In this document: positions 1 through 64,000 of the stretch, in pieces
How positions within the stretch are numbered: position 1 is the first letter of the stretch
Layout of the letters: every line of letters begins with the position of its first letter
Virus record (IMG/VR): IMGVR_UViG_3300017963_000003
Span: 128,261-192,260 of that record
Length of the DNA: 64,000 bases
Strand: one strand, 5' to 3'
DNA from: a virus
The notes under the pieces: model-generated
The model's database searches: none
What the model was told of the DNA's origin: nothing
The model's input: the letters and a program-made list of their open reading frames with translations, nothing else
Program-made: the position numbers and the translations under genes

Positions 1-425
1 GCCGCCTGGGACTTTTCCGAAGCTGTCAGGTTCGCCTCGCTCAACCTCTTCTGCAACTCCTCGTCGAGCTTCAACTCCTTCCGAGCCTCGCTCAACCTCT
101 TCGCCACCTCCTGGGCCGCCTTGCGCGCTTCCTTGACGCGGGCTCGCTGCTCGGCCGTGTCTGAACGCGATCTCGTCTTCGCCCTCTGACGTTTGAGGTC
201 CTCTGTGGCGCGCTTCAACTCGCTCTTCGCCACCTTGTCCTCTTCGACCAACCCCTCCAAGGCCAGATCACGTTCATCGTAGACCTCTCTTACCTTTTCT
301 CTCCGCTCACGCTCGATCTCGATGAGCGCGTTCCGGTACTTATGCGCCAACCTCATCTGCTCCTCCACGAGATCAGCATTGACCGTCGGTCCCAGCGGCA
401 ACCCGTACACATACGTCTTCGTCAT
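1..425 (-). CDS. N-terminal part (runs off window) of a Cas12m/TnpB-like protein with a long coiled-coil insertion
   Basis: Not in the ORF track; translated by hand from ATG at 425 (RBS GGAGGGCAA): MTKTYVYGLPLGPTVNADLVEEQMRLAHKYRNALIEIERERREKVREVY...LKRQRAKTRSRSDTAEQRARVKEARKAAQEVAKRLSEARKEL. Resembles, from memory, the WED/REC start of type V-U1 (Cas12m) proteins. RuvC is not visible in the window. Confidence 0.55.
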   Translation of the reverse strand, partial: MTKTYVYGLPLGPTVNADLVEEQMRLAHKYRNALIEIERERREKVREVYDERDLALEGLVEEDKVAKSELKRATEDLKRQRAKTRSRSDTAEQRARVKEARKAAQEVAKRLSEARKELKLDEELQKRLSEANLTASEKSQA

Positions 426-468
426 CTCTTGCCCTCCTCGGCGTACCAGCCCTCATACCAACCTAGCC

Positions 469-498
469 TATATAGCACAGAGACACGGCCGCTGTCAA
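469..498 (-). promoter_or_regulatory. sigma70-type promoter for the 1-425 gene
   Basis: TTGACA (493-498), 18 bp spacer, TG-n-TATATA extended -10 (469-474). Confidence 0.7.
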
Positions 499-727
499 CC
501 CTCAAGCCCATCTGGGTCTTCGTCAGAGGTTGGCGCAACCCTACCTGGGTTACCTTGGGTTGGGGTACCACTTGGCGCGGAGCGCCTACCTTGTGGTGAA
601 CCCCTGGTAGACCAGTCGCCGCAGGCGACGATCCTTACAACAACCCTACCTCGGTACCTCAACCCCTCCGTAGATGTTCTCGAACCTCGTACACTTCAAC
701 CTACCTTGCCGCCGCCCCTTGCGACCT

Positions 728-793
728 CCATCAAGTACCCATCAAGTACCCATCAAGTACCCATCAAGTACCCATCAAGTACCCATCAAGTAC
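728..793. repeat. 6 perfect tandem copies of the 11-mer CCATCAAGTAC
   Basis: Read directly; period is about one helical turn. Confidence 0.97.
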
Positions 794-931
794 CAACCCT
801 CCGTCAACCCTCGGCCTACCAGGTGCGAGCTACCCCACCTCGTGCACAGTTGTCCAGTACCGGTCTACCTTGGGCTACCTTGGCCGTCTATACGTGAGGG
901 TACGACGTTGGCCCAATGTGGTCGAAAATGG

Positions 932-1028
932 GACCCAAAAAATTTCCCAAAATTTTTCCCAATATTTTCAGGCACTTAGCCAGTATATATTGGCTATAAA
1001 TGGAATTTTTTGGGAGAATTTTTGGGGT
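932..1028. repeat. AT-rich imperfect inverted repeat centred on the palindrome TAGCCAGTATATATTGGCTA (977-996)
   Basis: 20-bp palindrome with one mismatched pair, flanked by inverted CCCAAAAAATT-type A-tract blocks. Confidence 0.85.
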
Positions 1029-1198
1029 ATGGTGGGTGGGGTGAAGCCCGCGATCTCTTTCGCGATCCGTTGCAGATCGTACCCCCACCCCCGGCGATAA
1101 TCACTTAATCCCCGCCAAGTATTGGGAATCATTGGCTAATCTCCCGGTCCCAGCCGGACCTGCCCAGGGATTAGGCGATCCCATCGGCAACAGTAGGG

Positions 1199-1268
1199 CT
1201 TGACAAATCGTCAAGGCCTACCCTGTACCCCAGGGGTACAAGCGGGATCGGGTTGACGATTTGTCAAG
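1199..1268. repeat. Inverted pair of TTGAC-N5-GTCAA palindromes (1199-1214, 1253-1268)
   Basis: cttgacaaatcgtcaa is the reverse complement of ttgacgatttgtcaag. Confidence 0.85.
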
Positions 1269-2453
1269 GCGGGTAGAGGTACGCCCAAACCGGGCCAAAA
1301 GGGATCATCGGCCAAGGCTGGGCAATCATTGACTAATCCCCAGACAAGCCCCGCTAACCCCAGCTCAACCCTACCAGATCCATCGGGTGTGCCCTTGATT
1401 ATTTGTCAAATCCATCGCCAACGATAGGGATTGTACCCCCACCTCGGCCTACCTTGGCGAGGGATCGCGGAGGTACAAGATATATCGTCTATGTCTCGCG
1501 CGCGTGGATCGTGGGATCGCCGGGAGGGTACGGGCGGATCATGGATCGGGGATCGCGGATTATTGGATCGCGCGATCTTTGGGGCTGCCCCCTATACCCC
1601 TGGATTATACCAATAAGGCTCACCCCTTGCTCTGTAATCCGCGCCAGGTTGAGCGGACCTGGTCGACCCTGGGGGATCGTACCCCTGGCCGGGTAATCCC
1701 TCGCGGATACCCCTGGTCGCCAGGTAGCCCACCGTACCCCCTGAGATACATCGGACCACATGGGGATTGTACCCCTGCCACCGTACCCCTGAGGTGTACC
1801 GCACCACATAGGGGGATCGCGCCTACCCTACCACACCCCAGGGATAGGGGGATCGCGCCTACCCTGGCGGCCTTAACCCCTTACCCACTCCCCCTATGGC
1901 GGCGATGGATAATCCCCACCCGTATCCTTGTCGGGATCACCCCACCCCTACCCTGGGGATGGGGTACAATCCCACCTAACCCACCTGGCCAGCGGGGGTA
2001 CAATACATCGCACCGCTACCCTTCTCAACCCCGGTAGGATCAACCCCAGCCTACCTATGTGATTAACCATCGCCACCCTACCCTAATCCCATCGGGGGTC
2101 GCTGGGGATCACCCCCATGGTACCAATCCCGTGATCCTTCTCCGAACGTCTACCTTGGTCTATCGTGCCCCAACTGTTCAAGCCCTGCTTGGATCCCCCT
2201 TGTGGACGTCCACCCCGTACCATATAGAGAATCGAACCGCCCCAGGACACCAACCGACCCCACCCGCCCCAGCCGGGGCCTGCTCTGATAGCCCTGAGAG
2301 GGCCAGGAAGGGCCATTCTACCCCGGTTGACCCCTCAACGCATGCCCTGGGGTGGGTTGAAGGGCAACAGGGATAGAATCGCCGCACAGACCCCTTCTAG
2401 GCTTTCTGGGGTTAACCTGCCGGAATTGCAGGGGAAACGGCAAAAGCGCAGGG

Positions 2454-2545
2454 GGTGTCAGAAAATGCTTGACAGCCGGGGGCTGGGCCTGCTATACTAT
2501 CATAGACCAGCTGGGGACCACCCGGCGCAACCCAAGGAGGGCAAC
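2454..2545 (+). promoter_or_regulatory. Early promoter-RBS repeat, class I (copies also at ~3637, 5637, 7014, 8836, 10524)
   Basis: GGGGTGTCA-N9-TGACA overlapping TTGACA, 18-19 bp spacer, TGC-TATACT/TATAAT, then CGCAACCC..GGAGGGCAAC-ATG. Confidence 0.9.
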
Positions 2546-2824
2546 ATGAACGAAGGGAACGCAACAAAGGCGCGCGAGGAGATCGACCGGCTGAATGCGA
2601 AGGTCAAAAGCCTTCGCGGCAATTTCCTGGACGCCGTGATCGACGCGCAGCGCACGCAAAGCGACCTGCGAGACGAGATCACCCGTCTGAAGCGCGAGCG
2701 CAACGAGGCGCGCGAGGAGTGCGGGAGCCTGCGCCGACAGCGCGACAAGGCACGCGATGCGCTCGACAAGTCGCGGCTGGAAAGCGCACGGTTGCGTGAG
2801 AGACTCCACGACGACGAGGAGTAA
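2546..2824 (+). CDS. Small coiled-coil hypothetical protein
   Basis: ATG after GGAGGGCAAC; heptad-like sequence. Confidence 0.75.
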   Translation: MNEGNATKAREEIDRLNAKVKSLRGNFLDAVIDAQRTQSDLRDEITRLKRERNEAREECGSLRRQRDKARDALDKSRLESARLRERLHDDEE

Positions 2825-2834
2825 GAGGGACAAC

Positions 2835-3245
2835 ATGCACGACAAACACATGGACGACGATTTCATGAGCACCAACCCCGCACACTGGATCGAACTGTTC
2901 AAGAAGGACATGATCGATTGTTGCGTCGAGCACAAGTGGACGACGCTGGCACACAGCTTGTGTATGATGGGCTGTGACGACCCCTCCCACGTCGACCCGC
3001 ACGATCCGGAGTTCATCGTCGAGGTCTTCGGGAGTGTCGAAGACTTCCGACGCTTCAACCGACGCGTCCACGGGATGATCAAGACCCACGCGTGTATCAA
3101 ACCCCTCCGCCGGGTCGTTCTGCGCGATCTCCACACCAGCGTCGACTACATGGAAGGCAACGATTACGGGCGTATCTTCCTCAAGTCGTACGCCCGTCGT
3201 CTCCTCGATAGCTTCCTCGTCGAAAACCTCGATCCCGCTTGGTAG
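2835..3245 (+). CDS. Hypothetical protein
   Basis: RBS plus ATG; TAG stop abuts the repeat. Confidence 0.75.
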   Translation: MHDKHMDDDFMSTNPAHWIELFKKDMIDCCVEHKWTTLAHSLCMMGCDDPSHVDPHDPEFIVEVFGSVEDFRRFNRRVHGMIKTHACIKPLRRVVLRDLHTSVDYMEGNDYGRIFLKSYARRLLDSFLVENLDPAW

Positions 3246-3729
3246 AAACCCCCTCGACAATCAAGCCGTACCACCCGCACGCCACCCCTGCGCGGCCTAA
3301 CCCGTCTAACCCCGCGTTAGTACATCGACAATAGAAGCACCTCCACCCCTCATGAGGGGCTGACCCCCACCCGTCGCGCGCTCGCGCTCGAACACTCCCA
3401 GCTGGTCCCTCTAACGTCTATAGGGCCAGGGGACACCAACCGACCCACGCGCCCCGGCTGCTCGCCTCCCTGATAGCCCTGAGAGGCCCCAGAACGGCCG
3501 AGAGTGGCCGAGAGGGGGTCGGCCTATAGCCTGGCCTACCCTGAGGCCCGACCCCGGTTAAATCGCCGCCTAGCGGCTCTCAGAGGCATTCGGAGTTAAG
3601 CCCTGGGAATTGCTAGGCTTTCAGGCAAAATGCAGGGGGTGTCACTTTTTGCTTGACCCGGCAGCCCGCCGCATGCTATACTATCATAGACCAGCTGGGG
3701 ACCACCCGGCGCAACCACGGAGGGCAACA

Positions 3730-3900
3730 ATGAAGAAACAATGTCACTGTCTGATCAGGCACGCCATCACGAAGGAAGAGCGCGAGCGCGCGACGGCGCG
3801 TCTCGAAGAGGCCAAGGCGAGCAATAACCAGACGGGTATGCTCCTCGCCCTCGCCGCGTTGACCCAAGACTGCCCCGCCCGCGACGAAGGAGACAAGTAG
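3730..3900 (+). CDS. Small hypothetical protein
   Basis: ATG follows the promoter-RBS repeat. Confidence 0.7.
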   Translation: MKKQCHCLIRHAITKEERERATARLEEAKASNNQTGMLLALAALTQDCPARDEGDK

Positions 3901-3902
3901 CC

Positions 3903-4430
3903 ATGACGACTGTAAGCGAAAAGATCAAAGCGCTGACGGACAAGATCAAGGACGCACTCGGACCCTACCCCCGGGCTACGACGGTCGTAGCTCGTGCGGC
4001 GGACCCACGGACACCCAACGTCGCACCCGTCGTCCCGGCGATGATGATCGCGGTCACGTACCACCAGACCGAGGTAGTTCGGATCTCCCTCGACGACGAA
4101 GGCAACCCCATCGACGTACAGCTCGATTCGGGCGGGTGGGAATCCAACACGACGAAGAAACGGATCAACGATACCCTCGCGGCGTTGTCGATCCCCTTCC
4201 GCGTCTGCCACGACAAGAAGACGATGATCTTCTGCGGGTTCTGGGAGAAAGACGCCAACGGGAAGTATCACAATCAGTCGATCCCGTTCGTCGAGCTGAT
4301 GCGAATCCGATTGTTCAAGAACGGCGCGATCCGTTCCGTCGTCAACGTCTTCGGGATGCCCATCGGGATCGTTCGCCCGAAGACCTTCCGTCGCGCCGTC
4401 GACCGCATGACCATCAAGGAGGCCAGCTGA
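3903..4430 (+). CDS. Conserved phage hypothetical protein (SGGWESNTTKKRIN motif)
   Basis: ORF track; motif type recurrent in phage early proteins. Confidence 0.75.
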   Translation: MTTVSEKIKALTDKIKDALGPYPRATTVVARAADPRTPNVAPVVPAMMIAVTYHQTEVVRISLDDEGNPIDVQLDSGGWESNTTKKRINDTLAALSIPFRVCHDKKTMIFCGFWEKDANGKYHNQSIPFVELMRIRLFKNGAIRSVVNVFGMPIGIVRPKTFRRAVDRMTIKEAS

Positions 4431-4876
4431 TGTCTACCCCCGTTTTCAAACTCGTCGTTCTCGATGTCAACGATACGTGGATTCGCCTCGTTGACGAGTA
4501 CAGCAGCCGCGAACTCGCACTGAGGGGCGCTCGCGCACACGTCAAGCTCGACCTTCTCCGTGAGGGATTCCGCTTCGGGTTGTTCGAGATGACGGCCGCC
4601 CTGGAGTACACCGAGATCCCCATCGACGCCGACCCCGATCCGACCCCCGCGCCCGAACCGGCTGACGACGTTTTCGGTGACAACCTGGATCGCTGGATAT
4701 ACCTCCACGTCGACCGCCACAAGCCCGATCCCGCGCCCGCCTCGGCGGAAATGTCCCTCGCGTCGGCCCGCGCAATCGTCGACAGCTTCGAACGCTCGGA
4801 TCGCCCCTTCGCGACCTTCGACGAGCGCAAGGCTGTCAAGATCGTCAATGACGCCATCGCGAGAGGGGAGATTTAG
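4430..4876 (+). CDS. Hypothetical protein
   Basis: TGATG coupling with the upstream ORF; GGAGG RBS. Confidence 0.7.
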   Translation: MSTPVFKLVVLDVNDTWIRLVDEYSSRELALRGARAHVKLDLLREGFRFGLFEMTAALEYTEIPIDADPDPTPAPEPADDVFGDNLDRWIYLHVDRHKPDPAPASAEMSLASARAIVDSFERSDRPFATFDERKAVKIVNDAIARGEI

Positions 4877-4877
4877 T

Positions 4878-5255
4878 ATGGGGTGGCGAGAGAAACGCAA
4901 GAAAACCGAGCGAGCGCGGGCGGCGGCGCCGCACGTGATCCTACTTCCTGACGGTACCCTGGACCCCGAAAACGTCTTCAAACATGCGGACGACGCCTTT
5001 GCCTACGTCGCCCGCGAGAAGATCGAGGGTGCGCGCGTCCTGCGCGTTCTCCCCTCGCTCCGGTACCGTGTTGATATCGACGGGGTGCCGCACCTGATTA
5101 TCCGCGAGCACGGATCGGGGATCGAGAAGCGTTACATCTGCGCTCGCGCAGATGATCCCGACCGTCGACCGTATGTGTCGGTCCCCGCACCGGATCGTGA
5201 CAACTTCGTGGGACGTATGACCACGGGTGGTCACGTCTACACCTTTCGCCCCTAG
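4878..5255 (+). CDS. Hypothetical protein
   Basis: ATG at 4878 (MGWREKR); TAG abuts the repeat. Confidence 0.7.
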   Translation: MGWREKRKKTERARAAAPHVILLPDGTLDPENVFKHADDAFAYVAREKIEGARVLRVLPSLRYRVDIDGVPHLIIREHGSGIEKRYICARADDPDRRPYVSVPAPDRDNFVGRMTTGGHVYTFRP

Positions 5256-5728
5256 TTAGACCCACACCCCGACAATCAAGACGTATCACCCGCACGCCAC
5301 CCGTGCGAGACCCTCAACCCCTACCACCTAGCCGCACGCGTACAGACGCGCTAGACGCCTTTCTAACCGCTTTGTACGTCTACCCACGTCTTACCCCGTC
5401 CAACGTCTATAAGGGCGGTTCTCGGGCCGTCTGTCCTTCCTGGACGCCATCGCAGGCAGCGGCGGCCCGCTCTGATAGCCCTGAGAGGCCCGCTAAGGGG
5501 GTAGGAGCGGCCCGAAAGGGGTAGGGGTAGGCCCTGGCATGCATCGGCGCTAGAGGCCGTCAGAATGGCGCACACGGCCTCTGAGGGCTAAGCAGGGTTA
5601 AGCTGCCGGAATCGCAAGGCTTTCGCACTTTCTGCCGGGGGTGTCGCTTTTTGCTTGACAGCCGGGCCGCTGGGCTGCTATACTATCAGAGACTAGGTGC
5701 ATTGCGCCGCAACCCATGGAGGGCAACA

Positions 5729-6646
5729 ATGACGATAGACGCAACCCAACTGAAGATCGCGAGAAAGTCGAAGCTCGGAGCCGAGTGGAGGCTGCTTTAC
5801 GTGTTGAAGACCAACACGCGAGGCGAAAAGATGGCGCGCATCCTCGGTTACTGGCGCGACGGTTGGACCGATAACGGAGAAGACGTCTTTTCGATCAAAG
5901 AAGACGAGAATCGCGTAGTCACCGAGATCCGCGTACGCGATCCCCTCTCCGACGAGTCCAAAGGCGAAGTCTACAGAACCCTCCGCGTGGTCAATCCCGC
6001 CCACGTGTCCACGTACGGGGAACCGCTCGAATTCGCCCTCAACGTCGAGAAGCTCCTACGGATCTTCACCTGCCAGGACGAGGCCAACCCGATCCATCTG
6101 ATCGAATCCCCCGAAGAGGCGAAAGCGCGTGTGATCCAGCGCGCCCGCGACAACGGGCACGATCCCGTCCAGTACGGGGTGGACGAAGAAGGATTCGGGG
6201 AGCTGGAAGCGTTCGAGACTCTGCTGAAGGTGGTCACGGATTTCGAGCTGGATCGCATCGAGGATCGTGTCCAAGGGATGGCGGACGACGTCAGCTCCCG
6301 CGTCAACGAGATCATGCGCGTGCAGGACGCAACCCCCGACGACGAGAAATACGGACCTTCCGCGATCTTCGACGTCTACACCGGCAACGCCGCTTCGCGT
6401 CTGCTGCGCCACGTCAAGAGTTTCTCCCGTGCCGTCTACAACGAGAAGAGGGATCGCGCCAGTCGCGCCGTCCACGAGATCGACGGAGTCCTCGGGGGCA
6501 TGGCGTGCTACCCGGTCGTATTCTTCGGATTCCTACACAAACTGTGCATGGACGACCGCGATACTTTCTTGACCCTTCAAGCGCACGTCAAGAGGACCAT
6601 CGAAGATCTCTCCGACGACCACCCCCTTCGCAAGAAGATCTCCTAG
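5729..6646 (+). CDS. Hypothetical protein (305 aa)
   Basis: ATG follows the promoter-RBS repeat. Confidence 0.8.
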   Translation: MTIDATQLKIARKSKLGAEWRLLYVLKTNTRGEKMARILGYWRDGWTDNGEDVFSIKEDENRVVTEIRVRDPLSDESKGEVYRTLRVVNPAHVSTYGEPLEFALNVEKLLRIFTCQDEANPIHLIESPEEAKARVIQRARDNGHDPVQYGVDEEGFGELEAFETLLKVVTDFELDRIEDRVQGMADDVSSRVNEIMRVQDATPDDEKYGPSAIFDVYTGNAASRLLRHVKSFSRAVYNEKRDRASRAVHEIDGVLGGMACYPVVFFGFLHKLCMDDRDTFLTLQAHVKRTIEDLSDDHPLRKKIS

Positions 6647-7104
6647 TCCGTTCTACTCCCGAACAATATAGTCGTCCCGTCCTGCGACGGGTCTATCCGT
6701 CCTTTTCGACACAAGAAGCATTGAGCCACCCCTCATGAGGGGCTGACCCCCCACCCGTCGCGCGCCTGCGCCACCCGCGCACCCGTAGAGACCTAAGCAG
6801 GCCAGGGGACACCAACCGACCCACGCGCCCCGGCTGCTCGCCTCCCTGATAGCCCTCAGAGGCGCGAGGATGCCCCAAAAACGGCCGAAAGGGGGTTGGC
6901 CTATACCCTGGGGTGGGTTGGCGCTAAGGCCGCTCAGATTGGCGCACAAGCGCTCTAGCGGGGGAGGGCAGCTAAACCCCCGTAATCGCAAGGGAACCAG
7001 CAAAAGCGCAAGGGGTGTCAGAAAATGCTTGACAGCCGGGGGCTGGGCCGTGCTATAATATCAGAGACTAGGTGCATTGCGCACCGCAACCCATGGAGGG
7101 CAAC

Positions 7105-7554
7105 ATGAAACGTACCGTAGTAGAAGCGCTCGCGTCTTCGATCCAGGCGCGCATCAACTGTGTCGGGTCGAACAACGACGAGTGGAGGGAGAAACACGAG
7201 GAGCGTATCGAGAAGATCGCCCGCGAGTGCCTCCCGTCCGGGAGCGGTATCGACGCGGGTTGTTCGGTCATTCTCGAAGAGTCGACCGCGAACAAGATCG
7301 TCTTGAGCGTACCATTCCATCATATGAACGACGACGGTATGTACATCGGATGGATCACGTACCGCGCGACTGCCCGTCCGTCGTTCATCGGCGGCATGAC
7401 CCTCCACCTCGAAGCAATCAATCCTTTCGAGATCGCAGACGAGGAAGATCCCGACAACGCGGACTACTTCGAATGCATGACGGAATCCACGATGGATTAC
7501 CTGGCGGACGTCCTCTCCGACGTCCTCGCCACCGAGATCGACGAGAAGGAGTAG
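7105..7554 (+). CDS. Conserved phage hypothetical protein (LPSGSGID...FHHMNDDGMY.GW)
   Basis: ATG after the repeat; recurrent phage motif. Confidence 0.8.
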   Translation: MKRTVVEALASSIQARINCVGSNNDEWREKHEERIEKIARECLPSGSGIDAGCSVILEESTANKIVLSVPFHHMNDDGMYIGWITYRATARPSFIGGMTLHLEAINPFEIADEEDPDNADYFECMTESTMDYLADVLSDVLATEIDEKE

Positions 7555-7558
7555 AACC

Positions 7559-7834
7559 GTGAAGAGAATCGAAATCACAATGACATCCGACGATTTCTAC
7601 GGGGTCAAGACCGATCACGTGCTCAATCTCGAAGACAAGAGGTTCGGGATCGGCCTGGTACCGCCCGGACGCGAGGCCCGGCAGGTCTTCGAGGGTCCGA
7701 TGGTTCCGGGTCCGTGGGCATACACGTACGGACTCGGGGTGTGCATCTGCGCGGACCCCCGGCGCAACACGGGTGCGGAGTCCGCGCGCAAGAAAGACGA
7801 AGGTACCGAGCACGTTATCGAACAGGAGGGCTAA
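7559..7834 (+). CDS. Hypothetical protein
   Basis: ORF track; GGAG RBS. Confidence 0.65.
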   Translation: MKRIEITMTSDDFYGVKTDHVLNLEDKRFGIGLVPPGREARQVFEGPMVPGPWAYTYGLGVCICADPRRNTGAESARKKDEGTEHVIEQEG

Positions 7835-7835
7835 A

Positions 7836-8498
7836 ATGGACTACACGATTCACGAGGAAGAGTACAAAGGCTTGACGATCCGCATCGAGCACGATCCTCT
7901 CGACGCGCCTAACCCTCTCCGAGATTTCGACTGCTACTCGGATCTCGTCACGGTGGTTTGCTTCCACTCTCGATACGATCTCGGGACCGAGAATCACGGA
8001 TTCCGCGATCCCGACGAGGTTTGGGAGTACATCCGCAAGACTCGCGCCGTCGCGCTCCCCTTGTACCTGTACGAGCACTCGGGGATCTCCATGTCGTGTT
8101 CGAACGGATCGTACCCGTTCAACTGTCCCTGGGACGCCGGGATGGTCGGGATCGCATTCATCGAGCGGGATAAGCTGATGCGCCAGCGCGGCCACAAGAT
8201 CGCAACCAAGAAAGACAAGGAGTGGGCACGCGATTTCATCCTCACCACGATCAGCGAGTACGATCTCTACCTTCGCGGGGAGTCGTACGGATTCGTGATT
8301 GAGGACGAAAAGGGTGAACACCTCGATTCCTGTTGGGGATTCTTGACCGACGAACCCGACGGAGGGTATCTCCTCGAAGAGGCGCGGGAAACGGCCAATT
8401 CCCACGTCAACCAGCGACGGTCGGATCACTTCGAACGCCTGAAGACCTGGATCAAGAATAACGTTCCCCTCTGCGCCCGCGAGTGCTGCCCCGCCTAG
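7836..8498 (+). CDS. Conserved phage/ICE leading-region hypothetical protein
   Basis: LYLYEHSGISMS...CPWDAGMVG...YDLYLRGESYGF...DSCWGF. Confidence 0.8.
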   Translation: MDYTIHEEEYKGLTIRIEHDPLDAPNPLRDFDCYSDLVTVVCFHSRYDLGTENHGFRDPDEVWEYIRKTRAVALPLYLYEHSGISMSCSNGSYPFNCPWDAGMVGIAFIERDKLMRQRGHKIATKKDKEWARDFILTTISEYDLYLRGESYGFVIEDEKGEHLDSCWGFLTDEPDGGYLLEEARETANSHVNQRRSDHFERLKTWIKNNVPLCARECCPA

Positions 8499-8925
8499 TC
8501 CGTACTCCTCCCGACAATCGAGACGTCCACCCGCGCCACCCGTGCGCGACTGACAAACCCCTACCTACTGACCACGTGCGTACGTGCGCGCCACCCGTGC
8601 GCCTGTAGAGACCGAAGCAGGCCGCCGAGGACGGCAACCCACCCCACGCGCCCCGGCCGGGGCCTGCCCTGATAGCCCTGGAAGGACCGGGAGCGGGCCT
8701 AGAACGGCCGATAGGGGGTTGGCCTATAGCCTGGCCTACCCTGAGGCCCGACCCCGGTTAAATCGCCGCACACGGCCCCTCACGGATAAGCCCGCCCAAG
8801 CCCCCGGAATCGCTGAGCTTTCTGCCTTTTTGCAGGGGGTGTCACTTTTTGCTTGACAGCCGGGCCGCCGCCCTGCTATACTATCAGAGACTAGGCGCAT
8901 TGCGCCGCAACCCATGGAGGGCAAC

Positions 8926-9210
8926 ATGGTACAGTTCGAGACGAAGAAAGCCGACACGTTGCGCGACGGAGACGTCGTACTCTTCGACGGGATCGAGGTT
9001 CTCGTATGCGACCCGCGTATGTCGCCGCGCACGGGATTCCACGACAAGGATCGCGTCGTATTCAACATGATCGCGATGGACCTCTCGAACGAGGATCGCG
9101 ACGGGGAGCTTGTCCGCCTGGGCGCGGACTCCACGATCCCCGCTCGCCCGTTCTCCCTCGAAGAGGACGCGATCTTCCCCGAGGACATGGACGAGGAGGT
9201 AGCGGCGTGA
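8926..9210 (+). CDS. Small beta-barrel-like hypothetical protein
   Basis: ATG after the promoter-RBS repeat. Confidence 0.75.
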   Translation: MVQFETKKADTLRDGDVVLFDGIEVLVCDPRMSPRTGFHDKDRVVFNMIAMDLSNEDRDGELVRLGADSTIPARPFSLEEDAIFPEDMDEEVAA

Positions 9211-9353
9211 TCCGTCGGTGCGAAGAATGCGGGTACGTCGGGCGTGACTTCGACTGCTACAAGGAGGAGTTCGACGAGGGAACCGAAGTCACCATCGAGG
9301 AGCTGTTCGACCTCGCGCGATCCGCGATCCGAAAGGAGAAGAGCGGTGCTTAG
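9207..9353 (+). CDS. Small CxxC protein
   Basis: GTG start coupled to the upstream stop; GGAGG RBS. Confidence 0.55.
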   Translation: MIRRCEECGYVGRDFDCYKEEFDEGTEVTIEELFDLARSAIRKEKSGA

Positions 9354-9714
9354 CCCCACCCCCGATGTGATCCGGCGTGCAGTCGCGGAGACCAGATCCC
9401 GCCGCGAGGATCGCCCCCGCGACTGCCTCTTCGATAATCTCTCGGATTCCGAGGCGTGCGATCTCGTGTTCGATTTCCTCGCCGCGCTCGATCCGCGAGA
9501 CTACAGCCTGGTCAGCTGGCACGACGGGCAGCCCCGTATCGTCGCCCCCGCGACCAACACCGCGCCCGCCGTCGAGCGCCCCGGAGTGGGGCTTTGGCTG
9601 CGCGAGGGCGGAGATCTCCCATGCCTCGTCGTGGCATGCGACGAGCTTGGCAACTGGATCGTGCTCAACGAAGACGGGTACGTCCAACAATATCTGGGAA
9701 ACGAGGTACAGTGA
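9346..9714 (+). CDS. Hypothetical protein
   Basis: GTG start with AGGAG RBS. Confidence 0.6.
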   Translation: MLSPTPDVIRRAVAETRSRREDRPRDCLFDNLSDSEACDLVFDFLAALDPRDYSLVSWHDGQPRIVAPATNTAPAVERPGVGLWLREGGDLPCLVVACDELGNWIVLNEDGYVQQYLGNEVQ

Positions 9715-10256
9715 TGCGTACGATCAGCCTGGACGAAGACCCCATGATCCGTGTTCAGATCAAGAAAGGCGACGAGATCGTCCCCTTCTCCGACGAGTTC
9801 ACGGGTTGGATCGACTGCGAAGTCAACGACGTCGCGGACATGATCCTCGACGAGATCAACGAGATGATGGAATCCGTCGGCGGCGACTCGTGGAAGATCG
9901 TCGCGTCGGATGGATTCGGCGGCTGGGAAAACCCCGACGACGATCTCGAAGAGATCGAGAAATTCGTCGAGATCTGCCGCATGCCCGAGATCAACGGGCG
10001 CAATGACGTGGTGGGGGTCATGGCCGCTAACGGCTACTACGTTGATCTCGATGCGGTCGAAAGCGCGATCCGGGACCGGTTCGTCGGTATCGTCAACTGT
10101 TTCCGCGACTACGCGGCGGATTTCCTCGACGACATAGGGGATATCCCCGAGTTCATCGTGCACTACATCGACCTGGATCGGTTCGCACGGGATCTCGAAT
10201 CGGACTATGAGACTTACGAGACCCCCAGCGGCGAGACCGTGATCCTCCACGCCTAG
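9714..10256 (+). CDS. ardA: ArdA-family antirestriction (DNA-mimic) protein
   Basis: Very acidic; C-terminal HYIDLDRFARDL motif; DGFG and YAADFLDD segments. Confidence 0.8.
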   Translation: MRTISLDEDPMIRVQIKKGDEIVPFSDEFTGWIDCEVNDVADMILDEINEMMESVGGDSWKIVASDGFGGWENPDDDLEEIEKFVEICRMPEINGRNDVVGVMAANGYYVDLDAVESAIRDRFVGIVNCFRDYAADFLDDIGDIPEFIVHYIDLDRFARDLESDYETYETPSGETVILHA

Positions 10257-10622
10257 ACAACTCCCCCGACAATCAAGACGTCCACGCCACCCGCGCACCC
10301 GTAGAGACCTAAGCAGGCCAGGGGACACCAACCGACCCACGCGCCCCGGCTGCTCGCCCCTGATAGCCCTGAGAGGCCCCAGAACGGCCGAGAGTGGCCG
10401 AGAGGGGATTGGCCTATACCCTGGCCTACCCTGAAGCCCGACCCCGGTTAAATCGCCGCCTAGCGGCTCTCAGAGGCATTCGGCAAAAGCCCTGCAATTC
10501 CGAGCACTTGCAGAAAATTGCCGGGGGTGTCAAAAAATGCTTGACAGCCGGGCCGCCGCCCTGCTATACTATCAGAGACTAGTCGGGAACTGCCCGGCGC
10601 AACCCACGGAGGGCAACGAGTT

Positions 10623-10892
10623 ATGGAAAAGATGAATTACGAAATGATAGAAAGCCTCGCACGGGAGATGTCCAGGGGCAATTTCCAATCCGACGAATGG
10701 TTGCTAGAAAAGCGCTTGCAGGAGTACTACAAGGACGAAACAGACGTCACCTGGGATGAGATCTCCGAGAGCGAGTCGCCCGTGCGGGTAGTGGTACACG
10801 GAGACGGCACGTGCTCCGCCGCCTACCTCGACCACGACGACCCCAACGGGATCGAGATCGTGCCGTTGGGTATCCTCGATTCCGACGCCTAG
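10623..10892 (+). CDS. Small acidic hypothetical protein
   Basis: ATG after the repeat; TAG abuts the next repeat. Confidence 0.75.
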   Translation: MEKMNYEMIESLAREMSRGNFQSDEWLLEKRLQEYYKDETDVTWDEISESESPVRVVVHGDGTCSAAYLDHDDPNGIEIVPLGILDSDA

Positions 10893-11228
10893 ACAACTCC
10901 CCCGACAATCAAGACGTCCACGCCACCCTCACGCCACCCGCGCACGTAGGATCTCAACCCCACCAGGCTGCACGCGTACCCGCCCCCGGACAAGTCACCT
11001 TACCTTATACCGGCGCAGCCCGCGCCGCCCGGCTCGACCCCTCGGCCGCCCTGGGCTGGGGGTGAGCCTGGTAGATAGCCCTGAGAGTCACCAGGACGCC
11101 CGTCAGCAGCCGTTGAGGCTCGACCCTATAGCCGAGCCTACCCGGACACTCGCGCCGGTTCTCCGGCCATCCTGAGGCCTCTCGCAGGGTCCGACCGCCC
11201 ATCCTGGACTCGACGTTCGTCTATATAG

Positions 11229-11269
11229 AAAAAGTGACCCCCGGCGCGACCGAGAACACGCCGGGGGTC
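11229..11269 (-). terminator. Rho-independent terminator ending the minus-strand array
   Basis: 11-bp stem GACCCCCGGCG/CGCCGGGGGTC followed by ACTTTTTCT on the minus strand. Confidence 0.75.
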
Positions 11270-11347
11270 GGGTGCGGGGTGACTAATCCCGCATGGAGGC
11301 AACACACGCGCAAGGAGTCAACGCGTGGAGACGTTTACGGTACGCCT

Positions 11348-11812
11348 CTAACCGGATTTCCCAGAGTCGATACCAGTCGTGTACAGGGACAGCCCGCGCT
11401 CGAATCGCTGCGCGCGTTTGTCCCTCCACCGCTCGACCTTTTCGTCCTCGTCGAGATCATCAAGGACGTGGATCTCAGAGTACGCCAACTTGATCGCATG
11501 GATCTTGTCACGTATCGACGTGATCTGAGGAGACAGCTCGCGCCGGGGATCGAGAGGGAACGACGTCTCCAGCTCGGCCCATTGACCGGGCATGATCTCG
11601 ACGAAGAATCGGGTCTCGACTAAGAACTGCCGCTTCTCGGGATCGGATTCGTCTCCGTGGTATCGCAGCTTACGATACTCGTCGGGCAGATTCTCGCGCA
11701 ACACGTGACGGAGCAAGCTCTTCATCTGCGCGAACGGATGATCGTACGTCGAGGGAAACTCGACCTCGGCCGCCAGATCCTCTACACGCGTGATTGTCTT
11801 TTTCGCTCTCAT
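11348..11812 (-). CDS. Hypothetical protein
   Basis: ATG 11812 (MRAKKTIT) with GGAGG RBS. Confidence 0.7.
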   Translation of the reverse strand: MRAKKTITRVEDLAAEVEFPSTYDHPFAQMKSLLRHVLRENLPDEYRKLRYHGDESDPEKRQFLVETRFFVEIMPGQWAELETSFPLDPRRELSPQITSIRDKIHAIKLAYSEIHVLDDLDEDEKVERWRDKRAQRFERGLSLYTTGIDSGKSG

Positions 11813-12012
11813 CGTACGTGACCCTCCTCGTCCTCCCACCAGAGCAAGACACTGACGATCCGCTCCAGCATTGTATCTGTGATCTCTCGCTCCTGGATCG
11901 CGCTCCACGTGCGTTCCACGAGAGGCATCATGACCTCGGGCAGCGGGTGGCGATCCTCTATCACCATCTGGATCATCTGCTCCAACTGCTCCCGACACAA
12001 CGGGGTACCCAT
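11809..12012 (-). CDS. Small hypothetical protein
   Basis: ORF track; coupled on both sides. Confidence 0.6.
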   Translation of the reverse strand: MGTPLCREQLEQMIQMVIEDRHPLPEVMMPLVERTWSAIQEREITDTMLERIVSVLLWWEDEEGHVR

Positions 12013-12353
12013 TACGCGCGCCCTCCGACGAGCATACGAGCGATACGCAGCTCGCGCTCGCCCGCCTCGACCTCCAAACCGAACTCATCCGCGACGGTCA
12101 ATGCGTCCTCGACGTACATCCCGATACGAAATTCCTTGCCTTCGAGGTCGAGAACGGGAACCGACGCATGGTCGCTGATCTTGACGGCTCGTGTGTGATC
12201 GATCCAGAGAACGTCGTCCTCGGTCGTGTGAGGGTATTTACCCGACCGGTCAGCAACAGCGATCCGGGACTCGTGCGCGCCCGTGGTGGCAACGAAGAAC
12301 CGATGACCATTTTTGAAGTCGAGCACCTTCTTCCACGCGTATTCTCCACTCAT
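12012..12353 (-). CDS. Hypothetical protein
   Basis: ORF track; AGGAG RBS. Confidence 0.7.
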   Translation of the reverse strand: MSGEYAWKKVLDFKNGHRFFVATTGAHESRIAVADRSGKYPHTTEDDVLWIDHTRAVKISDHASVPVLDLEGKEFRIGMYVEDALTVADEFGLEVEAGERELRIARMLVGGRA

Positions 12354-12362
12354 CGTCCCCTC

Positions 12363-14795
12363 CTATCGTTCCCGAATGTAATCGCAGTACTCCGAGTACT
12401 CCAACCGGTCCGTGTGGTCCACGTCGTCGTCCGGGTCGAGCAGACGCTCGAAGAACTCGACGATGTTGACCGATCCCTCGACCTCGATACCCTGGTTGAT
12501 TGCGTCGAGGATCTGCTCCTTTTCCTTGATCAAACCGATCAGATCCGAATCGAACGTCCCCTCGGCGTACAGCCAGTAGGAGTTGACAGAATCGGCGTCC
12601 GTACCAAGTCGGTGACACCGCGATTCAGCCTGATACAACGTAGCGGAATTCCACGGAAATTCGACGAACGCCACGTTGCTCGCCGCCTGCTGCAATCCGT
12701 CGAGTCCGGTACCGGCAGCCTGAATCGACGCCACCATAACGCGGCACGAGGGATCGTCCTGGAACCGCTTGACCTCCGCTGCGCGGGTGGAGTCGGAATC
12801 TCCCCCTCGGATCTTGGCCGGGCATGCACACGCCAACGCGGCATGCAGACGATCCTGCACGTCCCGATGGTGGGCGAACACGACGATCTTCTCGTCGGAC
12901 CCTTCCAGGAACGACTTGATCCACTCGATGCACGATTGGATCTTGTGGGCCACGACGATCTGCTTCAGCCCCTCGATCCGTACCAGAGCCTCGGCCGTGT
13001 ATTCGGAACGCGATGTACTCGCGTCTCCGCGCTTCGCCGCCATCCACCCGATCAGATCCTCCAGGCCGCGACGATACACCTCGATACGATCCAGCTCGAC
13101 CGGGATCTCGGTACGCTGAAGGGCGGGGAGTTCTTTCGCCACGTCTTTTTTCTCGCGCCTGACCATGCACTTGGATCGCAGGTGCGCCGCGAGATTGTCC
13201 AGGTTGCTCGCCCCTTTCATATCCCAATACCCGTTGATCTTCTTGGCATCGCAGTACGTCTTGACGAAACCCCAGAATCCACCGAGATCGTCCAGGCGAT
13301 CCAGGAACGACAGCTGGTTGACCAACTCGACCGGACGATTGAGGATCGGGGTAGCAGTCAGCGCGAGCTTGTACACGACCGACGGCAGCCTCCCCAGCTC
13401 GATAACAGCCTTCGACCGTTGGGCCTTACGGCTCTTGATATAGTGCGACTCGTCGAGGATGATGGTCTGGAACGGGATCGTGAGGAGCTTGTCCAGGTGC
13501 TTCGTGAGCACATCGTAATTGATCACGAGGTAGTCAGCGCGATACGCATCGTCACCCGAGATCTTACCCCCGTTGAGAATCCTCACGGATCGCGACGGGA
13601 GCCAGCGGCGCACTTCGTTCGCGAAGTGATGCTTCGTCGCCTTCGGACAGATGATCAACGCGGGGAACGCGTCCGCCACGTGCGGGACCAGGATCGACTG
13701 AGGGGTTTTCCCGAGTCCGGTATCATCCCCGAGGATCGCCCGCTTGGCGTCGAGGCAGTAGGCGATCCCGGCAGCCTGGAACGGGTAGGGAGCCAATCCC
13801 TCGGCCACCCCCTGCACGTCCAGATCCGCGCTCGCCGCGCTGCTAGCCGCGATCCGCGCCTTCGCCTCCTCGCCCTGGGCGTCCAGCCTGGCGCGGGTGG
13901 AGTCGGACATTGTCCAGCTGTACCGCTCGGCCAGGGCGAGCACCGCGTCGGACGCCATGGCGTCCAGCGGGCAGGTGTTGACCTTGCGCTGACCATCCCA
14001 ACGTCGTCCAGGGATCTGGCGCATCGCCTCGACCGCAGCAGGATCGTAGGGGGTGCGCAGGACGATCTTGCCCTTCTCGATCTGGACGTTGTCGGGGGCC
14101 TCGGCCTGGGCCTTGCGCGAAGCTCGGTCGGCGCGCTCGATCCCCTCGTCGACCTTGGCCCGGTCGGCGTCACGGATCGCGAACTCGAACCGGTCCAGGA
14201 TCGCGGGGACCTCGGCCAGGCCCGCACCGACGACCTCCCACCGGCAACGTCCACCGTTCCACTTACGGACCTTCCAATCGATAGCCTTGATCGCATCGAT
14301 CAGGTCAGAATCGCGCGGGGAGTAGAAGGCGATCCCCTCCAGGATCTTCCCTCGGATCTCGATGGTCCCGGTCCACTCGGCCCAATAGAGCCGCTTGCCG
14401 TAGTGCTCGCGGAGATCCTCACGGGTAGCCTCGCCGCGCCCGTAGCGCTCGCGCAGCTGCTCACCTTCGATCCGCCCGGCCTTGGTCTTGAGGGACTTGC
14501 GCCGCTTGGCCGGGGTAGCGTCCCCGCCCCACTCACGCGGCGGCACGGTCAGCTCGGAGTACGTGATCCCGAACCCGCTGAGCTGCTTGGAGTACTTCTT
14601 GAGCATGCGATGGACTTCGAAACAGGTCTCGCGATCCCACGAGGACTCGTCGACCAGGGCAATCGAGCGACCGAACGACGTATCGCTGGAATTGAACCCC
14701 ATCCGGTCGTCTTCTCGCGCACCGTCGCAGACGACAGCGAGACTCATGGCGGCCTGGCGAAGCTCCGTGGCGATGCTGAGAAGATCGTTGTCCAT
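12363..14795 (-). CDS. SNF2-family helicase, SMARCAL1/HARP-like
   Basis: GDDTGLGKT (motif I), DESHYIK (II), LTATPILNRP (III), QAESRCHRLG (VI); two HARP-like N-terminal repeats (FYSPRDSDLIDAIK..., RTPYDPAAVEAMRQIPGRRWD). Confidence 0.9.
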   Translation of the reverse strand: MDNDLLSIATELRQAAMSLAVVCDGAREDDRMGFNSSDTSFGRSIALVDESSWDRETCFEVHRMLKKYSKQLSGFGITYSELTVPPREWGGDATPAKRRKSLKTKAGRIEGEQLRERYGRGEATREDLREHYGKRLYWAEWTGTIEIRGKILEGIAFYSPRDSDLIDAIKAIDWKVRKWNGGRCRWEVVGAGLAEVPAILDRFEFAIRDADRAKVDEGIERADRASRKAQAEAPDNVQIEKGKIVLRTPYDPAAVEAMRQIPGRRWDGQRKVNTCPLDAMASDAVLALAERYSWTMSDSTRARLDAQGEEAKARIAASSAASADLDVQGVAEGLAPYPFQAAGIAYCLDAKRAILGDDTGLGKTPQSILVPHVADAFPALIICPKATKHHFANEVRRWLPSRSVRILNGGKISGDDAYRADYLVINYDVLTKHLDKLLTIPFQTIILDESHYIKSRKAQRSKAVIELGRLPSVVYKLALTATPILNRPVELVNQLSFLDRLDDLGGFWGFVKTYCDAKKINGYWDMKGASNLDNLAAHLRSKCMVRREKKDVAKELPALQRTEIPVELDRIEVYRRGLEDLIGWMAAKRGDASTSRSEYTAEALVRIEGLKQIVVAHKIQSCIEWIKSFLEGSDEKIVVFAHHRDVQDRLHAALACACPAKIRGGDSDSTRAAEVKRFQDDPSCRVMVASIQAAGTGLDGLQQAASNVAFVEFPWNSATLYQAESRCHRLGTDADSVNSYWLYAEGTFDSDLIGLIKEKEQILDAINQGIEVEGSVNIVEFFERLLDPDDDVDHTDRLEYSEYCDYIRER

Positions 14796-14886
14796 GTTGC
14801 CCTCCGGGTTGCGCGAGTCGGTCAGAACCCGCTAGCCTATGCTGCCAATATAGCATAGGCTCACCCCGCTGTCAAGCCCTTTCTCC

Positions 14887-15888
14887 CTACTCGATACCCG
14901 TCGTGAGCCGACCGACCTCATTCCCGTATCCGTACCTGGACGGCACGTGTACACGGATCTCCACCCCGTCGACCGTGAACAACTCGCGATCCAGGATCTC
15001 GCGCACCTCACGGATCAGATCCGCTTCGTTGTCGTCCTCATAGGGATTCCACGCCAACGGCACCTCGACCGTCGGCCGGTTCCAGTTTTCGTTCCCTCTC
15101 CGATCCTTGTCCGGTTCCGGGCACCAGACGATGTGCGCCATACGCACGTCGTCCTCGTCCCCCACGCCGCGCCGAACACGCACGTCCACGTGCACGGGAG
15201 GATGGAGGCGCTCCGACTGGTTGAACACGTCGATGGCCCGCTGGATACGGTCACGTGTCTCGGAGATTGACGACAGCAACCTCTGCACCGACTCCACGAC
15301 GTAGGTGCGCGGGCTGTCAGTACCGTCGTCCTCGTGACCACCCGCCTCGACAATCAGGTCAGCGGGGATCTCCCGGAGTGTCTGCTCGGACAACGCATCG
15401 ACCTCCGCTGTGAACTCGCGCAGCATCTCGGGAGTGATCTCCGCTAGCGGGGTCTCTCTGATCGTCCGATGGAAACGACCCCTCAACTTCGTCGCCGGGG
15501 TAGCTCTACTGAACCGGAACGAGCCTTCCTGAGCGGCACCCACGATCCACGTGAGCCACTTGCGGAGCGTAAACGATCCGTCATACGCGGGACGACCGGG
15601 ACGGTCGAGATCGTACTCGCGCTCCTGGCGCTCGTGAGACTCCTTGAACGCGCGGGCGCAACCCGGACAGCGACCCTCCCCAGTGCGGTCCTCGCGGATC
15701 TTCACCTCGCGACCCTCCAGGAGAGAGATCCCGTCGAGCTTCTTTTCGATGAACCGCTGAGCCGCCGCCTTCGAGTCGTGCTTGCATTGCGCGAGCGCCC
15801 GGTGACGGATCTTGTCGGAGACCTCTCCGATCTCGCAAAGGGGAGTACCGTCGACTTCGATGAGACACTTGATACGCTTGGAACCCAT
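14887..15888 (-). CDS. Hypothetical protein (333 aa)
   Basis: ATG after the repeat. Confidence 0.8.
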   Translation of the reverse strand: MGSKRIKCLIEVDGTPLCEIGEVSDKIRHRALAQCKHDSKAAAQRFIEKKLDGISLLEGREVKIREDRTGEGRCPGCARAFKESHERQEREYDLDRPGRPAYDGSFTLRKWLTWIVGAAQEGSFRFSRATPATKLRGRFHRTIRETPLAEITPEMLREFTAEVDALSEQTLREIPADLIVEAGGHEDDGTDSPRTYVVESVQRLLSSISETRDRIQRAIDVFNQSERLHPPVHVDVRVRRGVGDEDDVRMAHIVWCPEPDKDRRGNENWNRPTVEVPLAWNPYEDDNEADLIREVREILDRELFTVDGVEIRVHVPSRYGYGNEVGRLTTGIE

Positions 15889-15984
15889 GTTGCCCTCCGT
15901 GTCGCCGGCCAGCGGTCATCACCAGCCTGATAAACCCAGCTTACCACCCTTTGCAGCCGGTGTCAAGCAAAAAATGACACCCGG

Positions 15985-16353
15985 CTAACTATTCCCGGTC
16001 GAGGCGACCCAGCTCCTTCGCTCGCGGTCCCTCGTTACGTCATACACGGCATCGTACACGTCCTCGATCATCGCCTGTAACGCGAGCTGGCACACGATAC
16101 CAGGGGTCCCCGCAGACGTATCGAGATCCATGCTGCCAATATCCATCGAATAGAGATTGTTACTCGCGCCCAGGATCGTCAACGAGAAGCGATAGTTCAG
16201 CTGACGATCCGACGAGAACGGGGTCGAATGGATCGCATCCTCGACGATCCCCAAGCCCTCGCCCTCGAAGTCCGCATCGAACCCCGCTGCGATCAGTCCC
16301 TTAGCCAGATCCGTGACCACCTCGAAATACTCCTCGGAACCCATCGGTGTCAT
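15985..16353 (-). CDS. Hypothetical protein
   Basis: ATG 16353 with GGAGG RBS. Confidence 0.65.
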   Translation of the reverse strand: MTPMGSEEYFEVVTDLAKGLIAAGFDADFEGEGLGIVEDAIHSTPFSSDRQLNYRFSLTILGASNNLYSMDIGSMDLDTSAGTPGIVCQLALQAMIEDVYDAVYDVTRDRERRSWVASTGNS

Positions 16354-16384
16354 CTCAGCCTCCCTGGTAGCGATCCCTCTATGT

Positions 16385-16639
16385 CTAACGACGCCAGTGG
16401 TCGAAACGAGATTTCGCGCGCTCGACCACATAGGTCGTCGGTGTCCAGCTCCGTGCGCAATCGTCGCACACCAGGCGACCCGTGCCGAGCGCGGTAGGAG
16501 ATCCCTCGTTGGTCTCGACGAGATCCCCGCGCTCCACGCAGCCGCGCTCTACACGATCCACCTCGAAGGTCCGCACGACCCTCTCCACGTAGAGCAGTCG
16601 GCCCCCGCAGTCCAGGCACACCGGGCGTGAGCTAGGCAT
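16385..16639 (-). CDS. Small Zn-ribbon protein
   Basis: CLDCGG...CDDC; GGAAGG RBS. Confidence 0.65.
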   Translation of the reverse strand: MPSSRPVCLDCGGRLLYVERVVRTFEVDRVERGCVERGDLVETNEGSPTALGTGRLVCDDCARSWTPTTYVVERAKSRFDHWRR

Positions 16640-17228
16640 CGTCCCCTTCCTCCTCGTCGTCGGCGTTCCGGTCGTCATCTTCCTGGCACCAGCGGCAGAT
16701 CCGGTTCCCATCGGCATCCGTGAAAGACAGCTTCTCGCCGCCCTCCTCGGCCGGATCGATGATCCCGTCGCACCGCTCGCATCGGTCGCAGAAACAATCC
16801 TCACAGAGAACGGTCGTGAACACGATCCCGATCCCGCCGTCGCCATGGTAGGCGTTCTCGTCGTGGAGAGCGCCAGACGACAGAGATCCCTCGCGGGGAT
16901 AGGTGCGCTCCCCGCAGTACGAGCACTCGTAAAACATCTTGTTACGACCGAGAATCTTGTTCACCCTCGCGCACACACGCCCGACGTTGGTCGGGTTGTT
17001 CTCACGGGCGAACTCCAGGATCGAAGCGTTGTCGCGCAGATCGTACACGTAGACCCCGCGCTCGTCATCGGCGCTCGCGGCGACCCGACGGGCTTCGTCG
17101 GGATCGGTGATCCCCTTGTAGCCCGACGATGCGACGTCTGCGAACTCCCCGTTGTCCCCCAGGAGAAAAAAATTCCACTCCCAGATACAACCATCGTACC
17201 CGCCACCCTTGTACTGTACCAGTTTCAT
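16632..17228 (-). CDS. Cys-rich hypothetical protein
   Basis: ATG after the repeat; several CxxC motifs. Confidence 0.75.
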   Translation of the reverse strand: MKLVQYKGGGYDGCIWEWNFFLLGDNGEFADVASSGYKGITDPDEARRVAASADDERGVYVYDLRDNASILEFARENNPTNVGRVCARVNKILGRNKMFYECSYCGERTYPREGSLSSGALHDENAYHGDGGIGIVFTTVLCEDCFCDRCERCDGIIDPAEEGGEKLSFTDADGNRICRWCQEDDDRNADDEEEGDDA

Positions 17229-17323
17229 CGCGTTGCCCTCCGTGTTGTCGCCAGCGAGTCACCGCCAGCCTGATAAGCCCAATCTATCATACCCGGAGCC
17301 GGGTGTCAAGCAAAAAATGACAC

Positions 17324-17527
17324 CTATCTCGACCTGACCTCGGCATGGCGGAACTCGTACCCCCTCAGCAGACCCTCTTGGTACGCCAACTCAAGATCGT
17401 CGTCGTCCGAGTAACGATAGTACACGCACGGACCATCACCACCAAGCCAACGAGCATACGAGAGATTGGACCGGACCTGCATAGCCGCATAGAGCAGCTG
17501 ACACTCCTCGCAGCCGCAGAGGATCAT
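17324..17527 (-). CDS. Small hypothetical protein
   Basis: MILCGCEEC...; TAG fused to the next repeat. Confidence 0.6.
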   Translation of the reverse strand: MILCGCEECQLLYAAMQVRSNLSYARWLGGDGPCVYYRYSDDDDLELAYQEGLLRGYEFRHAEVRSR

Positions 17528-17784
17528 CACGCGCCTCCGGGTCCGTCGGATTCGACCGCCAGAGACACCTCGACCACACCCCCGGAGAACAGAACGTGCA
17601 GCTCCGCGAACTTGTTGATCGCAGCAGCACGTTCGTCGCACACGATCTCCACGACCGCCGACTCGGAATCCCCGTAGACGACGATCTGGATCTGCGCCAC
17701 CCGCGATCCGTCGCTGAGCGTTCCCTCCACGAGACGAAGTTCGATCTCCGGTTGCGGTCGGGATCGCTCGATGCACTTGGACAT
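17527..17784 (-). CDS. Small hypothetical protein
   Basis: ORF track; GGAAAGG RBS. Confidence 0.65.
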   Translation of the reverse strand: MSKCIERSRPQPEIELRLVEGTLSDGSRVAQIQIVVYGDSESAVVEIVCDERAAAINKFAELHVLFSGGVVEVSLAVESDGPGGA

Positions 17785-17812
17785 GTTGGGTCACCTTTCT
17801 CCTCTAGCGCCC

Positions 17813-18046
17813 CTAGTTGTCGGACAGCCCAGCCTCGTCGAGCATGTCCGAGACGAGGTAACGCACCGCATGGATCTCGATCTCGGTCGGCAGCTGTCCC
17901 GCGACGACGTCGAGTGCCATCGCCTTGATCGCATGGACGCGTTGAGGGCGGCTCATATAGCGCCAGGTTGACCGACCCCCGACAGCAGCGATGGTCCCCT
18001 TAACGAATCCCCGGACCTGCTCTCTGTCCCAGTTGCGATTGTCCAT
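17813..18046 (-). CDS. Small hypothetical protein
   Basis: ATG after the repeat. Confidence 0.7.
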   Translation of the reverse strand: MDNRNWDREQVRGFVKGTIAAVGGRSTWRYMSRPQRVHAIKAMALDVVAGQLPTEIEIHAVRYLVSDMLDEAGLSDN

Positions 18047-18148
18047 GCCGCCCTCCGTGTCGCCAGCCAGCGGTCATCGCCTGCCTGATAACCCTAAGCT
18101 ACCACATCCGGAGCCGGAAGTCAAGCAAAAAATGACACCCCGTCGCTG

Positions 18149-18547
18149 CTAATCCCCCTCGACCTCGTTCAGCAGCTCCGTGTAGGCTGCGCCGCCGAGC
18201 AGGAACGACAGCTCGCGCACCTGATCCACGCACTCGCGGAACGTGCGCTCGGCCCGGCGAGAATCGGTGTCGAATCCGATATTCTCCGCCCACTCCTCGA
18301 ACGAATCGACGTCCTCGACATACCTGCAATCGCTGGCCAGGCACTCCAGGACCCCGTCCACCGTCGGAGGACCCTTGATCCCGGTCCCCTGGGAGAACGG
18401 CACTTCCATGCGCTTGCCGCCCACCACGAGGGTACACAGGTAGTGGTTCGCCTGCCACCTCGGATCGGAATCCATGTTGGGGTTGGAGTCGGCGTCCTCT
18501 ACCGTCATCTCGATCTCGTGCTTCTCGACGAATTCTTCGAAGTTCAT
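18149..18547 (-). CDS. Conserved phage hypothetical protein
   Basis: FSQGTG...PTVDGVLECLASD...FEEWAENIGFDTDSRRAE motif. Confidence 0.8.
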   Translation of the reverse strand: MNFEEFVEKHEIEMTVEDADSNPNMDSDPRWQANHYLCTLVVGGKRMEVPFSQGTGIKGPPTVDGVLECLASDCRYVEDVDSFEEWAENIGFDTDSRRAERTFRECVDQVRELSFLLGGAAYTELLNEVEGD

Positions 18548-18624
18548 ACTGCCCTCCGTTTCCTCAGCCTCTCAAGCCCAACTATACCACAGGCTCACCA
18601 GCCTGTCAAGCAAAAAACTACACC

Positions 18625-19062
18625 CTAGCCGATCTCCCGGACCCACCGACCCCTGACCGTGGAACCGCAATGCTTGCACACGTGCTCCTCGTCGTCTTTC
18701 CAGACGTCCAAGAGCACCGCTCCCGCGTTGGGAGTGCCGAAATCAGACAGAGGAGCCTCCAGCGGATCGGCCCCGTACCCGTCATCACCCCTATCGTACA
18801 CGAGGATGCCTTCGTAATAGGGGATCTCGTCGGCGTCGAGCAGACGGAACCGGACACGGACGAGACGATCCTCGGGCAGCGCGGCGAACCGGGCCTTGAC
18901 GTCATCGTACTGACTCGGCCCGCAGATCCCCACGTTGTAACCCTTGGTGGGATCGTCGTCGGAGGTCGGAGTATTTCCCTCTTCGTTCTCGATGAAGTCG
19001 TGCGTGATCTCCCAGATGTGGTTGATCTCTTCCGGCGGGACGTCGCCTTTGCTCCAGTACAT
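18625..19062 (-). CDS. Hypothetical protein
   Basis: FRLLDADEIPYYEG...FGTPNAGA motif; GGAGG RBS. Confidence 0.7.
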   Translation of the reverse strand: MYWSKGDVPPEEINHIWEITHDFIENEEGNTPTSDDDPTKGYNVGICGPSQYDDVKARFAALPEDRLVRVRFRLLDADEIPYYEGILVYDRGDDGYGADPLEAPLSDFGTPNAGAVLLDVWKDDEEHVCKHCGSTVRGRWVREIG

Positions 19063-19063
19063 A

Positions 19064-19399
19064 CTACCCTCCGCACGTGGGGAGCGACGTCTCCACGGAG
19101 ATCGCCACCACCGCACTCGTGTCGAACTCATTGACGTGCACGAGCTGCCCGATCCTGGGGAACAACTCGATCTTCTCGTCGTCGGTGCAGACGACCGTCC
19201 GGTGAACGGTCTCCCCGTTGGCGAGCTTGACGGTGAGATCGTGGATGCGTGTGGTGCGCTCGAACCGGTGACCCGCGCAGCCGTCCTCCTCGATGGGGTT
19301 GCCGCACATGAGGCAGCAGGGGTCCACGGTGTCGTCCAGCAGCGGGCTACGGTACCCGCAGCGCCAGCAAAGAACCGAAACGATGGTGTTGAACGTCAT
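19064..19399 (-). CDS. Zn-finger hypothetical protein
   Basis: ATG after the repeat; CxxC pairs. Confidence 0.7.
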   Translation of the reverse strand: MTFNTIVSVLCWRCGYRSPLLDDTVDPCCLMCGNPIEEDGCAGHRFERTTRIHDLTVKLANGETVHRTVVCTDDEKIELFPRIGQLVHVNEFDTSAVVAISVETSLPTCGG

Positions 19400-19494
19400 T
19401 GCTGCCCTCCGTTGTCTGGACCAGCGGTCATCGCCTGCCTGATAACCCTAAGCTACCACATCCGGAGCCGGAAGTCAAGCAAAAAATGACACCC

Positions 19495-19815
19495 CTAGTC
19501 GCCGTCCTCTATCGCCGCGAGCAGATCCGACCCGCAACTCGGACAACGAAACTCCCCCGGCCGCTCCCCCAGACGTTCGTCGTCAGTTCCGGTCTCGAAA
19601 CACTCCCCGCACTCCCAGGTATCCTTGTCGAAGAACTCGGTACCATCCCACGAAGGATCGTCCTCGGGATTTGCGATCTCCTCGGTCCTCGCCACCGAGC
19701 AGTACGCCGCACCCTCTTCAGCCTCCCGCGCCAACGCGGAGATCTCGAAAAGGTTGGGATCGGTCACCTCGGGGTCCGTCCAGATCACGATGGTTGTTTT
19801 CTGTAGCTTCCGCAT
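19495..19815 (-). CDS. Hypothetical protein with C-terminal Zn ribbon
   Basis: CGEC...CPSC; TAG fused to the repeat. Confidence 0.7.
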   Translation of the reverse strand: MRKLQKTTIVIWTDPEVTDPNLFEISALAREAEEGAAYCSVARTEEIANPEDDPSWDGTEFFDKDTWECGECFETGTDDERLGERPGEFRCPSCGSDLLAAIEDGD

Positions 19816-19818
19816 GAC

Positions 19819-20223
19819 CTACCTCTCCGCGTAGACGACCCGGTCCAGGCCCATGCTGTCCTCGGAGATCCGGGCAGTTGTGTTGAGCCGAGCCTCTCCG
19901 CGCTCCTCGATAACAGCGGGGCAGCGGCGACCGTACATGCCGCGCCCCGAATACATGTAATCGACCTTGAAGAACTGCTCCTCGGCGTCGTCGACGAACT
20001 GTTGCTGGTTCTTGGACAGTTCGTACCGGGGGCTCGGCTCCATCTGGCCCGCGTCCCGGATCACGTCTTCGAACGTGGTTCCGTCGAAGTCGTTCACGAG
20101 CGAGGAACCTTGCACAACGAGACCAGGACCGCTCGGCCCCGCGTCATCTGCCGCATAGAGTAGATCGACGAGGAAATCGGCAAGAAGCTCCTTGGCCTTA
20201 TCTGGACTGAGACGTTCTCTCAT
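19819..20223 (-). CDS. Hypothetical protein (YSGRGMYG motif)
   Basis: ATG after the repeat. Confidence 0.7.
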   Translation of the reverse strand: MRERLSPDKAKELLADFLVDLLYAADDAGPSGPGLVVQGSSLVNDFDGTTFEDVIRDAGQMEPSPRYELSKNQQQFVDDAEEQFFKVDYMYSGRGMYGRRCPAVIEERGEARLNTTARISEDSMGLDRVVYAER

Positions 20224-20317
20224 AGCTACCCTCCGTGGTTGAGACCGGTTGTCATCGCCAGCCTGATAGCCTACCGTACCATACCCGGAGCCGGGTGTCA
20301 AGCAAAAAAGGACACCC

Positions 20318-20527
20318 CTACCCTTCGTCCTCGGAGAGGGTCAACCCGTCCATGACCCCCAGGGTCTCAATGCACTCGAACGCCGACCGAGACATACTGT
20401 CCTCGATGTATTTCCGATTCTTCGACAACCACTCCTCTGCCTCTTCCCGGGACAGGTCGAAGAGCTGCTGAACGTCCTCTGCCGCGAAAGTAGAGGAAGC
20501 GATTACTTTATCCGAATGGTCACCCAC
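20318..20527 (-). CDS. Small acidic hypothetical protein
   Basis: GTG start with GGAGGG RBS. Confidence 0.6.
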   Translation of the reverse strand: MGDHSDKVIASSTFAAEDVQQLFDLSREEAEEWLSKNRKYIEDSMSRSAFECIETLGVMDGLTLSEDEG

Positions 20528-20564
20528 GTTACCCTCCATGCTGCCGACACCAACACAACACCCG

Positions 20565-20999
20565 CTACAGAGTATCGAAGTCTATCTCCTCCCCGAACTT
20601 GACGACCGTGATCGGCTCACCTTCGCTACGTCGGATCTCGATTCCCTCGCGAGTCACGACGTACAGATACTCAATGTCTCCGTGAAGTTCCGTACACAAA
20701 CCGTGCCCCAAAAACTTGCCACGATTGATGTGCGCCTGGAGATCCTCTTCCGATTTGGTTGACCAGTAGGAACCCGGCTCCCGGTACGTCTCCTCGTTGT
20801 GCGCCTGATAGTCCGCAATGAGCTTCGCGCAGAGGTGGGCGATCATGTACTCCTCGTCCCATCCGCGCCACTTCAAAAACTCTTCGCAGATCGGCTTGAG
20901 CGCCGCTACGACCCCGTTCTTGGTGCCGGGGTAGCCATCGCTGTGACGGTAGAGGTAGACGGGGTTCCCTTCGACCTGGATCTGACATCTGGTGCTCAT
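20565..20999 (-). CDS. Conserved phage hypothetical protein (MSTRCQI...YRHSDGYP)
   Basis: ATG after the repeat; recurrent phage motif. Confidence 0.8.
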   Translation of the reverse strand: MSTRCQIQVEGNPVYLYRHSDGYPGTKNGVVAALKPICEEFLKWRGWDEEYMIAHLCAKLIADYQAHNEETYREPGSYWSTKSEEDLQAHINRGKFLGHGLCTELHGDIEYLYVVTREGIEIRRSEGEPITVVKFGEEIDFDTL

Positions 21000-21092
21000 G
21001 TTGCCCTCCGTGTTGTGAGCCAGCGGTCATCGCCAGCCTGTGAAGCCCATCCTACCACAGCCGAGAGCAGGTGTCAAGCAGAAAATGACACC

Positions 21093-21530
21093 CTACCGGC
21101 TCGTTCTCTTCTCGTCCTCTTCCTCCAGGATCTCTTCGATTTCGTCCATGACGCACGCAGAGCATTTGTCTCCGGAGCGGATAATGACCCGCGCCCCGCA
21201 AACCAAGCACTGATCCAGATCCTCTTCACAGGTATCGAACGGATCACCCGCTGCATCCAGGATCTCCCCGTCGCGTTCGATCTGAGCCACACGATCCTTG
21301 AGAGCCTTGAGCAGCTCCGAGGCTGTCACCTTCTCCGACGGGTTCAACGTGTACAGCTCGAAACCTATGGTGTACCCGTGGTTGTAGTAGGTGTAACGCT
21401 TTTCGTCCAGGTGAGAGTGGATTTCCGCCCCGCAGATGGGGCAATCTGCCGCTTCACCCTCCGGTACCATGATGGTGTCCTCGTTGCCGCACTCGTCGCA
21501 CGTACACTCGATGAGTCTCTTCTCAGCCAT
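21093..21530 (-). CDS. Zn-finger hypothetical protein
   Basis: ATG after the repeat; multiple CxxC. Confidence 0.75.
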   Translation of the reverse strand: MAEKRLIECTCDECGNEDTIMVPEGEAADCPICGAEIHSHLDEKRYTYYNHGYTIGFELYTLNPSEKVTASELLKALKDRVAQIERDGEILDAAGDPFDTCEEDLDQCLVCGARVIIRSGDKCSACVMDEIEEILEEEDEKRTSR

Positions 21531-21624
21531 GACGCCCTCCGTTGTTGAGACCAGCGAGTCACCGCCAGCCTGATAACCCTAAGCTACCACATCCGGAGCC
21601 GGAAGTCAAGCAAAAAATGACACC

Positions 21625-22227
21625 CTAGACGGGGCAGTCCTGAACAACGTCCTCGGCCTGCTCACGACGGTCTTCGATCCACTGGTCTACCCCCTCGGAG
21701 CGGGCCTCTTCGATCTGGTCTTCCTCACTCATCCCGGCATCGCGCTCTCGGGGATCGATCTCCACGTCGCTCTCGTCGAAATCATCCGCAAACGATCCCG
21801 CCAACTCAGACGCCGCGCTCTCGATCTCCGAGGCCCAGCTGTCCAGCTCGTTTGCCTTCTCCTCGCACTCATCGGCAGTAGGGGAGTCGGAGAAGGTGTC
21901 CCGAATGTTGTCGCATGACTCCTGGTACTCCTCGGAGACCTCGCGAACAGTCTCCGCGAACCGGTTGAGTATCTCCTGGAGGTCCGCCGCGTCCTCGTCG
22001 CACCACTTGCCGATCTCTTCGAGCGCGTCTTCCTGGGCGTCGTAGACGATCCCCATCTTCGACGACGTCATCTCGCTCGGACGGAACTGACAGAACTCGC
22101 AGCGAACCTTCTTGCCTCCGTACCGGGGCTTGATCCACTTGTAGGGATCACCGACCTTGATCTCCTTGTCGCAGCGACCACACCGTCCCTGATCCTTGCG
22201 TGCCTTCTGGACGTGGTTGATCCTCAT
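21625..22227 (-). CDS. Acidic hypothetical protein with N-terminal Zn finger
   Basis: ORF track; GGAGGAG RBS. Confidence 0.75.
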   Translation of the reverse strand: MRINHVQKARKDQGRCGRCDKEIKVGDPYKWIKPRYGGKKVRCEFCQFRPSEMTSSKMGIVYDAQEDALEEIGKWCDEDAADLQEILNRFAETVREVSEEYQESCDNIRDTFSDSPTADECEEKANELDSWASEIESAASELAGSFADDFDESDVEIDPRERDAGMSEEDQIEEARSEGVDQWIEDRREQAEDVVQDCPV

Positions 22228-22279
22228 AGCTCCTCCCTTACAGAATCTCCCGATCCCCTCGAACCAAATGGCCGATTGT

Positions 22280-22420
22280 CTACTTGAGACGGGCCAGCTT
22301 CTTCTCGATCAGCTTGAGGCGCAGCCGTTCGAGACGCTTGGACAGGGCGGCGCGCTCTACCCCATCGCGGGTGGTAGCGATCTTCTCCTCCAGCACCTTG
22401 ATTCTCTTGTTCAGCTTCAT
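22280..22420 (-). CDS. 46-aa basic coiled-coil peptide
   Basis: Hand-translated MKLNKRIKVLEEKIATTRDGVERAALSKRLERLRLKLIEKKLARLK after GGAGGGCAAC. Confidence 0.65.
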   Translation of the reverse strand: MKLNKRIKVLEEKIATTRDGVERAALSKRLERLRLKLIEKKLARLK

Positions 22421-22511
22421 GTTGCCCTCCTTGTTGCCGCTCGGCGTCACCCGAGCCTGATAAGCCTAATCTATCACACCCGGAGCCGGGTGTCAAGCAA
22501 AAAATGACACC

Positions 22512-22703
22512 CTAGTCAGTATCGGAATCTCGGGCCTGTTGGAGGGAGCGGCAGCTCGCACAGATGCAGTCAGGGGATTCGTAAATGTCCATCTCGGGGT
22601 TGGGGGACTCCAGCTCGACTGTTCGACCGCAAGAGGTGCACAGGAAGACAATGCGTTTATCCACCACAGGGATTCTGTACTTCGTGAACGTGAACTCAGG
22701 CAT
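22512..22703 (-). CDS. Small Zn-finger protein
   Basis: CTSC...CICASC; TAG fused to the repeat. Confidence 0.6.
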   Translation of the reverse strand: MPEFTFTKYRIPVVDKRIVFLCTSCGRTVELESPNPEMDIYESPDCICASCRSLQQARDSDTD

Positions 22704-22762
22704 GTTGCACCTTGGGCCTCATCGTAACAAAGGATGGATCGGTGGTCTAAAAATCTACCTTG

Positions 22763-23533
22763 CTACTTCACGGCAGCCCCCAGACCCGCGTGCATGGCGA
22801 TGAAACGGGATAGGTACTCTCCGGCCAGGTGATGACCATCCCCGGTGTGGTACTGCGGTTGCTTGACCGTACGCTCCTCGACCTCGACCTCCCGCTTCGC
22901 CAGCCAGGAATCCGCAACGTGATCCTCGTTGATCGCCAGAGCAGTTGACTCGTGGTTCTCCTGCTGCGGTGCGTTCTCGCGCTCCTCTTTCCACCGACGA
23001 GCGAGTCCGGTCACGATCCCAAAACACATCTCGGACTTGGCCGTCTCCGTGTAGGACTCGAACGTCGGCCACGCCTTCGCCTGGAGCGGATGCTTCTCCC
23101 AGAGTTCACGACGCACCGTGTAGGAATCGGCGGCGCGCTGGATCTCGTTGAGGCACGATTCGAACCCATGCGCGGCGATCTCCGAGACGGTCTTGATCCC
23201 GTAGTAGGTCAGCTGACCGTCCTGATGCGGTGTGGCCTCGACGTAGTGGACTCGCGTGGAGAAGTAGTCAGCCACGCTGATCGCCAGGGACAAGACCCAC
23301 TTGTCCGGCACCTTGAGCGCCAGGGTCACGACGGTCTCCCCACCGGGACCGTCCTCGACGAACACCCCCTCAAGCTCGTGCTGCTCGATCCCGTACTGGA
23401 GCATGAGCTTCTTGGCGGTCTCCATGGCGGCATCGGCCTCGTGGTCAACCCCGTCCGCATCGGGGATCGGATGCTGCGCCCGGTTGACGAGTCCCCGAAT
23501 CTTCGAGATGATCCTGTCGCGCTTAGCAGGCAT
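22763..23533 (-). CDS. DUF2786-domain protein
   Basis: RDRIISKIRGLVNRA...EADAAMETAKKLMLQYGI. Confidence 0.75.
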   Translation of the reverse strand: MPAKRDRIISKIRGLVNRAQHPIPDADGVDHEADAAMETAKKLMLQYGIEQHELEGVFVEDGPGGETVVTLALKVPDKWVLSLAISVADYFSTRVHYVEATPHQDGQLTYYGIKTVSEIAAHGFESCLNEIQRAADSYTVRRELWEKHPLQAKAWPTFESYTETAKSEMCFGIVTGLARRWKEERENAPQQENHESTALAINEDHVADSWLAKREVEVEERTVKQPQYHTGDGHHLAGEYLSRFIAMHAGLGAAVK

Positions 23534-23705
23534 CGGTTCCCTCCTCGACCGCACTCAGCCGAGATTCTAAAAAGCATACCCGCTCCTCCAGCTCATCGAG
23601 ACGATCCAAAAGTGCACCATAAGGAGAACAATCCCGGCATAGTCCTTCCCCGTCCAAGTCTTCGTAGTAGACCCTGCACCGGCACTTGCTGCAACGATCA
23701 CTCAT
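23523..23705 (-). CDS. Small hypothetical protein
   Basis: ORF track. Confidence 0.5.
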   Translation of the reverse strand: MSDRCSKCRCRVYYEDLDGEGLCRDCSPYGALLDRLDELEERVCFLESRLSAVEEGTDAC

Positions 23706-23898
23706 CGTGATCCCCTACGTACCGGACGAACGTGACTGCTGCACAGCCATCCCGGTGACAGCGCACATTCACCGCATCCCCTCGACGCGCACACCAACCG
23801 TCCACCTCGAAGGGCTTGACCATCTCCTCAACCACCGCCTCGCGCTCCTCTTTCTTGTATCGAATTCGCGCTTGATAGGTTCCGATTTGTACCCGGAG

Positions 23899-24840
23899 CT
23901 ACTCATCGTCATCCTCCTCGCTCTCGACCATACCCTGGCGGTCCATGTACTCTGCCAGCTCAACATAGTTCTCCGCGAAAGCGCGCATCTCGGCCCGCAT
24001 GCGCGCCTCTTCCTCCACCAACTCTGCCCACTTGCCCAGATCGAGGAAGGACTCTACCGTGGTCGTGACCATCCGGTCCAGTTCCTTCGGTTCGACCGCG
24101 TCCAGCTCCCAGGACGAGTAGCCGTGCTGGGCAATGTAGTCCTTGGCCCGGGAGTCGGTGAGCTTCGCCGGATTCTCCGGAGGCTGAAGCTCCTCGATCT
24201 GCTCCCAGAGAAGAGCAAGACGTTGGAACTCCACGGGGCCACCTGAGAACAGGCTCAGCCGCTCCTCGACGTCCCTGTCCATGTCCAAGCCCGAGGGGTC
24301 GTGGTCCCCCAGATAGAGCACCACAATGCGCTTCCTACGAAACCTGCGAAGCTTCTTCAGATCCTCACCGATGCGCCACATCGTCGACTGAGAGGAGTAG
24401 CCTTTGTTGGCGATGAAGTTGACGTCCAGGCGCTTACAGACCGGCTCCAGCACACCCTCCAAGGCCTGCTTCTCCACTGCCACCATGACGTGGCACGGCT
24501 GCGTCTCCCACTTGTCGATACGGAACGAATTCGAAGCCGCCTGGATAATGTCGGCCGGGTCGCTCCAGTGGGGAGGCTCGACGAGCTTACGACCTCGGTC
24601 GACGATCTGCCCCCAATCCAGCAGACCCGCCATGCGACCGTCGTTGACGAGCGTACCGAGGTTCTTGTACTCACGCTGGTTGTTGGGAATAATGTCCCGG
24701 CTGACGAGCTGGTAGTAGAGCTGTCTCAGTGACAGATCGTATCCTTGCTCGGCGTAGCTGTTCATGATGCTGTTGATCATGCCGAGCAGCTCCAGCTTAT
24801 CGTCGCGGAAGTTCTTCTCGATGTATGCGATCTTCGGCAC
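23899..24840 (-). CDS. Stand-alone TOPRIM protein, topoisomerase VI subunit A/Spo11-like
   Basis: LSLRQLYYQL (WH), VEKQAL, NKGYSS, YLGDHDPSG, WELDA; GTG start after the repeat. Confidence 0.8.
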   Translation of the reverse strand: MPKIAYIEKNFRDDKLELLGMINSIMNSYAEQGYDLSLRQLYYQLVSRDIIPNNQREYKNLGTLVNDGRMAGLLDWGQIVDRGRKLVEPPHWSDPADIIQAASNSFRIDKWETQPCHVMVAVEKQALEGVLEPVCKRLDVNFIANKGYSSQSTMWRIGEDLKKLRRFRRKRIVVLYLGDHDPSGLDMDRDVEERLSLFSGGPVEFQRLALLWEQIEELQPPENPAKLTDSRAKDYIAQHGYSSWELDAVEPKELDRMVTTTVESFLDLGKWAELVEEEARMRAEMRAFAENYVELAEYMDRQGMVESEEDDDE

Positions 24841-24957
24841 GTTGCCCTCCGTATGGGTGCTGGTGTCATCCAGCTTACAGACCCACCTTACCATATCAGC
24901 AGGTGGCTGTCAATATACCGGAGGTTCTTTTTTCGCGGAAAGTTTGTTCAGGTGGGA

Positions 24958-26625
24958 TTACTGCTGCGGACGCTGCGACCGGGGGACCGATCCGCTCATC
25001 TCCCCAGCGAACCGGAGGATGGCATCCGACCACCCGCCGAGGATGAACGTGCGGTCGTAGAACTCGGGCACGATGGTGTCCTGGTAACCAGCAATCTGCA
25101 CCAGGTAGACCATGACGTTCGGGTTCACCTTGTTCCGGTACTCGATGATGAGCTTCGGAACATCGATGTGATTCCCGCTGCCCGGCCACACGTACCGCAT
25201 GTAGTCGGCCGAGTTGACCCCGTACAGACCACCGTGACCGGCCTGCATGTCCGAGTACACGAACACGTGGTCCCAATGCTCGCCGTTCTTGATCGCCTGG
25301 TCCCAGAACAACCAGATACCGTTCTCGGTGCCAGCGCCGATACGCTGACCCTTCCGGTTGAGTTGCTCAGTCTGCTCGAACACCGAGGCCTTCTTACGAA
25401 TCGGCATCGTCACCAGACGGTCACCGAACACTCCGGCATACCCTTCCTCGGAAGCCATCCCAGTGATGACACCGGTCAGGTTACCGATCTCGGCCACGTG
25501 CATCGTCCCCGACGAGGAGGTCATCGAACCCCAGGCAGAGCCGCTGTTGTCGCACAGAGACATGCACCGACCCTTGAAGACCGGAACGTTCTCCAAGATC
25601 GCCACCTCCAGACACTCCTCGACGGCGTCCAGGAGCAACGGAGACGGGTTCTCCGCCTTCAGGGCATTGTAGGCCGCGAAGTACCGGAACGGCAGCTGAC
25701 GTCCCTCAGGGGCACCGTCGACGAGCTTGCCCACGAACTCCTTGGGGTCCACGCCGGCCTGAGTCAGGTTCCGCAGGTTCCGCAACAGCGCCATGTGGCC
25801 CATCTTCTCGATGGACTCACGCCACGCAGCCTTGGTCGACCCCTTCTCCGAGATCAACGCCTCCCAGGTATCACCGGTCACCTTCAGCTCACCCTTGGAG
25901 AGCTTCGACACCGCATCCGACGCCGGATGGCAGATGTTGACGACGTCCACGAGCTTCACCTCGCGAGACTCCATCCGGTACTTGGCCAGCTGGTACTCGC
26001 TGAACCCTTCCAGGACGAGCTTCCACGCCTTCTTGAGCGCGTTCGGAATCCGCTGTCGTCCGTACTTCTGGATCTGGTAGGCCAGTTGCACAGCCGGTTC
26101 ATCCGCTCGCACCATGACCTGCTGGGCGTACTTGCGCACCAATCCCGTACCCTTGACCGACGGGTGATGGGCCGCGCGGACCATGATCACCTGCGGGGTC
26201 GTACGGATGTTGTACGTGCGCCCCCGCAGCTCAACCGCCAGCTGGAGAGTCCCCTCGGGGTCGTGCCCCAGGGCCGCGTCGATGGCGGACTCCATCAGCT
26301 CGGCCGGCTCCATGCCCCTCCACTCCCGAGGGTCTTTGGCGTCCAAGGTCTCCCGGAGATGCTGCAACTGGCGGTTGTCGAGGCGGCACCACCTGTCCAT
26401 CGTCATCACGTTCTTGCGCCGCCTCGTCTGATCCCCGTGGTAGTACATCGGCTCACCGAAGAAGCACGAGGCCGCAGCCATCCGCAGCTGGTCGAGGGGG
26501 TTGTCCACGGAGTAGGAGCGCCCGCCCATCCAGTTCAGATGCGCGTTCTCCGCTGCGTACTCTTCGTGTTCTCGTCGTTGCCGTCGATGCTTGACCGACG
26601 CCGTCGCAGTTCGATTGATGCCCAT
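24958..26625 (-). CDS. rsr: Ro60/Rsr RNA-binding protein (TROVE + vWA)
   Basis: NWMGGRSY...FFGEPMYY, MGHMALLRNLRNL, QLPFRYFAAY, MIDAS motif DNSGS, VYSDMQ. Confidence 0.93.
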   Translation of the reverse strand: MGINRTATASVKHRRQRREHEEYAAENAHLNWMGGRSYSVDNPLDQLRMAAASCFFGEPMYYHGDQTRRRKNVMTMDRWCRLDNRQLQHLRETLDAKDPREWRGMEPAELMESAIDAALGHDPEGTLQLAVELRGRTYNIRTTPQVIMVRAAHHPSVKGTGLVRKYAQQVMVRADEPAVQLAYQIQKYGRQRIPNALKKAWKLVLEGFSEYQLAKYRMESREVKLVDVVNICHPASDAVSKLSKGELKVTGDTWEALISEKGSTKAAWRESIEKMGHMALLRNLRNLTQAGVDPKEFVGKLVDGAPEGRQLPFRYFAAYNALKAENPSPLLLDAVEECLEVAILENVPVFKGRCMSLCDNSGSAWGSMTSSSGTMHVAEIGNLTGVITGMASEEGYAGVFGDRLVTMPIRKKASVFEQTEQLNRKGQRIGAGTENGIWLFWDQAIKNGEHWDHVFVYSDMQAGHGGLYGVNSADYMRYVWPGSGNHIDVPKLIIEYRNKVNPNVMVYLVQIAGYQDTIVPEFYDRTFILGGWSDAILRFAGEMSGSVPRSQRPQQ

Positions 26626-26679
26626 TAGGATACCTCACCTCGAACGGCAGAGCGTTCACTGCTGCCGTGATAACAAAAA

Positions 26680-26748
26680 GCAGGGAGAATAACGGGACGG
26701 TGTTGGCCAGAGTGATAGTCTGAAGGAACCGTCCGATCACTACCCTGC
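26680..26748 (-). ncRNA. Y-like RNA unit 4 (no tRNA module)
   Basis: GCAGGG/CCCUGC closing stem, AGUGAUC internal loop, GGACGGU/ACCGUCC inner stem, then UUUUU. Confidence 0.6.
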
Positions 26749-26762
26749 GCTACTCGTAAAAA

Positions 26763-26904
26763 ACGCGAAGAGAATTAGCGGAAGGGTGTCTTTACCACCG
26801 ATGCTCTGTCCGCTGAGCTACTTCCCTCCAGCTAGGGAAGGCGGGATTTGAACCCACGACCCTCGGTCCCTTGAGAAGTATCCCTACCTGTCACTGCTTC
26901 GCGT
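26763..26904 (-). ncRNA. YrlA-like Y RNA unit 3 with a circularly permuted tRNA module
   Basis: ACGCGAAG/CUUCGCGU closing stem plus U-tract; order ACCGA, GGGUC, T arm (GUGGG-UUCAAAU-CCCGC), 7-bp acceptor stem closed by a loop (CUUCCCU/AGGGAAG), D arm (UAGCUCAGCGGACAGAGC), UCGGU. Confidence 0.85.
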
Positions 26905-26992
26905 ACAGTCTCATACCAGTTTGCCCTCCGTAAAAGATGCCCGGCGGGGCGTCACCCTATCGAGCTGTCAAGCAGCACCGGGCAAAAAAAAA

Positions 26993-27063
26993 TTGGGGAG
27001 CAAAAAACGCGACGGGGGTCTTTCGTCCATTGAATGAAGTACCCGCCACTGTCACTTCCCCAA
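26993..27063 (-). ncRNA. Y-like RNA unit 2 (no tRNA module)
   Basis: UUGGGGA/UCCCCAA stem, AGUGACAG motif, GGGUACU as in units 1 and 3, long U-tract. Confidence 0.6.
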
Positions 27064-27078
27064 ACTCACAAACCACCC

Positions 27079-27261
27079 GCTTGGTTCCTTGAAAAGTGCC
27101 TCACCGGAGAAAAGTCGACAGGGAAACGTTAGCGCTCTTTCCAACTGAGCTACACCCCGACTGACGTCGGGGTGACAGGACTCGAACCTGCGACCTCTCA
27201 CTTAGCAAGTGGAGTAGCCCTACCTGTCACTACCCGTGAGCCACTTTTCAAAGAACCAAGC
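27079..27261 (-). ncRNA. YrlA-like Y RNA unit 1 with a permuted tRNA module and a 29-bp closing stalk
   Basis: AGUGACAGGUAGGG; T arm GCAGG-UUCGAGU-CCUGU; acceptor CACCCCGAC/GUCGGGGUG closed by GUCA; D arm UAGCUCAGUUGGAAAGAGC. Confidence 0.85.
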
Positions 27262-27273
27262 TTCGAGGTTCCC

Positions 27274-27302
27274 ACCTTAGCAGAGGAGAATGAGGCTGTC
27301 AA
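27274..27302 (-). promoter_or_regulatory. sigma70-type promoter driving the Y-RNA/rsr operon
   Basis: TTGACA (27297-27302), 17 bp spacer, TGC-TAAGGT (27274-27279). Confidence 0.7.
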
Positions 27303-27371
27303 TAGAAAAAAGGAGGCTTCGGATAAAAGAAGGCTCACCAAAGACGTCTTTAGACGTCGTATACGTAGAGG

Positions 27372-27980
27372 CTAGAGGATACCCTTCCGGCGAGCTTCGG
27401 CCAGAACGCGCTCCCCCAGCTCACGAGGATACATCTCACCGATGTTGAGCACGATGTCCACCGTCTCGTAACCGCAGCCCTTCATGTCCTGGATGGCCGT
27501 GATGACGTCCACGTAGCCTTCCTGGCCGATACGCAACCCTGCCGTCTCCTCAGAGAGCCTCATAGGCCCCTCAAGCGGCGAGAGCACCCGGAACTCCCCA
27601 GGGTCCATGTCCATCTGAATGTCGGCCTTCCTGGCCGTCGTGGGCGGCTGGAGGCTGTACGTCGAGGCAAGCTCGGCGTCTTCGACCGTGGTCACGTTCT
27701 CCGGAACCTGGGCACCTTGTTGATCCGCTGGCATGACGACCTTGGACGTAGTGTCGTCGGGGTTCCCCACGACCAACCACTCGTCACCCTCCTGATCGTA
27801 GACCGGCTGACCCTGTTGAAGCTGCGTGGGGTCGAGCGCCTGTCCAGTACCAGGATCGGTCATCTCCTGCGCGTACCTGGACGCCAACTCCTCGAAGAGA
27901 GAGTAGTCCACGGTGCGCGCACGGCGACACAGGGAGCGGGCAATACGGGACGGTGTGGCGTGCAGTTCCATGCCGGACAT
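27372..27980 (-). CDS. Hypothetical protein, possibly virion-associated
   Basis: ORF track; SRIARS and ARKAD motifs; upstream TTTTAGAAT. Confidence 0.75.
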   Translation of the reverse strand: MSGMELHATPSRIARSLCRRARTVDYSLFEELASRYAQEMTDPGTGQALDPTQLQQGQPVYDQEGDEWLVVGNPDDTTSKVVMPADQQGAQVPENVTTVEDAELASTYSLQPPTTARKADIQMDMDPGEFRVLSPLEGPMRLSEETAGLRIGQEGYVDVITAIQDMKGCGYETVDIVLNIGEMYPRELGERVLAEARRKGIL

Positions 27981-28016
27981 TCTACACCAGGGATGCTCGG
28001 AATTCTAAAATTGAGG

Positions 28017-28904
28017 TCAGATCTCCTCAGCCGTGGCACCCATCCGACGTGCATGAGAAGTTACCTTCTTGTCGTACTGCGGGGAATGCCTCCCTGGCCA
28101 GTACGCCCACGGTCGATCCGTACTGTGCCACCTCTCGCGATCCGCCATGTGCTTGACCTGCCAGTAGAAACCCTCCCAGGTCAGCAGATCCTCACGCGAC
28201 CCCTCCACCCTGGCGTCCTTGCAGTCCGCCAGGTAGTAGATATCGAGGGTCTGCAAGAGTCCAAGATCGAACGCACGGAAGTTCGCCTGGAGCTTTGGAT
28301 CAGCCAACGCCTTCACCACGTCTTTGTAGGTGTGCGAGATGGTCAGCTTCGAAGACTTGAGGATCGGCTTACCGCTCTTGGACGTGAGCCGATAGGCGGC
28401 CTGCCGAGGATGGAGACCAAACGCACACAGATCGAACGCTGACTCGTTGGCCATAGTGCCGAAGACACCCCACGGGTTGGTGCGCATCTTCTGCTTCTCT
28501 CGATCCCACGTAGCGTTGACGATGTGGAAAGCAACCTTACTCGACAGCTCGCGCGCCTCTTCCCCAACGTAGGGTAGCCCACAGAAGTAGTACGGGCGGT
28601 TTCCTCTGGCGGTCTTCCACTTCCAGATGCCGTCGGCCATCCTGCCTATCAGGCGCAGTTGATCCTTCGACGGGAACTCCGGGACCGTCGGCTCCGCACA
28701 AACCGGGAAAGGGTCGGGAACCTCCAAACCTGCCCACTCGTCGAGAGTGCGACGTTCCTCTGGAGTCTCGGTAGTCGACTCGACGATCTTCTCGGGTGTA
28801 CTCGTGGTATGGGACTCTTGAGGTCCGGAACTAGCCGCAGCAGCTACGAGAGCCACAAGCAGCATGATACCAAAAATCAAAGTTATTTCAGTTGCTTGAC
28901 GCAT
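28017..28904 (-). CDS. Membrane-anchored lytic transglycosylase (SLT)-like protein
   Basis: N-terminal hydrophobic helix; MANESAF (catalytic E-S) and DLGLLQ (GLMQ-like) motifs. Confidence 0.55.
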   Translation of the reverse strand: MRQATEITLIFGIMLLVALVAAAASSGPQESHTTSTPEKIVESTTETPEERRTLDEWAGLEVPDPFPVCAEPTVPEFPSKDQLRLIGRMADGIWKWKTARGNRPYYFCGLPYVGEEARELSSKVAFHIVNATWDREKQKMRTNPWGVFGTMANESAFDLCAFGLHPRQAAYRLTSKSGKPILKSSKLTISHTYKDVVKALADPKLQANFRAFDLGLLQTLDIYYLADCKDARVEGSREDLLTWEGFYWQVKHMADRERWHSTDRPWAYWPGRHSPQYDKKVTSHARRMGATAEEI

Positions 28905-29005
28905 GAAAACACCTCCATCCTCATAAACGAGTAACCATCCTACAGGACAGAACCGTAGGAATCCTAAAGCTGGGATCTCCCCAATATAGGCGCAATGGCT
29001 CCGTA

Positions 29006-29641
29006 CTACCCAAAGAACTGTTCGTACTGGTCCTCGTACAACGCCGGCATCTTCTCGTAGAACTTCTGTAGTACCTGCAACATGACGCCCCGGATGATGG
29101 GGTGCGCCGGAGTGTCGCAGCGCATCTTGAAGATGTGCCTCCACTCTCTGAGGTTGGCGCCGATGACGATCTCCGACTTGAGCCCGATAGGCAGCACCGA
29201 CCGTGCGTGTTCGGACTTCACGCCAAAGCTGAGAAGCGCAAGGTAGTCCTTCTCGGCCCGCTCCATCATGGACTCCCAGACCCCCTGGTGCACTTCGGGG
29301 ATTCCGGGCTGCCTGATGACCGTGATCTCACCCCCGAACTTCCCCTTGCCGTAGTTGCAATACCGCGTGCTCTCCTGGGCGAAGCTTGCCAGACGGTGCC
29401 GCACCAGCTCATGAGTCAGCCCCCGGTCGGCAATGATGCGTGCCGTGGCGTAGCCAAACTCCAGCATCGCATGGTGCCCAAGATCGCAGATCATGCGCAC
29501 GAACTTGTCCGCAGACTCCTCAGTGATCCGGTCTTCTGACTTGTAGCAAGTGCGGCCAGCGGCCTCGATACACTGCTCAGGAGTCTTGCCGTCCTCGGCT
29601 TCGAAGAAGGTCACCTCTACCGAAGGGTTCACGATTTGCAT
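29006..29641 (-). CDS. thyX: Flavin-dependent thymidylate synthase
   Basis: DRGLTHELVRHRLASFAQESTRYC signature; HAMLEF; NLREWRH. Confidence 0.95.
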   Translation of the reverse strand: MQIVNPSVEVTFFEAEDGKTPEQCIEAAGRTCYKSEDRITEESADKFVRMICDLGHHAMLEFGYATARIIADRGLTHELVRHRLASFAQESTRYCNYGKGKFGGEITVIRQPGIPEVHQGVWESMMERAEKDYLALLSFGVKSEHARSVLPIGLKSEIVIGANLREWRHIFKMRCDTPAHPIIRGVMLQVLQKFYEKMPALYEDQYEQFFG

Positions 29642-30351
29642 GAGCACTCCTTGTCCAGCTGAAGAGCAACGTCGATGCCGTGTCCGAACTCCTCCACCAC
29701 AGTCTGGACGTTGCGTTTCTTGACCGACGTGTTGTCGACCCAATAGAACCGGGTGCCCAGACCCTTGAGCTGCTCCCCTAGCCAGAAGAAGCAGGCGTAC
29801 TCGGTGTAGTCGGTCCCGATGCCGTCGAAAGAGATACGACGGACAAACGTCGCGATCTCGTGAGGGGGTCGGTTGCGCCAGAGATGCATTCGCTTCTCCG
29901 ACCCTACCACCTGGAGACGCAACAGGAAGACCATGACTCCCCAAGGGTCCAGCAACTCCAGGCTCTTCGTGATGAAGCTCTCGGCAACCGAAAACGGTGG
30001 GTTGGTCGCGATGAGGTCGAACTTCCCCCGAGAGTTAGAGAACGGCGCCAACTCCTCATCCGTGAGTGTCATGAAGTCCCTGCCATACCAGAGCAGAGGG
30101 AGCTTTCCGGTCTCGCCCTCACCGGACAACTCCACACCGAGAGCTTGCTTGAACGGATGCTGCTCCACAGCGGAATGCAGGAACGGCGCTCCTCCCCCGC
30201 AACCGGGTTCGAGAACGTACATGGGTGGATTGTGCCCCGTGCAGCTGCGCGCAGCTTCAGACATCGCCAAGGCGCGCTTCACGGCCCAGTCAGAGTACAG
30301 CTTCGGGGTGGGGTAGTGGTCGCGACCACCACGCGCAGGGTTCTGTGCCAT
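29629..30351 (-). CDS. Small amino-DNA methyltransferase-like protein
   Basis: DHYPTP, VLEPGCGGG (SAM binding), IATNPPF (motif IV). Confidence 0.8.
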   Translation of the reverse strand: MAQNPARGGRDHYPTPKLYSDWAVKRALAMSEAARSCTGHNPPMYVLEPGCGGGAPFLHSAVEQHPFKQALGVELSGEGETGKLPLLWYGRDFMTLTDEELAPFSNSRGKFDLIATNPPFSVAESFITKSLELLDPWGVMVFLLRLQVVGSEKRMHLWRNRPPHEIATFVRRISFDGIGTDYTEYACFFWLGEQLKGLGTRFYWVDNTSVKKRNVQTVVEEFGHGIDVALQLDKECSCKS

Positions 30352-30520
30352 AGTTTCAACCTCCTGCTCTTAATATACAAGAAAAGGTAGGAGTCATCGG
30401 TACCAAGGAAGGGTTCACCGCAACGTACGGAGGGCAGTCCGTTGAGGGCCAGACCGGATGACTAGGCCGGTCCTTTGGAATGGCAGGGTGAACCCCTCCT
30501 TGGTACCGATGATTAGAGAC

Positions 30521-31129
30521 CTACTCGCAGTAGTCGTCGCCGGGAGCCTGCACGCACGCGTCCTCGCCACACGGAGAAAAATCAAGAGAGTAGAAGCACT
30601 CTCCGGGTGTCCCCGTGTAGGAGCCTGAAACATCACAAAGCCCCTCCTCGGCGTAAGTCACCAGGGTATCCGGACCCATTGTGCCCTCCCATTCTGTACC
30701 TTGGGCGCAGAAATCATCCGGGGGATCATCGCAGACTACCTCATCGCACGGAGTCTCCTTACAATAAGCGTCGGTGTCTTCCAGAGGTACGCACTCGAAA
30801 CCACAGTCCAAGATGTCGAACTCGTACGTGCACTGACCGTCCGAACACACGGCGTCTCCGGTGTAGTGGATCAAGGTCTCGCTACCCTCGCACACATCAA
30901 GTGGAGGGTCCAGACAGTCCTCGATACTCGAACACGACTGGTCGTCTTCAGTGCCGGTGTCGTCGTCGGTATCGGCACCCCCGTCACCGTCAACCCCTCC
31001 GTCGCCGTCATCTGTATCGTCGGTGTCGTCGACGTCATCCGTATCGTCGAAACCGTCGCCGGAACCACCGACCTTTTCCGCGCACGCACCAGTGCACAAA
31101 AGAATCAAGAACAGAAACAAAACTCGCAT
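30521..31129 (-). CDS. Cys-rich acidic lipoprotein
   Basis: Signal peptide with lipobox-like TGAC, DTDD repeats, duplicated C..PP.D.C Cys module; own TTGACA/TATATA promoter at ~31175-31202. Confidence 0.75.
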   Translation of the reverse strand: MRVLFLFLILLCTGACAEKVGGSGDGFDDTDDVDDTDDTDDGDGGVDGDGGADTDDDTGTEDDQSCSSIEDCLDPPLDVCEGSETLIHYTGDAVCSDGQCTYEFDILDCGFECVPLEDTDAYCKETPCDEVVCDDPPDDFCAQGTEWEGTMGPDTLVTYAEEGLCDVSGSYTGTPGECFYSLDFSPCGEDACVQAPGDDYCE

Positions 31130-31198
31130 AGCTTACCCTCCGTTGTTAGAGCCAGGCGTCAACTGACTCTCAATATATACCACAGCCTCCCCCAGCTG

Positions 31199-31612
31199 TC
31201 AACCCTCTTCTTCCCAGAAGAACTCCGAAACATCCGGCCTGGCGATGGAAGTGACCACGTCCCGGTCCCCGACGGGTTCGGTGACGTCGGCACCAGGCTC
31301 CTCCACCGGAGGAGTGTAGTCGAGCGTACGAGGCGGCGCTGCCGGACCCTCCTCGAAGAGAACCCGGCTCGGTGTCGTTGCCGGCGTCCCCAGCTCCGAA
31401 GTCCCCGCCAGGGCAGCAGCGATCTCAGGCATCAAGGTAGCCTGGGCGTACTCCTGAGCGGTCTGTTCGGCAGCGGTGAGGTCGGACTCCGGGACCTCGG
31501 CCTCGAAGTACAATCCCACCTCGAAGACCTCCATGCGGATCACCTGACCCTCGGCATTCGTGACCTTGACTCCGACTGCGATGTTACGCCCCACGGGCGG
31601 TGTATCTGACAT
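31199..31612 (-). CDS. Hypothetical protein
   Basis: ORF track. Confidence 0.65.
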   Translation of the reverse strand: MSDTPPVGRNIAVGVKVTNAEGQVIRMEVFEVGLYFEAEVPESDLTAAEQTAQEYAQATLMPEIAAALAGTSELGTPATTPSRVLFEEGPAAPPRTLDYTPPVEEPGADVTEPVGDRDVVTSIARPDVSEFFWEEEG

Positions 31613-31905
31613 CAGATGGCTCCTTTCTCGTCGCGGCCGATCATATCACAAGCCTTGTGGATCTCCCTTAACTTCCGGAACTTGTCTTCGGAGTCCAGAC
31701 ATCCTCGACAACGCTGGGCCACCGGCATCCCCTTGAGGACAGCCCGAACACGCAGGAGAACGTCGAACCTCAAACACTTTCCGAAGGTCTTACCCATGTT
31801 GGCAAAATACGGACACAGGTCCCGAGAAGGGGTCATGCACACCCTGTCCCCGCACTCTATCTCGAAGACAGAGAGAAGGTGCCTAGAGCTTCCCATCCAT
31901 CTCAT
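31612..31905 (-). CDS. Cys-containing hypothetical protein
   Basis: ORF track. Confidence 0.6.
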   Translation of the reverse strand: MRWMGSSRHLLSVFEIECGDRVCMTPSRDLCPYFANMGKTFGKCLRFDVLLRVRAVLKGMPVAQRCRGCLDSEDKFRKLREIHKACDMIGRDEKGAI

Positions 31906-32101
31906 CCGCGAGGCGTTGCAGCTCAGCCTGTTCCTTGGCTGCCTTCTTCGCCGCTGCGGCCTCTTCGGCTGCCTGGTGCTTTTCGCGATCCCTGATGTTG
32001 TCCCTGCACTTCTGACACCGCGTCTTGCCGTCTGGGAGCCTCTCCAGGGTATACCAAGGGGCCTCCCTGTTGCAGGTATCGCAATGGTTATGACCCGACA
32101 T
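31883..32101 (-). CDS. Small Zn-finger/coiled-coil protein
   Basis: ATG 32101 with AGGAGG RBS. Confidence 0.6.
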   Translation of the reverse strand: MSGHNHCDTCNREAPWYTLERLPDGKTRCQKCRDNIRDREKHQAAEEAAAAKKAAKEQAELQRLADEMDGKL

Positions 32102-32103
32102 CC

Positions 32104-32313
32104 CTACCTCCTGGGGGTCCTGAGGAAGCCTGAAGCCCCCCTGGACCCCAAAATGTTCGACACCACCCCCGGAGGGGGAGTACTGGTACTGTTGAAGGAC
32201 GCGCCGATACGGTCGAGAGCGCGCCGCTGCAAAGAAGACTTCCAAGCTCGACCAATTATCACCCAACCTCCGATGAGGAGTCCCATGCCGAGAAACATCC
32301 CGAAAAGTGACAT
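32104..32313 (-). CDS. Small membrane protein
   Basis: One hydrophobic segment. Confidence 0.55.
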   Translation of the reverse strand: MSLFGMFLGMGLLIGGWVIIGRAWKSSLQRRALDRIGASFNSTSTPPPGVVSNILGSRGASGFLRTPRR

Positions 32314-32675
32314 CAGTCCCCCTTCCACCGACTCGGAGCGAACTCGTGATCCCCAAGAGCACACAGCTGCTGCTGGATCTCATCCAGCTTCTCCCGCAGC
32401 ATCACACGGGCAGACATGACAGCCTCTCCCGTAGTGGAGAAGCACTCGCTGTGGTTCTTCTGGACAACGATACCGCCCCCAGGACCCTTGTCCCCTACCA
32501 GCCGGGGGCGACCATCGGCGCTCGTACACTCCACGAAGAAGTACTCGTTGGTAGTTCCACGCCAGATGATCTCCGTGACCTTCCCCGCCAGGATCTGCAT
32601 CGGAGGATCTTCAGGGAACACGCCGGTCTGGGCGAAGAAGACGCGATCCCCCTCTCGGGCCTGTCCGGGTTCCAT
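32313..32675 (-). CDS. Hypothetical protein (SH3-like barrel plus coiled coil)
   Basis: ORF track; TGATG coupling. Confidence 0.65.
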   Translation of the reverse strand: MEPGQAREGDRVFFAQTGVFPEDPPMQILAGKVTEIIWRGTTNEYFFVECTSADGRPRLVGDKGPGGGIVVQKNHSECFSTTGEAVMSARVMLREKLDEIQQQLCALGDHEFAPSRWKGD

Positions 32676-32908
32676 CAGTGAAACGCGTCTTTCTTGTTCG
32701 GAGGTACCGCTACCGTGGGTTCGGTGTGCTGCACAGGGACCACCAGAGTGATCTCCTTGGTCTGCGGATTGAGGTTGATGACGGTTCCGGGATGTCGAGG
32801 TACACGCTCCCTGATCCCGGCTTCGATGTACTGCGCCAACGCCTCAACCGCACTGGTGAAGTCCAAGACGTACACCGCCTGCTCCTGGGAGCCTTTCTTT
32901 ATCTTCAC
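32675..32908 (-). CDS. Small hypothetical protein
   Basis: GTG start with GAGGAG RBS. Confidence 0.55.
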   Translation of the reverse strand: MKIKKGSQEQAVYVLDFTSAVEALAQYIEAGIRERVPRHPGTVINLNPQTKEITLVVPVQHTEPTVAVPPNKKDAFH

Positions 32909-32918
32909 GTCTGTCTCC

Positions 32919-33308
32919 TCAGAAGGGGATGTCTTCGTCGTCTCCGCCACCGGCACCACTACCGGGTCCGGGGTGGCCGCTGAGGGCGATCCAGTCTTCG
33001 TCGAGGAGTTTTCGTGTTCCTTTGCAAACAGGATATTTCGTACAACCCCAAAAAAGATCTCCCGAAACCCCATTAGATTTTACCTTCATGAGCGCATTGC
33101 ACTTCGGACAGTGTACCTCTCGATGAGCCCCCTCGGGGAGAGAGGCGGGTGAACTGCCAGCGGCTGCCCTACGCTCTTTGCGATCCACGTAGAAGAGGAT
33201 CAACCTGCCGTTGTCCATCGCGGTTCCAGTGATGTAGATGTCCCCCACTGAGTCCAACCACCCTTGGATTCTGCCCTGGTGCACCTCTGTGAAAACCACT
33301 ACCTTCAT
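32919..33308 (-). CDS. Protein with a topoisomerase C4 zinc finger
   Basis: CPKCNALM...FWGCTKYPVCKGT; DEDIPF tail. Confidence 0.8.
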   Translation of the reverse strand: MKVVVFTEVHQGRIQGWLDSVGDIYITGTAMDNGRLILFYVDRKERRAAAGSSPASLPEGAHREVHCPKCNALMKVKSNGVSGDLFWGCTKYPVCKGTRKLLDEDWIALSGHPGPGSGAGGGDDEDIPF

Positions 33309-33496
33309 GAACCTGCGATCTCCCTGTCGGGGATTCTCTGCTCACCCTCTTCGTACTCAGCCACCCACTCCCGTTGATAGATGTCGTAGACCATCCGAGG
33401 GGGAGCTGAGCCGTACCTCTTCTCGAACTTCGACCACGCCACCTTGGCCGCCCTGGGCCTCTTGGGCGCACTGCTGAATGAAATCAACTTACCCAA
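33305..33496 (-). CDS. Small hypothetical protein
   Basis: ORF track. Confidence 0.55.
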   Translation of the reverse strand: MGKLISFSSAPKRPRAAKVAWSKFEKRYGSAPPRMVYDIYQREWVAEYEEGEQRIPDREIAGS

Positions 33497-33776
33497 CCTC
33501 TATGACTCCTGTATCGATGAAAACCGGCGTACCCTCACCGACGTACGCGCCCGCTACGTTGTAGTCGAAGAACTCTTCGGCCATCTCGTAGGTCATGCCG
33601 TCCCTCTCCATGAGGATCTCGACGCACTTCTCCCGGCTGTACGCTACCACCGGAGGTGCGCAGGCGCGGCAGGCGATCCCGATTATGGCCGCCTCGAACC
33701 CATCAGCCAGGCACGCCTCGGGGTTGATCTCCGAGATGTTCTCCCTGATTATCTCAACCGGGTCAGACACAGACAC
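33489..33776 (-). CDS. Conserved phage hypothetical protein
   Basis: ADGFEAAIIG...EEFFDYNVAGAYVGEGTPVF. Confidence 0.8.
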   Translation of the reverse strand: MSVSDPVEIIRENISEINPEACLADGFEAAIIGIACRACAPPVVAYSREKCVEILMERDGMTYEMAEEFFDYNVAGAYVGEGTPVFIDTGVIEVG

Positions 33777-34050
33777 CCTCCTCCCACATGTTGATCCGAA
33801 ACACGGACTCCTCTTCCTCCGGGTCAACCTCTTCCTCGACTTCGTCCTCGAACTCTTCGCGCTCCAATAGATGAGGAAACGACCAGATGTAGCAACCCGT
33901 GATCATGCAATGGTACTCGAACGTCGGAACCTCAGCCCCTTGAAGCATCGACAGCAGGGGACGACCGTAAGTGCCGCTGACAGAATAGATGTCGGGGATC
34001 ACGCACTGTAGCTTATCCCGTATCATCTCCTTGCTCAGTAGAGGTCTCAT
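33763..34050 (-). CDS. Hypothetical protein
   Basis: ATG 34050 directly after the TTGTATATTAAGA motif. Confidence 0.55.
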   Translation of the reverse strand: MRPLLSKEMIRDKLQCVIPDIYSVSGTYGRPLLSMLQGAEVPTFEYHCMITGCYIWSFPHLLEREEFEDEVEEEVDPEEEESVFRINMWEEGVCV

Positions 34051-34069
34051 GTTCTTAATATACAAGAAG

Positions 34070-34450
34070 CTAGGAGTTGCTCACTACGAGCTTGAGCGGG
34101 GGCTTCTTGTTCTTCTGGACAGCTTCCTCCAGTGTCATCATGTTCGGCACACGCTGCGGCATGATGGCGGGCATCCTGGCGCTCCACCAGAAGTAGGTAC
34201 CTCTGAGATTCCGCAACTTGCAGAACGCCCCATCCCGGACCTGCACGACCAGCTCGCCGCCCTGGTGGAACACGAAGACCTCTCCGAGCACCCGGCCCTG
34301 CTCGTTCCCAACCATGTACTTCCCCGGCTTAGCGGGCATCTCCCGCTGCCAATGACCGTTGAGAAAGCACGCCCAGGCGTGGGGGATCGGGCTGTCCTTC
34401 TCGACGCCGTCCACGAGCATCTTGACTTCGAATTTACGGTTCTCGCTCAT
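34070..34450 (-). CDS. Hypothetical protein
   Basis: GGAGGGC RBS; TTGACT/TATATA promoter at ~34491-34519. Confidence 0.7.
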   Translation of the reverse strand: MSENRKFEVKMLVDGVEKDSPIPHAWACFLNGHWQREMPAKPGKYMVGNEQGRVLGEVFVFHQGGELVVQVRDGAFCKLRNLRGTYFWWSARMPAIMPQRVPNMMTLEEAVQKNKKPPLKLVVSNS

Positions 34451-34508
34451 CTCGCCCTCCGTTTCTGCCAGGTGTCGCCTGACTCTCTAATATATACCAC
34501 AGGTGGCT

Positions 34509-34907
34509 TCAGAAGTCAATCCTCTTCGAGCAAATCGCCTTGACGTACCCACGGAGGTCCTCCGTGAACCAGAAACTCAGAGGACGACACGTCGGAAAGG
34601 GGGCCTCGAAGGCGTTGCAGCCATGGAGGAGCCAGCTGTCACGCAAGATGGCGTCGTCACCCACCGAGAAGGGTACGAGAGGTCGATGAGACCTCTCAGG
34701 TATCATCACCGACAGGGCATCCGGGCACACCTCGTTGGCGAGGTGCCTCAACGTCAAAGACTCCTCGGGGGAGGCCTCTCCGATAGCGACCACCACTCCG
34801 TCCCCCTCCCAGTGATTGTACCAAGCCCGAATGGTCATCAAAGATAGACGTACCTTGGATTCGAGAGGCATCGCCTGCCTCTCGATGAGCCGGTCCAGCG
34901 AAGGCAT
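34509..34907 (-). pseudogene. Shortened, degenerate PAPS-reductase-family protein
   Basis: Keeps PLESKVRLS..IRAWYNHW and GCNAF...RPLSFW..EDL..Y; lacks the SGGKDS loop and most of the middle. Confidence 0.5.
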
Positions 34908-34920
34908 CGAAGCGAGACCC

Positions 34921-35451
34921 CTACCCTTCTTGACCGAACCAACGACCAGCTGAGATCAGCTCACTGTGCAGGTAACGGCCGAAGTGACCCATCGACTCCA
35001 GGTACCGCGCAAGATGCTCCTCCTCGGAAGCGGTCTGCTCGGCCGCCCATCCCGGCTCCCCTCCGGCAGACTCCTCGCCCGCATACTTCTGCTCTACCTC
35101 TCGGATGGCGTCACTGAGGGTAGAGAACGCGTACGAAAACAAATCGTCCCACCACGCCGCGAAATCAGGAGGAACCACCGCGCCCCTGCGCCTCGCCGTC
35201 ACGATCCTGTACGCCGGCTGAAGGGTCAGGTCGTCCACAAGACGCGTCAGCACAGCAGACTCTAAACCCTCGGGCATCATCTCCAGCTGCGCGTAGATGT
35301 TATCCAGAAGCTGGAGGGCCTCCTCGTCGGCGTCTGCATCGAGATCGGCGTCGGCCTGTCTACGCCTCACAGGAGAGGACTTCCCCACCGAGGCTGCGAT
35401 GCGGTCCCAGGAACGCTCGCAGACGTTGAACTCTTCTCTAATACGCTTCAT
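34921..35451 (-). CDS. Hypothetical protein
   Basis: ORF track; DRIAAS and RRRQAD motifs. Confidence 0.7.
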   Translation of the reverse strand: MKRIREEFNVCERSWDRIAASVGKSSPVRRRQADADLDADADEEALQLLDNIYAQLEMMPEGLESAVLTRLVDDLTLQPAYRIVTARRRGAVVPPDFAAWWDDLFSYAFSTLSDAIREVEQKYAGEESAGGEPGWAAEQTASEEEHLARYLESMGHFGRYLHSELISAGRWFGQEG

Positions 35452-35617
35452 CGTCGATCTCCTTCAGAAGCAGCCAGTCGCAGAAGGACTGAAAGTCTTC
35501 ATCGTCTCGTTGACGTTGTTCAGCCGTCATCCCTCGACGCTCGCGCTCGAAAACGTTCACGAGAGTCGAAGGGTGGTTGTAGTCCAGGTCCTCGGTATTA
35601 ACGTCGTCCGGTCTCAT
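35438..35617 (-). CDS. 59-aa hypothetical protein
   Basis: Hand-translated MRPDDVNTEDLDYNHPST...KEIDDEAY; coupled to the upstream stop. Confidence 0.5.
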   Translation of the reverse strand: MRPDDVNTEDLDYNHPSTLVNVFERERRGMTAEQRQRDDEDFQSFCDWLLLKEIDDEAY

Positions 35618-36168
35618 CCTACCTCTTCTCGTTGAGGATCATAAAACTCCAAGAACTCGACAGGTATCTTGCCGTCGAAGAGCAGCAAGCAGTCCCCGAA
35701 TGTCGTGTCGGAAAAAGAGAAGCCCTCTACCACTCCCGACATCGCTTCGAGGTCCACCACGATGGCAACCTCTCCGTAAGAACTACTCATCTCCGGATCG
35801 AGACCCACGCAGGCCATATGGATGTTGGGGTGGGCTTCCTTGAGGAGTTCTTCCACCTCTTCAAACCACGGATGACCGTCAGGAAGATTCCGCTTCCACT
35901 CCGAAGGGTGACCGTACTTCTCGTCCAGGATGTCCTGGTACTCGTACGGAAGCTCGCAGTACATGTACCCGGCGTGGTGTTCTCCAGGGGTCCAGTTCTG
36001 TGTGCCCAGACCCTCACGCATGATCTTCTCGGCGTTCTCTCTCGAAGTCCAGTGCCACCCCTTCCCGTGACCACCGATGCCGCCAGCCTCGTAGAACGGA
36101 CATTCCCGCCGCTCGACCTCTTGAGCTATGCGACGAATACCGGAGTCTGAAATGCCTTGGAGTTTCAT
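35614..36168 (-). CDS. Leader-tagged ADP-ribosyltransferase-like protein
   Basis: Leader MKLQGISDSGIRRIAQ; WHWTSRENAEKIMREGL...IPVEFL (ART/Tpt1/DUF952-like pattern). Confidence 0.65.
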   Translation of the reverse strand: MKLQGISDSGIRRIAQEVERRECPFYEAGGIGGHGKGWHWTSRENAEKIMREGLGTQNWTPGEHHAGYMYCELPYEYQDILDEKYGHPSEWKRNLPDGHPWFEEVEELLKEAHPNIHMACVGLDPEMSSSYGEVAIVVDLEAMSGVVEGFSFSDTTFGDCLLLFDGKIPVEFLEFYDPQREEVG

Positions 36169-36575
36169 TCTTCCACCATTGCAGGAGACCACCAGCGCTC
36201 GATGTCCTTCACCTCTTCTACGTCCGTCACCACGTACCCGTCTTCATCCATCTCAGGATAAGCTTCGAATTGAGAAGCGGTAGGATCAAAGATACTCCCG
36301 TTCACATCTAACCAAGTGTGCCCCTCTGGCTCGGAATCGTCCCCGTAAAGATCATAAAACCCATGATGCACTTCTACGTCGAAACCAGCCGAGTCCAACA
36401 ACACAGCCCATTTAGCAGAAGCCTCATGGCATCCGTATATGACTCCTACAACACCCATATTCTCCCTGACGAAGGTCTTGAGATTGTCACCCGCCAAAGG
36501 AGAAAACCAGTATCCATCAAAAGCCGTTTGAGCAATCCTCCTCAAGCCGGAATCTGGGATGCCTTGGAGTTTCAT
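36165..36575 (-). CDS. Leader-tagged transglutaminase/papain-fold protein
   Basis: Leader MKLQGIPDSGLRRIAQ; GCHEAS...GHTWLDVNGSIFDPTASQF (Cys-His-Asp). Confidence 0.65.
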   Translation of the reverse strand: MKLQGIPDSGLRRIAQTAFDGYWFSPLAGDNLKTFVRENMGVVGVIYGCHEASAKWAVLLDSAGFDVEVHHGFYDLYGDDSEPEGHTWLDVNGSIFDPTASQFEAYPEMDEDGYVVTDVEEVKDIERWWSPAMVEE

Positions 36576-37393
36576 CAAGGGGTACTCCAGCGCTCCACTA
36601 CATCAATGAAGTTGTCGTGAGCGTCTTCCTCGGTGTGTGCGTGCCACGTCTCCGTCTTGCCATCAGCCCACACCACCTGGACCGTCTTTCCGAAGCGGTA
36701 CACTGTGCACGACTGGGTCTCGGGGTAAGGAGAATCCATCCAAGGGATGTGCTCCTCCTCGTCGGGCTCCTGCGTATCCACCAGAGCCTGCGCAGACTTC
36801 TTGTCCAGCCACACCGAGTCGATCAGGGCATAGATCAAGTCCTCCTGCTCCGGGGTGAATACCCACCGGACACCCATGTTCTCTTCGGCCCACCCACGAG
36901 GAGTATTCCCGCGTTCCTCGGACGTCGCCATCCAGTCAGCAACCATCTCAGCAATGTCGAGAACTCCCATCCCGCTACCATCGATAGGTCGCTCCGCAGG
37001 GCCGTCCCGATCCTCTTCGTTGAGGACGTCCAGCGTTTCGAGCTGATGGTACTCCGGATGGTGGGGGTTGTTCAGAATGTGATGCTGAGTGGCCGCCTTG
37101 ATCGCGTCGTCCATCCCCTCTGGGAGCTGGCACTCAACGCCGTCGTCCTGGCACTTGTAGCGCCACGTCAACCAGACGTACGGGTCCAGCTCGGGTTCGT
37201 CAAACTTCCCCGCATCGTGCTCTTCTCCGCGCTCGATCAACCCATCCAACCCATCCCACGCGTCCTCCAGGAGGCGACAGTACTTCTGAACCAGGGCTAT
37301 GTGCCGTTCAGTGCGCTCGACGAAGTGACGCTTCATCTCGTCGTCGAGCATCTCCGCAATACGCCTCAGCGCCGCCCCTGTGATGCCTCTCAT
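36575..37393 (-). CDS. Leader-tagged HD-domain protein (DUF5662-like)
   Basis: Leader MRGITGAALRRIAE; RHI..V, HDAGKF, HHILNNPHHPEY, EMVADW. Confidence 0.7.
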   Translation of the reverse strand: MRGITGAALRRIAEMLDDEMKRHFVERTERHIALVQKYCRLLEDAWDGLDGLIERGEEHDAGKFDEPELDPYVWLTWRYKCQDDGVECQLPEGMDDAIKAATQHHILNNPHHPEYHQLETLDVLNEEDRDGPAERPIDGSGMGVLDIAEMVADWMATSEERGNTPRGWAEENMGVRWVFTPEQEDLIYALIDSVWLDKKSAQALVDTQEPDEEEHIPWMDSPYPETQSCTVYRFGKTVQVVWADGKTETWHAHTEEDAHDNFIDVVERWSTP

Positions 37394-37395
37394 CC

Positions 37396-37926
37396 TCACC
37401 TCTGGGACTCTTGCTTCCCGGCCCACTCGCCGGTCACAGCGTACGCGGCCTCTTCGAGGTGGTTCCCATGGTAGGCCTCCTCCCCGCGCATCCACGCCTG
37501 GAAGGAAGCGCTGGCATAGGAGAGCGCACCCGCCGCCACCCACGAGATGCCCCCACAAAGGGCTCCCGGTACCGGAGAGCCTGCGCTCCACGAGAGCAAG
37601 AACATCGTCAATCCGTACAGGAACCCAAGCAGCATCGCGGCCTCGTACTGCTCACTGTGGAAGTGCTCGTGGAACTCCACTGGAGTGTCGATGCCCTCGC
37701 CACCGGCTGCCGTGGGGAAGAACATGCCACCATGACCGAGACAGTTGCCGCCCATCTTGAACTTCCGGTCAGGCCACGAGCCTTCCTTGAACTCGAACCA
37801 AAGACCTTCCAGCCAGTGAAGCTTGTGACCCCAGAGCGCCCATGCGGTCAGGATGACGACCCACGAGATGATGTCCCACGGCCACGTCCACAGGTAGGTC
37901 AGGTAGTAGCGTGCTGGACGTTTCAT
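37396..37926 (-). CDS. Membrane protein (no leader)
   Basis: Three hydrophobic helices; HEHFHSEQ motif. Confidence 0.7.
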   Translation of the reverse strand: MKRPARYYLTYLWTWPWDIISWVVILTAWALWGHKLHWLEGLWFEFKEGSWPDRKFKMGGNCLGHGGMFFPTAAGGEGIDTPVEFHEHFHSEQYEAAMLLGFLYGLTMFLLSWSAGSPVPGALCGGISWVAAGALSYASASFQAWMRGEEAYHGNHLEEAAYAVTGEWAGKQESQR

Positions 37927-39209
37927 AGCGCCTCCTCGTACTCGCGCATCAACTGGTACGCTTCTTCAAAGCGCCCAACCCAAGGATTGCGTTCAATCAC
38001 CACAGGTACCTCACCAAGTCCGGCACGCTGAGCAGCGAACCAGCGGTGGTGCCCATCCTCGATGAGGTAGAGACCGTCCCCGACAGGAGTTACCGTCAAC
38101 GGCCCCATGTACCGGGGCCAACCCTCGGCCTTGTAGAACTGGTCTTCGATGTCATTTATCGAGGAGGGGTCTTTCTCTTCTAGAGGTTCCGTAGGGTACA
38201 ACGAGTCCACCGGAACCCACGTTGCCGATGACAGGTCTTCAGGTAGCGCCTCGGCAATGCGACGAACTCCGTTGCCCAGCTGAAGCTCAGGCTCCTCTTT
38301 CTCCTCCAGAGGCACGTAGTAAATGTCTTTATAGTCCTCCGGATTAGGCCATGTAGGCTCCACTACTCCTTGCTCCGCGACTCCCCGAGGAAGTTCTATT
38401 TCGAGAATCACAGGGTCTTCCAAAGATCCGTCCCAGCCCCCTTTGCGGGCGTACTCACGCGCAGACACCAGCGTACCAAACAGGTACACCCCGTACCCCC
38501 AATCCCCCCACCCACCCCAAAACCCTTCACGCTCGATACTGTCAGCAGACTCCCTATCGGTGACGTGGTAATAGGTCTCCGTACGCTGAGCCTCAGCAAC
38601 ACGACGCTCCTCCAAAGGATGGTCGGGCATCAGGTAGTCGTTCTGCCAATACAACACCTCCGGCTCGCCGTAGTGCTCTGAGAACTCGTTCTCAATTATC
38701 TCGCCGGTCTCTTCTCGGTCGAACGCCTTCTCCGGATCAATGGTATCCCAGTCTTCGAGAGGAACCCACCTCTCGCCGTTCCAGACGAACACTTCCTCGG
38801 GGTCGACATCATCGACGATCCAGGCATCCGCGAAAGCGTCTCGTGTACCGATCTCGTCGCGCTTCAAACCCTCGAAGACGTTGGTACGCACCGCGAGCAC
38901 CACAGGGAAGGTGCCGGTGAAGAACTCCTGCTCGTCACCGACCAACTCATTCTGCCCCCAGTCCTCCGACCGGCTGTACCAGAATAGAAGACCGTCCCAA
39001 GTCGTTGTAAAGACGCCCTGCTTGCTGTGCTCCGAGTAACCAGCGCCCTGCCCTACCCCACCTCCCACGTCTCCGAGAAGACCCTCTTCAGAGATACCAT
39101 CGAGATTCCGATAGTAGGTCACGTGGTACACAACATCCGGAACGTCCCCAAAGAACCCCTCCTGCGCGATCCTCCTCAATCCGGAATCTGGGATACCTCT
39201 CAACCTCAT
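37923..39209 (-). CDS. Leader-tagged three-domain protein: ART-like, ART-like, ParB/sulfiredoxin-like
   Basis: Leader MRLRGIPDSGLRRIAQ; YHVTYYRNLDGISEEGL; RRVAE linker; YHVTDRESADSIEREGF; RRIAE linker; LIEDGHHRWFAA. Confidence 0.7.
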   Translation of the reverse strand: MRLRGIPDSGLRRIAQEGFFGDVPDVVYHVTYYRNLDGISEEGLLGDVGGGVGQGAGYSEHSKQGVFTTTWDGLLFWYSRSEDWGQNELVGDEQEFFTGTFPVVLAVRTNVFEGLKRDEIGTRDAFADAWIVDDVDPEEVFVWNGERWVPLEDWDTIDPEKAFDREETGEIIENEFSEHYGEPEVLYWQNDYLMPDHPLEERRVAEAQRTETYYHVTDRESADSIEREGFWGGWGDWGYGVYLFGTLVSAREYARKGGWDGSLEDPVILEIELPRGVAEQGVVEPTWPNPEDYKDIYYVPLEEKEEPELQLGNGVRRIAEALPEDLSSATWVPVDSLYPTEPLEEKDPSSINDIEDQFYKAEGWPRYMGPLTVTPVGDGLYLIEDGHHRWFAAQRAGLGEVPVVIERNPWVGRFEEAYQLMREYEEAL

Positions 39210-39889
39210 CTCGGCCCCTCGTAAGGTCCCCATCTGGAGAGGGCCGCCTCAAACATCTCAGGCGTGACGCCGTTGACCCCGACGATATACTCAGGGGGAA
39301 CGAAGCCCGTGAACACGACACCTCCTGGATGGAGGTCCCCTCCAAGAGGGACGCTCCCGTCCAGAGGAACATCAACAGTCACCCAAGGGAAATGCTTGTT
39401 ATGCCGCTCAGATTCACTCGAAGGGTGGTTGACGCCTACTCCGAAAACAGACGTCGGTGACTCACTGCTTCTCCCAGCGCCCTCTGGTTGCGACACGAGG
39501 CCTTGAGAAAGGATAGACTGCATGAGGACCAGGCCTATACCGCCTTGCATGCCCGCAGAGTGAGAGAAACGGAAAGTCCCTTCTAGGGGTGAAGGAAGGT
39601 ACCGTTCGTCCTGCACAGCACTCCAGGCCTCCATTGCAATAGGTCTGATGAGGTCCCACTCATCCGTGTATTGTAGCTCTCTGAACTCCTCGGCAGACAT
39701 CCCCAGAAGATCGCCCATGATCGACGCAAACGCGTCCGCGTCGTACATGAGGTTGCCCACATCGGACCAACGCAACGCGAAATAGGCCGCCATCTCCTCC
39801 ACATCAGGGAGTGCGATGTCGCGCCCATCCCCTTCTGCGGACTGTGCGATCCTTCTCAATCCGGAATCTGGGATGCCTTGGAGTTTCAT
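39206..39889 (-). CDS. Leader-tagged protein with a possibly degenerate ART-like C-domain
   Basis: Leader MKLQGIPDSGLRRIAQ; FSHS...SILSQGL...GFVPPEYI. Confidence 0.65.
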   Translation of the reverse strand: MKLQGIPDSGLRRIAQSAEGDGRDIALPDVEEMAAYFALRWSDVGNLMYDADAFASIMGDLLGMSAEEFRELQYTDEWDLIRPIAMEAWSAVQDERYLPSPLEGTFRFSHSAGMQGGIGLVLMQSILSQGLVSQPEGAGRSSESPTSVFGVGVNHPSSESERHNKHFPWVTVDVPLDGSVPLGGDLHPGGVVFTGFVPPEYIVGVNGVTPEMFEAALSRWGPYEGPR

Positions 39890-40278
39890 CAGTACAGCTT
39901 CATCCCCAAGCTTTTAGCCTTCTCCGCACGCTCAGGTCTCGTAGATCCAGCATCCAACGAGATGTCTCCATCTCCTGTGATGCGATAACGCGCGTACCCT
40001 CCGTCACCGTAGAGAACCCATACGTAGCTATCACGCATAAGTTCCCAATAGTCCTCTTCATCCCGGTAAGGCAACGACTCCTCCAAAGCCTCTTCCAGCC
40101 TCTGGAGGATTCCGCCCCAGGAGTACTCGGAATCTTCCGCAACACTGCGTCGTGCCCACGACTCACCCTCTATCTGAGTGAGTACCTCAAGGACACCGTC
40201 AGGGTCCTCCAAGACGTTCAGACCTCCCGACTGCGCGATCCTCCTCAACCCGGAATCTGGGATGCCTTGGAGTTTCAT
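39889..40278 (-). CDS. Leader-tagged small acidic protein
   Basis: Leader MKLQGIPDSGLRRIAQ. Confidence 0.75.
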   Translation of the reverse strand: MKLQGIPDSGLRRIAQSGGLNVLEDPDGVLEVLTQIEGESWARRSVAEDSEYSWGGILQRLEEALEESLPYRDEEDYWELMRDSYVWVLYGDGGYARYRITGDGDISLDAGSTRPERAEKAKSLGMKLY

Positions 40279-41633
40279 TACAGATCACGCCCCCAGTCGC
40301 CGCCCCCGAAACTGCTCAAGTACCCCATGACCTCCCGGTACGAGGGGTCGTCGTGAGCCTCTCCCCACGTACGGTCCGCGAAGTCCTGGCCAAGCTCACG
40401 AGTCAGATCGTACAGTTCGCTGGAGGCTGCGAACTCCACCTCGTTCCACGAGGAGCCGAACTCGTAGTGTCCAGATGCACCAGCATCCTCCTCGAACGTT
40501 AGCTCCCGGTCCCATTCTGTGAGCAACGCCTCGGCAGCGGCACGATGCTCCTCGAAGGAACTTACGGAGCGAACCTGGTCCCGGAGACGAAGAAGGTTCC
40601 GAGAGGTCTGCCGCTGGAACTCATGGACTTCGTCCATCGTGTACGTGCGCTGGGCGATGCGCCGCATCATCGCGACCACCCTGCCCCCACTATCACCAGA
40701 CTCTCGATACGGAGGGCTCGGAGGCTCGGGAAGTTCACCCTGGAGATGCGGAGCGGCTTCAAGCAGACGCTTCAGGGTAGTGCCGTGGTACTCGATGCTG
40801 CGTGGTTGGTACTGGGTCTCCGAGAACAAGGAGGTCTGATCGCTCTCAGGCTCTCCCCAAACGAGCTGCTCCTCGAAATCAAAGTAGCCCCCGTAGACGT
40901 CATCGATCCAGGGGATGTTGAACCCCGGCCAGCGAGATTCCAACTCGCCCTCCGCGTTATCGTAGTCCTCCATCTCGGTAGCAACCGGAGTGATGAACCA
41001 GACCGCGCGAACACGGTCAGCCCCTACGTCTTCGGTGTACCGGTACTGGTCCGTAGCCAACATCAACAGCTCAGAGGAGAAGTCACCTGTCTGCATGTAC
41101 TTCCGGAACGCATCCGGGAACCCCGACTCCTCTACAAGACCAGACAGCGGGTTACCGAAGTGGTAGAACGTCCCCTCCGCGATCATACTCAAAGGATCGG
41201 TCGAAGAGGCATCAGGCTCTGTATCCGACTCCAAGATGTCGAACGCGGCATCGCGAATCTCCTCGTCAGAGGAGTCGACTGTCAAGTCGTGCCACCCTGC
41301 CATCTCCTGGAGATGAAGCTCCAAGACTTCCCAAACCATCTCCTCGGCGTCGTAATCCGTCTGCGGCTCGTGACCGCTCATGTCCAGGGCGACCACCACG
41401 GGATAGTCGGTTACGTAGTGAACATCGTTCTCGTCCGAATCAGTGTAGGACTGCGCGACACGACCCACCGCGTACTGAGCAGCGATCTTGAGATCACCCG
41501 TAGTGTGGAAACCCGGATGCGTGGTTACCCCTTTATACTTCTCTCCCACTGAGTAAGGCGGTTCGGCCAGGAAGTCGCCTACCTTGCGAGAGATCCTGTG
41601 AAGGGCCTGATCTGTGATGCCAGGAAGCCGCAT
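40278..41633 (-). CDS. Leader-tagged multidomain protein, ART-like N-domain
   Basis: Leader MRLPGITDQALHRISR; GFHTTGDLKIAAQYA...YPVVVALD; internal MMRRIAQ before the last domain. Confidence 0.7.
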   Translation of the reverse strand: MRLPGITDQALHRISRKVGDFLAEPPYSVGEKYKGVTTHPGFHTTGDLKIAAQYAVGRVAQSYTDSDENDVHYVTDYPVVVALDMSGHEPQTDYDAEEMVWEVLELHLQEMAGWHDLTVDSSDEEIRDAAFDILESDTEPDASSTDPLSMIAEGTFYHFGNPLSGLVEESGFPDAFRKYMQTGDFSSELLMLATDQYRYTEDVGADRVRAVWFITPVATEMEDYDNAEGELESRWPGFNIPWIDDVYGGYFDFEEQLVWGEPESDQTSLFSETQYQPRSIEYHGTTLKRLLEAAPHLQGELPEPPSPPYRESGDSGGRVVAMMRRIAQRTYTMDEVHEFQRQTSRNLLRLRDQVRSVSSFEEHRAAAEALLTEWDRELTFEEDAGASGHYEFGSSWNEVEFAASSELYDLTRELGQDFADRTWGEAHDDPSYREVMGYLSSFGGGDWGRDL

Positions 41634-41636
41634 GTA

Positions 41637-41930
41637 CTACTCAAACAAGTCAGGGTTCGCACCCCACATCGAATCCAGCAGGGTGTTGAGTTCCTGAGAC
41701 AAGGTCTCCACGTTCTGTACGCATTCGACAAAGCTCTCTGCGTGGTCTCTGCCGAAGCGGCCCTCGTCCATGGCTTGGCTGAACTCCTGAAGGGAGCCCG
41801 CAGCGAACGTAGCGTTCGAGAGCAGTCGAGCCAGGATGTCCCTATCGCCGTCAGAGATCTCCGCAACTACCTGACGCTCTCCGTTCCGCGCAATCCGGCG
41901 TATCCCGTCATCAGTGATTCCACGCTTCAT
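41637..41930 (-). CDS. Leader-tagged small helical protein
   Basis: Leader MKRGITDDGIRRIAR. Confidence 0.7.
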   Translation of the reverse strand: MKRGITDDGIRRIARNGERQVVAEISDGDRDILARLLSNATFAAGSLQEFSQAMDEGRFGRDHAESFVECVQNVETLSQELNTLLDSMWGANPDLFE

Positions 41931-42148
41931 CGAGTCCTCCTAACGGTAACCTTCTTGGGCAGAGGACCACACTGAAGAGTGGCTTCAGTATACCCCAACC
42001 CCTTGTCTTCGATCTTGAGAACCTCGCAACCAGGGTGCTTGGCGCGCAGGTACCGCATCAACTCACGGTCCGCACAACCACCTTGAATTGCTAGAAAAAC
42101 AGCTACAACGGCAGAAAGAATGAGTCCGACGTAGCGAGTAGTCATCAT
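41927..42148 (-). CDS. Small exported or lipoprotein-like protein
   Basis: Signal-like N-terminus ending in GGC; own TTGACA-17-TATATA promoter at ~42168-42196. Confidence 0.6.
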   Translation of the reverse strand: MMTTRYVGLILSAVVAVFLAIQGGCADRELMRYLRAKHPGCEVLKIEDKGLGYTEATLQCGPLPKKVTVRRTR

Positions 42149-42199
42149 GCCCTCCAAGTACCCTCCCTATATAGCACAGCCTTAGAGGGTTGTCAACAA

Positions 42200-43696
42200 C
42201 TACTCCCTCTTCGAGCTGGCCTTGAGATCGTCCCAACGCACCTTGATGAGACGGCCGTCATCGAGGCGCATGAAGTAGTAGTCACCCTGCTTGTCGAACT
42301 GCGACTCCGCGTACCCCCTCGTCCCCTTCGGATAGGTGGTGGTCTGGCCCCAGCCGGTAGTGACGGTCACGTCGTTCTTGAGCTGAACACGCTCGTTGGA
42401 GTTGAACGCGTACTGCTCGTCCTCGATGAGTCCAGGATCGAGGTCATGCCGGATGTTACCCAACTCGTCCTCGCGCTCCTCAGCGGTTTCGATCTCCTCG
42501 AAGGCGAGCTTGATCTGATCGGCACGTGAACCACGCGGAGGAACGCGTACGTTCACTGAGTCCTCGATGAGGCCAACCCCGTCACTGGGAATGCTGTGCT
42601 GGGGAGGGTTACCCATCGGGTCATGCTCGTCGGAAGGGGGTCCGATAGGGTCGGCCTCGGAGAGTTTGTTCGGGAAATCGTCCGAATTGCCCAAGGGCGC
42701 TCGGTCGATCTTCATCTCGCCCTGCTCGACAGGACCCATGCCAGGGGTACGGATCTGCGGACGACCGGGCTCAGTACGAGCCGGCATCGCATCAGCGACA
42801 CGGAAGGGAGTGGAGAGGTCCACCCCCTCCATCAGGACCACACCGGCCGTCAAGGGCGTCTGAAGATCCACACCCTCCATGAGTTCTGCAAGGTCGTCAG
42901 CCATGTTGGGGGCCTTCTCGACCGGGCTCATGGGGGTCTCGTGGACATTCTGCTGGAGAGCCGACAGCAGGAGGTCTTCCATCTGACGCTCGATCTCCTG
43001 ACGCTTCTTCCAGGTACCGGCGCACTCCACGTTGTTCATGCGGTCACGAACATCGAGAAGCTCACGCACCTTGGCAATCGCCGCGCCTTCGAGCGGGTCT
43101 CCGGCGAAGCAATCGAGGAACTCAGAGATCGAGTCCACTCCCCAACACGAGGTCTTGCGGCTACCCTGGACGACGATGACGATCTGGTCTGCCGGAGCGG
43201 CCTTCATGCGCTCCAGGTTGAGCATGTTCAGCTCGTGACAGATCTTCGACTCCTCGTCCCATTGCGCGCTCAACTCCTTGTCGTACTCGTCACTCTCCAG
43301 GTCGAGGGCGAAGAGCTGCTCCAGGAGAGCCACGGCCTCCTGCTCGAAGGGCGTACCCTTGAGCTTGTAGAACCAGTCCTCCCAATACATCGACTCGCTG
43401 TATGCGCGCTTCTTCGACATCGCCGTAGCCTCCAGGGCGCCAGCCCCCTCTCCGAGCGTCCCCCGCTGGGATTCGAAGAGGTCGACCGCTGCCTCGCTCA
43501 CGTAGGTCAGGATTTCGTTCGAGCCGTCGAGGAACTCGTTCTCGCCTTCAAAATCGTCCAGGTTCACTGGGATCTCTACCTGCCAAGGGAGACCCGAACT
43601 CTCCGTCACGCTGACCAGGTACGTACCTTCGGTGTCACTGGGTTCTACCAGAACATCGAAGCCTCGGATGATTGTGGTGAAGCTGTCCTGCGACAT
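42200..43696 (-). CDS. Large modular acidic protein with a C-terminal SH3-like domain
   Basis: ORF track; basic [RK]xA linkers. Confidence 0.8.
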   Translation of the reverse strand: MSQDSFTTIIRGFDVLVEPSDTEGTYLVSVTESSGLPWQVEIPVNLDDFEGENEFLDGSNEILTYVSEAAVDLFESQRGTLGEGAGALEATAMSKKRAYSESMYWEDWFYKLKGTPFEQEAVALLEQLFALDLESDEYDKELSAQWDEESKICHELNMLNLERMKAAPADQIVIVVQGSRKTSCWGVDSISEFLDCFAGDPLEGAAIAKVRELLDVRDRMNNVECAGTWKKRQEIERQMEDLLLSALQQNVHETPMSPVEKAPNMADDLAELMEGVDLQTPLTAGVVLMEGVDLSTPFRVADAMPARTEPGRPQIRTPGMGPVEQGEMKIDRAPLGNSDDFPNKLSEADPIGPPSDEHDPMGNPPQHSIPSDGVGLIEDSVNVRVPPRGSRADQIKLAFEEIETAEEREDELGNIRHDLDPGLIEDEQYAFNSNERVQLKNDVTVTTGWGQTTTYPKGTRGYAESQFDKQGDYYFMRLDDGRLIKVRWDDLKASSKRE

Positions 43697-43702
43697 CTCG
43701 AC

Positions 43703-46681
43703 CTACCAATCTGCATCGCTGCGACCACCCGCGCCGTACTCACCCCACGGGATGGACTCGGTGTCCACCATCGGCTCTTCCTCGGCGTCGTACCACTCCT
43801 GGAACAGATCGAACCATCCCTTGTCGGCCATCACCTGATCCAGGATCTCGCTGACCTCTGTCTCCCTGACGGGATAGAAGTCGCCAAGGATGTACGGCAG
43901 CTCGTCGTAGACCTTGCGCGGACCAAGCGCGACCAGGGCATCGTAGATATTCTCAGCGCCCAAGGCCTCCTTGGACGTCGCGTTCTTGTGATCCGTACCC
44001 GGACGAGGACGACCCCGGCTGACGCCCCACTGGTTGATGGAGAACCCGTCGTTGACCAGGTGCTTGTACCACTGGTCACGGGAGCACGTCGGCAACCGGC
44101 GCAGGATGTAGTTCTTCTCGATGTGCGAGTAGGGGCGAGGGAAGGTGTCGTAGCCTAGCTCCTCGGCCTCTACCATGTCTCCGAGCACGAGATCGTATCC
44201 AGGAGGGGTCATCCTGACCAGCTCGAAGTCCTCTGGGTCTTCCTCCCCGGAACGCTGACCCATGCCCTCCATGTCCCTGACCTGATCGGCCAGGTCCGTG
44301 GCGGCGGCTTTCTGCCCCAGCTTACCGCGACTCTCCAGGATGGAAAATATCGCAGCCCCTACGATGGGGCTGTGCGAAGTGGCCGCCATCTCAGCCAAGT
44401 CTTCGTCCGACAAGCCCTGAAGCTGGTCAGCGGCTGCGGACACGTCCCGCATGAAGTCGTCCACATCCTCCGGCAACTCAGACGACCACTCCCAGAACTC
44501 CTCGCCCTGCGCAGTCTTCTGCGCGTGAACGAACCGCTGCCAGTACCGAGGGTCGACCTCATCAGTCGGGATCTCCGGCATGAAACCGCCCTTGAGATCC
44601 TTGAGCAGCGCATCTGCGGTACGCTCGTCGCCCTCGTCGTAGGCGTCCTTGGCCTCCTTGGCCAGGTTGGCGTAGTAGGAGAACTCCTCGTCAGTGAACG
44701 ACTCGGAGCCGGCTTCGAGGTGCCCCAGAAACTCCTCGACCTCCTGCACGAACCCCTTGGCAGCCATGCGCTTCCCGAACCGACGACGACCCGAAAGGTG
44801 CTCGGCCATCAAGAAAGCAGCCTTGCGGCCCTGGACAGCCGTGGCAGCGCCCTGACCGAGATAACTCTGCAAGTCCTCAAGCAGGTTGTACCACTCGACC
44901 TCTTGCGGAGAGATGTTGAGACTGTTGAGCAGCGGTGAAACCGAATCGTACAGCATCTCCACCTGCGTATCGGCATTCGGATTCAACGCAGCCGAGACCT
45001 GCTGGACGATGAAGTCGTTCGCCGTGATCTGGTGGAAGAGGTTGTCGGTCAGGGTGGCCGGCGCGCTCGGTGTCGACATCGGGGTCATCGGGACTCCGGC
45101 CCCCTCCATCGGAGCAACCATGGTGGGATCGGTCACGGAGGTGTCAGCATCCGGCGCCTGAGGCGCCTGAGGACGCTCGACCCTCGTCCCCTCATCCTGC
45201 GCGTACTTGGAGGCAGCGCGCATACCTTGCGCGGCCTTGACCACACCCTCACCGACCTGGTCCCAGTTGATCTCACCCATCTCGTTGATCCCCGTGTAGG
45301 TATCTTCACCGTACACGTCACTGAAACCCTGCTCGGCCTGGAGCAGCTGACCGAAGTTGGAGATCGAGTTAGAGATTTGAGCCAGCTCAGCCGCACGGGA
45401 GAAGTTCATCTCGTTGCCCACGATGTTGTAGTAGGCCCGCTTGGTAGCGACGTTGTCGAACCCCTCCAAGTCCTCGGCAGGCTCTTCTTCCTCGTTCTTG
45501 CTCCACGGCCACGAGAAAGCCTCGCGAGAAGACTCCTTACCGGTCCCCTCGTTCTTCTTGCGGTCCCGCTTCACCTCGTCGGCGTGGTCCTTGTTGCGAT
45601 CCTGCTCACGCTTACGCTCGGGGCTCTTCGGCATATCGCGCTTGTACGAAGAGTCGAGATCCTTGGGGCTGTGGTCTTTCTCGACCTGCAACCCGTGAGA
45701 GTCCTCCTCGGTGGGGCGACCCTCCACGTTCCAGTCCTTGTCACCAAAGTCCTGCGCGACACGAGACAGGATCTCAGACCACGCGCGCTTCTTGCGTGCC
45801 ACGTGGACTTCCTTCTCGCCGGGCTGGATGACATCAATGATGGTGTCCTCGTACCCGGAGGTCTCCATGCCGGTGCGAGGATCAACGCCATGGAACCCTG
45901 CACGACCGCCGTAGAGGTCGGGCACGCGTTCGGTCACGGTGGCCACGAGGTAGCTGCCGGGGCTGGTCTCGAACAGCACCATGTCGCCTTCCTCGTAGTA
46001 CACGCCCTGCGGCTCGCCCTTCTCCTCGACCGGGAGGATGCCGTAGGTACGACGAAGACCCCCAGCGTCCAACCGAACCTGGCGAGGCTGGTAGCCACGC
46101 TGGTTGCGCTCAGCCACAGCACGGTCGATCTCGTCCCCCTCCAGCGGAGGATCATACTGACCCCGGAGCGGCTCCAGCTCGTACGTGGTGTTGCGCTGCA
46201 AGATCTCATCCACGGTACTCTGCGCGAGGATGCGCATACGACCGTTGTGGATGAGCGTCGACGGAGGTACCACGCTCCCTGCGGTGACGTGCACCGGGAG
46301 CACAGCATGGCACTGTACACCGCTCAGAGAGGCGAACTTCACGTTGAACTGGATCTCGGCGTCCACCACCGCGTTCTCGTCGTGAGCAGCGTAACGGACA
46401 AACTTCGAGGCGCCGTACGTGATGCTGGGACGTACCGGGAACTCGCAAGCATCCAGACACGACTGCGCGGTGATCGCAGCTTCCTGGATGTAAGCATTGA
46501 GAGAGCGGTCTTCTCCCCGCAGACCCACAGAGGAACGCTGCAAGAAGATGTCCGAGAGGTCCACCCCGCCAGCCGTCCGCGACATGTTCTCCCGCATGGC
46601 CACGATGCGCTTATCGTGCTCCCGGAACAAGGGATGGTTGGCAACGTGGTTCCTCTGCTTCAGCTCTTCGAACTTAGGCAT
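43703..46681 (-). CDS. Giant modular protein (~992 aa), putative head-internal protein or polyprotein
   Basis: About 10 basic [RK]xA linkers separating acidic modules. Confidence 0.8.
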   Translation of the reverse strand: MPKFEELKQRNHVANHPLFREHDKRIVAMRENMSRTAGGVDLSDIFLQRSSVGLRGEDRSLNAYIQEAAITAQSCLDACEFPVRPSITYGASKFVRYAAHDENAVVDAEIQFNVKFASLSGVQCHAVLPVHVTAGSVVPPSTLIHNGRMRILAQSTVDEILQRNTTYELEPLRGQYDPPLEGDEIDRAVAERNQRGYQPRQVRLDAGGLRRTYGILPVEEKGEPQGVYYEEGDMVLFETSPGSYLVATVTERVPDLYGGRAGFHGVDPRTGMETSGYEDTIIDVIQPGEKEVHVARKKRAWSEILSRVAQDFGDKDWNVEGRPTEEDSHGLQVEKDHSPKDLDSSYKRDMPKSPERKREQDRNKDHADEVKRDRKKNEGTGKESSREAFSWPWSKNEEEEPAEDLEGFDNVATKRAYYNIVGNEMNFSRAAELAQISNSISNFGQLLQAEQGFSDVYGEDTYTGINEMGEINWDQVGEGVVKAAQGMRAASKYAQDEGTRVERPQAPQAPDADTSVTDPTMVAPMEGAGVPMTPMSTPSAPATLTDNLFHQITANDFIVQQVSAALNPNADTQVEMLYDSVSPLLNSLNISPQEVEWYNLLEDLQSYLGQGAATAVQGRKAAFLMAEHLSGRRRFGKRMAAKGFVQEVEEFLGHLEAGSESFTDEEFSYYANLAKEAKDAYDEGDERTADALLKDLKGGFMPEIPTDEVDPRYWQRFVHAQKTAQGEEFWEWSSELPEDVDDFMRDVSAAADQLQGLSDEDLAEMAATSHSPIVGAAIFSILESRGKLGQKAAATDLADQVRDMEGMGQRSGEEDPEDFELVRMTPPGYDLVLGDMVEAEELGYDTFPRPYSHIEKNYILRRLPTCSRDQWYKHLVNDGFSINQWGVSRGRPRPGTDHKNATSKEALGAENIYDALVALGPRKVYDELPYILGDFYPVRETEVSEILDQVMADKGWFDLFQEWYDAEEEPMVDTESIPWGEYGAGGRSDADW

Positions 46682-46685
46682 CGCC

Positions 46686-47075
46686 CTACCTTTTCTTTGT
46701 CGCAACCGGCATCGCGGTCTTACCTACCGTGACACGCCCACCGGGTACCATCGGGGCAGAAGCCGCCTGTACCGTCTGCCGCTCCCGTTGAGATCTCAAA
46801 TCAGGCTGAACGGGCTTGTTCTCAAAGGACTCCGGACGTACGCAAACGACTTTCGTGGAGTCTATGATAATGCCCGGATACGATCCCGCTTCCGGAGGAG
46901 ACCAGAACCTCAAACCAGGATCACCCTCGTCGGTCCTGCGCTCCAAGATCCTCGCCCACAACGCCTCCTCGGTATTCTCGGCAGCGAGTACACGAAAAAC
47001 AGAACCGCTATCACAATACACGATGTAGGCAAAAAGCGAGTCTGGGCACTTAGTAGTCAAGGTCTTCACCCTCAA
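46686..47075 (-). CDS. Hypothetical protein
   Basis: ORF track; start uncertain. Confidence 0.55.
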   Translation of the reverse strand: MRVKTLTTKCPDSLFAYIVYCDSGSVFRVLAAENTEEALWARILERRTDEGDPGLRFWSPPEAGSYPGIIIDSTKVVCVRPESFENKPVQPDLRSQRERQTVQAASAPMVPGGRVTVGKTAMPVATKKR

Positions 47076-47658
47076 TGGCGTGAAGGAGGCTCTCCTCCCT
47101 CAAAGCAAGGATTGTCTCGTGGTGTACTGCGAGACGGTCCTTGTGATACGCGTCCAGATCCTGCTGAGAGTAGGCCAACAGGAGAACTCGGTCCCCCACG
47201 TCGACACCTTTGTCAGAGGCAAACCCTGCGTTCACCTCGACAACACCGTCGCACCCCTCACAGCTCCAGCGATCAACACCACCGACCCGCGTACTCTCTT
47301 CCAGGGCCAGAACTTCCCCGTCCCGCAGGAAGATCACGTCCAGAGGGAAACCCACAGATCCTTGGTGGAAGACCACGTCGCAGTAACCGGGGTACGGGAA
47401 ATACAACCCCTCGTTCTCTTCGAGCGAAGAATAGCCCTGGAGACCTTGACGCTTCTCTTGGTCAGTGGCAGCAACCTTGCACTCCACCTTGACGTCCTTG
47501 TCCATCCAGCGGGCCTTCACCTTCACCACCTGACGGGGTCGCATCCTTTCGCCAAGCCGCACTATCCCGCTCTCGAACATGTGGATGTAGGGACGCTCTC
47601 CGTCAACGAGCATCCCGAAATCATCCGTATACGTACGAGACTGCAACTTGACCAGCAC
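47050..47658 (-). CDS. DUF192-domain protein
   Basis: AATDQEKRQGLQG...EGLYFPY...FHQGSVGFPLDVIFL. Confidence 0.75.
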   Translation of the reverse strand: MLVKLQSRTYTDDFGMLVDGERPYIHMFESGIVRLGERMRPRQVVKVKARWMDKDVKVECKVAATDQEKRQGLQGYSSLEENEGLYFPYPGYCDVVFHQGSVGFPLDVIFLRDGEVLALEESTRVGGVDRWSCEGCDGVVEVNAGFASDKGVDVGDRVLLLAYSQQDLDAYHKDRLAVHHETILALREESLLHAIEGEDLDY

Positions 47659-47669
47659 GGGCTACCTCG

Positions 47670-48086
47670 CTACTTGCGCTTCTTCTTACCCTTGGGGGCC
47701 TTCTTGGGCTTCGCCGGCTCCTCGGTCTGAGGCGGCTCCTCAGGCTCCTTCGGCGGCTCCTCAGGCTCCTTCGGCGGCTCCTCAGGCTCCTTCGGCGGCT
47801 CTTCCTTGGGGGCCTCGACCTCTTTCTCCTCACGCAGCTCCTCGATGGAGGGGTGCGCGAGGATCTTGGCCACCTCGGGCAGCGACCTCAGAACCTCCGA
47901 CGACACGCCCGTCGCCTCGACAAGGTCCACAACACGTGCGTGCGGGATAACGACGCTCCGGACACCCTCGCGAGCCAGCTTACGCCGCTTGTGCTTGGGG
48001 GTCTCGGGAGGAAATTCCACGGGAGGGTAGACCATGAAGGCCACCTGGCCCTGCCCGACATTCCGTACTCTCAGCGAATCACCCAT
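47670..48086 (-). CDS. Hypothetical protein with EEPPKEP repeats and a basic tail
   Basis: 21-bp tandem DNA repeat at ~47732-47805. Confidence 0.75.
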   Translation of the reverse strand: MGDSLRVRNVGQGQVAFMVYPPVEFPPETPKHKRRKLAREGVRSVVIPHARVVDLVEATGVSSEVLRSLPEVAKILAHPSIEELREEKEVEAPKEEPPKEPEEPPKEPEEPPKEPEEPPQTEEPAKPKKAPKGKKKRK

Positions 48087-48101
48087 CGGGGGCTCCTTTC
48101 A

Positions 48102-51100
48102 CTACTGAAGAAGGCTCGAAAAGCTCTTGTTGCTCGCGAGACCAAAAAGATCCCGCGCCTCTTGCATCGTCATGCCCAGCTCGGTGAGCAGACGCTCCGC
48201 GAGCTTGCTGGCCTTCATCGACGTCACCTGCTCGGGGCTACTGGCCTCGACCGACATCTGCTGAATCTCAGAGAGGATCTGGAACGCACGCTCTTCGTTG
48301 GAAAGACCGCTCTCCATACCACTCTCGGGAGTCGGAGGCTGCACGGGGGCAGTGGGCTTGGCCGGAGCTGCCGGAGCACCCGGAGTCGGAGCACCCGGAG
48401 TCGGAGCACCCGGAGTCGGAGCCGACGGTTGCACGGGAGCAGCGGGCTGCGGCGCCGGGGCCGCCTGGGCCTGCATCATCCTGCGACGGTTGATCTTGCG
48501 CAGCACGAGCTTGGCCATGCGCGCTGCCGTCGGAGGGGCAACAGGCGCAGCAGGAGATGCCGGCGGTGCAGCAGGAGATGCCGGCGGTGCAGCGGGAGAT
48601 GCCGGGGCCGGGGTACCCGCAGCAGGGGGTGCGGCAGGGGCTGCCGGTGTCTTCTGCTGTCCCGGAGTGGTAGGCTTCGCCTGAGTGCCCGGCTTGGCTA
48701 GCTGGATCTGGAGGATCTTCTGCTTGTCCTCGGGGTCCATCAGATTGATGTCTTCGACAGCCCAACCCAGGGTCTGAAGACCTTGATCGCCCGCACCCAT
48801 CGGGGCGCCCTTGGGAGCCGGAGCCCCACCAGGTACCGCAGGTGCAGGAGCGCCAGGAGCGCCAGGAGCGCTAGGAGCAGCCGGAGCGGGGGCCGGGGCC
48901 GCAGGTGCCGGAGCTGCCGGCTGTGCTGCCGGGGCTGCCGCCTGGGCCTCTCGACGCGCCCTCAACCACGCAGCGCGACGAGCAGCCTTCTCATCCTTCT
49001 TGGGACCAGAGGGCTTCTCATCCTTCTTGGGACCAGAGGGCTTCGACTCGGAAGTGTCACCCTTGGACAGCTCCTTGCCGTAACCACCCATGTAGTCCTC
49101 CCAGTACTTCTTGGCGCCCTCATCGACAGCCTCGACGTCACCCTCAGGGTCCGCATCGCCTTCCTTGTCCTTGCGCCCTCCGCCACCGCATCCGGCCTCA
49201 AGGTCGAAAGGGCGACCGCCCCTCCTTGCACTCACGGCCTGCGGAGCTGCGGCAGCCGGGGTAGCCTGCGCGGGATCGACGGTCCCCTCGGCCTGATCGG
49301 CCTCCTCGGCACCGGGCATGCTCGGACGATACTTGCTCCAGTCGACCTCTTCCCCGCCCAGAGCCAACGTCAAGCCGTGCAGCTCCTCCGCCGACTCGGC
49401 TTCGAGGTCACGACTGTAGTTGCCGTCGCCGCCCCAGTTCTCCTTGAGGCGCGGACCGGCCTCGCGACGAGACTCCTTACCTCCACCTTGCTCCTTGGTC
49501 TTGTACCCCTCGCCCTTCATCCAGTTGGCGAGCGCCCACGGATTGTCCACTCCAGCCTCACCCTTCAGGTCCTTGACCACGCGCTCCCACCCAGAGCCAT
49601 CCGGAGCTTTGGCGATCCTGTATGCAACACGCACGGCGTCACCCGTAGCCGCCTGGAGAGCCTCTTCAATCATCTGTGCAGTCTGTGGGTCGAGTTGCGC
49701 CCCTTGCATATACTGAATGACTATGTCGGAGGCCTGCATCTCGTCCACCCCCTGAGAAACGAGATATTCGATAGCAGCCTGTTCCATCTGATCGTCACCA
49801 AGCGCCCACTGGGCAACACGCAGAATGGCCTGGCGTCGACCGTACGGGCTAAACCCGTGAAAGTCGGGATCACCGCGATACTCGTCGAACTCGTCAGAGA
49901 AAGGCTCATCGTCGGAGTCGCCACGATACTCCAAAACGGGGTGACCGTCTTCGAGCAGGACCACATTCTCTCCGGCAACGCTACCGTAGCCCTCGGAAGA
50001 CATCTCAACGAACTCGTCGTAGGCCGACTCAGCCTCCTGGAAGGTATCACCCTTGTAGACCGTCTCCTGGCCCACGAGAACCTCGTACATGCCCGTCTTG
50101 GGCATGAAGACGTTGTTGGCCGCCCACTTGTCTTCGTCCATGATGTCGCGAAGGAGGGTCTCACTGGGGCGCGCAGCAGACATCCTACGATAGATGTCTG
50201 AGGCATCCGAAGTCGGCTCGGTGAAAGAGTCCACCAGGCGACCCATCTTCGCCTGCCCCTCTTCCTCGTCCTTCAAGTCTTTGCCGCCACCCTGAGGGGT
50301 GTGGATGACCTTGGCCGGGTCAGAGGGCTTCTCACCGTCGTTCTTCTTCTTGCCGGGCTCTTCCTGAACCTTGGGGTTGTAGGGATCGGAGTCCTCGGCC
50401 CGACGGCGCGCTGCGGCACCTCCAGCGGGAGCGCTGCCGCTGCCATCACTACCGTCCACCATCGGAGCGCCGTCCTCTTCACCCATCTGGGCCTTGCCAG
50501 AGCCGAGCTGACCAGGGCCGCGCTTGGGCTTCTTCACCTCGTGGAGACCTCGACGACGAGCTTCATGCCCGTGCAGATCGGCATAGTCCTCCAAAAGATC
50601 CGCAGCGATGGCATGCCAATCTACCTCGCGCCACTCCACATTCGGACCCGGCATCTCGTAGAACGCCTCTTCAACCTGAGGAGCCAGTTCCTGCGGAGAA
50701 TCAGGCCCCTCCGCCAACTCCATGGCGTAGCGGTATGCACCATCATCGTTCATGATCCACAGGTACACCTCGTTGGTGTCCCAGTTCATGTTGTCACGCG
50801 CGTTGCGGCGACGAGCGTTCTTGCCGTCCTCCTGGATGCGCACCACGCGGTCACGCCAGTTGGTGCTGTTCCCGGAAGTATCCGAGCCCAGGTTGGTATC
50901 CGGCAAACCACCCCGACCCTCCTCGGAACGAGGACGCTTGTTGCCGGCCGGGTTGAAGTGCGAGGGATTGTGACTCGTCGAGTCCGGACCCAGGTTGGTG
51001 TTGGGCTTTGAGGTGCCCTTCGGGTCCGTCCCCTTCGGACGCTTGTTGATCTCGGGCTTGAACTTACCCTTGGGCTCCTTGCTCGCGGAGTCCTCACCGA

Positions 51101-51401
51101 GGACCTCAGCAGGTCCACCAGGCAGTTTCACCTGATCGCCCTGCGTCTCGTTGACGCCAGGAATGGGCATCGCGGCGTTCTTACAAAACGCCGTCACCGC
51201 AGCATCCAAGTGGAAAAGGGGAGCCTCGAACGCCTGGTCTGGTGAATTCTCCGGCGGGAAGACCTCCACCATGTCGGTATCAGCGTTGATCCGAATCAAC
51301 CAGCCCCCGTGCTCAACCATGCGGTCGTTGAACAACGCGTGCTTCACGTGGCCCGGATTGACCTTCTGGCTATCAGTGCGCTGCGTCCGTGTTCTTGACA
51401 T
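48102..51401 (-). CDS. Giant modular Pro/Ala-rich protein (~1100 aa), putative head-internal protein or polyprotein
   Basis: Mosaic of small domains (NWDTNEVYLWIMND, DNPWALANWM, YWEDYMGGYG) joined by basic [RK]xA linkers. Confidence 0.8.
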   Translation of the reverse strand: MSRTRTQRTDSQKVNPGHVKHALFNDRMVEHGGWLIRINADTDMVEVFPPENSPDQAFEAPLFHLDAAVTAFCKNAAMPIPGVNETQGDQVKLPGGPAEVLGEDSASKEPKGKFKPEINKRPKGTDPKGTSKPNTNLGPDSTSHNPSHFNPAGNKRPRSEEGRGGLPDTNLGSDTSGNSTNWRDRVVRIQEDGKNARRRNARDNMNWDTNEVYLWIMNDDGAYRYAMELAEGPDSPQELAPQVEEAFYEMPGPNVEWREVDWHAIAADLLEDYADLHGHEARRRGLHEVKKPKRGPGQLGSGKAQMGEEDGAPMVDGSDGSGSAPAGGAAARRRAEDSDPYNPKVQEEPGKKKNDGEKPSDPAKVIHTPQGGGKDLKDEEEGQAKMGRLVDSFTEPTSDASDIYRRMSAARPSETLLRDIMDEDKWAANNVFMPKTGMYEVLVGQETVYKGDTFQEAESAYDEFVEMSSEGYGSVAGENVVLLEDGHPVLEYRGDSDDEPFSDEFDEYRGDPDFHGFSPYGRRQAILRVAQWALGDDQMEQAAIEYLVSQGVDEMQASDIVIQYMQGAQLDPQTAQMIEEALQAATGDAVRVAYRIAKAPDGSGWERVVKDLKGEAGVDNPWALANWMKGEGYKTKEQGGGKESRREAGPRLKENWGGDGNYSRDLEAESAEELHGLTLALGGEEVDWSKYRPSMPGAEEADQAEGTVDPAQATPAAAAPQAVSARRGGRPFDLEAGCGGGGRKDKEGDADPEGDVEAVDEGAKKYWEDYMGGYGKELSKGDTSESKPSGPKKDEKPSGPKKDEKAARRAAWLRARREAQAAAPAAQPAAPAPAAPAPAPAAPSAPGAPGAPAPAVPGGAPAPKGAPMGAGDQGLQTLGWAVEDINLMDPEDKQKILQIQLAKPGTQAKPTTPGQQKTPAAPAAPPAAGTPAPASPAAPPASPAAPPASPAAPVAPPTAARMAKLVLRKINRRRMMQAQAAPAPQPAAPVQPSAPTPGAPTPGAPTPGAPAAPAKPTAPVQPPTPESGMESGLSNEERAFQILSEIQQMSVEASSPEQVTSMKASKLAERLLTELGMTMQEARDLFGLASNKSFSSLLQ

Positions 51402-51433
51402 TTTATCCCTCAACCTCGTTGTGGAAACCAACG

Positions 51434-53380
51434 CTACATCACGTACAGTTTTCCGTCATCCCCTACATAGAGATACTGCTCACCGAACAGTTGAGCTGCC
51501 CGTGACAGGCGCTCGCCCACTTCTCCAACATCGCGATCCCAGAAACCCGCCCCGTGACCGTTACGGGTCAACCAGAAGTCGTGACCAGCCTGAGCCGACC
51601 ACATCTCATCCCCTGACCAGTCCGGCCCATGCCCGAGCAACGATGCGTACGATTCTAGATCCTCTCGATTCTCCGACTGGAAACGACGACAGTCATCTGC
51701 CATCTTAGTCAGAGCTTCAGGAGAGAGGTCCTCTGGTCCGTAGTTCTCGTCGAGGGGCCGACCACCACTGTCGTCGCTCTCATCGGTCGACGACCAGATG
51801 GCGGCTTCGATGTACCCTTCCGTGAAGGAGTCAACACCGGCCTGAGCTTCGCGGCCAGGAACTCCATCTTCCTCGCGCTGCGCCTCGTAAGGATCGTCAA
51901 CCGCAACCCCGAGACCTTGAAGACGCGTGCCGTACTCGTCCCACGCGTCCATGTAGTCCTCGTCCCACATCCAACTATCGGAAGATCCCGGAATGAACGC
52001 CAAGATGTAGGCTGCCCGGTATGCGGGGTCGTCCGCATCCTCTCGATTCTCCGCCGCAAGACCTTCTTCCCACGTTCCGCCTCTGTAAGCGGCATCGTAG
52101 TTCCCGGAATTGAAACCCTTGGAAAGCTGCGACCACTCCTCGTCGCCCCGAGCCTGGCGACTGGCGGAGGGTCCCTCCTCAAAAGGGCGCTCACCCTCCT
52201 CGTCGTCCTCATTATCCTCGAATTCTATACCAAGGAACTTCTCTCGGTTGTACGAATTCTGGATGCCTTCGATCATCTGCCGAAGTTCCGCAGCCGTCGT
52301 CGTGAACGCGAAGCCATCGTACGCTTCGGTCAGCGGATCGTAACCTTCGCGCTCTTCAGTCTTCCACCGCTCGTCCATCTCCTCCGGAGACAGCCGCTCG
52401 GAGTCCCAGTCCTCCAGCTCGGCAAAAGCCTCCTGGAGGGCCTCGTCCTCGCTGCCCCAGCCCTGCTGAATCCACACAGCGGAGGAAGGGGTAAAGCTCG
52501 AACTGTCGTGAACGACACCCACGTAAACGGGATCGTCGTTCAGTGACAGATAAGTATCTCCACCAACTCGTGCTACAGCGGTAGAATCGAACGCCGGGGT
52601 CTGCTGGGCGCGCTTACGCGCCTTCGGCCCCGTGGTCCGCACACGCTGCTGGGGGACAGGGGCGTCTCCCTCGAAAGGGCGACCCGCCTCGTCTCCGTCC
52701 TCCCCACAAAAGGATGGACCGAAATCCATCCCCTCCAGGAGGTAACGCTCGCCGGAATCCACCTCGTTGATGAGGCCCAGAACGAACCTACGCGACTTCA
52801 CTTGATGCGGAAGAGGGCCGTTCAGACCGTGGTAGACCATCGCCCGGTCGAAGTCCTCCTGAGTGTGGATGTCGGAGGCGATACGCGTCAGATCGGACAA
52901 CGGCAACGTCGTGTAGCCCTCCTGTCCGATCTGCTCGATGACGGCAGCGGCAGCCGAACGAGGGAAGTTGCGCTTGTAGTGATCGTGCAGAATCAAGTAC
53001 TGCTCCGCAGTGATCGATCCCGTACGATTCTTCTTCCACATGCGCTCCAGGTGCCCGTGCAGAGCACGAAGACCCGCGTCCTTGTCCCGGCCAGCATGGC
53101 CTTTGACGCGCATGAACGCGTCGTAGACAGACGCCACCGGGAGCTTCGCGTTCACCTCGGAAGCTTCCGCTTCGAGACGCTCCGCGATGAGCTTCTGTAC
53201 ACGAGCAACGTGCGGGACGTTGAGCCGGAACTCGTTCTCGTACTCGGCCTCCTTGGCCTGACGCTCTTCCACCGCCCGTGCGTAACGAGACCGAAGACGG
53301 TTCGCGTCCACACCATGAACGGAGCGGCCCGAGAGGTCCGCGAGATCCTGGCATACATTCCTGCCGTATCGGGTTGTCAT
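51434..53380 (-). CDS. Large modular protein
   Basis: C-terminal module AGHDFWLTRNGHGAGFWDR; RKRAQ, RQAR and REAQ linkers. Confidence 0.8.
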   Translation of the reverse strand: MTTRYGRNVCQDLADLSGRSVHGVDANRLRSRYARAVEERQAKEAEYENEFRLNVPHVARVQKLIAERLEAEASEVNAKLPVASVYDAFMRVKGHAGRDKDAGLRALHGHLERMWKKNRTGSITAEQYLILHDHYKRNFPRSAAAAVIEQIGQEGYTTLPLSDLTRIASDIHTQEDFDRAMVYHGLNGPLPHQVKSRRFVLGLINEVDSGERYLLEGMDFGPSFCGEDGDEAGRPFEGDAPVPQQRVRTTGPKARKRAQQTPAFDSTAVARVGGDTYLSLNDDPVYVGVVHDSSSFTPSSAVWIQQGWGSEDEALQEAFAELEDWDSERLSPEEMDERWKTEEREGYDPLTEAYDGFAFTTTAAELRQMIEGIQNSYNREKFLGIEFEDNEDDEEGERPFEEGPSASRQARGDEEWSQLSKGFNSGNYDAAYRGGTWEEGLAAENREDADDPAYRAAYILAFIPGSSDSWMWDEDYMDAWDEYGTRLQGLGVAVDDPYEAQREEDGVPGREAQAGVDSFTEGYIEAAIWSSTDESDDSGGRPLDENYGPEDLSPEALTKMADDCRRFQSENREDLESYASLLGHGPDWSGDEMWSAQAGHDFWLTRNGHGAGFWDRDVGEVGERLSRAAQLFGEQYLYVGDDGKLYVM

Positions 53381-53452
53381 TGTTTTACCTCGCTCTGCCG
53401 CAAAACTTCTCAGTTTCGTTAGACAGTTGTACCACGGGGGGTTTGCGGAGTT

Positions 53453-53812
53453 CTAAACTCCAGCCGACCTTTTTTCACTTTTCAGGAGATCGCGCATCAG
53501 CTTGCCCATGAAGTACTCAACGCCACACGATTTGCATCTCACTTTGAGGGGCAACGTACCGAAAACAGTAGACAGTTGAGCGTCACAACAAGGGCTGGTC
53601 ACATCCCGACAGTCCTCTACATCCTCGGGACAATCTTGATCGGAAGAGGACTCGGCGTCTGGCTCATCCTGAGAAGAAGCTTGACTCCGCGTCTGACGAA
53701 GCAGCGCCAGCAACTCGGATAGCTTGGCCTGACGCTCCTCCCCGTGAGGAGAGGCTTTAATGATGTCCTGGATGGCTTCGTGGAGAGATTCTGCGGAAGG
53801 TGGGGTGGGCAT
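53453..53812 (-). CDS. Small Zn-ribbon protein
   Basis: SPCC...CKSC; TAATG coupling. Confidence 0.65.
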   Translation of the reverse strand: MPTPPSAESLHEAIQDIIKASPHGEERQAKLSELLALLRQTRSQASSQDEPDAESSSDQDCPEDVEDCRDVTSPCCDAQLSTVFGTLPLKVRCKSCGVEYFMGKLMRDLLKSEKRSAGV

Positions 53813-54666
53813 TACTTCTTGGCGTTGGACGGCGACAGCATCTTCGGCACCACCGACACCCACTTCTCGCCGTACTCACCGAAGTACGACTTCCAGTAGT
53901 CAGCAGCTGCCTCGTCGACACCGTTCTTGCGGAGCCACTCGCGGGCAAGGTCGGCCCGGACGCGCTTCTTGACCTCCCGCACCAGCTCCTCACCATACGG
54001 TCCGTAGTAGCTGGCCCAGTACGCCTGAGCCTTCTCGTCGGCCGCCATGCGGTGCGATCCGGGCTCGATGTAGCCCGAGAGGACCTCAGCTACCCGCGCC
54101 ACCACTTCGTCCTTGGCCGCCGTCTTGGCCTGATCACCCTGCTTGAGGTACATCACGGCAGCCCGAACATCCCCGCGAGGAACATCTGCGAGTTGGTCCA
54201 GGATGTCCGCCGTGACCATGAACGGGAGGTTGAGGTACTTCGACGCCAACCGCACCTTGATCCCCTGCGCGACAGACTGCCTGGCGTGATCGATGTGCTC
54301 AGCGCCGAACGCCCTGCGAAGCTCTTCCCACGAGTAGACACGCGGAGCTTCGTTGCTGCGATCAGCCGCGTTGAACCGCCGAGCCACACCCTCCGGGATC
54401 TCACTGATCAGCGTCGGGTCGTCGACCATGTCAGCACCGAACAGACCCAAGTAAGCCGCGCACTTCTCCGCAGCGATACGCCGCGAAAGGTCAGAAGAAG
54501 CGTTCCTGCGCTCTTCGTCGACCCCTTCGAACTTCTCAGCCTCCAGTTTGTTGCGGCGCACCTGGGGTACGCCGCGCTCGTCGGCCTGCGCGCTCCACAT
54601 GTGATGCGCACGACGAGGCGCCTGCCGGCCCTCGCCCTCCCCGTTGTTCCTGCGCTGCGTATACAT
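53812..54666 (-). CDS. Hypothetical protein with two YWxxYxGxYG modules
   Basis: ATG 54666 with GGAG RBS. Confidence 0.75.
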   Translation of the reverse strand: MYTQRRNNGEGEGRQAPRRAHHMWSAQADERGVPQVRRNKLEAEKFEGVDEERRNASSDLSRRIAAEKCAAYLGLFGADMVDDPTLISEIPEGVARRFNAADRSNEAPRVYSWEELRRAFGAEHIDHARQSVAQGIKVRLASKYLNLPFMVTADILDQLADVPRGDVRAAVMYLKQGDQAKTAAKDEVVARVAEVLSGYIEPGSHRMAADEKAQAYWASYYGPYGEELVREVKKRVRADLAREWLRKNGVDEAAADYWKSYFGEYGEKWVSVVPKMLSPSNAKK

Positions 54667-54683
54667 CGTCCTTCTCCTCCAGC

Positions 54684-55010
54684 CTAGTAATAGGTGTGAG
54701 TCCAAGTATCCGGCTCTGCCGGGCCACCACCAACCTGTTGGTAGTTGTACCCGTACTCGGTCTTGAGCCGCTGATCCTCTTTCTCCTTGCGCCTATCGTC
54801 CAACCACGACTTGAGCAACTTCGCTATTGCAGCAAGCTTCCAGTCCAGGCTTCCGATAGCAACCACCTCCAAGGCGTTGGCCGCACCCTCCAAGAGGTTC
54901 GACCAGTACGAGTTCTCCAGAGGATTCCCAGCTACCTTCCGGAAAGCAAGCATGTCAAGGCCTGCTCTCTTAATAACGCTCGCCAGGAATTTTTCATCCT
55001 CTGGTCTCAT
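54684..55010 (-). CDS. Hypothetical protein
   Basis: ATG 55010; upstream TTTTAGAAT. Confidence 0.6.
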   Translation of the reverse strand: MRPEDEKFLASVIKRAGLDMLAFRKVAGNPLENSYWSNLLEGAANALEVVAIGSLDWKLAAIAKLLKSWLDDRRKEKEDQRLKTEYGYNYQQVGGGPAEPDTWTHTYY

Positions 55011-55061
55011 GATGAGTATACTATACAACAGGCTAATTGGGGATTCTAAAATTGGTGAGAT

Positions 55062-55949
55062 TTAGATGATCGCCGCAGACTTACCCTGATCGGCCATCAG
55101 CTTCTCGGCGTGCACGGAGCCCTCGTTGGTCAGCATCATCTGCTGAGAATCCTTATCGTCGAACCTAAGCAGGTCGGGATGCCGGTAGACTTCCCTCCGC
55201 GTGTTGTTCTTCCTCGCGGGCTTGCCCTCGTTGGTCAAAATGCGTTGACGCAAATCACCTACGTCTGCACGACCACCCATCTCGTGGAGGGCCAAGAGGA
55301 GCTTGTCGAAGAAAGACAAACCGCTCCGAGCAGGTGTCTTTTTCTTCCGGGCGGTACGCTTACGGACCGGGAGAACTTGGTGCAGATCGAAATAGATCGG
55401 ACGCAAGCGTGACGCCTTGATCGGGTCAGGTACGAGAGCATACTTGTCGTCAGATATCTGCTCGATCTTGGGCATCCCCCGCATCAAGGACTGCACCACG
55501 TCCACGGGAGCGTTCGTCATGATCAGATCACCCTCAAGGGCGTTGATGCACGCGCAGTAGCGCTTGGACCTGATCTTCTTCAGCACGTAGTCGTGCCGGG
55601 TATACGAGGACCGACGGATATCGAGCAGGTAGCACTTACCCCTAAGACCGTTCTTACAGATGTGCTGGCGTCGGAACTCCTGAAAGGAGAGGTTGAAGTA
55701 GCGCCGAATCCAGTGGTAGATGGTGACGAAGCTCACCCCAATGTAGGCCGCCATACCCTCGGCGCTCCGGAAGGTGCTGGCCTGTAGGAGAATGTCCTTG
55801 ATCGGTGCGTCGTGATCAGCCTGCGCCACCAACACCCGGTAAGAGTGCTCATCGCGACACTGACCGCAGAAGTAGTATCCCTTGATCGGGCGCTTCAACC
55901 TCGCGCTCGGGATCAACTTTCCGCAATAGGGAGTGTCGCACTGCTGCAT
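55062..55949 (-). CDS. Zn-finger plus HTH putative transcription regulator
   Basis: CxxxxC/CxxC; AEGMAAYIGVSFVTIYHW helix-turn-helix; possible C-terminal winged helix. Confidence 0.6.
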   Translation of the reverse strand: MQQCDTPYCGKLIPSARLKRPIKGYYFCGQCRDEHSYRVLVAQADHDAPIKDILLQASTFRSAEGMAAYIGVSFVTIYHWIRRYFNLSFQEFRRQHICKNGLRGKCYLLDIRRSSYTRHDYVLKKIRSKRYCACINALEGDLIMTNAPVDVVQSLMRGMPKIEQISDDKYALVPDPIKASRLRPIYFDLHQVLPVRKRTARKKKTPARSGLSFFDKLLLALHEMGGRADVGDLRQRILTNEGKPARKNNTRREVYRHPDLLRFDDKDSQQMMLTNEGSVHAEKLMADQGKSAAII

Positions 55950-55951
55950 GA

Positions 55952-56398
55952 TCAGCCCACCTGCACCTCGAAGTACGTCTTCAAGAAGTTGTCGAACCTC
56001 AACAGTTGATCGGGGATGTAGAGCTTACCCCCTTCACGGAACTCAACCATGTCCACGTAGGTGTGAAGCTCACGCTTGAACTTGTCCAAACGAACCGACG
56101 GAGCCTTGGGGTCGAAAATACGCTTCCCTTTCTTGACGTCCTCCTCGGTAACCGGCGCCGCCTCCATCGAAGGAAGCTCCTTCATCTCCCCCGGAACCGG
56201 CACCCCCAGCACCTCGTCGTAGAGATGGGTGCAGCCATCATGGTCGTGCATCTCTACCCGCTTCATCATCGACTGGAACGTCTCCAAGGTCATCCTGTCC
56301 TCGGGTTCCCCAATCGGAGGAGTGTCCCCCGGACACCTCCCCGTAGCCTTGATGTGATCGACGGCCCACTCAGCCCACGTCCGCAGTTTCTCCCTCAT
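55952..56398 (-). CDS. Hypothetical protein
   Basis: ORF track. Confidence 0.65.
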   Translation of the reverse strand: MREKLRTWAEWAVDHIKATGRCPGDTPPIGEPEDRMTLETFQSMMKRVEMHDHDGCTHLYDEVLGVPVPGEMKELPSMEAAPVTEEDVKKGKRIFDPKAPSVRLDKFKRELHTYVDMVEFREGGKLYIPDQLLRFDNFLKTYFEVQVG

Positions 56399-57707
56399 TG
56401 ACCCACCTCACGTTGTCGAGCATGCTCTCGAACATCTCATCCGAGCCGGGCTCGACGTTGAACATCTCCTGATACTTGCGCAGCGCCAACTGCTGCATGA
56501 ACTCCCGGTACACCGCCCCCTTGAAGCACTCAACGAAGTCCGCCTCTTTCTTGACTCCGACGGCCTCCATGGCGGCCTTCTTGGACCCCAGCTGCTGGAC
56601 CTGAGCATCCGCCATGCGCGACATCTGGATGTGCAACCACTCCTGGGGAAGCGGGGGTATCGTCGAATGGCGCATGATCTGATCGATCACCTGGTTGGCC
56701 ACGGTACTCCGAAGGGCGCCGTCAACCTGCTTGGCGTAGTCCTCCTCGAAACGCTCACGGAACGCCTCCAGATCGTCGAACCCGCCATCCTTAGCCAGCT
56801 CGTCGTCAACCCCCGGAGTACTGATCTGCTGCAAGCCGTGAACCTTGATCGTAGCCGAGACAGGCTTTCCGGCGTGCTCGGGATCATGCTTACTCGCAGG
56901 GAACTCGCACTCGAACAGATCACCTACCTTGTGACCCATGAGGTGCCCACGCAACTCCTCGATGGGTATCCCGGCGATCTCGACCCACTGGCGCTGGAAG
57001 GTCCCGTTGAGGTACACCTCCCCGTCTACGCTAGCCGTGATGTCCAGGCACGCGCTGCTCTCTGCCCCGATCACCCCATCGGGATCATCCGTCAGCGTAC
57101 GGAATTGACGCTGAAGCTCCTTGAGTCGTTGATCGTACATCTCGCTCTTCGGAACGATCTGCGGCTTCTTGATCGCCCAGTTGATCTCGCCGCTCATCTT
57201 GAGGCTCGGCGTGAAGTAGACCACCGTTACCAGCTGAGGTGACTTATCGGGCTGGAAATCGAACAGCTCCATCCCGTCGAAGAACAGGATGTCGTCCTCG
57301 ATCTTCTCGCTCACGAGCTTCGTCAGTAGATCACCGTAGACGCGCTTCAGGGGGTAGCGCTGCTCCACCATCTTCCGGGCACCGAGTATCTTACCGCCCT
57401 TGGCCTTCTTCCCCTTCACCTTGAGGGCGCCGACGATGCGATCCTCGTTCTCGCGCCAGTACTCGTCCATCTGCTTGCGCAGATCATCGTACCTGAACCA
57501 GATGACCACGCGGTACGGAGGAGCCAGGGGTTCGATCACGGGCTCCCTGAGGGGGATCTCCCCCAGCTCCCCCTTCTCCATCTGATCCTGGAGCTTTCGG
57601 TCGATGTCGGCGGTATCCACGAGTACGGCGTCCTCGGGGATGCTGGACTCAGGTTGATCGACTGAGGTGTCTTCGGACGGTGAGTTCTGTTCGTGGTTCT
57701 CCGACAT
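56370..57707 (-). CDS. tig: Trigger-factor homolog
   Basis: FKBP-like ITASVDG...LMGHKVGD...HAGKPVSATIKVHGL and C-domain PGVDDELAKDGGFDDLEAFRERF. Confidence 0.8.
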   Translation of the reverse strand: MSENHEQNSPSEDTSVDQPESSIPEDAVLVDTADIDRKLQDQMEKGELGEIPLREPVIEPLAPPYRVVIWFRYDDLRKQMDEYWRENEDRIVGALKVKGKKAKGGKILGARKMVEQRYPLKRVYGDLLTKLVSEKIEDDILFFDGMELFDFQPDKSPQLVTVVYFTPSLKMSGEINWAIKKPQIVPKSEMYDQRLKELQRQFRTLTDDPDGVIGAESSACLDITASVDGEVYLNGTFQRQWVEIAGIPIEELRGHLMGHKVGDLFECEFPASKHDPEHAGKPVSATIKVHGLQQISTPGVDDELAKDGGFDDLEAFRERFEEDYAKQVDGALRSTVANQVIDQIMRHSTIPPLPQEWLHIQMSRMADAQVQQLGSKKAAMEAVGVKKEADFVECFKGAVYREFMQQLALRKYQEMFNVEPGSDEMFESMLDNVRWVNEGETADVG

Positions 57708-58134
57708 ACTGGATGTCCCCTTTCGTGATCCTCTGAACGGTCATCTTGCAGATCAACCTATCGTCTGCGAGGATGGCCGACGCCCTTGCTCCTCTAACCC
57801 CTTTCACCTTGATCCCCTGCATGGCGTCACAGACTATCGCAGGTAAGTTGTCCAGATCAGGTTCATGGGCTCTCTCTACATAAAATACAAGATCAACCTC
57901 AACGGGATAATCAATCGGCAACCTACCCCCCTGACGACGGTACTGGGTATAGAGTAGGTTGGACATCCGATCACGAGCGTTACTCATCTCCGTAGAGTGC
58001 CCCACGAAAGCCCCGGTACGAGCCTTGGGGTTGCGGTACATGATGATCAAGTTGTTCTTCTGCACCCAGGGTTTGCCGGGAACCCGGAAAAAGTACGACT
58101 CTATTGGGATTTTTATGGGGCGAGGGTACGTCAT
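57649..58134 (-). CDS. rusA: RusA-like Holliday junction resolvase
   Basis: PGKPWVQKN; PDLDNL..VCDAMQG...DDRLI. Confidence 0.8.
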   Translation of the reverse strand: MTYPRPIKIPIESYFFRVPGKPWVQKNNLIIMYRNPKARTGAFVGHSTEMSNARDRMSNLLYTQYRRQGGRLPIDYPVEVDLVFYVERAHEPDLDNLPAIVCDAMQGIKVKGVRGARASAILADDRLICKMTVQRITKGDIQYVGEPRTELTVRRHLSRST

Positions 58135-58388
58135 CTACAGAGGAATCGTCGTATGATCTCCATCACCTTCTCGTCGTGAGAAAGCCACAGATGCTTTACC
58201 ACGAAATCCCGCTGCTCCGCACCTTCGAAAAATAATTGAGAAACGTACTGGCCAGCAAAAGGTCCACTGAGAAGGACGATATCCTCGCCCTCTACCTGGT
58301 ACTCCACCTTCTCTACCTTGCGAGCCTGACGAGCAGCCTTCTGCCCGGCCTTCTCGCGGCGTACCATGCTGGCCGGTCCACCCATCAC
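58131..58388 (-). CDS. Small hypothetical protein (exodeoxyribonuclease X C-terminal-like)
   Basis: GPFAGQYVSQL motif. Confidence 0.55.
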   Translation of the reverse strand: MMGGPASMVRREKAGQKAARQARKVEKVEYQVEGEDIVLLSGPFAGQYVSQLFFEGAEQRDFVVKHLWLSHDEKVMEIIRRFLCR

Positions 58389-58840
58389 GGTACCGGACGG
58401 AGGGCTCTCTGCGCGTCCTGCGCGTTCGGGATAACGATCCCGGACTCCTTGGAGCGCAAGTCGAGGATGGCCCTCTCGTACTCCTGAACCAGACGCTTGT
58501 CATTGGTCCGGTCAGACCTGAGGTAGTAGACAGACTCCGGCTGGAGAAAGTGGAAAGGCAGTACCCCTACCATGTGAAAGATCGGAGCCATCATGGGCTG
58601 GACCCCTGCGGGAACCCCCTCGGAGGTATGCTGAACCCCCTCAGCGTACATCAAGGGTAGGAAAACTTCCTGCAACCCAGACTCGCAGAGGTTGGCCATG
58701 GAGCCGATCAGAGCACGTCCTGCCGATGTCGTGATGAGCACCATCACGGTACCCTTGGCCTCCGGCAGCGGGCTCTCGATGCCCTCCATGGCGAACTCCT
58801 GTTTGAGCCAGCCCAAAAAGTCGTTCTTCTCTTCTTCCAC
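58385..58840 (-). CDS. Hypothetical protein
   Basis: ORF track; ends in GIVIPNA. Confidence 0.7.
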   Translation of the reverse strand: MEEEKNDFLGWLKQEFAMEGIESPLPEAKGTVMVLITTSAGRALIGSMANLCESGLQEVFLPLMYAEGVQHTSEGVPAGVQPMMAPIFHMVGVLPFHFLQPESVYYLRSDRTNDKRLVQEYERAILDLRSKESGIVIPNAQDAQRALRPVP

Positions 58841-58841
58841 T

Positions 58842-60899
58842 TCACACCTCCAGTACGGTCATGCCATTCGTTTTGCGGGCCGTCCACACCTCGTTGAACT
58901 CCATCAGGTTGCTCACGTGACCCGAGTTATCCGTAACCAGTGTCGTGCCCGCCACGACGTCCTTGAAGCTCTCTGCGAGCCGCTGAGAGTTGCTCGCGTC
59001 CACGAAGGAGAAGATCTCGTCCAGCAGTACAAGGTTGCACCCATGTCCCGCACTGGTAGCCAAATCGTGCAGGGCACGAATCAAGGCATTCGAGATCTTC
59101 GAAGTCTCCCCATCCGAGTACAAGCGGGGATCGATGTTCTTTCCCCCGTCGACGACCTCTACCTTGATCTCCGACTTGAGCAGGTCTTTGACGTCCCCTG
59201 CCCCCTTGCCAGACTTCTTCTCTCGGAAACTGCTCAGGTTGACACGTACGGTATCCCCCATCTCCGAAAGGTACCGATTCACGAGTTCCGACAAATGGGA
59301 CATCGCCACCGACATCCGGTGCAGCTTCACGAACGGTATGTTGGAGATCAACCACTCCATGACGGATAGGTCGGCAAGGTCCCCCTCGATGGCCTGCTTC
59401 AGCTCGCTCACTGATTTCTTCCGATCTTCGATCTTCTGCGCCACCGACTGAACCTCTTCCTCCTTCGCCTTCGCCTCCCGCAGATAACCCTCCGTCTGGA
59501 GGATCTTATGAGATAGCGCAGAGGCTTCCGACTGGAGAACGCGAATAGCGGCGTTAGCCTCCTGAACACGACCAGAGAGCCTCTCGTACTCCAAACTGCT
59601 CTCCTGCAACTTGGTGTTCAGCGCATCCAGTTGGGAACGAAGACGGTCGGCCTCCGCAAGACGCTCACGGTACTTCTGATCTCGGGCTTTGCTGACTTGG
59701 TCCTGGGCCTGCTGCTGAGCGTACACGGCCTTCTCGTGTGCCTGACGGGACTCCTCTACCCGCTTCTCCAGGTCAGCAACCTTCTGGAGATGCGCGGTCT
59801 TCTTCTCCTCGCTCAGGAGAGCCCCGCATGTCGGACACTCGTCCTGGGACCAAAAACGGTCTTGGCCAGAATGTACACGCAGCTCAGCAAGAAGAGTATC
59901 CATGGCGGACCGGGTGTCCTGGACAGCCTGAGCATACGACTGGTCTACCTGGGGCAGACTGCTGTCGATGAACGCAGGGTTGCGTAGCGCCCCCTCCCTG
60001 ACCGAGAGGTCCGAGATCTCCTGAGAGATGGTACCGGAGCCGGTCTGCTCGTACGCAACGTGCTGCTCCTCAACAAGAGCTTGAAGCTCCTCGCTCTTCT
60101 GCTGCACCTCTGCGTTCTTGGCCTTGACTTCCGTGTCGAGCTGTACCAGAGCACCCGTGTACTGCGCCACCAAGTCGGGCCAGTTAGCCTCAACGAGCTG
60201 CGCGTGCTGAGCCTCCATCGACGACAGCGCACCCTCGTCGTAAGAGATGCGCTGCTGGGTCTCGCTGATCTCCCTCTGCCGAGTATTTTTCTCATTGCGA
60301 CAGTTGATCAGAATCCGGTCCCACTCCTCAACCCCAGTAACCCCGGCCAAGATGTCAACGCGCTCTTTGTTCGAACCCCGGAGGAAGCGCGAGCCTGTTC
60401 TGTGGCTGAGGTAGGCGATGGAGAGAAACCGACTGTAAGTGATCCCCAGTGCGGCCAACACGGTTTTCCTCGTCGCGACCATCGAGTCCGCGCGAGCGTC
60501 CTTCCAGCCCTCGCCGTCGAAACGATCCAGAAACAGCGCGGTGCCTTTATAAGCGGCCTTGGTGTCGTTATCGACAGGGTAGTAGTCTTCCTTCCACCCT
60601 CGACAATAGGTGACCCTGTAGTAGACGCCCTCCCAAGAGACGAACTCAACCCGTCCAGCGAACCCGAAGTCCATCACCTGATTGACGACTTCGTTACCAG
60701 AAACGCCTGTAGGGTTTTCCCCGAACAGGATCTCGCACAGCGCGTTGAAGAGCGACGACTTGCCGGCACCGTTAGAGTCACCTCCAGTATCGTCGTTGAC
60801 ACCCACCAGGTTCACCAAGCCTCGACGCTCAACGTCGATGTTCGAACATCGACCGTAGGAGAACATCCCCGTGGGATTGATGTAGCGAATCTTCAGCAA
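58842..60899 (-). CDS. sbcC: SbcC/Rad50/gp46-like ATPase
   Basis: Walker A NGAGKSS, coiled coil, Zn hook CPTCG, variant signature YSDGE, Walker B LLDEIF. Confidence 0.9.
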   Translation of the reverse strand: MLKIRYINPTGMFSYGRCSNIDVERRGLVNLVGVNDDTGGDSNGAGKSSLFNALCEILFGENPTGVSGNEVVNQVMDFGFAGRVEFVSWEGVYYRVTYCRGWKEDYYPVDNDTKAAYKGTALFLDRFDGEGWKDARADSMVATRKTVLAALGITYSRFLSIAYLSHRTGSRFLRGSNKERVDILAGVTGVEEWDRILINCRNEKNTRQREISETQQRISYDEGALSSMEAQHAQLVEANWPDLVAQYTGALVQLDTEVKAKNAEVQQKSEELQALVEEQHVAYEQTGSGTISQEISDLSVREGALRNPAFIDSSLPQVDQSYAQAVQDTRSAMDTLLAELRVHSGQDRFWSQDECPTCGALLSEEKKTAHLQKVADLEKRVEESRQAHEKAVYAQQQAQDQVSKARDQKYRERLAEADRLRSQLDALNTKLQESSLEYERLSGRVQEANAAIRVLQSEASALSHKILQTEGYLREAKAKEEEVQSVAQKIEDRKKSVSELKQAIEGDLADLSVMEWLISNIPFVKLHRMSVAMSHLSELVNRYLSEMGDTVRVNLSSFREKKSGKGAGDVKDLLKSEIKVEVVDGGKNIDPRLYSDGETSKISNALIRALHDLATSAGHGCNLVLLDEIFSFVDASNSQRLAESFKDVVAGTTLVTDNSGHVSNLMEFNEVWTARKTNGMTVLEV

Positions 60900-61190
60900 C
60901 TACCCCTCCAGAGAACCCGAAATACGCCGAAGGACAGTCTCGTCCTCATAAGCGTCGTACATGTCATCGATCAGATCGCAAACGATGCGCTTCACACTCT
61001 CCCGACTTCCCAAAACCCCCACGGAATCAGCATGTAGCTTGCAAATAGGGGTTCCTGTTAGGCGCTGATAGACGACATGCCCCTCCGACCACAACACGCG
61101 GCACTCCGGGACCACAGCAAGTGCAGCAACAAGTGTTCCGTCGGGAACATTCTGCCCGCAGAGAGATACCTTGCCCTCCTGCCGACTCAT
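60900..61190 (-). CDS. Small hypothetical protein
   Basis: ATG 61190, coupled to the upstream stop. Confidence 0.55.
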   Translation of the reverse strand: MSRQEGKVSLCGQNVPDGTLVAALAVVPECRVLWSEGHVVYQRLTGTPICKLHADSVGVLGSRESVKRIVCDLIDDMYDAYEDETVLRRISGSLEG

Positions 61191-61375
61191 CAGAGGCCAC
61201 CTTGATCGTGGTACTTCCACCGCTGACAGTTGTTCTTGAGGTTGGCGTCTCTGACAAGCTTCCCTCCGCAGGAAGAACACTCCTCCGTGTGAACCTCGGG
61301 CTGCTCCTCGGTGTCGTTGAAAAGATGCTCCTCAACGCTACCACACACCTCACACTTGTAGTCAGTGAGCTTCAT
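61190..61375 (-). CDS. FmdB-like zinc ribbon protein
   Basis: DYKCEVCG...EECSSCGGKL. Confidence 0.75.
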   Translation of the reverse strand: MKLTDYKCEVCGSVEEHLFNDTEEQPEVHTEECSSCGGKLVRDANLKNNCQRWKYHDQGGL

Positions 61376-61513
61376 CAGGCTGCTCCTTCTTACCGGACAC
61401 GACTAGAGGGGCATCACTCCCGAGTTCGTACACGGCACCCTCCTTGTCGTAAACCTTAGTACCGACGGCGGTGCCGTCAGACACGATACGAATCGAACCA
61501 CGTGCGGGTTTCA

Positions 61514-62614
61514 TCACGCCTCCTGCATGCGCTTCACCATCTCAAAGATCTTGTCAGAAGACATCGTCCCCAAGTTGACAAAGTCGCTCTTCAAATACAG
61601 CTCCAGGTCATCGAAAACACTCGACGATGCGCTAAGGTCAACAACGGCTTCGCTCTGCTCGACCTCGTAGTCACGAATGAGATCGAAACTGCGAGCACCG
61701 AGAACATTGAGGTAGTTGGACCACCTCTTGTCATCCGCTACCCGATCAACGTTGCGCCGGTTCCCCGTCAATCGGACCTCGACGGCCTGATCGCTCACGA
61801 AGGTCTCGTCGACACGAATGTCCTCGAATTGAGTATCGTCGAGAACCTGCCAGACTTCCCGATGAAAGAAGTTACGCGTCGGTACGAACTGGGTCGTGAC
61901 CTCGTAGCCGTCCCCCTCCGGCTGTACTGCCACTTCCAGCCACCCACGAGGTCTATCCGCGTCGGCACGAGTGCGCTGCACAACGGAACCCGTGTAGCCG
62001 CCCCGTGTGTTGGTGAACGGTATCGTCTGGGGGACATGGATGTCGCCGCCGAGCACGAAATCAAACTCTGACCGGTCGATCTGGGTAACGTCGATCCCGT
62101 CCTCGAACGTACGGTCTGAACCGTCCGCCATCAACGACCCCTTCACGATGCCATGGAACAGGAAGAGGTTGAAGTCTTCTGGACGGTCAAAAGCATATGC
62201 GCTCTCATCGAACGGCACGTCAGCCGGGAGGGCATGGATCATGTAGCCCCTCCCCAGAGAATCGATACTATCCGCCTCGTCCAGAACCACAAGGTTACCC
62301 AACCCCTTGAGCGACTCAGACGTGTGCCACTCCCGGTTGTTCTTGGTCCAATCGTGATTGCCGATGAGGTGGTAGTGCGGCGCGTTCGGTCTCATCTGGA
62401 GGCACTCAGCCAGTACCCGGTCAGCCCTGACCTTCACCTCATCCTCGGGTTCGCGCTTGAGGTACCTATCCCCGGTGAACACCGAAAAATCGAACCCTCC
62501 CTGAGCGACCCTGTGATGGATCTGGCGCTCGACCGTCAGAGTATCGTCCAAGGTGACGCAACGAGCGGCCCGTCGATCATGATGGATGTCCCCGTACGCT
62601 ATGAATCTCAGCAC
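61514..62614 (-). CDS. sbcD: SbcD/Mre11/gp47-like metallophosphoesterase nuclease
   Basis: GDIH, TGD, GNHD, FHG, GDIH motifs; YTGS. Confidence 0.88.
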   Translation of the reverse strand: MLRFIAYGDIHHDRRAARCVTLDDTLTVERQIHHRVAQGGFDFSVFTGDRYLKREPEDEVKVRADRVLAECLQMRPNAPHYHLIGNHDWTKNNREWHTSESLKGLGNLVVLDEADSIDSLGRGYMIHALPADVPFDESAYAFDRPEDFNLFLFHGIVKGSLMADGSDRTFEDGIDVTQIDRSEFDFVLGGDIHVPQTIPFTNTRGGYTGSVVQRTRADADRPRGWLEVAVQPEGDGYEVTTQFVPTRNFFHREVWQVLDDTQFEDIRVDETFVSDQAVEVRLTGNRRNVDRVADDKRWSNYLNVLGARSFDLIRDYEVEQSEAVVDLSASSSVFDDLELYLKSDFVNLGTMSSDKIFEMVKRMQEA

Positions 62615-62616
62615 AG

Positions 62617-63651
62617 CTACTCCTGAGGTACCGCATACTTGGCCAAGACTGCTTGCTCGACCTCGGACATGATGTCCGGATTGTTGGCCAAGAAGTGCTT
62701 GGAGTTTTCCTTCCCTTGTCCGATACGCTCATTGCGGAAACTGTAGAAAGCACCGCTTTGGTCGATAACCTTCTCCCGAACGCCGATGTTGAAGACATCC
62801 GAGGACCTGAGGAACCCGTACCCGTAGTAGAGCACCAACTCCACCTCGCGGAAGGGAGGGGCTACCTTGTTCTTGACCACCTTCACCCGAGCCATCTGAC
62901 CGATGGGGTTGCCCTGGGCATCTTGTTCCTTGAGCTTGCCGATGTAGCGCACATCCAGCCTCTGCGAAGCGTAGAACTTGAGCGCGTTACCACCAGTGGT
63001 GGTCTCGGGACTCCCAAACATCACACCGATCTTCATCCTAGTCTGGTTGATGAAAACTAGCGTGACACCACTAGCCGAGACCTTCGCAGTCAGCTTACGC
63101 ATCGCCTGAGACATCAACCGTGCCAGGAGACCCATGTGAGAGTCCCCCATCTCCCCGTCCAGCTCAGCCTGAGGAGTGAGGTTCGCCACAGAGTCGACCA
63201 CGATCATGTCCCCGCGCTGCATGTGATCGCAAAGAGTGCCAACAAGACTGAGAGCCTGCTCGCCGCTCTCCGGCTGAGCGATCATCATCGCAGCGTGGTT
63301 GACGCCGAGCTGCTGACCGTAAGAAGGGTCGTACGCATGCTCGACGTCAATGAGCGCAGTCGCGTTCCCCGCAGCCTGGACTGCTGCAAGGGCGTGGAGG
63401 GCCAAGGTAGTCTTACCCCCTCCCTCGGGACCGTAGATCTCGACAATCCGGCCCTGGGGGTACCCTCCCCCCAGGGCTAGGTCCAGGCTAAAGATGCCAG
63501 AAGGATTCCGAGGGACATCTACGATCTTCGTCGACCCCATCAACTGGAGACCGAAGTCCTTGCCGCCCTTCGCAGACTCTATCTCCTTCAGTATCTGAAC
63601 CGTGCGGTTGGGCTCGACCTCGGGTTCCTTCTGCTTCTTCTTCTTCGGCAT
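62617..63651 (-). CDS. recA: RecA recombinase
   Basis: GRIVEIYGPEGGGKTT, VDSVANL, FINQTRMKIGVMFGSPETTTGGNALKFYAS. Confidence 0.97.
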   Translation of the reverse strand: MPKKKKQKEPEVEPNRTVQILKEIESAKGGKDFGLQLMGSTKIVDVPRNPSGIFSLDLALGGGYPQGRIVEIYGPEGGGKTTLALHALAAVQAAGNATALIDVEHAYDPSYGQQLGVNHAAMMIAQPESGEQALSLVGTLCDHMQRGDMIVVDSVANLTPQAELDGEMGDSHMGLLARLMSQAMRKLTAKVSASGVTLVFINQTRMKIGVMFGSPETTTGGNALKFYASQRLDVRYIGKLKEQDAQGNPIGQMARVKVVKNKVAPPFREVELVLYYGYGFLRSSDVFNIGVREKVIDQSGAFYSFRNERIGQGKENSKHFLANNPDIMSEVEQAVLAKYAVPQE

Positions 63652-63657
63652 CTCTAC

Positions 63658-64000
63658 CTACCAGCTCCGCTTCGGAGGAGCGTCTCCCGCAGGAGGAGTC
63701 GGAGCACGATCCGGGGGAGCAGCTCCCTGGGCCTGATCGATGGTCGGTACCGGCGACTGAGCCGGAACACCTACGGGAGCGGCCGGGGGAGGCTGGACAG
63801 GGACCGGTGCGCCCCCGAAATTAGGAGCGGCAGGCGCTGCCGGAGCCGGAGGAGCAGCCGGAGCGCCCATGGGAGGCGCGGCAGCCGGAGGAGCAGCGGC
63901 AGCCGGCGGTGCGCCCATGGGAGGCGCGGCAGCCGGAGGAGCAGCGGCAGCCGGAGGAGCAGCGGCAGCCGGCGGTGCGCCCATGGGAGGCGCGGCAGCC
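63658..64000 (-). CDS. C-terminal Pro/Ala-rich tail of a gene starting beyond the window (possibly an ssDNA-binding protein)
   Basis: PAAAAPP repeats in frame, ending KRSW-stop just before the recA RBS. Confidence 0.6.
   Translation of the reverse strand, partial: AAAPPMGAPPAAAAPPAAAAPPAAAPPMGAPPAAAAPPAAAPPMGAPAAPPAPAAPAAPNFGGAPVPVQPPPAAPVGVPAQSPVPTIDQAQGAAPPDRAPTPPAGDAPPKRSW

What the first reader, a model, noticed from the sequence alone, without database searches (positions are those of the whole stretch)
26644..27302. Phage Ro60 preceded by a tandem array of five related Y-RNA-like units, two with circularly permuted tRNA modules
Seen on the minus strand after a TTGACA/TAAGGT promoter: units at 27079-27261, 26993-27063, 26763-26904, 26680-26748 and a mini-unit at 26644-26668. 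Each has a closing stem and a 5' internal-loop AGUGA(C/U/A) motif, and the four larger units have a U-rich opposite strand; units 2-4 end in a U-tract. Units 1 and 3 contain T arm, then acceptor stem closed by a loop, then D arm, with no anticodon loop or CCA. Established: this permuted topology defines YrlA-type bacterial Y RNAs, partners of Ro60/Rsr. New here: one Ro-binding scaffold carries interchangeable payloads (tRNA mimic, short stem, or none), the AGUGA motif differs from the GNCGAA-type Y consensus as I recall it, and no rtcB is adjacent. Inference: several Ro60 RNPs tether different host enzymes or act as decoys for anticodon-nuclease and tRNA-surveillance defences.
Basis: partly seen in the sequence, partly recalled or inferred. 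Interest (0 to 1): 0.8.

Follow-up and report, generated by a model that had tools for sequence, protein, structure and literature searches.

The report
Phage Ro60 with four Y RNAs
A 192-kb phage encodes a Ro60-type ring protein preceded by four small partner RNAs plus a mini-hairpin. All share one conserved "handle", and the same handle lies next to the same protein clade in many bacteria and other phages. This is a real but variant form of the known Ro60/Y RNA system.

Summary
On the minus strand, after a TTGACA-N17-TAAGGT promoter-like site, lie four structured units and one mini-hairpin, then a 555-aa protein with a Ro60 fold.

Two covariance models built only from sequences outside the window recover the units.
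- R1 (39 bacterial short units) hits U2 at 39.7 bits and U4 at 35.5 bits. These are its only clear hits in the whole phage genome.
- R2 (nine handle-plus-permuted-tRNA units) hits U1 and U3 end to end at 88.6 and 88.3 bits (E about 1e-20).
- Covariation is strong: 88-92% of cells paired, against 41-56% in slid controls.

The handle is a closing helix, a bulged base, an A-U and a G-C pair, then UGA, with GUUCUC opposite. It is not special to this phage. It sits beside a large, divergent TROVE clade in Polyangia, Chloroflexota, a Deinococcus and at least 25 IMG/VR phage contigs, often in arrays of 2-5 with varied payloads.

Rfam YrlA matches only the tRNA-like core, below its threshold. The published GNCGAA motif is absent. 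No RtcB gene is in the genome.

Ro60 binding and function are inferred. The anticodon-nuclease decoy idea is weak, because the units have no anticodon arm. Earlier notes of this scan describe the same kind of locus on other phage contigs. Verdict: a new variant of a known kind.

The parts
27274..27302 (-). Promoter-like site TTGACA-N17-TAAGGT(GGG), about 12 nt upstream of U1
   Evidence: Exact pattern occurs twice in the window against 0 expected. TTGACA-N16-18-TANGGT occurs four times in the genome, all on the minus (coding) strand, with 0 in the reversed control.
27079..27261 (-). U1: handle plus permuted tRNA-like module (T arm, 9-bp capped acceptor hairpin, D arm). The core is 27100-27240. 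The base is extended by a 20-bp perfect duplex (27241-27261 with 27079-27099).
   Evidence: R2 88.6 bits, E 3e-20, model positions 1-142. Rfam YrlA 35.9 bits on 27131-27198. MFE fold -95.3 kcal/mol.
26991..27065 (-). U2: short handle-only Y-like hairpin, followed by nine U
   Evidence: R1 (bacteria-only model) 39.7 bits, E 2e-7, full length. Fold.
26932..26983 (-). GC-rich hairpin followed by UCUUUU between U2 and U3; terminator-like, no handle
   Evidence: Fold of 26905-26992. No R1 or R2 hit. The tool's terminator scan did not call it.
26763..26904 (-). U3: handle plus permuted tRNA-like module (T arm, 7-bp capped acceptor hairpin, D arm, one extra small hairpin), ending in a U-tract
   Evidence: R2 88.3 bits, E 4e-20, full length. 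Rfam YrlA 33.4 bits over model positions 1-114, with the handle helix mismatched.
26678..26750 (-). U4: short handle-only Y-like hairpin, followed by five U
   Evidence: R1 35.5 bits, E 2e-6, full length. Fold -29.7 kcal/mol.
26643..26669 (-). U5: mini-hairpin keeping only the invariant core of the handle (7-bp stem, bulged C, A-U and G-C pairs, UGA). It ends about 6 nt before the Ro60 Shine-Dalgarno sequence.
   Evidence: R1 16.1 bits, E 0.13, the third-best hit in the window. No equivalent in 674 kb of related loci.
24958..26625 (-). Ro60-type protein (TROVE plus vWA), 555 aa, member of a divergent clade
   Evidence: Pfam TROVE 3.7e-11, partial match. Clade profile against PDB: phage phiLo Ro60 7.7e-29, human Ro60 6.8e-4, Rsr 0.059. 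AF2 model pLDDT 78; the 12 best Foldseek hits are all Ro60 or Rsr structures over 470-540 columns. Thousands of relatives at 55-65% identity.
24885..24913 (-). Second copy of the TTGACA-N17-TAAGGT(GGG) promoter-like site, just after the Ro60 stop codon, in front of the next gene

Best explanation
The locus is a self-contained phage Ro60 ribonucleoprotein cassette.

A sigma-70/sigma-A-type promoter drives an array of four Y-RNA-like small RNAs and then the Ro60 gene. The array is U1 and U3 (handle plus circularly permuted tRNA-like module) alternating with U2 and U4 (handle plus short hairpin).

All four share one handle: a variable closing helix, a bulged base, invariant A-U and G-C pairs, an asymmetric internal loop (UGA opposite NNNGUU), a second covarying helix and a (G)UUACUUC / AACAC element.

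I infer that the handle docks each RNA onto the phage Ro60 ring, as the conserved bulged helix of other Y RNAs does. I also infer that the distal modules present a tRNA-shaped or hairpin surface to host factors. PNPase is the documented partner in Deinococcus and Salmonella, and in vitro for Thermus phage phiLo. tRNA enzymes such as RNase P, the CCA-adding enzyme, TruB and DusA act on YrlA. The effect would be to redirect host RNA decay or quality control during infection.

The closing stems with U-tracts, and the 20-bp duplex at the base of U1, probably define the ends of discrete RNAs by termination or RNase III-type processing. The core-only U5 hairpin in the Ro60 leader may let Ro60 bind its own mRNA.

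Shown here: the RNA family, its structure, and its exclusive linkage to this TROVE clade. Inferred: binding, processing and the host partners.
For: - Models trained without the window recover all four units. They hit nothing else in the 192-kb genome.
- Covariation supports every helix. A3 (70 sequences): 88.1% paired against 41-56% slid, score 0.584 against about 0.10, 14 of 18 pairs compensatory. A5 (23 sequences): 92.5% against 44-51%, score 0.775 against 0.10-0.18, 26 of 32 pairs compensatory.
- AGTGA is enriched about 20-fold at -300 to -100 of 70 bacterial TROVE genes.
- R1 has a single hit in the 13-Mb Sorangium genome and a single hit in a 4.4-Mb Deinococcus genome, each beside the TROVE gene. 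All hits in three other phage records lie in their TROVE loci.
- 47 R1 hits upstream of the gene, on the same strand, in 33 viral contigs.
- The handle variant tracks the protein clade. AGUGA goes with proteins 47-65% identical to the window's. (A/U)GCGG goes with the 41% clade: phage G, L115 and L117.
- The protein has the Ro60 fold.
- Published precedents: two Y RNAs processed from one precursor upstream of rsr, and RNase P cleavage of YrlA, in M. smegmatis (PMC4201824); phage Ro60 binding two upstream Y-like RNAs and host PNPase in vitro (PMC12135203).
Against: - There are no expression, processing or binding data for this phage or any member of this clade.
- The published Ro-binding motif GNCGAAN0-1G is absent, so docking is argued from linkage, not from a known contact.
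- Rfam YrlA scores are half the gathering threshold.
- Stem 2 is weak in U1 and U3: 4-5 pairs with an internal loop.
- U-tracts after U2, U3 and U4 would also terminate transcription before Ro60 unless there is read-through or an unrecognised internal promoter. No clear promoter was found between U2 and U3.
- U5 is marginal (E 0.13) and has no counterpart in relatives.
- The covariation alignments were fitted to the models' structures.
Confidence: 0.78

Rival explanations
1. The array is a structured cis-acting leader of the Ro60 mRNA (attenuators or autoregulatory binding sites), not a set of free trans-acting RNAs. Ro60 would bind the handles in its own 5' UTR and control read-through or translation.
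For: All units are on the same strand directly upstream of the gene, with one clear promoter. Stems followed by U-tracts look like conditional terminators. U5 keeps only the handle core and ends a few bases before the ribosome-binding site.
Against: In some relatives the units lie downstream of the TROVE gene (L016, L093, L015). In Sorangium and others the tRNA-like RNA has its own 7-bp acceptor ends and an encoded ACCA. Both facts fit free RNAs. Known Y RNAs are released from such precursors (PMC4201824). The two readings can both be partly true.
Confidence: 0.12
2. The handle RNAs work with a partner other than Ro60, for example as tRNA-like decoys or substrates for host tRNA enzymes or defence nucleases. 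Their position next to TROVE would then reflect only co-regulation.
For: No binding datum exists. The canonical Ro motif is missing. tRNA-like modules are recognised by RNase P, the CCA-adding enzyme, TruB and DusA in YrlA.
Against: Linkage is exclusive across phyla and phages. The handle variant co-varies with the TROVE clade. No other conserved neighbouring protein gene was found. Short units carry nothing but the handle. Decoy action against anticodon nucleases is unlikely without an anticodon arm.
Confidence: 0.07
3. U1 and U3 are decayed tandem tRNA genes (T arm of one, D arm of the next), and the rest is chance hairpins.
For: Tandem tRNAs are known false positives of YrlA models. The phage's real tRNA array gives weak YrlA hits at G000 107304-107925.
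Against: The segment between the T and D arms is a self-complementary capped hairpin. ARAGORN finds no tRNA. The whole 141-nt unit including the handle matches R2 at E 1e-20. Covariation is present in all five helices.
Confidence: 0.01

Closest known systems
YrlA / YrlB with Rsr (bacterial Ro60) of Salmonella Typhimurium, M. smegmatis and mycobacteriophages (Chen et al. 2014, PMC4201824; Rfam RF02553)
   Same: - Small RNAs are encoded directly upstream of the Ro60 gene.
- One type carries a T arm, a capped acceptor-like hairpin and a D arm on a long stem. Another type is a plain hairpin.
- There are several RNAs per locus.
- Processing from one precursor is reported for M. smegmatis.
   Different: - The handle motif is G-(bulge)-AG-UGA with GUUCUC opposite, not GNCGAAN0-1G.
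- Rfam scores are 33-36 bits against a gathering score of 69, and only the tRNA-like core aligns.
- The protein belongs to a clade so divergent that its profile barely detects Rsr (E 0.059).
- There are four units plus a mini-hairpin rather than two.
- There is no RtcB/RtcR context.
Thermus phage phiLo Ro60 with Yrl1 and Yrl2 (NAR 2025, PMC12135203; PDB 9KOP, 9L5Y)
   Same: It is a phage-encoded Ro60 with Y-like RNAs upstream of the gene. It is the closest solved structure to the window's protein (profile E 7.7e-29; Foldseek TM 0.60-0.71).
   Different: - phiLo has two RNAs, found through a CGAA motif.
- No tRNA-like module is described for them.
- Sequence identity to the window's protein is only about 21-22% in the structural alignment.
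Deinococcus radiodurans Yrn1/Yrn2-Rsr-PNPase (RYPER) complex
   Same: It is the model for the proposed mechanism: a Y RNA bridges the Ro60 ring and an effector. One RNA of the locus is tRNA-like. Several small RNAs lie upstream of rsr.
   Different: The order of the D and T arms and the position of the handle differ. No PNPase link has been tested for this clade.
Native-order tRNA-like handle RNAs beside the same TROVE clade in Polyangia, Chloroflexota and others (seen here, for example L042:2185-2322)
   Same: They have the same handle, T arm, D arm and 7-bp acceptor as U1 and U3. They are the closest natural relatives of the phage units.
   Different: They are the circular permutation. Their ends lie at the acceptor stem, often with an encoded ACCA, and the handle is capped and sits where the anticodon arm would be. 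Rfam's tRNA model scores them at 44-48 bits. I found no description of them in the papers I could search.

Membership tests
Ro60 / Rsr (TROVE + vWA ring proteins) | TROVE domain detectable by sequence | tested here: met
   Pfam PF05731, 43.3 bits, E 3.7e-11, but only residues 252-321. Clade profile against phiLo Ro60 7.7e-29, human Ro60 6.8e-4.
Ro60 / Rsr (TROVE + vWA ring proteins) | HEAT-repeat ring followed by a vWA domain (whole-protein fold) | tested here: met
   AF2 model pLDDT 77.9, pTM 0.78. The 12 best Foldseek PDB hits are all Ro60 or Rsr (9kop, 9l5y, 1yvp, 2nvo, 9nep and others), prob 1.00, 470-540 aligned columns, TM 0.54-0.71.
Ro60 / Rsr (TROVE + vWA ring proteins) | Binds Y RNA on the outer surface of the ring and misfolded RNA in the central hole | not testable with these tools
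   Needs EMSA, RIP or a structure.
YrlA (Rfam RF02553) | T arm, capped acceptor-like hairpin and D arm, in that order, enclosed by a long stem | tested here: met
   U1 and U3: cmscan alignments and R2 alignments.
YrlA (Rfam RF02553) | Score at or above Rfam's gathering threshold (69 bits) | tested here: not met
   35.9 and 33.4 bits.
YrlA (Rfam RF02553) | GNCGAAN0-1G motif in the 5' strand of the Ro-binding stem (Chen 2014) | tested here: not met
   The units have G(U/A/C)AGUGA(C/U/A). The clade consensus is GCAGUGAG.
YrlA (Rfam RF02553) | Encoded within 4 kb of a Ro60 ortholog | tested here: met
   All units lie within 640 bases upstream of the TROVE start codon at 26625.
YrlA (Rfam RF02553) | [quoted passage not shown] | not testable with these tools
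   The acceptor hairpins have 9 bp (U1) and 7 bp (U3), the length that allowed RNase P cleavage in M. smegmatis. This is an inference only.
   R1: U2 39.7 bits, U4 35.5 bits. R2: U1 88.6 bits, U3 88.3 bits. U5 matches only the core (16.1 bits, E 0.13).
   The alignments were fitted to the models, and the slid controls are far lower.
   Own genome. Sorangium, Deinococcus and three phage records. In the two large genomes only 150 first-look candidates were scored.
tRNA | Cloverleaf with an anticodon arm and free acceptor ends | tested here: not met
   ARAGORN finds none in the window. Rfam tRNA scores 21.6 bits, below the 29-bit threshold. There is no anticodon arm and the acceptor is capped by a loop.

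The most novel reading that the evidence does not exclude
This divergent TROVE clade and its AGUGA-handle RNAs form a distinct, modular adaptor system. One ring protein is loaded with interchangeable RNA adaptors: a tRNA-shaped module in either circular permutation, a T arm alone, or plain hairpins. Phages expand these into arrays of up to five or more, so that one Ro60 is aimed at several host RNA-processing or defence factors during infection. A core-only handle in the Ro60 leader (U5) would provide feedback control.
Probability: 0.2. Interest if true: 0.8.

Novelty: new variant of a known kind. Interest (0 to 1): 0.6.

Why it matters
Ro60/Y RNA particles are studied mainly through a few animal and bacterial examples, and what phage copies do is still unknown. 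This locus belongs to a very large TROVE clade, with thousands of proteins in bacteria and large phages.

- **Missed by current libraries.** The clade's partner RNAs are not captured by Rfam's YrlA model, and NCBIfam has no model for the protein.
- **A different docking motif.** The RNAs do not use the published motif.
- **Natural circular permutations.** They occur as permutations of one tRNA-like design.

The two models built here give a way to annotate these RNAs.

Cultured systems exist for experiments. Bacillus phage G has five variant units plus gp540. Sorangium cellulosum So ce56 and Deinococcus xinjiangensis carry the bacterial form. In these one could ask what the handle contacts and what the payloads recruit.

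Tried and rejected
- Megablast of the locus against 50,697 phage records gave no match.
- The search for related loci with the single protein found nothing in viral contigs. It worked only with the clade alignment.
The closest metagenomic relatives (64-65% identity, P0002-P0005) could therefore not be examined.
- RNAalifold on the MAFFT alignment of short units recovered only the closing helix, because indels broke stem 2. I supplied stem 2 by hand for R1.
- A search for a conserved protein partner gene in 2.5-kb flanks of about 100 loci gave one large cluster. It proved to be heterogeneous low-complexity Polyangia ORFs (alpha-2-macroglobulin, vWA/YfbK, or no family), so there is no conserved partner.
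- I looked for an internal promoter between U2 and U3. A TTGACA is present but has no -10 element at the right spacing, so I rejected it.
- I looked for U5-like mini-handles before the start codon in relatives and found none.
- The simple promoter and terminator scan called nothing in the region.
- Supplementary tables of Chen 2014 and the 2020 Annual Review on bacterial Ro60 are not held. I cannot say whether any AGUGA-type RNA was listed there.
- The anticodon-nuclease decoy reading was rejected as the main function, because there is no anticodon arm.

Full report
**What is there**

The window is bases 128261-192260 of a 192,260-bp IMG/VR virus record with direct terminal repeats and about 60% G+C. 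On the minus strand, ORF 24958-26625 encodes a 555-aa protein with a partial Pfam TROVE match.

A profile of its clade matches the Ro60 of Thermus phage phiLo at 7.7e-29. It matches human Ro60, D. radiodurans Rsr and X. laevis Ro only weakly (6.8e-4 to 0.07). An AlphaFold model has pLDDT 78. Its 12 best PDB neighbours are all Ro60 or Rsr structures, aligned over nearly the whole length. So the protein has the Ro60 fold but is a distant member of the family. NCBIfam has no model for it.

Upstream there is no credible coding sequence for 745 bases. The stretch begins with TTGACA-N17-TAAGGT. That element recurs just after the Ro60 stop codon and at two other places in the genome, always on the coding strand.

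**The units**

| Unit | Core or matched interval (minus strand) | Type | After the unit |
|---|---|---|---|
| U1 | 27100-27240, plus a 20-bp basal duplex out to 27079-27261 | handle + T arm, capped acceptor hairpin, D arm | no U-tract |
| U2 | 26991-27065 | short handle-only hairpin | nine U |
| U3 | 26763-26904 | handle + T arm, capped acceptor hairpin, D arm | six U |
| U4 | 26678-26750 | short handle-only hairpin | five U |
| U5 | 26643-26669 | 25-nt mini-hairpin | none |

Rfam's YrlA model aligns the tRNA-like core of U1 and U3, but at half its gathering score. ARAGORN finds no tRNA in the window. U5 ends just before the ribosome-binding site. A handle-less GC hairpin with a U-tract separates U2 from U3.

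**Relatives**

The protein has thousands of relatives at 55-65% identity. I fetched 79 loci from bacterial genomes. These were mainly Polyangia including Sorangium, plus Chloroflexota, Nitrospiraceae, Deinococcus xinjiangensis and others. I also fetched 33 loci from IMG/VR contigs of up to 395 kb.

In the bacterial loci the pentamer AGTGA piles up at -300 to -100 of the gene: 88 occurrences in two 100-base bins, against about 2-3 per bin elsewhere. Reading these regions showed two conserved RNAs.

- **Short hairpin.** This is the same design as U2 and U4: closing helix, C, AGUGA, a second helix ending in GG, UUACUUC, a loop, AACAC, the second helix, NNNGUUCUC, closing helix.
- **tRNA-like RNA of about 130 nt in native order.** It has a 7-bp acceptor stem, often followed by ACCA, and a D arm. 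The handle, capped by a loop, stands where the anticodon arm would be, and a T arm follows.

U1 and U3 are the exact circular permutation of the second RNA. Their ends lie at the handle and their acceptor is capped. Permuted forms also occur outside the window, for example L010:2076-2210, L059:2203-2336 and L106:2179-2315. So both topologies coexist in the clade.

**Independent tests**

*R1.* I built it from 39 bacterial short units only.
- With filters off on both strands of the window, its three best hits are U2 (39.7 bits, E 2e-7), U4 (35.5 bits, E 2e-6) and U5 (16.1 bits, E 0.13). The next hit is at E 0.78.
- In the whole phage genome only U2 and U4 pass.

*R2.* I built it from nine permuted units of bacteria and other phages.
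- It hits U1 and U3 end to end at 88.6 and 88.3 bits, E about 1e-20.

*Covariation.*

| Alignment | Cells paired | Slid controls | Covariation score | Slid controls | Pairs with compensatory changes |
|---|---|---|---|---|---|
| A3, 70 R1 hits | 88% | 41-56% | 0.58 | about 0.10 | 14 of 18 |
| A5, 23 full-length R2 hits | 92.5% | 44-51% | 0.78 | 0.10-0.18 | 26 of 32, in all five helices |

These alignments are fitted to the models, which inflates pairing somewhat. The margin over the slid controls is nevertheless large.

**Linkage to the protein**

- R1 has one hit in the 13-Mb Sorangium cellulosum So ce56 genome and one in D. xinjiangensis, each next to the TROVE gene. In three other phage records all hits lie in the TROVE locus. 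In the two large genomes only 150 first-look candidates were scored.
- In the 33 viral loci there are 47 R1 hits, almost all upstream on the same strand.
- Arrays are common. L122 reads short, tRNA-like, short, tRNA-like, then a fifth handle unit, before the gene. L106 has four units, L090 at least four tRNA-like ones, and a Nitrospiraceae locus (L015) at least seven.
- Payloads on the same handle range from a full permuted tRNA module to a T arm plus another hairpin, or unrelated hairpins.
- The 41%-identity protein clade (Bacillus phage G gp540, L115, L117) uses a variant handle. It has (A/U)GCGG in place of AGUGA and keeps UUACUUC and UUCUC. Phage G has five such units in the 1-kb gap before gp540, plus a tRNA-like unit further upstream.
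- This clade-level match between protein and handle, and the absence of any other conserved neighbouring gene, are the best available arguments that the handle is the Ro60 docking site.

**Comparison with what is known**

Chen et al. 2014 (PMC4201824) described YrlA and YrlB. Their points relevant here:
- YrlA is a tRNA mimic with T arm, acceptor-like stem and D arm.
- The 5' strand carries a GNCGAAN0-1G motif.
- There are at least two Y RNAs per species.
- M. smegmatis processes both RNAs from one precursor upstream of rsr.
- RNase P cleaves the M. smegmatis RNA, which has a 7-bp acceptor.
- Putative YrlAs lie near Ro60 in 254 bacteria and 22 phages.

The phiLo study (PMC12135203) showed a phage Ro60 binding two upstream Y-like RNAs and host PNPase in vitro.

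The present locus works like these systems. It fails two defining tests for YrlA membership, the Rfam threshold and the GNCGAA motif, and its protein is a separate clade. In 37 papers that mention YrlA and in several other searches I found no description of the AGUGA handle or of the native-order tRNA-like form. Subscription journals and the supplementary tables of Chen 2014 were not available, so prior listing cannot be excluded.

Earlier notes of this scan report the same type of locus on other phage contigs.

**Mechanism and its limits**

The most likely reading is a promoter-driven cassette that makes several Ro60-docking RNAs and the ring protein together. The tRNA-shaped or hairpin payloads would engage host RNA enzymes. 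All steps after 'conserved structured RNA linked to this protein' are inferred.

- The U-tracts raise an unsolved point: how transcription reaches the Ro60 gene. Read-through, processing of a long precursor, or an unrecognised promoter are all possible.
- The decoy idea for anticodon nucleases is weak, because no unit has an anticodon arm.
- The capped acceptors have no free CCA unless RNase P and 3' trimming open them, as in M. smegmatis.
- No RtcB gene is present in the genome.
- The phage carries at least 14 ordinary tRNA genes elsewhere. These explain the other weak YrlA hits.

**Verdict**

It is a member of a widespread, apparently undescribed variant of the Ro60/Y RNA system, not a unique invention of this phage.

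Noticed in passing
L042:2185-2322 (Sorangium cellulosum So ce56); also L030:2129-2264 and about 50 other bacterial loci: Beside the bacterial TROVE genes lies a tRNA-like RNA of about 130 nt in native order. It has a 7-bp acceptor, often an encoded ACCA, a D arm and a T arm, and the AGUGA handle stands in place of the anticodon arm. Rfam's tRNA model scores it at 44-48 bits, above its threshold, so annotation pipelines may call it a tRNA or pseudo-tRNA.
   Followed up: partly
L007:1690-2400 and L007:215-374 (Bacillus phage G, NC_023719.1 about 406.6-407.4 kb and 405.2-405.35 kb): The unannotated 1-kb gap before gp540 (TROVE) holds five tandem units of a variant handle, GA(A/U)GCGG...ACAGUUACUUC. 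A permuted tRNA-like unit lies before gp539 (R2 74.7 bits). This is a cultured phage in which the system could be tested.
   Followed up: partly
L015 (Nitrospiraceae MAG), 1760-2438 and 4294-4549: At least five short handle units lie upstream of the TROVE gene and two longer ones downstream. Six ordinary tRNA genes follow. This is a bacterial array as large as the phage arrays.
   Followed up: no
window 24885-24913(-) and 27274-27302(-); G000 21759-21787(-) and 148533-148561(-): TTGACA-N17-TA(A/C)GGT occurs four times in the genome, all on the coding strand. Two copies share TAAGGTGGG. It is probably the phage's host-type promoter, with a TANNNT-like -10 element.
   Followed up: partly
window 41408-41437(+) and 37315-37349(+): Two weak R1 matches (12.9 and 9.3 bits, E 0.78 and 5.9) look like mini-hairpins with AGUGA and (GUU)CUC. 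They lie antisense to minus-strand ORFs and are probably chance.
   Followed up: no
G000:C1 about 106.7-108.2 kb (loci L003-L006), outside the window: An array of at least 14 tRNA genes. It accounts for the other sub-threshold YrlA hits in the genome (tandem-tRNA false positives).
   Followed up: yes
L115, L117, L007 against the other loci: The handle variant follows the protein clade. (A/U)GCGG goes with TROVE proteins 41% identical to the window's, and AGUGA with those at 47-65%. L120, at 53%, has AGCGG and so sits in between.
   Followed up: partly
window 58842-60899(-), 37923-39233(-), 23899-24894(-): PHROG matches to an SbcC-like nuclease subunit, a ParB-like domain protein and a 'DNA topoisomerase' family (phrog_6247, E 3e-104). 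The last is the gene just downstream of Ro60. Most large ORFs in the window have no PHROG match.
   Followed up: no

Follow-up and report, generated by a model that had tools for sequence, protein, structure and literature searches.

In bacteriophage T4, an N-terminal peptide of 10–19 residues, the capsid-targeting sequence (CTS), is common to unrelated, non-essential and fast-evolving internal proteins (PMC3012670, PMC9026906), and these internal proteins are basic (PMC9026906). In the giant phage SPN3US, gp245, which is a protease of the gp21 class, cuts after A-x-E (AQE included) and takes off propeptides that are 20 and 24 residues long (PMC10052503). Typical domains in effectors for which injection is predicted are ADP-ribosyltransferase (ART) and ParB (PMC5512222). 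What defines an encapsulin is its HK97 fold together with a dedicated cargo-loading mechanism (PMC8346489). Here we compare these systems with an array of genes found in a stretch of 64,000 nucleotides (the window) from the 192-kb genome of an uncultured tailed phage (full genome 192,260 bp).

Eight of nine consecutive minus-strand genes in the window (35614–41930) open with the leader M-(K/R)-x-x-G-I-x-D-x-G-φ-R-R-I-A. The original prediction had placed these leaders at minus-strand starts 36168, 36575, 37393, 39209, 39889, 40278, 41633 and 41930, and we recovered all eight there; for the third gene the leader is indeed present at 37393, but a GTG codon at 37399 (MRMRGITG...) is the likelier start because it restores the spacing of the family and forms a GTGA overlap with the upstream stop codon. 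When 27,265 candidate ORF starts were scored with a leader HMM, the array leaders reached 35–43 bits (the third gene 32.2 bits from GTG 37399 or 27.6 bits from ATG 37393) and unrelated ORF starts 5 bits or less, and the full motif was found nowhere else in the genome except that the head module has two diverged copies. The leader had been described as 16 residues long, which stops about six residues short of a weak (G/S/A)-Q-(E/D) end, the post-core positions being A/V/S, V/I/M, K/G/E, G/S/A, Q and E/D, followed by acidic sequence. Six positions of the leader are nearly invariant. We note that this longer extent was overlooked in the first reading of the sequence, as were two internal leader remnants and the two diverged leader genes, which lie beside the capsid operon and outside the window.

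The cargos that follow the leader are unrelated to one another, as had been claimed, with no mutual blastp similarity at E < 1e-3. Leader gene 1 (35614–36168, minus strand, as are all features of the array and its flanks; 184 aa) carries MKLQGISDSGIRRIAQ in codons 1–16 (36121–36168), which with the following E ends in an A-Q-E tripeptide, and scores 43.1 bits. Its cargo has no family match, and the same is true of gene 5 (39206–39889, 227 aa; leader 39842–39889, then S-A-E; 41.8 bits), gene 6 (39889–40278, 129 aa; leader 40231–40278; 40.1 bits) and gene 8 (41637–41930, 97 aa; 36.5 bits), the last of which has a short-spacing variant of the leader, MKRGITDDGIRRIAR (41886–41930). Gene 2 (36165–36575, 136 aa; leader 36528–36575; 40.2 bits) produced sub-threshold matches only (DUF7421 and a transglutaminase-like core), and gene 3 (36575–37399; 272 aa from the ATG and 274 aa from the likelier GTG) encodes a DUF5662 protein (PF18907, E = 9.9e-26) from residue 22, with a C-terminal extension of about 75 aa. 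The one ORF without the leader (37396–37926, 176 aa) is a membrane protein, as first suggested, with a strong hydrophobic segment at residues 96–114, an HExxH motif just ahead of this at residues 86–90, and further Trp-rich hydrophobic stretches; it has no family match in Pfam or PHROGs.

The two remaining proteins each consist of two fused leader modules. Gene 4 (37923–39209, 428 aa; leader 39162–39209) combines the leader and about 300 aa having weak ART-type leads with a second module, in which an internal leader remnant (LQLGNGVRRIAE, 38250–38285, residues 309–320, with RRIAE at 316–320) directly precedes a ParB-like nuclease domain (residues about 317–428) that has stand-alone leader–ParB homologues elsewhere (P0048, P0076 and P0073). 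In gene 7 (40278–41633, 451 aa), the N-domain (residues 17–313) is kept in relatives as a leader gene of its own, which ends at LPxPPxPY, and the remnant MMRRIAQ (40650–40670, residues 322–328) is followed by a second module with a homologue, P0069, that stands alone with its own leader (41% identity over 103 aa). Both remnants are fusion scars. The array genes are tandem and translationally coupled, and they are bordered by conserved flanks, upstream by a 76-aa lipoprotein-like gene (41927–42157) and a gene for a 498-aa acidic protein (42200–43696; flank 41927–43696), and downstream by genes at 34509–34907 and 34070–34450 (flank 34070–34907). In relatives G004 and G003 the homologues of the upstream flank directly adjoin the downstream flank, and the array is thus an expansion between two flanks that are otherwise adjacent, in agreement with the earlier suggestion that the gene set is swappable.

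An exhaustive profile search of 1.84 billion proteins, which the original prediction had called for, matched 86 cluster representatives, one of which was a false positive, placing the leader on about 85 different protein families (50%-identity clusters) of related phages. The match begins at residue 1 in 84 of the 86 clusters, and every internal copy is a fusion scar with a decayed N-terminal half. One relative, L015, has at least ten leader genes, and the peptide is kept across genomes of 34–60% GC. The tag is modular and transferable, as had been proposed, with the DUF5662 match starting at residue 22 and only six of 120 DUF5662 homologues carrying the leader; the same two observations reject the possibility that the leader is part of a fold common to the tagged proteins, and in an AF2 model it appears as a detached helix of low confidence that leads into a disordered linker. 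It has no model in Pfam or PHROGs, bearing out the first impression that it is not a described motif, and a tblastn search of two leader variants against 50,697 deposited phage records (T4-like phages included) returned nothing relevant and no T4-like match. No cultured phage was found with the tag. The leader family is therefore undescribed; it exists, is modular, strictly N-terminal and clade-wide, and is under strong selection at the level of the peptide.

That selection acts on the peptide follows from the DNA alignment of the leaders, in which codons differ at synonymous sites. Tandem, translationally coupled genes might also acquire a shared start by recent duplication or as a DNA-level repeat (a recombination or translation-initiation cassette) with no function as a tag. 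However, the synonymous differences, the unrelated DNA on either side of the leader (including upstream), the presence of the same peptide in contigs of 34%, 51% and 59% GC, and its occurrence on 85 different clusters refute an origin of this kind, and we regard the absence of a functional tag as hardly credible.

Most cargos are small acidic proteins without a known domain, and 95% have a pI below 4.6, which, set beside the basic internal proteins of T4, counts against head loading. It had been claimed that the leader is attached to a set of enzymes, and this holds for the ParB-like nuclease (found in four clusters) and DUF5662, which are solid assignments, but is weak as a general description as most cargos lack a known domain. 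GNAT is also among the nameable cargos. The ART reading of the first module of the 428-aa protein comes from weak leads only, which folding did not confirm. Comparison of the cargos with PHROG head or ejection families gave no matches, and hence no homology to known head proteins of giant phages. The cargo types, in particular the ParB-like nuclease and GNAT, would fit packaged effectors, although the support they lend is circumstantial.

The genomic setting points in more than one direction. Leader genes are located 1.8–5.8 kb downstream of the capsid gene and on the same strand in ten of the 24 capsid loci of relatives that had at least 4 kb of downstream sequence, and in two relatives (L028 and L042) decayed-leader orthologues of two window cargos are placed between virion structural genes. 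The phage studied here has its two diverged leader genes in the same slot. Against loading into the head, its main array is 107 kb away from the head genes, and the arrays of L062 and L064 adjoin PAPS-reductase and sigma-factor genes rather than head genes. The main array also appears to be part of one long minus-strand unit which has RecA and SbcCD upstream, so that it may not be expressed late. It should be noted that the head-module slot also holds a weakly holin-like gene (E = 0.0018), together with genes for a signal-peptide protein and a TM/coiled-coil protein. With such small membrane proteins present, the slot could be no more than a place where accessory genes tend to collect.

The phage has a head protease which matches phrog_18299 'head maturation protease' (E = 1.4e-32), and the best structural match to its model was T4 gp21 (5jbl_A, Z 7.5, rmsd 3.6, 132 aligned), followed by the VZV and HCMV proteases, which are herpesvirus assemblins. 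The model has a mean pLDDT of 59, the gp21 match is middling and a Foldseek search with the model found no match, and we consider a prohead protease of the gp21 type to be moderately well supported in this phage. A candidate site for such an enzyme, (S/A/G)-Q-E, is found up to nine residues past the core in 21% of leaders compared to 0–2% in control windows, and the looser (S/A/G)-x-E in 38% compared to about 19%, both with a peak at +6; a Glu-type site directly past the core is therefore limited to 21–38% of leaders, which counts against head loading. The scaffold-like protein carries leader-like RR-φ-small motifs, both internally and at its conserved C-terminus.

Compared with the T4 CTS, the leader is likewise a short N-terminal peptide borne by unrelated proteins of one phage, whose gene set differs among related phages, whose modelled prohead protease is probably of the gp21 type, and whose cargos could plausibly act in host takeover or counter-defence. 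It differs from the T4 peptide in having no sequence similarity to it by tblastn, in being longer and far more conserved, in its strongly acidic cargos where the T4 internal proteins are basic, and in its larger arrays of eight to ten or more genes. The head and ejection proteins of giant phages (SPN3US gp45 and gp225, and phiKZ-like phages) have N-terminal propeptides cut at A-x-E by gp21-like proteases, and the modelled protease here appears to be of the same structural class, with many leaders closing in (G/S/A)-Q-E at about residue 20–22; those propeptides are not reported to share sequence beyond the cleavage motif (PMC10052503), whereas here one peptide is found on some 85 families and the Glu-type site is present in only a minority of leaders. 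The polyvalent and MuF-type effectors (Iyer et al. 2017, PMC5512222) resemble these cargos in the ParB-like DNase, possibly in ART, and in the concept of effectors delivered with DNA, and the 428-aa and 451-aa proteins are small multi-module fusions. Unlike polyvalent proteins, the modules here are mostly separate genes with their own short tag and not parts of one giant polypeptide; apart from the 428-aa protein, the cargos consist of a single module or lack any known domain, and no MuF or MPTase domain was found. Encapsulins are similar in that diverse cargos are directed into an HK97-fold shell by a short peptide, as we propose here, and the Gly-rich, L-R-R flavour of the leader presumably recalls their cargo-loading peptides, which we take as a lead only. 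Those peptides are mostly C-terminal, and the encapsulin compartment is without DNA.

Our best explanation, which we judge to have an even chance of being correct, is that the leader works as a propeptide for head loading, analogous in function to the T4 CTS but unrelated to it in sequence. We favour this because one short N-terminal peptide on many unrelated proteins is the defining pattern of the T4 internal proteins, because a signal or propeptide should be strictly N-terminal, whereas a generic docking motif need not be, because of the late, structural setting in relatives combined with the gp21-like protease and the (S/A/G)-Q-E enrichment, and because the scaffold-like protein has leader-like motifs of its own. 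Capsid loading and cleavage of the tagged proteins are nonetheless suggested by circumstantial evidence only. The extreme conservation of the peptide across 34–60% GC argues for one conserved partner of any kind, and the leader might instead dock small acidic proteins at a single hub which is not the capsid, without packaging into the head. Such a hub could be a host machine or a phage chaperone, such as a trigger-factor-like protein catching nascent N-termini (56370–57707; the protein has a trigger-factor C-terminal domain and is encoded 15 kb upstream of the array on the same strand). The arrays of this phage, L062 and L064 are among non-structural genes, and inhibitors that work inside the infected cell in host takeover or anti-defence are typically small and acidic, both of which would suit a hub. 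We find this rather unlikely, though it is the most serious of the alternatives, since a docking motif need not start at residue 1 as nearly all do, with internal copies decaying, and since it leaves the recurrent siting just past the capsid gene or within the structural module, and the positional preference of (S/A/G)-Q-E for the leader end, without explanation.

It is less probable again that the leader serves in processing or turnover only, as a pro-sequence or degron that holds potentially toxic effectors inactive, or makes them short-lived, until it is taken off by a protease of phage or host, with no role in sorting. The fixed position of (S/A/G)-Q-E past the core, the detached helix and disordered linker of the low-confidence model, and nuclease-like and possibly ART-like cargos which could need restraint are all consistent with this, but fifteen almost invariant residues far exceed the usual needs of a degron or cleavage site, most cargos are tiny and have no enzymatic domain, and the Glu-type site is a minority feature. 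This explanation largely merges into head loading, because the one short peptide of T4 does both jobs. The membrane-type genes interleaved with the head-module leader genes, the membrane HExxH protein of the window array and the lipoprotein-like gene preceding the array, and the twin arginine of the leader could be taken to indicate an export or membrane-targeting signal linked to lysis or membrane genes, which we think very improbable. The R-R pair is not conserved (at its first position 85 leaders have R in 33 cases and K in 21, the rest being S, Q, E or N), the cargos that can be named are DNA or nucleotide enzymes of the cytoplasm, and a Tat or Sec signal peptide is rejected because the h-region of 12–20 hydrophobic residues expected after a basic n-region is absent, with acidic, polar sequence in its place.

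For head loading we infer each step of a possible mechanism. Cargos would be made with an N-terminal peptide of 15–21 residues, in which a short hydrophobic stretch (M-K-L-x-G-I) comes first, then a turn (S/T/P-D-x-G) and finally an amphipathic helix (φ-x-R-I-A-Q-A-V). This peptide would dock on a conserved site within the prohead as it assembles, on the scaffold core or else on the inner face of the major capsid protein, perhaps by mimicking the RR-φ-small tail of the scaffold itself. The T4 gp21-like protease would then trim the leader, often at the closing (G/S/A)-Q-E, leaving the acidic cargo free in the head; when the next cell is infected, it would exit together with the DNA and serve as an early effector. 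These effectors would include the ParB-like nuclease, DUF5662, possible ADP-ribosyltransferases and many small acidic proteins which may be inhibitors of defence. The arrays may grow, shrink and fuse at plastic loci, and as the tag is portable, new cargos could be recruited by these phages simply by gaining it.

The array consists of nine tightly packed genes on the minus strand (35614–41930) which are joined by ATGA or GTGA overlaps or otherwise abut, and eight of the nine open with the pattern M-(K/R)-x(0-2)-G-I-(P/S/T)-(D/G)-x-(G/A)-(L/I)-(R/H)-R-I-(A/S), the core of a shared N-terminal peptide of some 20 residues (the leader). All eight leader starts are present where the original prediction had placed them, with the third gene probably starting six bases earlier at GTG 37399, as reading from there gives MRMRGITG... 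and restores the spacing of the family. Past the leader, the eight proteins have no mutual similarity, as had also been claimed. The one leader-less gene (37396–37926, minus strand) encodes a 176-aa protein described earlier as a membrane protein, which agrees with the hydrophobic segment that we see; an HExxH motif (residues 86–90) directly precedes the transmembrane segment, no family match was obtained, and the product may be of an immunity type or resemble a membrane metalloprotease. The gene at 41927–42157 (minus strand) encodes a lipoprotein-like protein of 76 aa, whose hydrophobic N-terminal stretch closes with ...AIQGGC, and this gene is kept beside that of a 498-aa acidic protein in the related phage contigs G003 and G004.

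Alignment of the DNA of ten leader copies showed the same residues encoded by different codons, with unrelated DNA on either side, and for this reason we conclude that selection acts on the peptide. A DNA repeat or recent duplication is ruled out by these synonymous differences and unrelated flanks and by the retention of the peptide at 34–60% GC. When an N-terminally anchored leader HMM was run on 27,265 candidate ORF starts from the source genome and its relatives, true leaders scored 19–43 bits, a few diverged copies 8–11 bits, and all others no more than 5 bits. In the giant proteins encoded upstream, the HMM gave no copy above noise.

Nor does the leader belong to a fold shared by the proteins which carry it, because in the third array gene (36575–37393, minus strand) the Pfam match to DUF5662 begins at residue 22, homologues from cultured phages align only from residue 11–28 onward, the leader lies ahead of the conserved domain start in only 6 of 120 metagenomic DUF5662 homologues (the six closest), and an AF2 model of low confidence shows the leader as a helix set apart from the rest, with a disordered linker after it. 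No function is assigned to DUF5662, which is common in phage contigs; the copy here has a C-terminus about 75 residues longer than most homologues, which are of ~195 aa. Judged from their sequence context, two internal leader copies are fusion scars. The 428-aa protein carries LQLGNGVRRIAE at residues 309–320, immediately ahead of a ParB-like domain, and the ParB part past this scar is also found in stand-alone proteins with a full leader (cluster representatives P0048, P0076 and P0073); the 451-aa protein carries MMRRIAQ at residues 322–328, and the part beyond has a stand-alone, full-leader counterpart in P0069. Orthologues of the 451-aa protein N-domain in three relatives all end at a conserved LPxPPxPY tail, the position at which the window protein continues into its second module, and multi-leader proteins occur elsewhere in the wider family (P0002, P0009, P0013 and P0019). 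Homologues of the genes flanking the array (42200–43696, 41927–42157, 34509–34907 and 34070–34450) adjoin one another in G004 and G003, where only three leader genes, differently arranged, are nearby, and the array is thus a lineage-specific expansion.

Relatives with leader genes were found in IMG/VR by means of a degenerate DNA pattern and of a search anchored on the capsid. One of these (L015) has at least ten such genes and the others one to four. When five large relatives were searched over their whole records, leader genes turned up at remote loci as well as close to the capsid gene. The leader reaches far beyond the window, with 86 proteins recovered at E ≤1e-3 when 1.84 billion cluster representatives were searched exhaustively with the leader profile; the match begins at residue 1 in 84 of these, the exceptions being one false positive and one protein with two leaders (P0003, of 798 aa with 11 leader-like stretches, was rejected as an unrelated repeat protein and false positive). 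In the resulting profile, M-(K/R)-(L/K)-x-G-I-(S/T/P)-D-x-G-φ-(R/K)-R-I-A-(Q/K/R)-(A/V/S)-(V/I/M)-x-(G/S/A)-Q-(E/D), the first G (84/85), I (85/85) and R (85/85) are invariant or nearly so, and D (72/85), the second G (81/85) and A (81/85) are highly conserved. Tandem genes with the same peptide are also found on contigs of 34% and 51% GC. The 34% GC phage contig (L064, regions 647–1441 and 8443–10210) has three leader genes in tandem, with a sigma-70-like gene a few kb upstream of them, and the tag therefore occurs in a very different host background. The median length of the cargos, as we term the protein remainder after the leader, is 117 aa, and 95% of them have a pI below 4.6 (the source-genome background is about 21%). 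The observation is real, statistically overwhelming and broader than first reported: in a single clade of large uncultured phages, a portable, strictly N-terminal and undescribed peptide labels a large, rapidly changing collection of acidic proteins, most of them unknown.

The nearest deposited genome is that of Virus Rctr197k (KX853510), also uncultured, in which the capsid protein is 60% identical and from which the leader is absent across the entire record. Neither near nor distant DNA relatives were found among deposited phages, and a tblastn search of all deposited phages with two leader variants gave no relevant match. The leader was not found in the cultured distant relatives Yoloswag, BcepSauron, PaBG, phiRSL1 and Afa-NA1 with a query that detected it in all five uncultured relatives. 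When the degenerate DNA pattern was run over prokaryotic genomes, one for each species, the matches listed were single and at chance level, and two N-terminal candidates, both borderline, were noted among them. On a Clostridiales MAG contig (JAILFM010000173.1, at ~1869, minus strand), a 238-aa ORF opens with MRGIHDDGLRRIARD... and scores 19 bits; this is a borderline leader on a bacterial MAG contig, and might come from a binned phage or a prophage.

The source contig, of phage origin, has 192,260 bp and 58.6% GC; the window makes up its last third, and the head module (locus L004, numbered separately from the window) lies 107 kb from the array. Its order is portal gene with LAGLIDADG intein, protease, scaffold-like protein, 259-aa protein and major head protein. 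The portal gene (L004 18395–19972; G000:C1 66395–67972) has Pfam matches to LAGLIDADG_3 and Intein_splicing, and its PHROG portal match is limited to residues 298–459. For the head maturation protease (L004 15882–16835; phrog_18299) there was no Pfam or PDB sequence match and no clear Foldseek match, and its gp21/assemblin assignment comes from a VIA-align search only, in which the protease model matched T4 gp21 best (Z 7.5) and herpesvirus assemblins next. The acidic 655-aa scaffold-like protein (L004 13904–15871) has a conserved tail, '...A(L/I)(G/S)GG(S/T)xLGRR(L/I/M)xRL', i.e. '...GGSTLLGRRLGRL', and RR-φ-small motifs resembling the leader core occur at this C-terminus and internally (EALRRLAN), so that the leader could imitate the capsid-binding tail of the scaffold. 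In the major head protein (L004 11815–13077; phrog_2522), some 90 N-terminal residues form a very basic extension of low conservation, which ends in an R-(M/I)-F-(D/N)-x-x-G-x-(I/V/L)-N-A block, conserved clade-wide, that may be a maturation site or N-arm. A leader-like cleavage motif at the capsid propeptide junction was rejected, the conserved RRMFD block there having only a loose resemblance to the leader. Downstream of the capsid operon (L004 8053–10274), small membrane proteins are encoded among diverged leader genes, namely a weakly holin-like protein of 106 aa (phrog_1299, E 0.0018), a 116-aa TM and coiled-coil protein and a 150-aa signal-peptide protein, and this region may be a lysis cassette within the structural region.

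We regard the leader as a candidate head-loading propeptide acting like the capsid-targeting sequence (CTS) of T4, and give this reading an even chance. The T4 internal proteins share only a CTS of 10–19 residues, by which they are directed to the scaffold core and which gp21 then cleaves off (PMC3012670, PMC9026906), and the leader is similarly one short N-terminal peptide on otherwise differing proteins; however, the T4 internal proteins are basic (PMC9026906) whereas the leader cargos are acidic. The basic arms of the major head protein could hold such cargos electrostatically. Leader genes lie 1.8–5.8 kb past the capsid gene on the same strand in 10 of the 24 capsid loci with enough sequence, the source genome has two diverged leader copies in the same slot, and two window cargos have orthologues with decayed leaders in the relatives L042 and L028, placed between virion structural genes, all of which favours head loading, as do the T4 gp21 match of the protease model and the leader-like motifs of the scaffold-like protein. 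Against this, the window array is far from the head genes and shares a strand with RecA and SbcCD, which lie upstream of it, some leader arrays lie among non-structural genes, and no cultured phage with the tag was found among the cultured relatives and deposited phages searched. The head-module slot also houses the weakly holin-like gene and so may be a mere hot spot for accessory genes, and a promoter and terminator scan of 33–48.5 kb found fewer sites than in shuffles, so that no transcription boundaries could be placed around the array. It is appreciably less probable that the leader docks proteins on some other common partner, for which one candidate is the 445-aa product of 56370–57707 (minus strand), a possible alternative receptor and candidate chaperone of nascent N-termini that carries the C-terminal domain of bacterial trigger factor (PF05698, E 3.9e-8).

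Head loading is also favoured by the strong position-specificity of (S/A/G)-Q-E right after the leader core, as the SPN3US protease of this class cuts after A-x-E, AQE included, and takes off propeptides of 20 and 24 residues (PMC10052503), but a Glu-type site is missing from most leaders. That the leader is a processing or turnover tag only seems unlikely to us, and an export signal or an artefact more unlikely still. A RiPP-type leader is excluded because the cargos are proteins of 60–450 aa with folded domains. Head loading is further favoured by the cargos that can be named, among them GNAT and, in four clusters, a ParB-like nuclease, which resemble domains of effectors predicted as injected (PMC5512222). 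An ART identity for cargos was not confirmed, as the ESM-Atlas leads were weak and the N-domain of the 451-aa protein folded poorly (pLDDT 53) with no ART match (Z <5); no relatives of the N-terminal part of the 428-aa protein turned up.

Head loading is a strategy known in kind and not categorically new, and it is the peptide itself that is undescribed. The fuller proposal, which we rate slightly less probable than head loading itself, is that this clade loads an exchangeable arsenal into the capsid via a ~20-residue peptide mimicking the scaffold tail. This would be a capsid-targeting system beside that of T4, evolved independently of it and more elaborate. The arsenal would be co-injected and comprise dozens of families, mostly small and highly acidic, with defence inhibitors and DNA mimics as candidates. 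Were this true, a short, well-defined and ready-made tag would be available for packaging foreign proteins in HK97-fold shells, and should the leader dock elsewhere, it would still define a large effector family converging on one conserved partner. If the leader is a head-loading signal, it flags from sequence alone the proteins injected with the DNA, some 85 families, mostly of unknown function, that would be the first place to look for new factors acting in anti-defence or host takeover, and the T4 strategy of a CTS plus swappable internal proteins would have arisen more than once.

Follow-up and report, generated by a model that had tools for sequence, protein, structure and literature searches.

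Why do eight tightly packed ORFs (35614-41930 of the 64,000-nucleotide stretch of viral DNA that we analysed, hereafter the window) all open with one 16-aa leader, MKLQGIPDSGLRRIAQ and variants of it? The original prediction took the leader for a DNA-level repeat, fused to lower-GC cargo genes and serving their capture and shuffling. Our preferred reading, which we hold tentatively and at somewhat less than even confidence, is that the shared leader is by analogy a protein-level address tag, similar to the CTS of T4, that most plausibly serves head loading and is not mainly a DNA recombination site. The genes concerned are these.

41927-42157, minus strand: gene J, the conserved flank on the upstream side, with homologs in the relatives G001 and G002.
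41637-41930, minus strand: ORF I, 97 aa, the first tagged gene of the island, with a 15-aa leader at 41886-41930.
40278-41633, minus strand: ORF H, 451 aa, tagged, leader at 41586-41633.
39889-40278, minus strand: ORF G, 129 aa, tagged, leader at 40231-40278 with an exact 29-mer.
39206-39889, minus strand: ORF F, 227 aa, tagged, leader at 39842-39889 with an exact 29-mer.
37923-39209, minus strand: ORF E, 428 aa, tagged, leader at 39162-39209.
37396-37926, minus strand: ORF D, 176 aa, the sole untagged gene amid the eight tagged ones.
36575-37393, minus strand: ORF C, 272 aa, tagged, 14-aa leader at 37352-37393.
36165-36575, minus strand: ORF B, 136 aa, tagged, an ORFan, leader at 36528-36575 with an exact 29-mer.
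35614-36168, minus strand: ORF A, 184 aa, tagged, leader at 36121-36168 with three mismatches against the 29-mer.
34921-35617, minus strand: two small untagged ORFs after ORF A, which complete the lineage-specific island and are absent from G002 together with the array.
34509-34907, minus strand: the conserved flanking gene on the downstream side, 43% identical to G002 114393-114025.

The eight cargos behind the leaders are acidic and have no mutual similarity, and two of the tagged ORFs were shown to be multi-domain. ORF E consists of an ART-fold domain (~22-170), a second, related domain (~206-308), a leader relic (about 38250-38285) and, just after it, a ParB-like domain (PHROG match, 6e-9). 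Its AF2 model (pLDDT 88) has Tpt1/KptA and other ARTs, including DarT and PARP, as top Foldseek PDB matches, and places the leader in a separate low-confidence helix (residues 8-20) before the ART-fold domain. The first domain of ORF E is free-standing in the relative L052, and homologs of ORF E domains occur within proteins of 800-1700 aa. ORF H is also composite: over its N-terminal ~290 aa it matches residues 129-426 of a fused tagged protein in L052 at 55% identity, and the second of the two internal relics, a short one at about 40650-40670, lies at its domain joint. The DUF5662 domain of ORF C starts at residue 22 (Pfam 1e-25). ORF A is a possible ART-like protein, with a weak Atlas lead to DarT/Arr clusters. 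The untagged ORF D is hydrophobic and carries an HExxHxxQ motif, making it a possible zincin-like peptidase; a Pfam search returned no match for it, its AF2 single-sequence model (pLDDT 56) was unusable, and an Atlas lead to eCIS_core/DUF4157-like clusters (0.90, TM 0.61) was weak.

Across a clade of uncultured ~190-210 kb phages, we collected 63 distinct tagged N-termini, on at least 63 different proteins. The tag follows the pattern Met, Lys/Arg, then Gly-Ile-(Ser/Thr/Pro)-Asp-x-Gly-Leu-Arg-Arg-Ile-Ala; it begins at the Met in all 63, conservation ends directly after the Ile-Ala core, and 98% of the tagged set have net acidic cargos. No cleavage residue is conserved after the tag, with Gln in 50% of cases and otherwise Ser, Lys, Arg or Ala. 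The core may resemble the Ile-Thr-Asp-x-Gly-Leu-x-x-Leu-Ala turn of some leucine-rich repeats. Matches of the degenerate DNA pattern to a bacterial tRNA-dihydrouridine synthase-like motif, and to isolated internal motifs of large proteins, were dismissed as false positives. By its pattern of change the leader is kept mainly as protein and not as DNA, because Arg and Leu codons differ between copies: copies B, E and G spell the Arg-Arg pair AGG AGG where copy A has CGT CGC, and Leu/Ile codons differ too. In the relatives' leaders, synonymous sites diverge while the peptide is kept. Position 4 is typical of the lineage, even on orthologous cargos (Gln here, His in the L052 lineage, Lys in L013, L017 and L025), and tags within a genome are more alike than the tags of orthologous cargos in sister genomes.

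The original prediction that the leader was grafted onto unrelated domains is borne out by homologs of the cargos. About 110 of 119 DUF5662 homologs lack it, some of them bearing MNWYK-type or other N-termini, and ORF E has hundreds of homologs, nearly all leaderless (145 of 149 among the matches listed); in both families the leader is present only in the closest homologs. Only four of the eight cargos have an ortholog in any relative retrieved. ORF C has leader-bearing orthologs in L052, L025 and L050 and distant homologs without the leader, ORF A has one ortholog (66% identity) bearing the sister lineage's His-type leader, and no ortholog of ORF F or ORF G was found in the relatives. At 13 loci in relatives, tagged ORFs are confined to variable slots that separate conserved genes downstream of the capsid gene; these loci hold more than 20 singleton cargo families, and the content, number and position of cargos differ greatly among related phages. 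In the complete relative G002, where tags are few and degenerate, the entire 7-kb island is absent and the homolog of gene J directly adjoins that of 34509-34907; G001 has other genes in place of the island, and L017 shows a recent tandem duplication of whole units. Comparison of these loci supports the gain, loss, fusion and movement of tagged genes between relatives, and shows turnover of the tagged set to be far quicker than that of the structural backbone. The gain, loss and reordering of cargos originally proposed thus stands insofar as cargo sets vary, G002 lacks the island and fusions keep relics, but the predicted breakpoints within the leader do not: the G002 breakpoint falls at gene boundaries, with no leader left behind. 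Nor is strain-level shuffling seen in nine contigs of the same phage from at least five samples, which are 99.99-100% identical across the array, with no standing variation among them. The relatives have diverged too far (identity of about 50-77% per 30-column window) for breakpoints in the slots to be mapped in their DNA. No close relative among cultured phages emerged by DNA match; the only homologs in cultured phages are weak DUF5662 matches to ORF C, annotated as hypothetical, and the first 200 residues of ORF E matched nothing there. By capsid protein, the uncultured Virus Rctr197k comes closest (61.6% identity), and it lacks the leader.

What, then, might the tag address? The tag reading is favoured because the peptide is kept across synonymous change on unrelated cargos and because position 4 follows the lineage even on orthologous ones. 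A single phage-encoded partner would recognise all tagged proteins through the tag, most plausibly a component of the assembling head (scaffold, portal or shell), and the head would take up the tagged proteins, among them ART-like, ParB-like and HD-like ones, which would then be injected along with the DNA, as for T4 internal proteins. Head loading is favoured because the relatives' tagged genes sit in slots after the capsid gene and because the genome encodes a maturation protease (phrog_18299, 1.4e-32; no PDB relative by sequence), a scaffold-like protein, a portal and a capsid protein (PHROG 2522, with weak matches of 26-28% identity to those of RSL1, PaBG and Yoloswag). Several observations weaken it. 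The cleavage residue is not conserved, and the capsid propeptide, scaffold and protease show no enrichment of the tag core (8 matches outside tagged genes versus about 6 expected). A role for the tag as a protease site found no support in that comparison, nor in a capsid propeptide alignment, which contained no matching motif. The main array belongs to a long same-strand run that takes in recombination genes (RecA, SbcCD), 100 kb from the head genes, and the small membrane proteins that neighbour the relatives' slots could be lysis rather than head genes. T4 internal proteins are basic, and the strong acidity of the cargos here weakens a T4-like packaging reading.

The comparison with T4 is one of analogy, not homology. 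The diverse internal proteins of T-even phages share only a CTS (PMC3012670, PMC9026906), and their loci are described as polymorphic in these same papers, with Repoila et al. 1994 as cited there. Here too, a short N-terminal peptide is the sole common part of unrelated, fast-changing proteins, related phages differ in their cargo sets, the genome has a head maturation protease gene, and the cargos include ART-fold enzymes, as does the packaged set of T4 in its Alt protein. The two peptides are unrelated in sequence, however, with at most an Ile-Ala-(Glu/Gln) end in common: the tag here has 16 residues and a Gly-Ile-x-Asp-x-Gly-Leu-Arg-Arg-Ile-Ala core without a conserved Glu-type cleavage site, its cargos are acidic and it belongs to a different phage lineage. 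Phage heads package, or are predicted to package, ART, ParB and GNAT effectors (PMC5512222), and the ART, ParB-like, GNAT and zincin-like peptidase repertoire seen here, with its multi-domain fusions, resembles those polyvalent proteins; ORF E likewise joins at least two unrelated effector domains in one polypeptide. In contrast to the polyvalent proteins, most cargos here are separate small ORFs with one N-terminal tag each, and the fusions E and H keep a tag relic at the joint.

It is also conceivable, although we consider it unlikely, that the tag serves for docking to, or recognition by, a shared non-virion partner (for example a phage chaperone, modifying enzyme or protease acting on the N-terminus), and that the enzymes form an early or middle host-takeover set. 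The array shares its minus-strand run not only with the recombination genes but also with a trigger-factor-like gene (Trigger_C, 3.9e-8; 49-52% identity in complete relatives), the untagged HExxH protein ORF D lies inside the array, and the tag lacks a cleavage-site signature, all as this alternative would have it. Against it, the tagged genes of most relatives lie amid late structural genes, the HExxH protein was not found in four complete relatives, and the trigger-factor-like gene is present also in G002, despite the few and degenerate tags of that genome.

A role chiefly as a DNA repeat, with homologous recombination between copies capturing, deleting and reordering cargos, appears improbable, although the repeat itself is real. 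The 29-bp identity at 36547-36575, 39861-39889 and 40250-40278, synonymous sites included, is as originally described (0 expected in shuffles), as are the close variants placed at ~36127-36168 (a copy with 3 mismatches at 36140-36168) and ~39163-39209 (39155-39209, within a 55-nt repeat family). The repeat lies on the strand opposite the ORFs, as the reverse complement of their first 29 nt, and its start coincides exactly with the ATG. Further diverged copies stand at the start of the ORFs beginning at 37393, 41633 and 41930, three degenerate copies lie elsewhere in the 192-kb genome, and no 29-mer was found elsewhere in trans or antisense. In favour of this role, copies B, F and G are identical across 8 synonymous sites (~1e-6 by chance in three independent copies), using codons that are rare in this genome, whereas codons 10-16 differ at 3-5 of 7 synonymous sites (Fisher p 0.007-0.08); copy G is a mosaic, equal to B and F over nt 1-29 and to E over nt 30-48; and three leader copies of contig L017 are likewise identical over 29 nt. 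In addition, ORF B is compositionally foreign (GC 49.9%, GC3 52.6%, 1st-2nd percentile of genes) behind a resident-type 5' leader, and it has no homologs among 5.8 billion proteins. The GC of 36241-36360, put at about 45-48%, computes to 46.7%, but that of the genome is 58.6% and not ~63%, and a foreign origin suits ORF B alone, as the other cargos fall inside the normal gene range.

However, the DNA identity is short, local and mosaic. It is limited to 29 nt in three of the eight copies, and simple crossing-over leaves the homogenisation of the 5' half alone unexplained. The remaining copies vary synonymously with the peptide kept, the island boundary against G002 bears no leader scar, and the array is invariant in the nine contigs. 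Relatives' leaders differ at synonymous sites, and leader DNA homology therefore cannot be a general exchange mechanism. Thus, the DNA-level repeat of the original prediction survives as a mosaic with 29-nt identity within a leader conserved mainly as protein, for which "exon" is a misnomer. The predicted translational coupling of tagged ORFs is present, through ATGA, TAATG or TGATG overlaps or 2-3 nt spacers (the ATG of ORF I overlaps the stop codon of gene J), and untagged operon genes are joined in the same ways. An integron-like cassette platform was rejected: no recombinase is apparent among the eleven island ORFs and the flanks J and 34509-34907 (zero recombinase matches in Pfam and PHROG scans of ten of them), and the sole repeat is the coding leader. 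The PeSLs of T4-type phages, intergenic promoter and stem-loop DNA elements that border variable genes in hyperplastic regions, are proposed mediators of modular shuffling (PMC2839356, PMC4122927). They resemble the leader in being short repeats at variable-gene boundaries; the repeat here differs in being coding and protein-conserved, with no promoter-like, terminator-like or folded-RNA signal. An RNA element was rejected, since five leader regions fold no better than shuffles (z -0.8 to +0.7), as was a promoter or terminator cassette, since such sites show no excess over shuffled sequence and none lies at gene junctions or leaders.

We give very little credence to the shared start as a portable translation-initiation module that ensures expression of captured ORFs and whose peptide has no function of its own: nearly all copies have AAA as second codon (against 13% of Lys codons genome-wide), the start region is no more structured than shuffles and DNA identity stops near +29, about as far as an initiation region reaches, but residues 5-15 are conserved as amino acids in the 63 proteins, well past that region, and relics are retained internally at fusion joints. 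An ordinary paralogous family whose bodies diverged beyond recognition is just as hard to credit, since tandem genes and the L017 duplication would suit it but the bodies come from different widespread families (DUF5662, ART fold, ParB-like, DUF5661, HAD, GNAT) with members elsewhere that lack the leader.

We therefore return to the address tag, under which the 29-bp identity and the mosaic would stem from the tag's 5' part having recently been copied or exchanged within the genome, a by-product that can help new cargos gain the tag and would not be its reason to exist. A fuller version, which we regard as possible but doubtful, is that an undescribed 16-residue tag loads interchangeable ART-fold, ParB-like, HD-like DUF5662, GNAT and HAD enzymes into the capsid for co-injection, that it undergoes concerted evolution in each genome (position 4 being Gln, His or Lys), in step with a receptor particular to that genome, and that new cargos acquire the resident tag. 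Whatever its function, a single short peptide module labels a hyperplastic gene set whose products are probably host-takeover or counter-defence enzymes. If it is a head-loading signal, T4-style cargo addressing would have arisen independently with a different peptide, the tag would offer a short, portable means of packaging foreign proteins, and the injected-protein repertoire of a whole uncultured clade could be read from sequence alone.

The 29-bp repeat is present in three exact copies (36547-36575, 39861-39889 and 40250-40278), in line with the original prediction, with a near-copy carrying three mismatches at 36140-36168 and no copies in shuffled sequence. The ORF listing identifies it as the reverse complement of the first 29 bases of minus-strand genes, and a six-frame motif scan found eight ORFs with a common N-terminal peptide, MKLQGIPDSGLRRIAQ or variants (the 16-residue leader, or tag; the rest of each protein is its cargo), as well as two internal leader relics, in ORFs E and H. 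The genes of this array are as follows, each tagged ORF starting at its higher coordinate:

35614-36168, minus strand: ORF A, tagged
36165-36575, minus strand: ORF B, tagged
36575-37393, minus strand: ORF C, tagged, DUF5662 protein
37396-37926, minus strand: ORF D, the sole untagged gene, mid-array
37923-39209, minus strand: ORF E, tagged, multidomain
39206-39889, minus strand: ORF F, tagged
39889-40278, minus strand: ORF G, tagged
40278-41633, minus strand: ORF H, tagged
41637-41930, minus strand: ORF I, tagged

The predicted translational coupling was also found, as ATGA, TAATG or TGATG overlaps or 2-3 nt spacers, and untagged genes of the same operon have junctions of the same type. The genome is a single viral contig of 192,260 bp and 58.6% GC, whose last 64 kb make up the window. 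Elsewhere in it, a profile built from the leaders detected three more N-terminal copies, all degenerate, two of which lie a few genes downstream of the capsid gene. Separately, a 156-aa ORF (101011-101478 of the phage's own genome; L064:6011-6478, minus strand) begins with the tag core only, Met-Lys-Met-Arg-Arg-Ile-Ala-Glu; this start is similar to the short relic in ORF H and may represent a short form of the leader.

The codons of the leader bear on whether the repeat is conserved as DNA or as protein. The Arg-Arg pair reads CGT CGC in copy A, whereas B, E and G use AGG AGG; Leu and Ile codons also vary across the eight copies while the peptide is kept, so selection acts at the peptide level. 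In addition, copies B, F and G are the same at 8/8 synonymous sites of codons 2-9, against differences at 3-5 of 7 sites in codons 10-16 (Fisher p 0.007-0.08); agreement of three independent copies by chance is about 1e-6, and the codons they have in common are rare in this genome. Copy G matches B and F over nucleotides 1-29, where it differs from E at 7 positions, whereas over nucleotides 30-48 it differs from E at one. This mosaic is consistent with leaders having copied or exchanged sequence locally with one another. The same 29-nt identity among three leader copies is seen in L017, an unrelated metagenome contig, for which recent tandem duplication is part of the explanation. A search for RNA structure, a promoter or a terminator as the cause of the repeat found none. 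In four leaders (39162-39209, 39842-39889, 40231-40278 and 36528-36575, minus strand), the rare AGG AGG (or AGA AGG) pair creates a Shine-Dalgarno-like GAGGAGGA run about 32-40 nt into the coding sequence, with no start codon after it.

No mutual similarity is detectable among the tagged proteins beyond residue 18. The Pfam match of ORF C (1e-25) begins at residue 22, directly past the leader. At the C-terminal end of ORF E is a ParB-like domain (PHROG 6e-9), preceded by two domains with hundreds of homologs; in an AF2 model of residues 1-200 (70-sequence alignment, pLDDT 88) the leader forms a separate helix of low confidence, and the best PDB matches of the domain all belong to the ADP-ribosyltransferase superfamily, with Tpt1/KptA at the top (E ~1e-3), followed by DarT, PARP14 and pertussis toxin S1. 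A single ortholog is found for ORF A, and ORF B has no homologs among 5.8 billion proteins. The hydrophobic ORF D, with its HExxHxxQ motif, may be a zincin-like peptidase, a reading to which a weak Atlas match to eCIS_core/DUF4157 points; four complete relatives lack this gene. The cargos had been described as low in GC. Positions 36241-36360 do have 46.7% GC, although the genome stands at 58.6% rather than the ~63% assumed, and the description does not extend to cargos in general: ORF B (GC 49.9%, GC3 52.6%, 1st-2nd percentile of genes) is the sole compositional outlier, the others being ordinary for the genome.

A degenerate back-translated pattern located the leader in one IMG/VR contig and about a dozen metagenome contigs, often in tandem arrays. 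A capsid-protein search gave 37 related loci; relatives with a capsid protein ~69% identical or more have leader-tagged ORFs, and none were found in more distant relatives or in Virus Rctr197k, a relative in GenBank. Mapping synteny across 13 loci reveals a conserved backbone (a scaffold-like gene, the capsid gene and about 10 more) in which the tagged ORFs are confined to five variable slots, 0 to ~10 per slot, and more than 20 tagged cargo families are limited to one locus. Slots 1 and 2 are flanked by conserved genes (own genome 56056-58283, L063:5056-7283, minus strand, and slots in L078-L109) for small membrane proteins: one is holin-like, one has an N-terminal TM segment and a coiled coil, and one combines a signal peptide with a TM segment at its C-terminus. 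Together these may constitute a lysis-type cassette within the structural module.

That content and order of the array differ between related genomes, as the original prediction held, is borne out. G002, a complete relative, lacks the entire island (34921-41930): its homolog of the conserved upstream flank, gene J (41927-42157), is directly followed by that of 34512-34907. In G001, another complete relative, about 12 kb of other genes take its place. The tag-bearing contig L052 has orthologs only of C, the first domain of E, which stands alone there, and the first part of H, which is fused behind another tagged domain; the sole ORF A ortholog is in a different contig. Among complete genomes, G002 has the fewest tags, 3-4 degenerate copies, and this genome the most, 11. 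Cargo homologs do occur without the leader: about 9 of 119 DUF5662 proteins carry it, all within the 21 closest, as do only 4 of 149 ORF E homologs among the matches listed. The remaining DUF5662 homologs begin directly at the domain or bear other lineage-typical N-termini, and in other phage lineages (P0011-P0072) MNWYK-type, MRKTA..QIAEEV-type and MKIYKLAE-type N-termini recur. DUF5662 seems to serve repeatedly as cargo for different lineage-specific tags. Variation between strains, also proposed as a check, was not seen within the array: over 34000-43700, nine contigs that represent this phage in several samples share 99.99-100% identity. Array-identical (100%) contigs L067-L075 differ just downstream (~30000-34000) by small-ORF swaps (for example 120 aa vs 132 aa, and 129+77 aa vs 132 aa); standing variation is present beside the tagged array, not within it. 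In L052 (10210-10335), a tagged DUF5661 protein has, just past an internal leader copy, an 18-nt sequence repeated five times in tandem that codes for a six-residue unit (Pro/Ala/Thr/Gly/Val/Asp).

The descriptive conclusions of a protein tag, modular cargo and a lineage-specific island are very probably correct. Across the 63 distinct tagged N-termini gathered, the tag begins at Met and conservation stops directly past the Ile-Ala core. Position 4 is Gln in four copies of this genome, His in the L052 lineage (at least 7 copies) and Lys in the contigs L013, L017 and L025, and the lineage-typical residue is also found on orthologous cargos. This pattern points either to leaders being homogenised inside each genome or to a tag that co-evolves with a partner specific to that genome. 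The sequences fit a leader that would act as an address tag read by one partner.

Loading into the head via the tag is our leading candidate for that address, a tentative one that is somewhat less likely than not. It is favored by the position of tagged genes among late structural genes in most relatives, by a domain repertoire like that of known or predicted packaged phage effectors (PMC5512222), and by the precedent of T-even phages, which use the same strategy with a different peptide (PMC3012670, PMC9026906). Against it, no cleavage-site signature was found after the tag, recombination genes share the gene run of the main array, and the tagged proteins are markedly acidic. A partner outside the virion is a serious rival, for which a conserved trigger-factor-like gene is one candidate; as a chaperone of nascent N-termini, its product could conceivably read the tag. 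This protein (56370-57707, minus strand) has a trigger-factor C-terminal domain (Pfam 3.9e-8) and 49-52% identity in three complete relatives. The portal, protease, scaffold-like and capsid genes lie at 59.8-70.8 kb of the genome. Intein-like Hint and LAGLIDADG domains interrupt the portal gene (own genome 66398-70795, L063:15398-19795, minus strand), which has an open frame of 1466 aa. A literature search turned up no account of this peptide or of DUF5661/DUF5662. By analogy, we would place the tag with the capsid targeting sequence of T4 internal proteins, as one of that kind rather than a category of its own.
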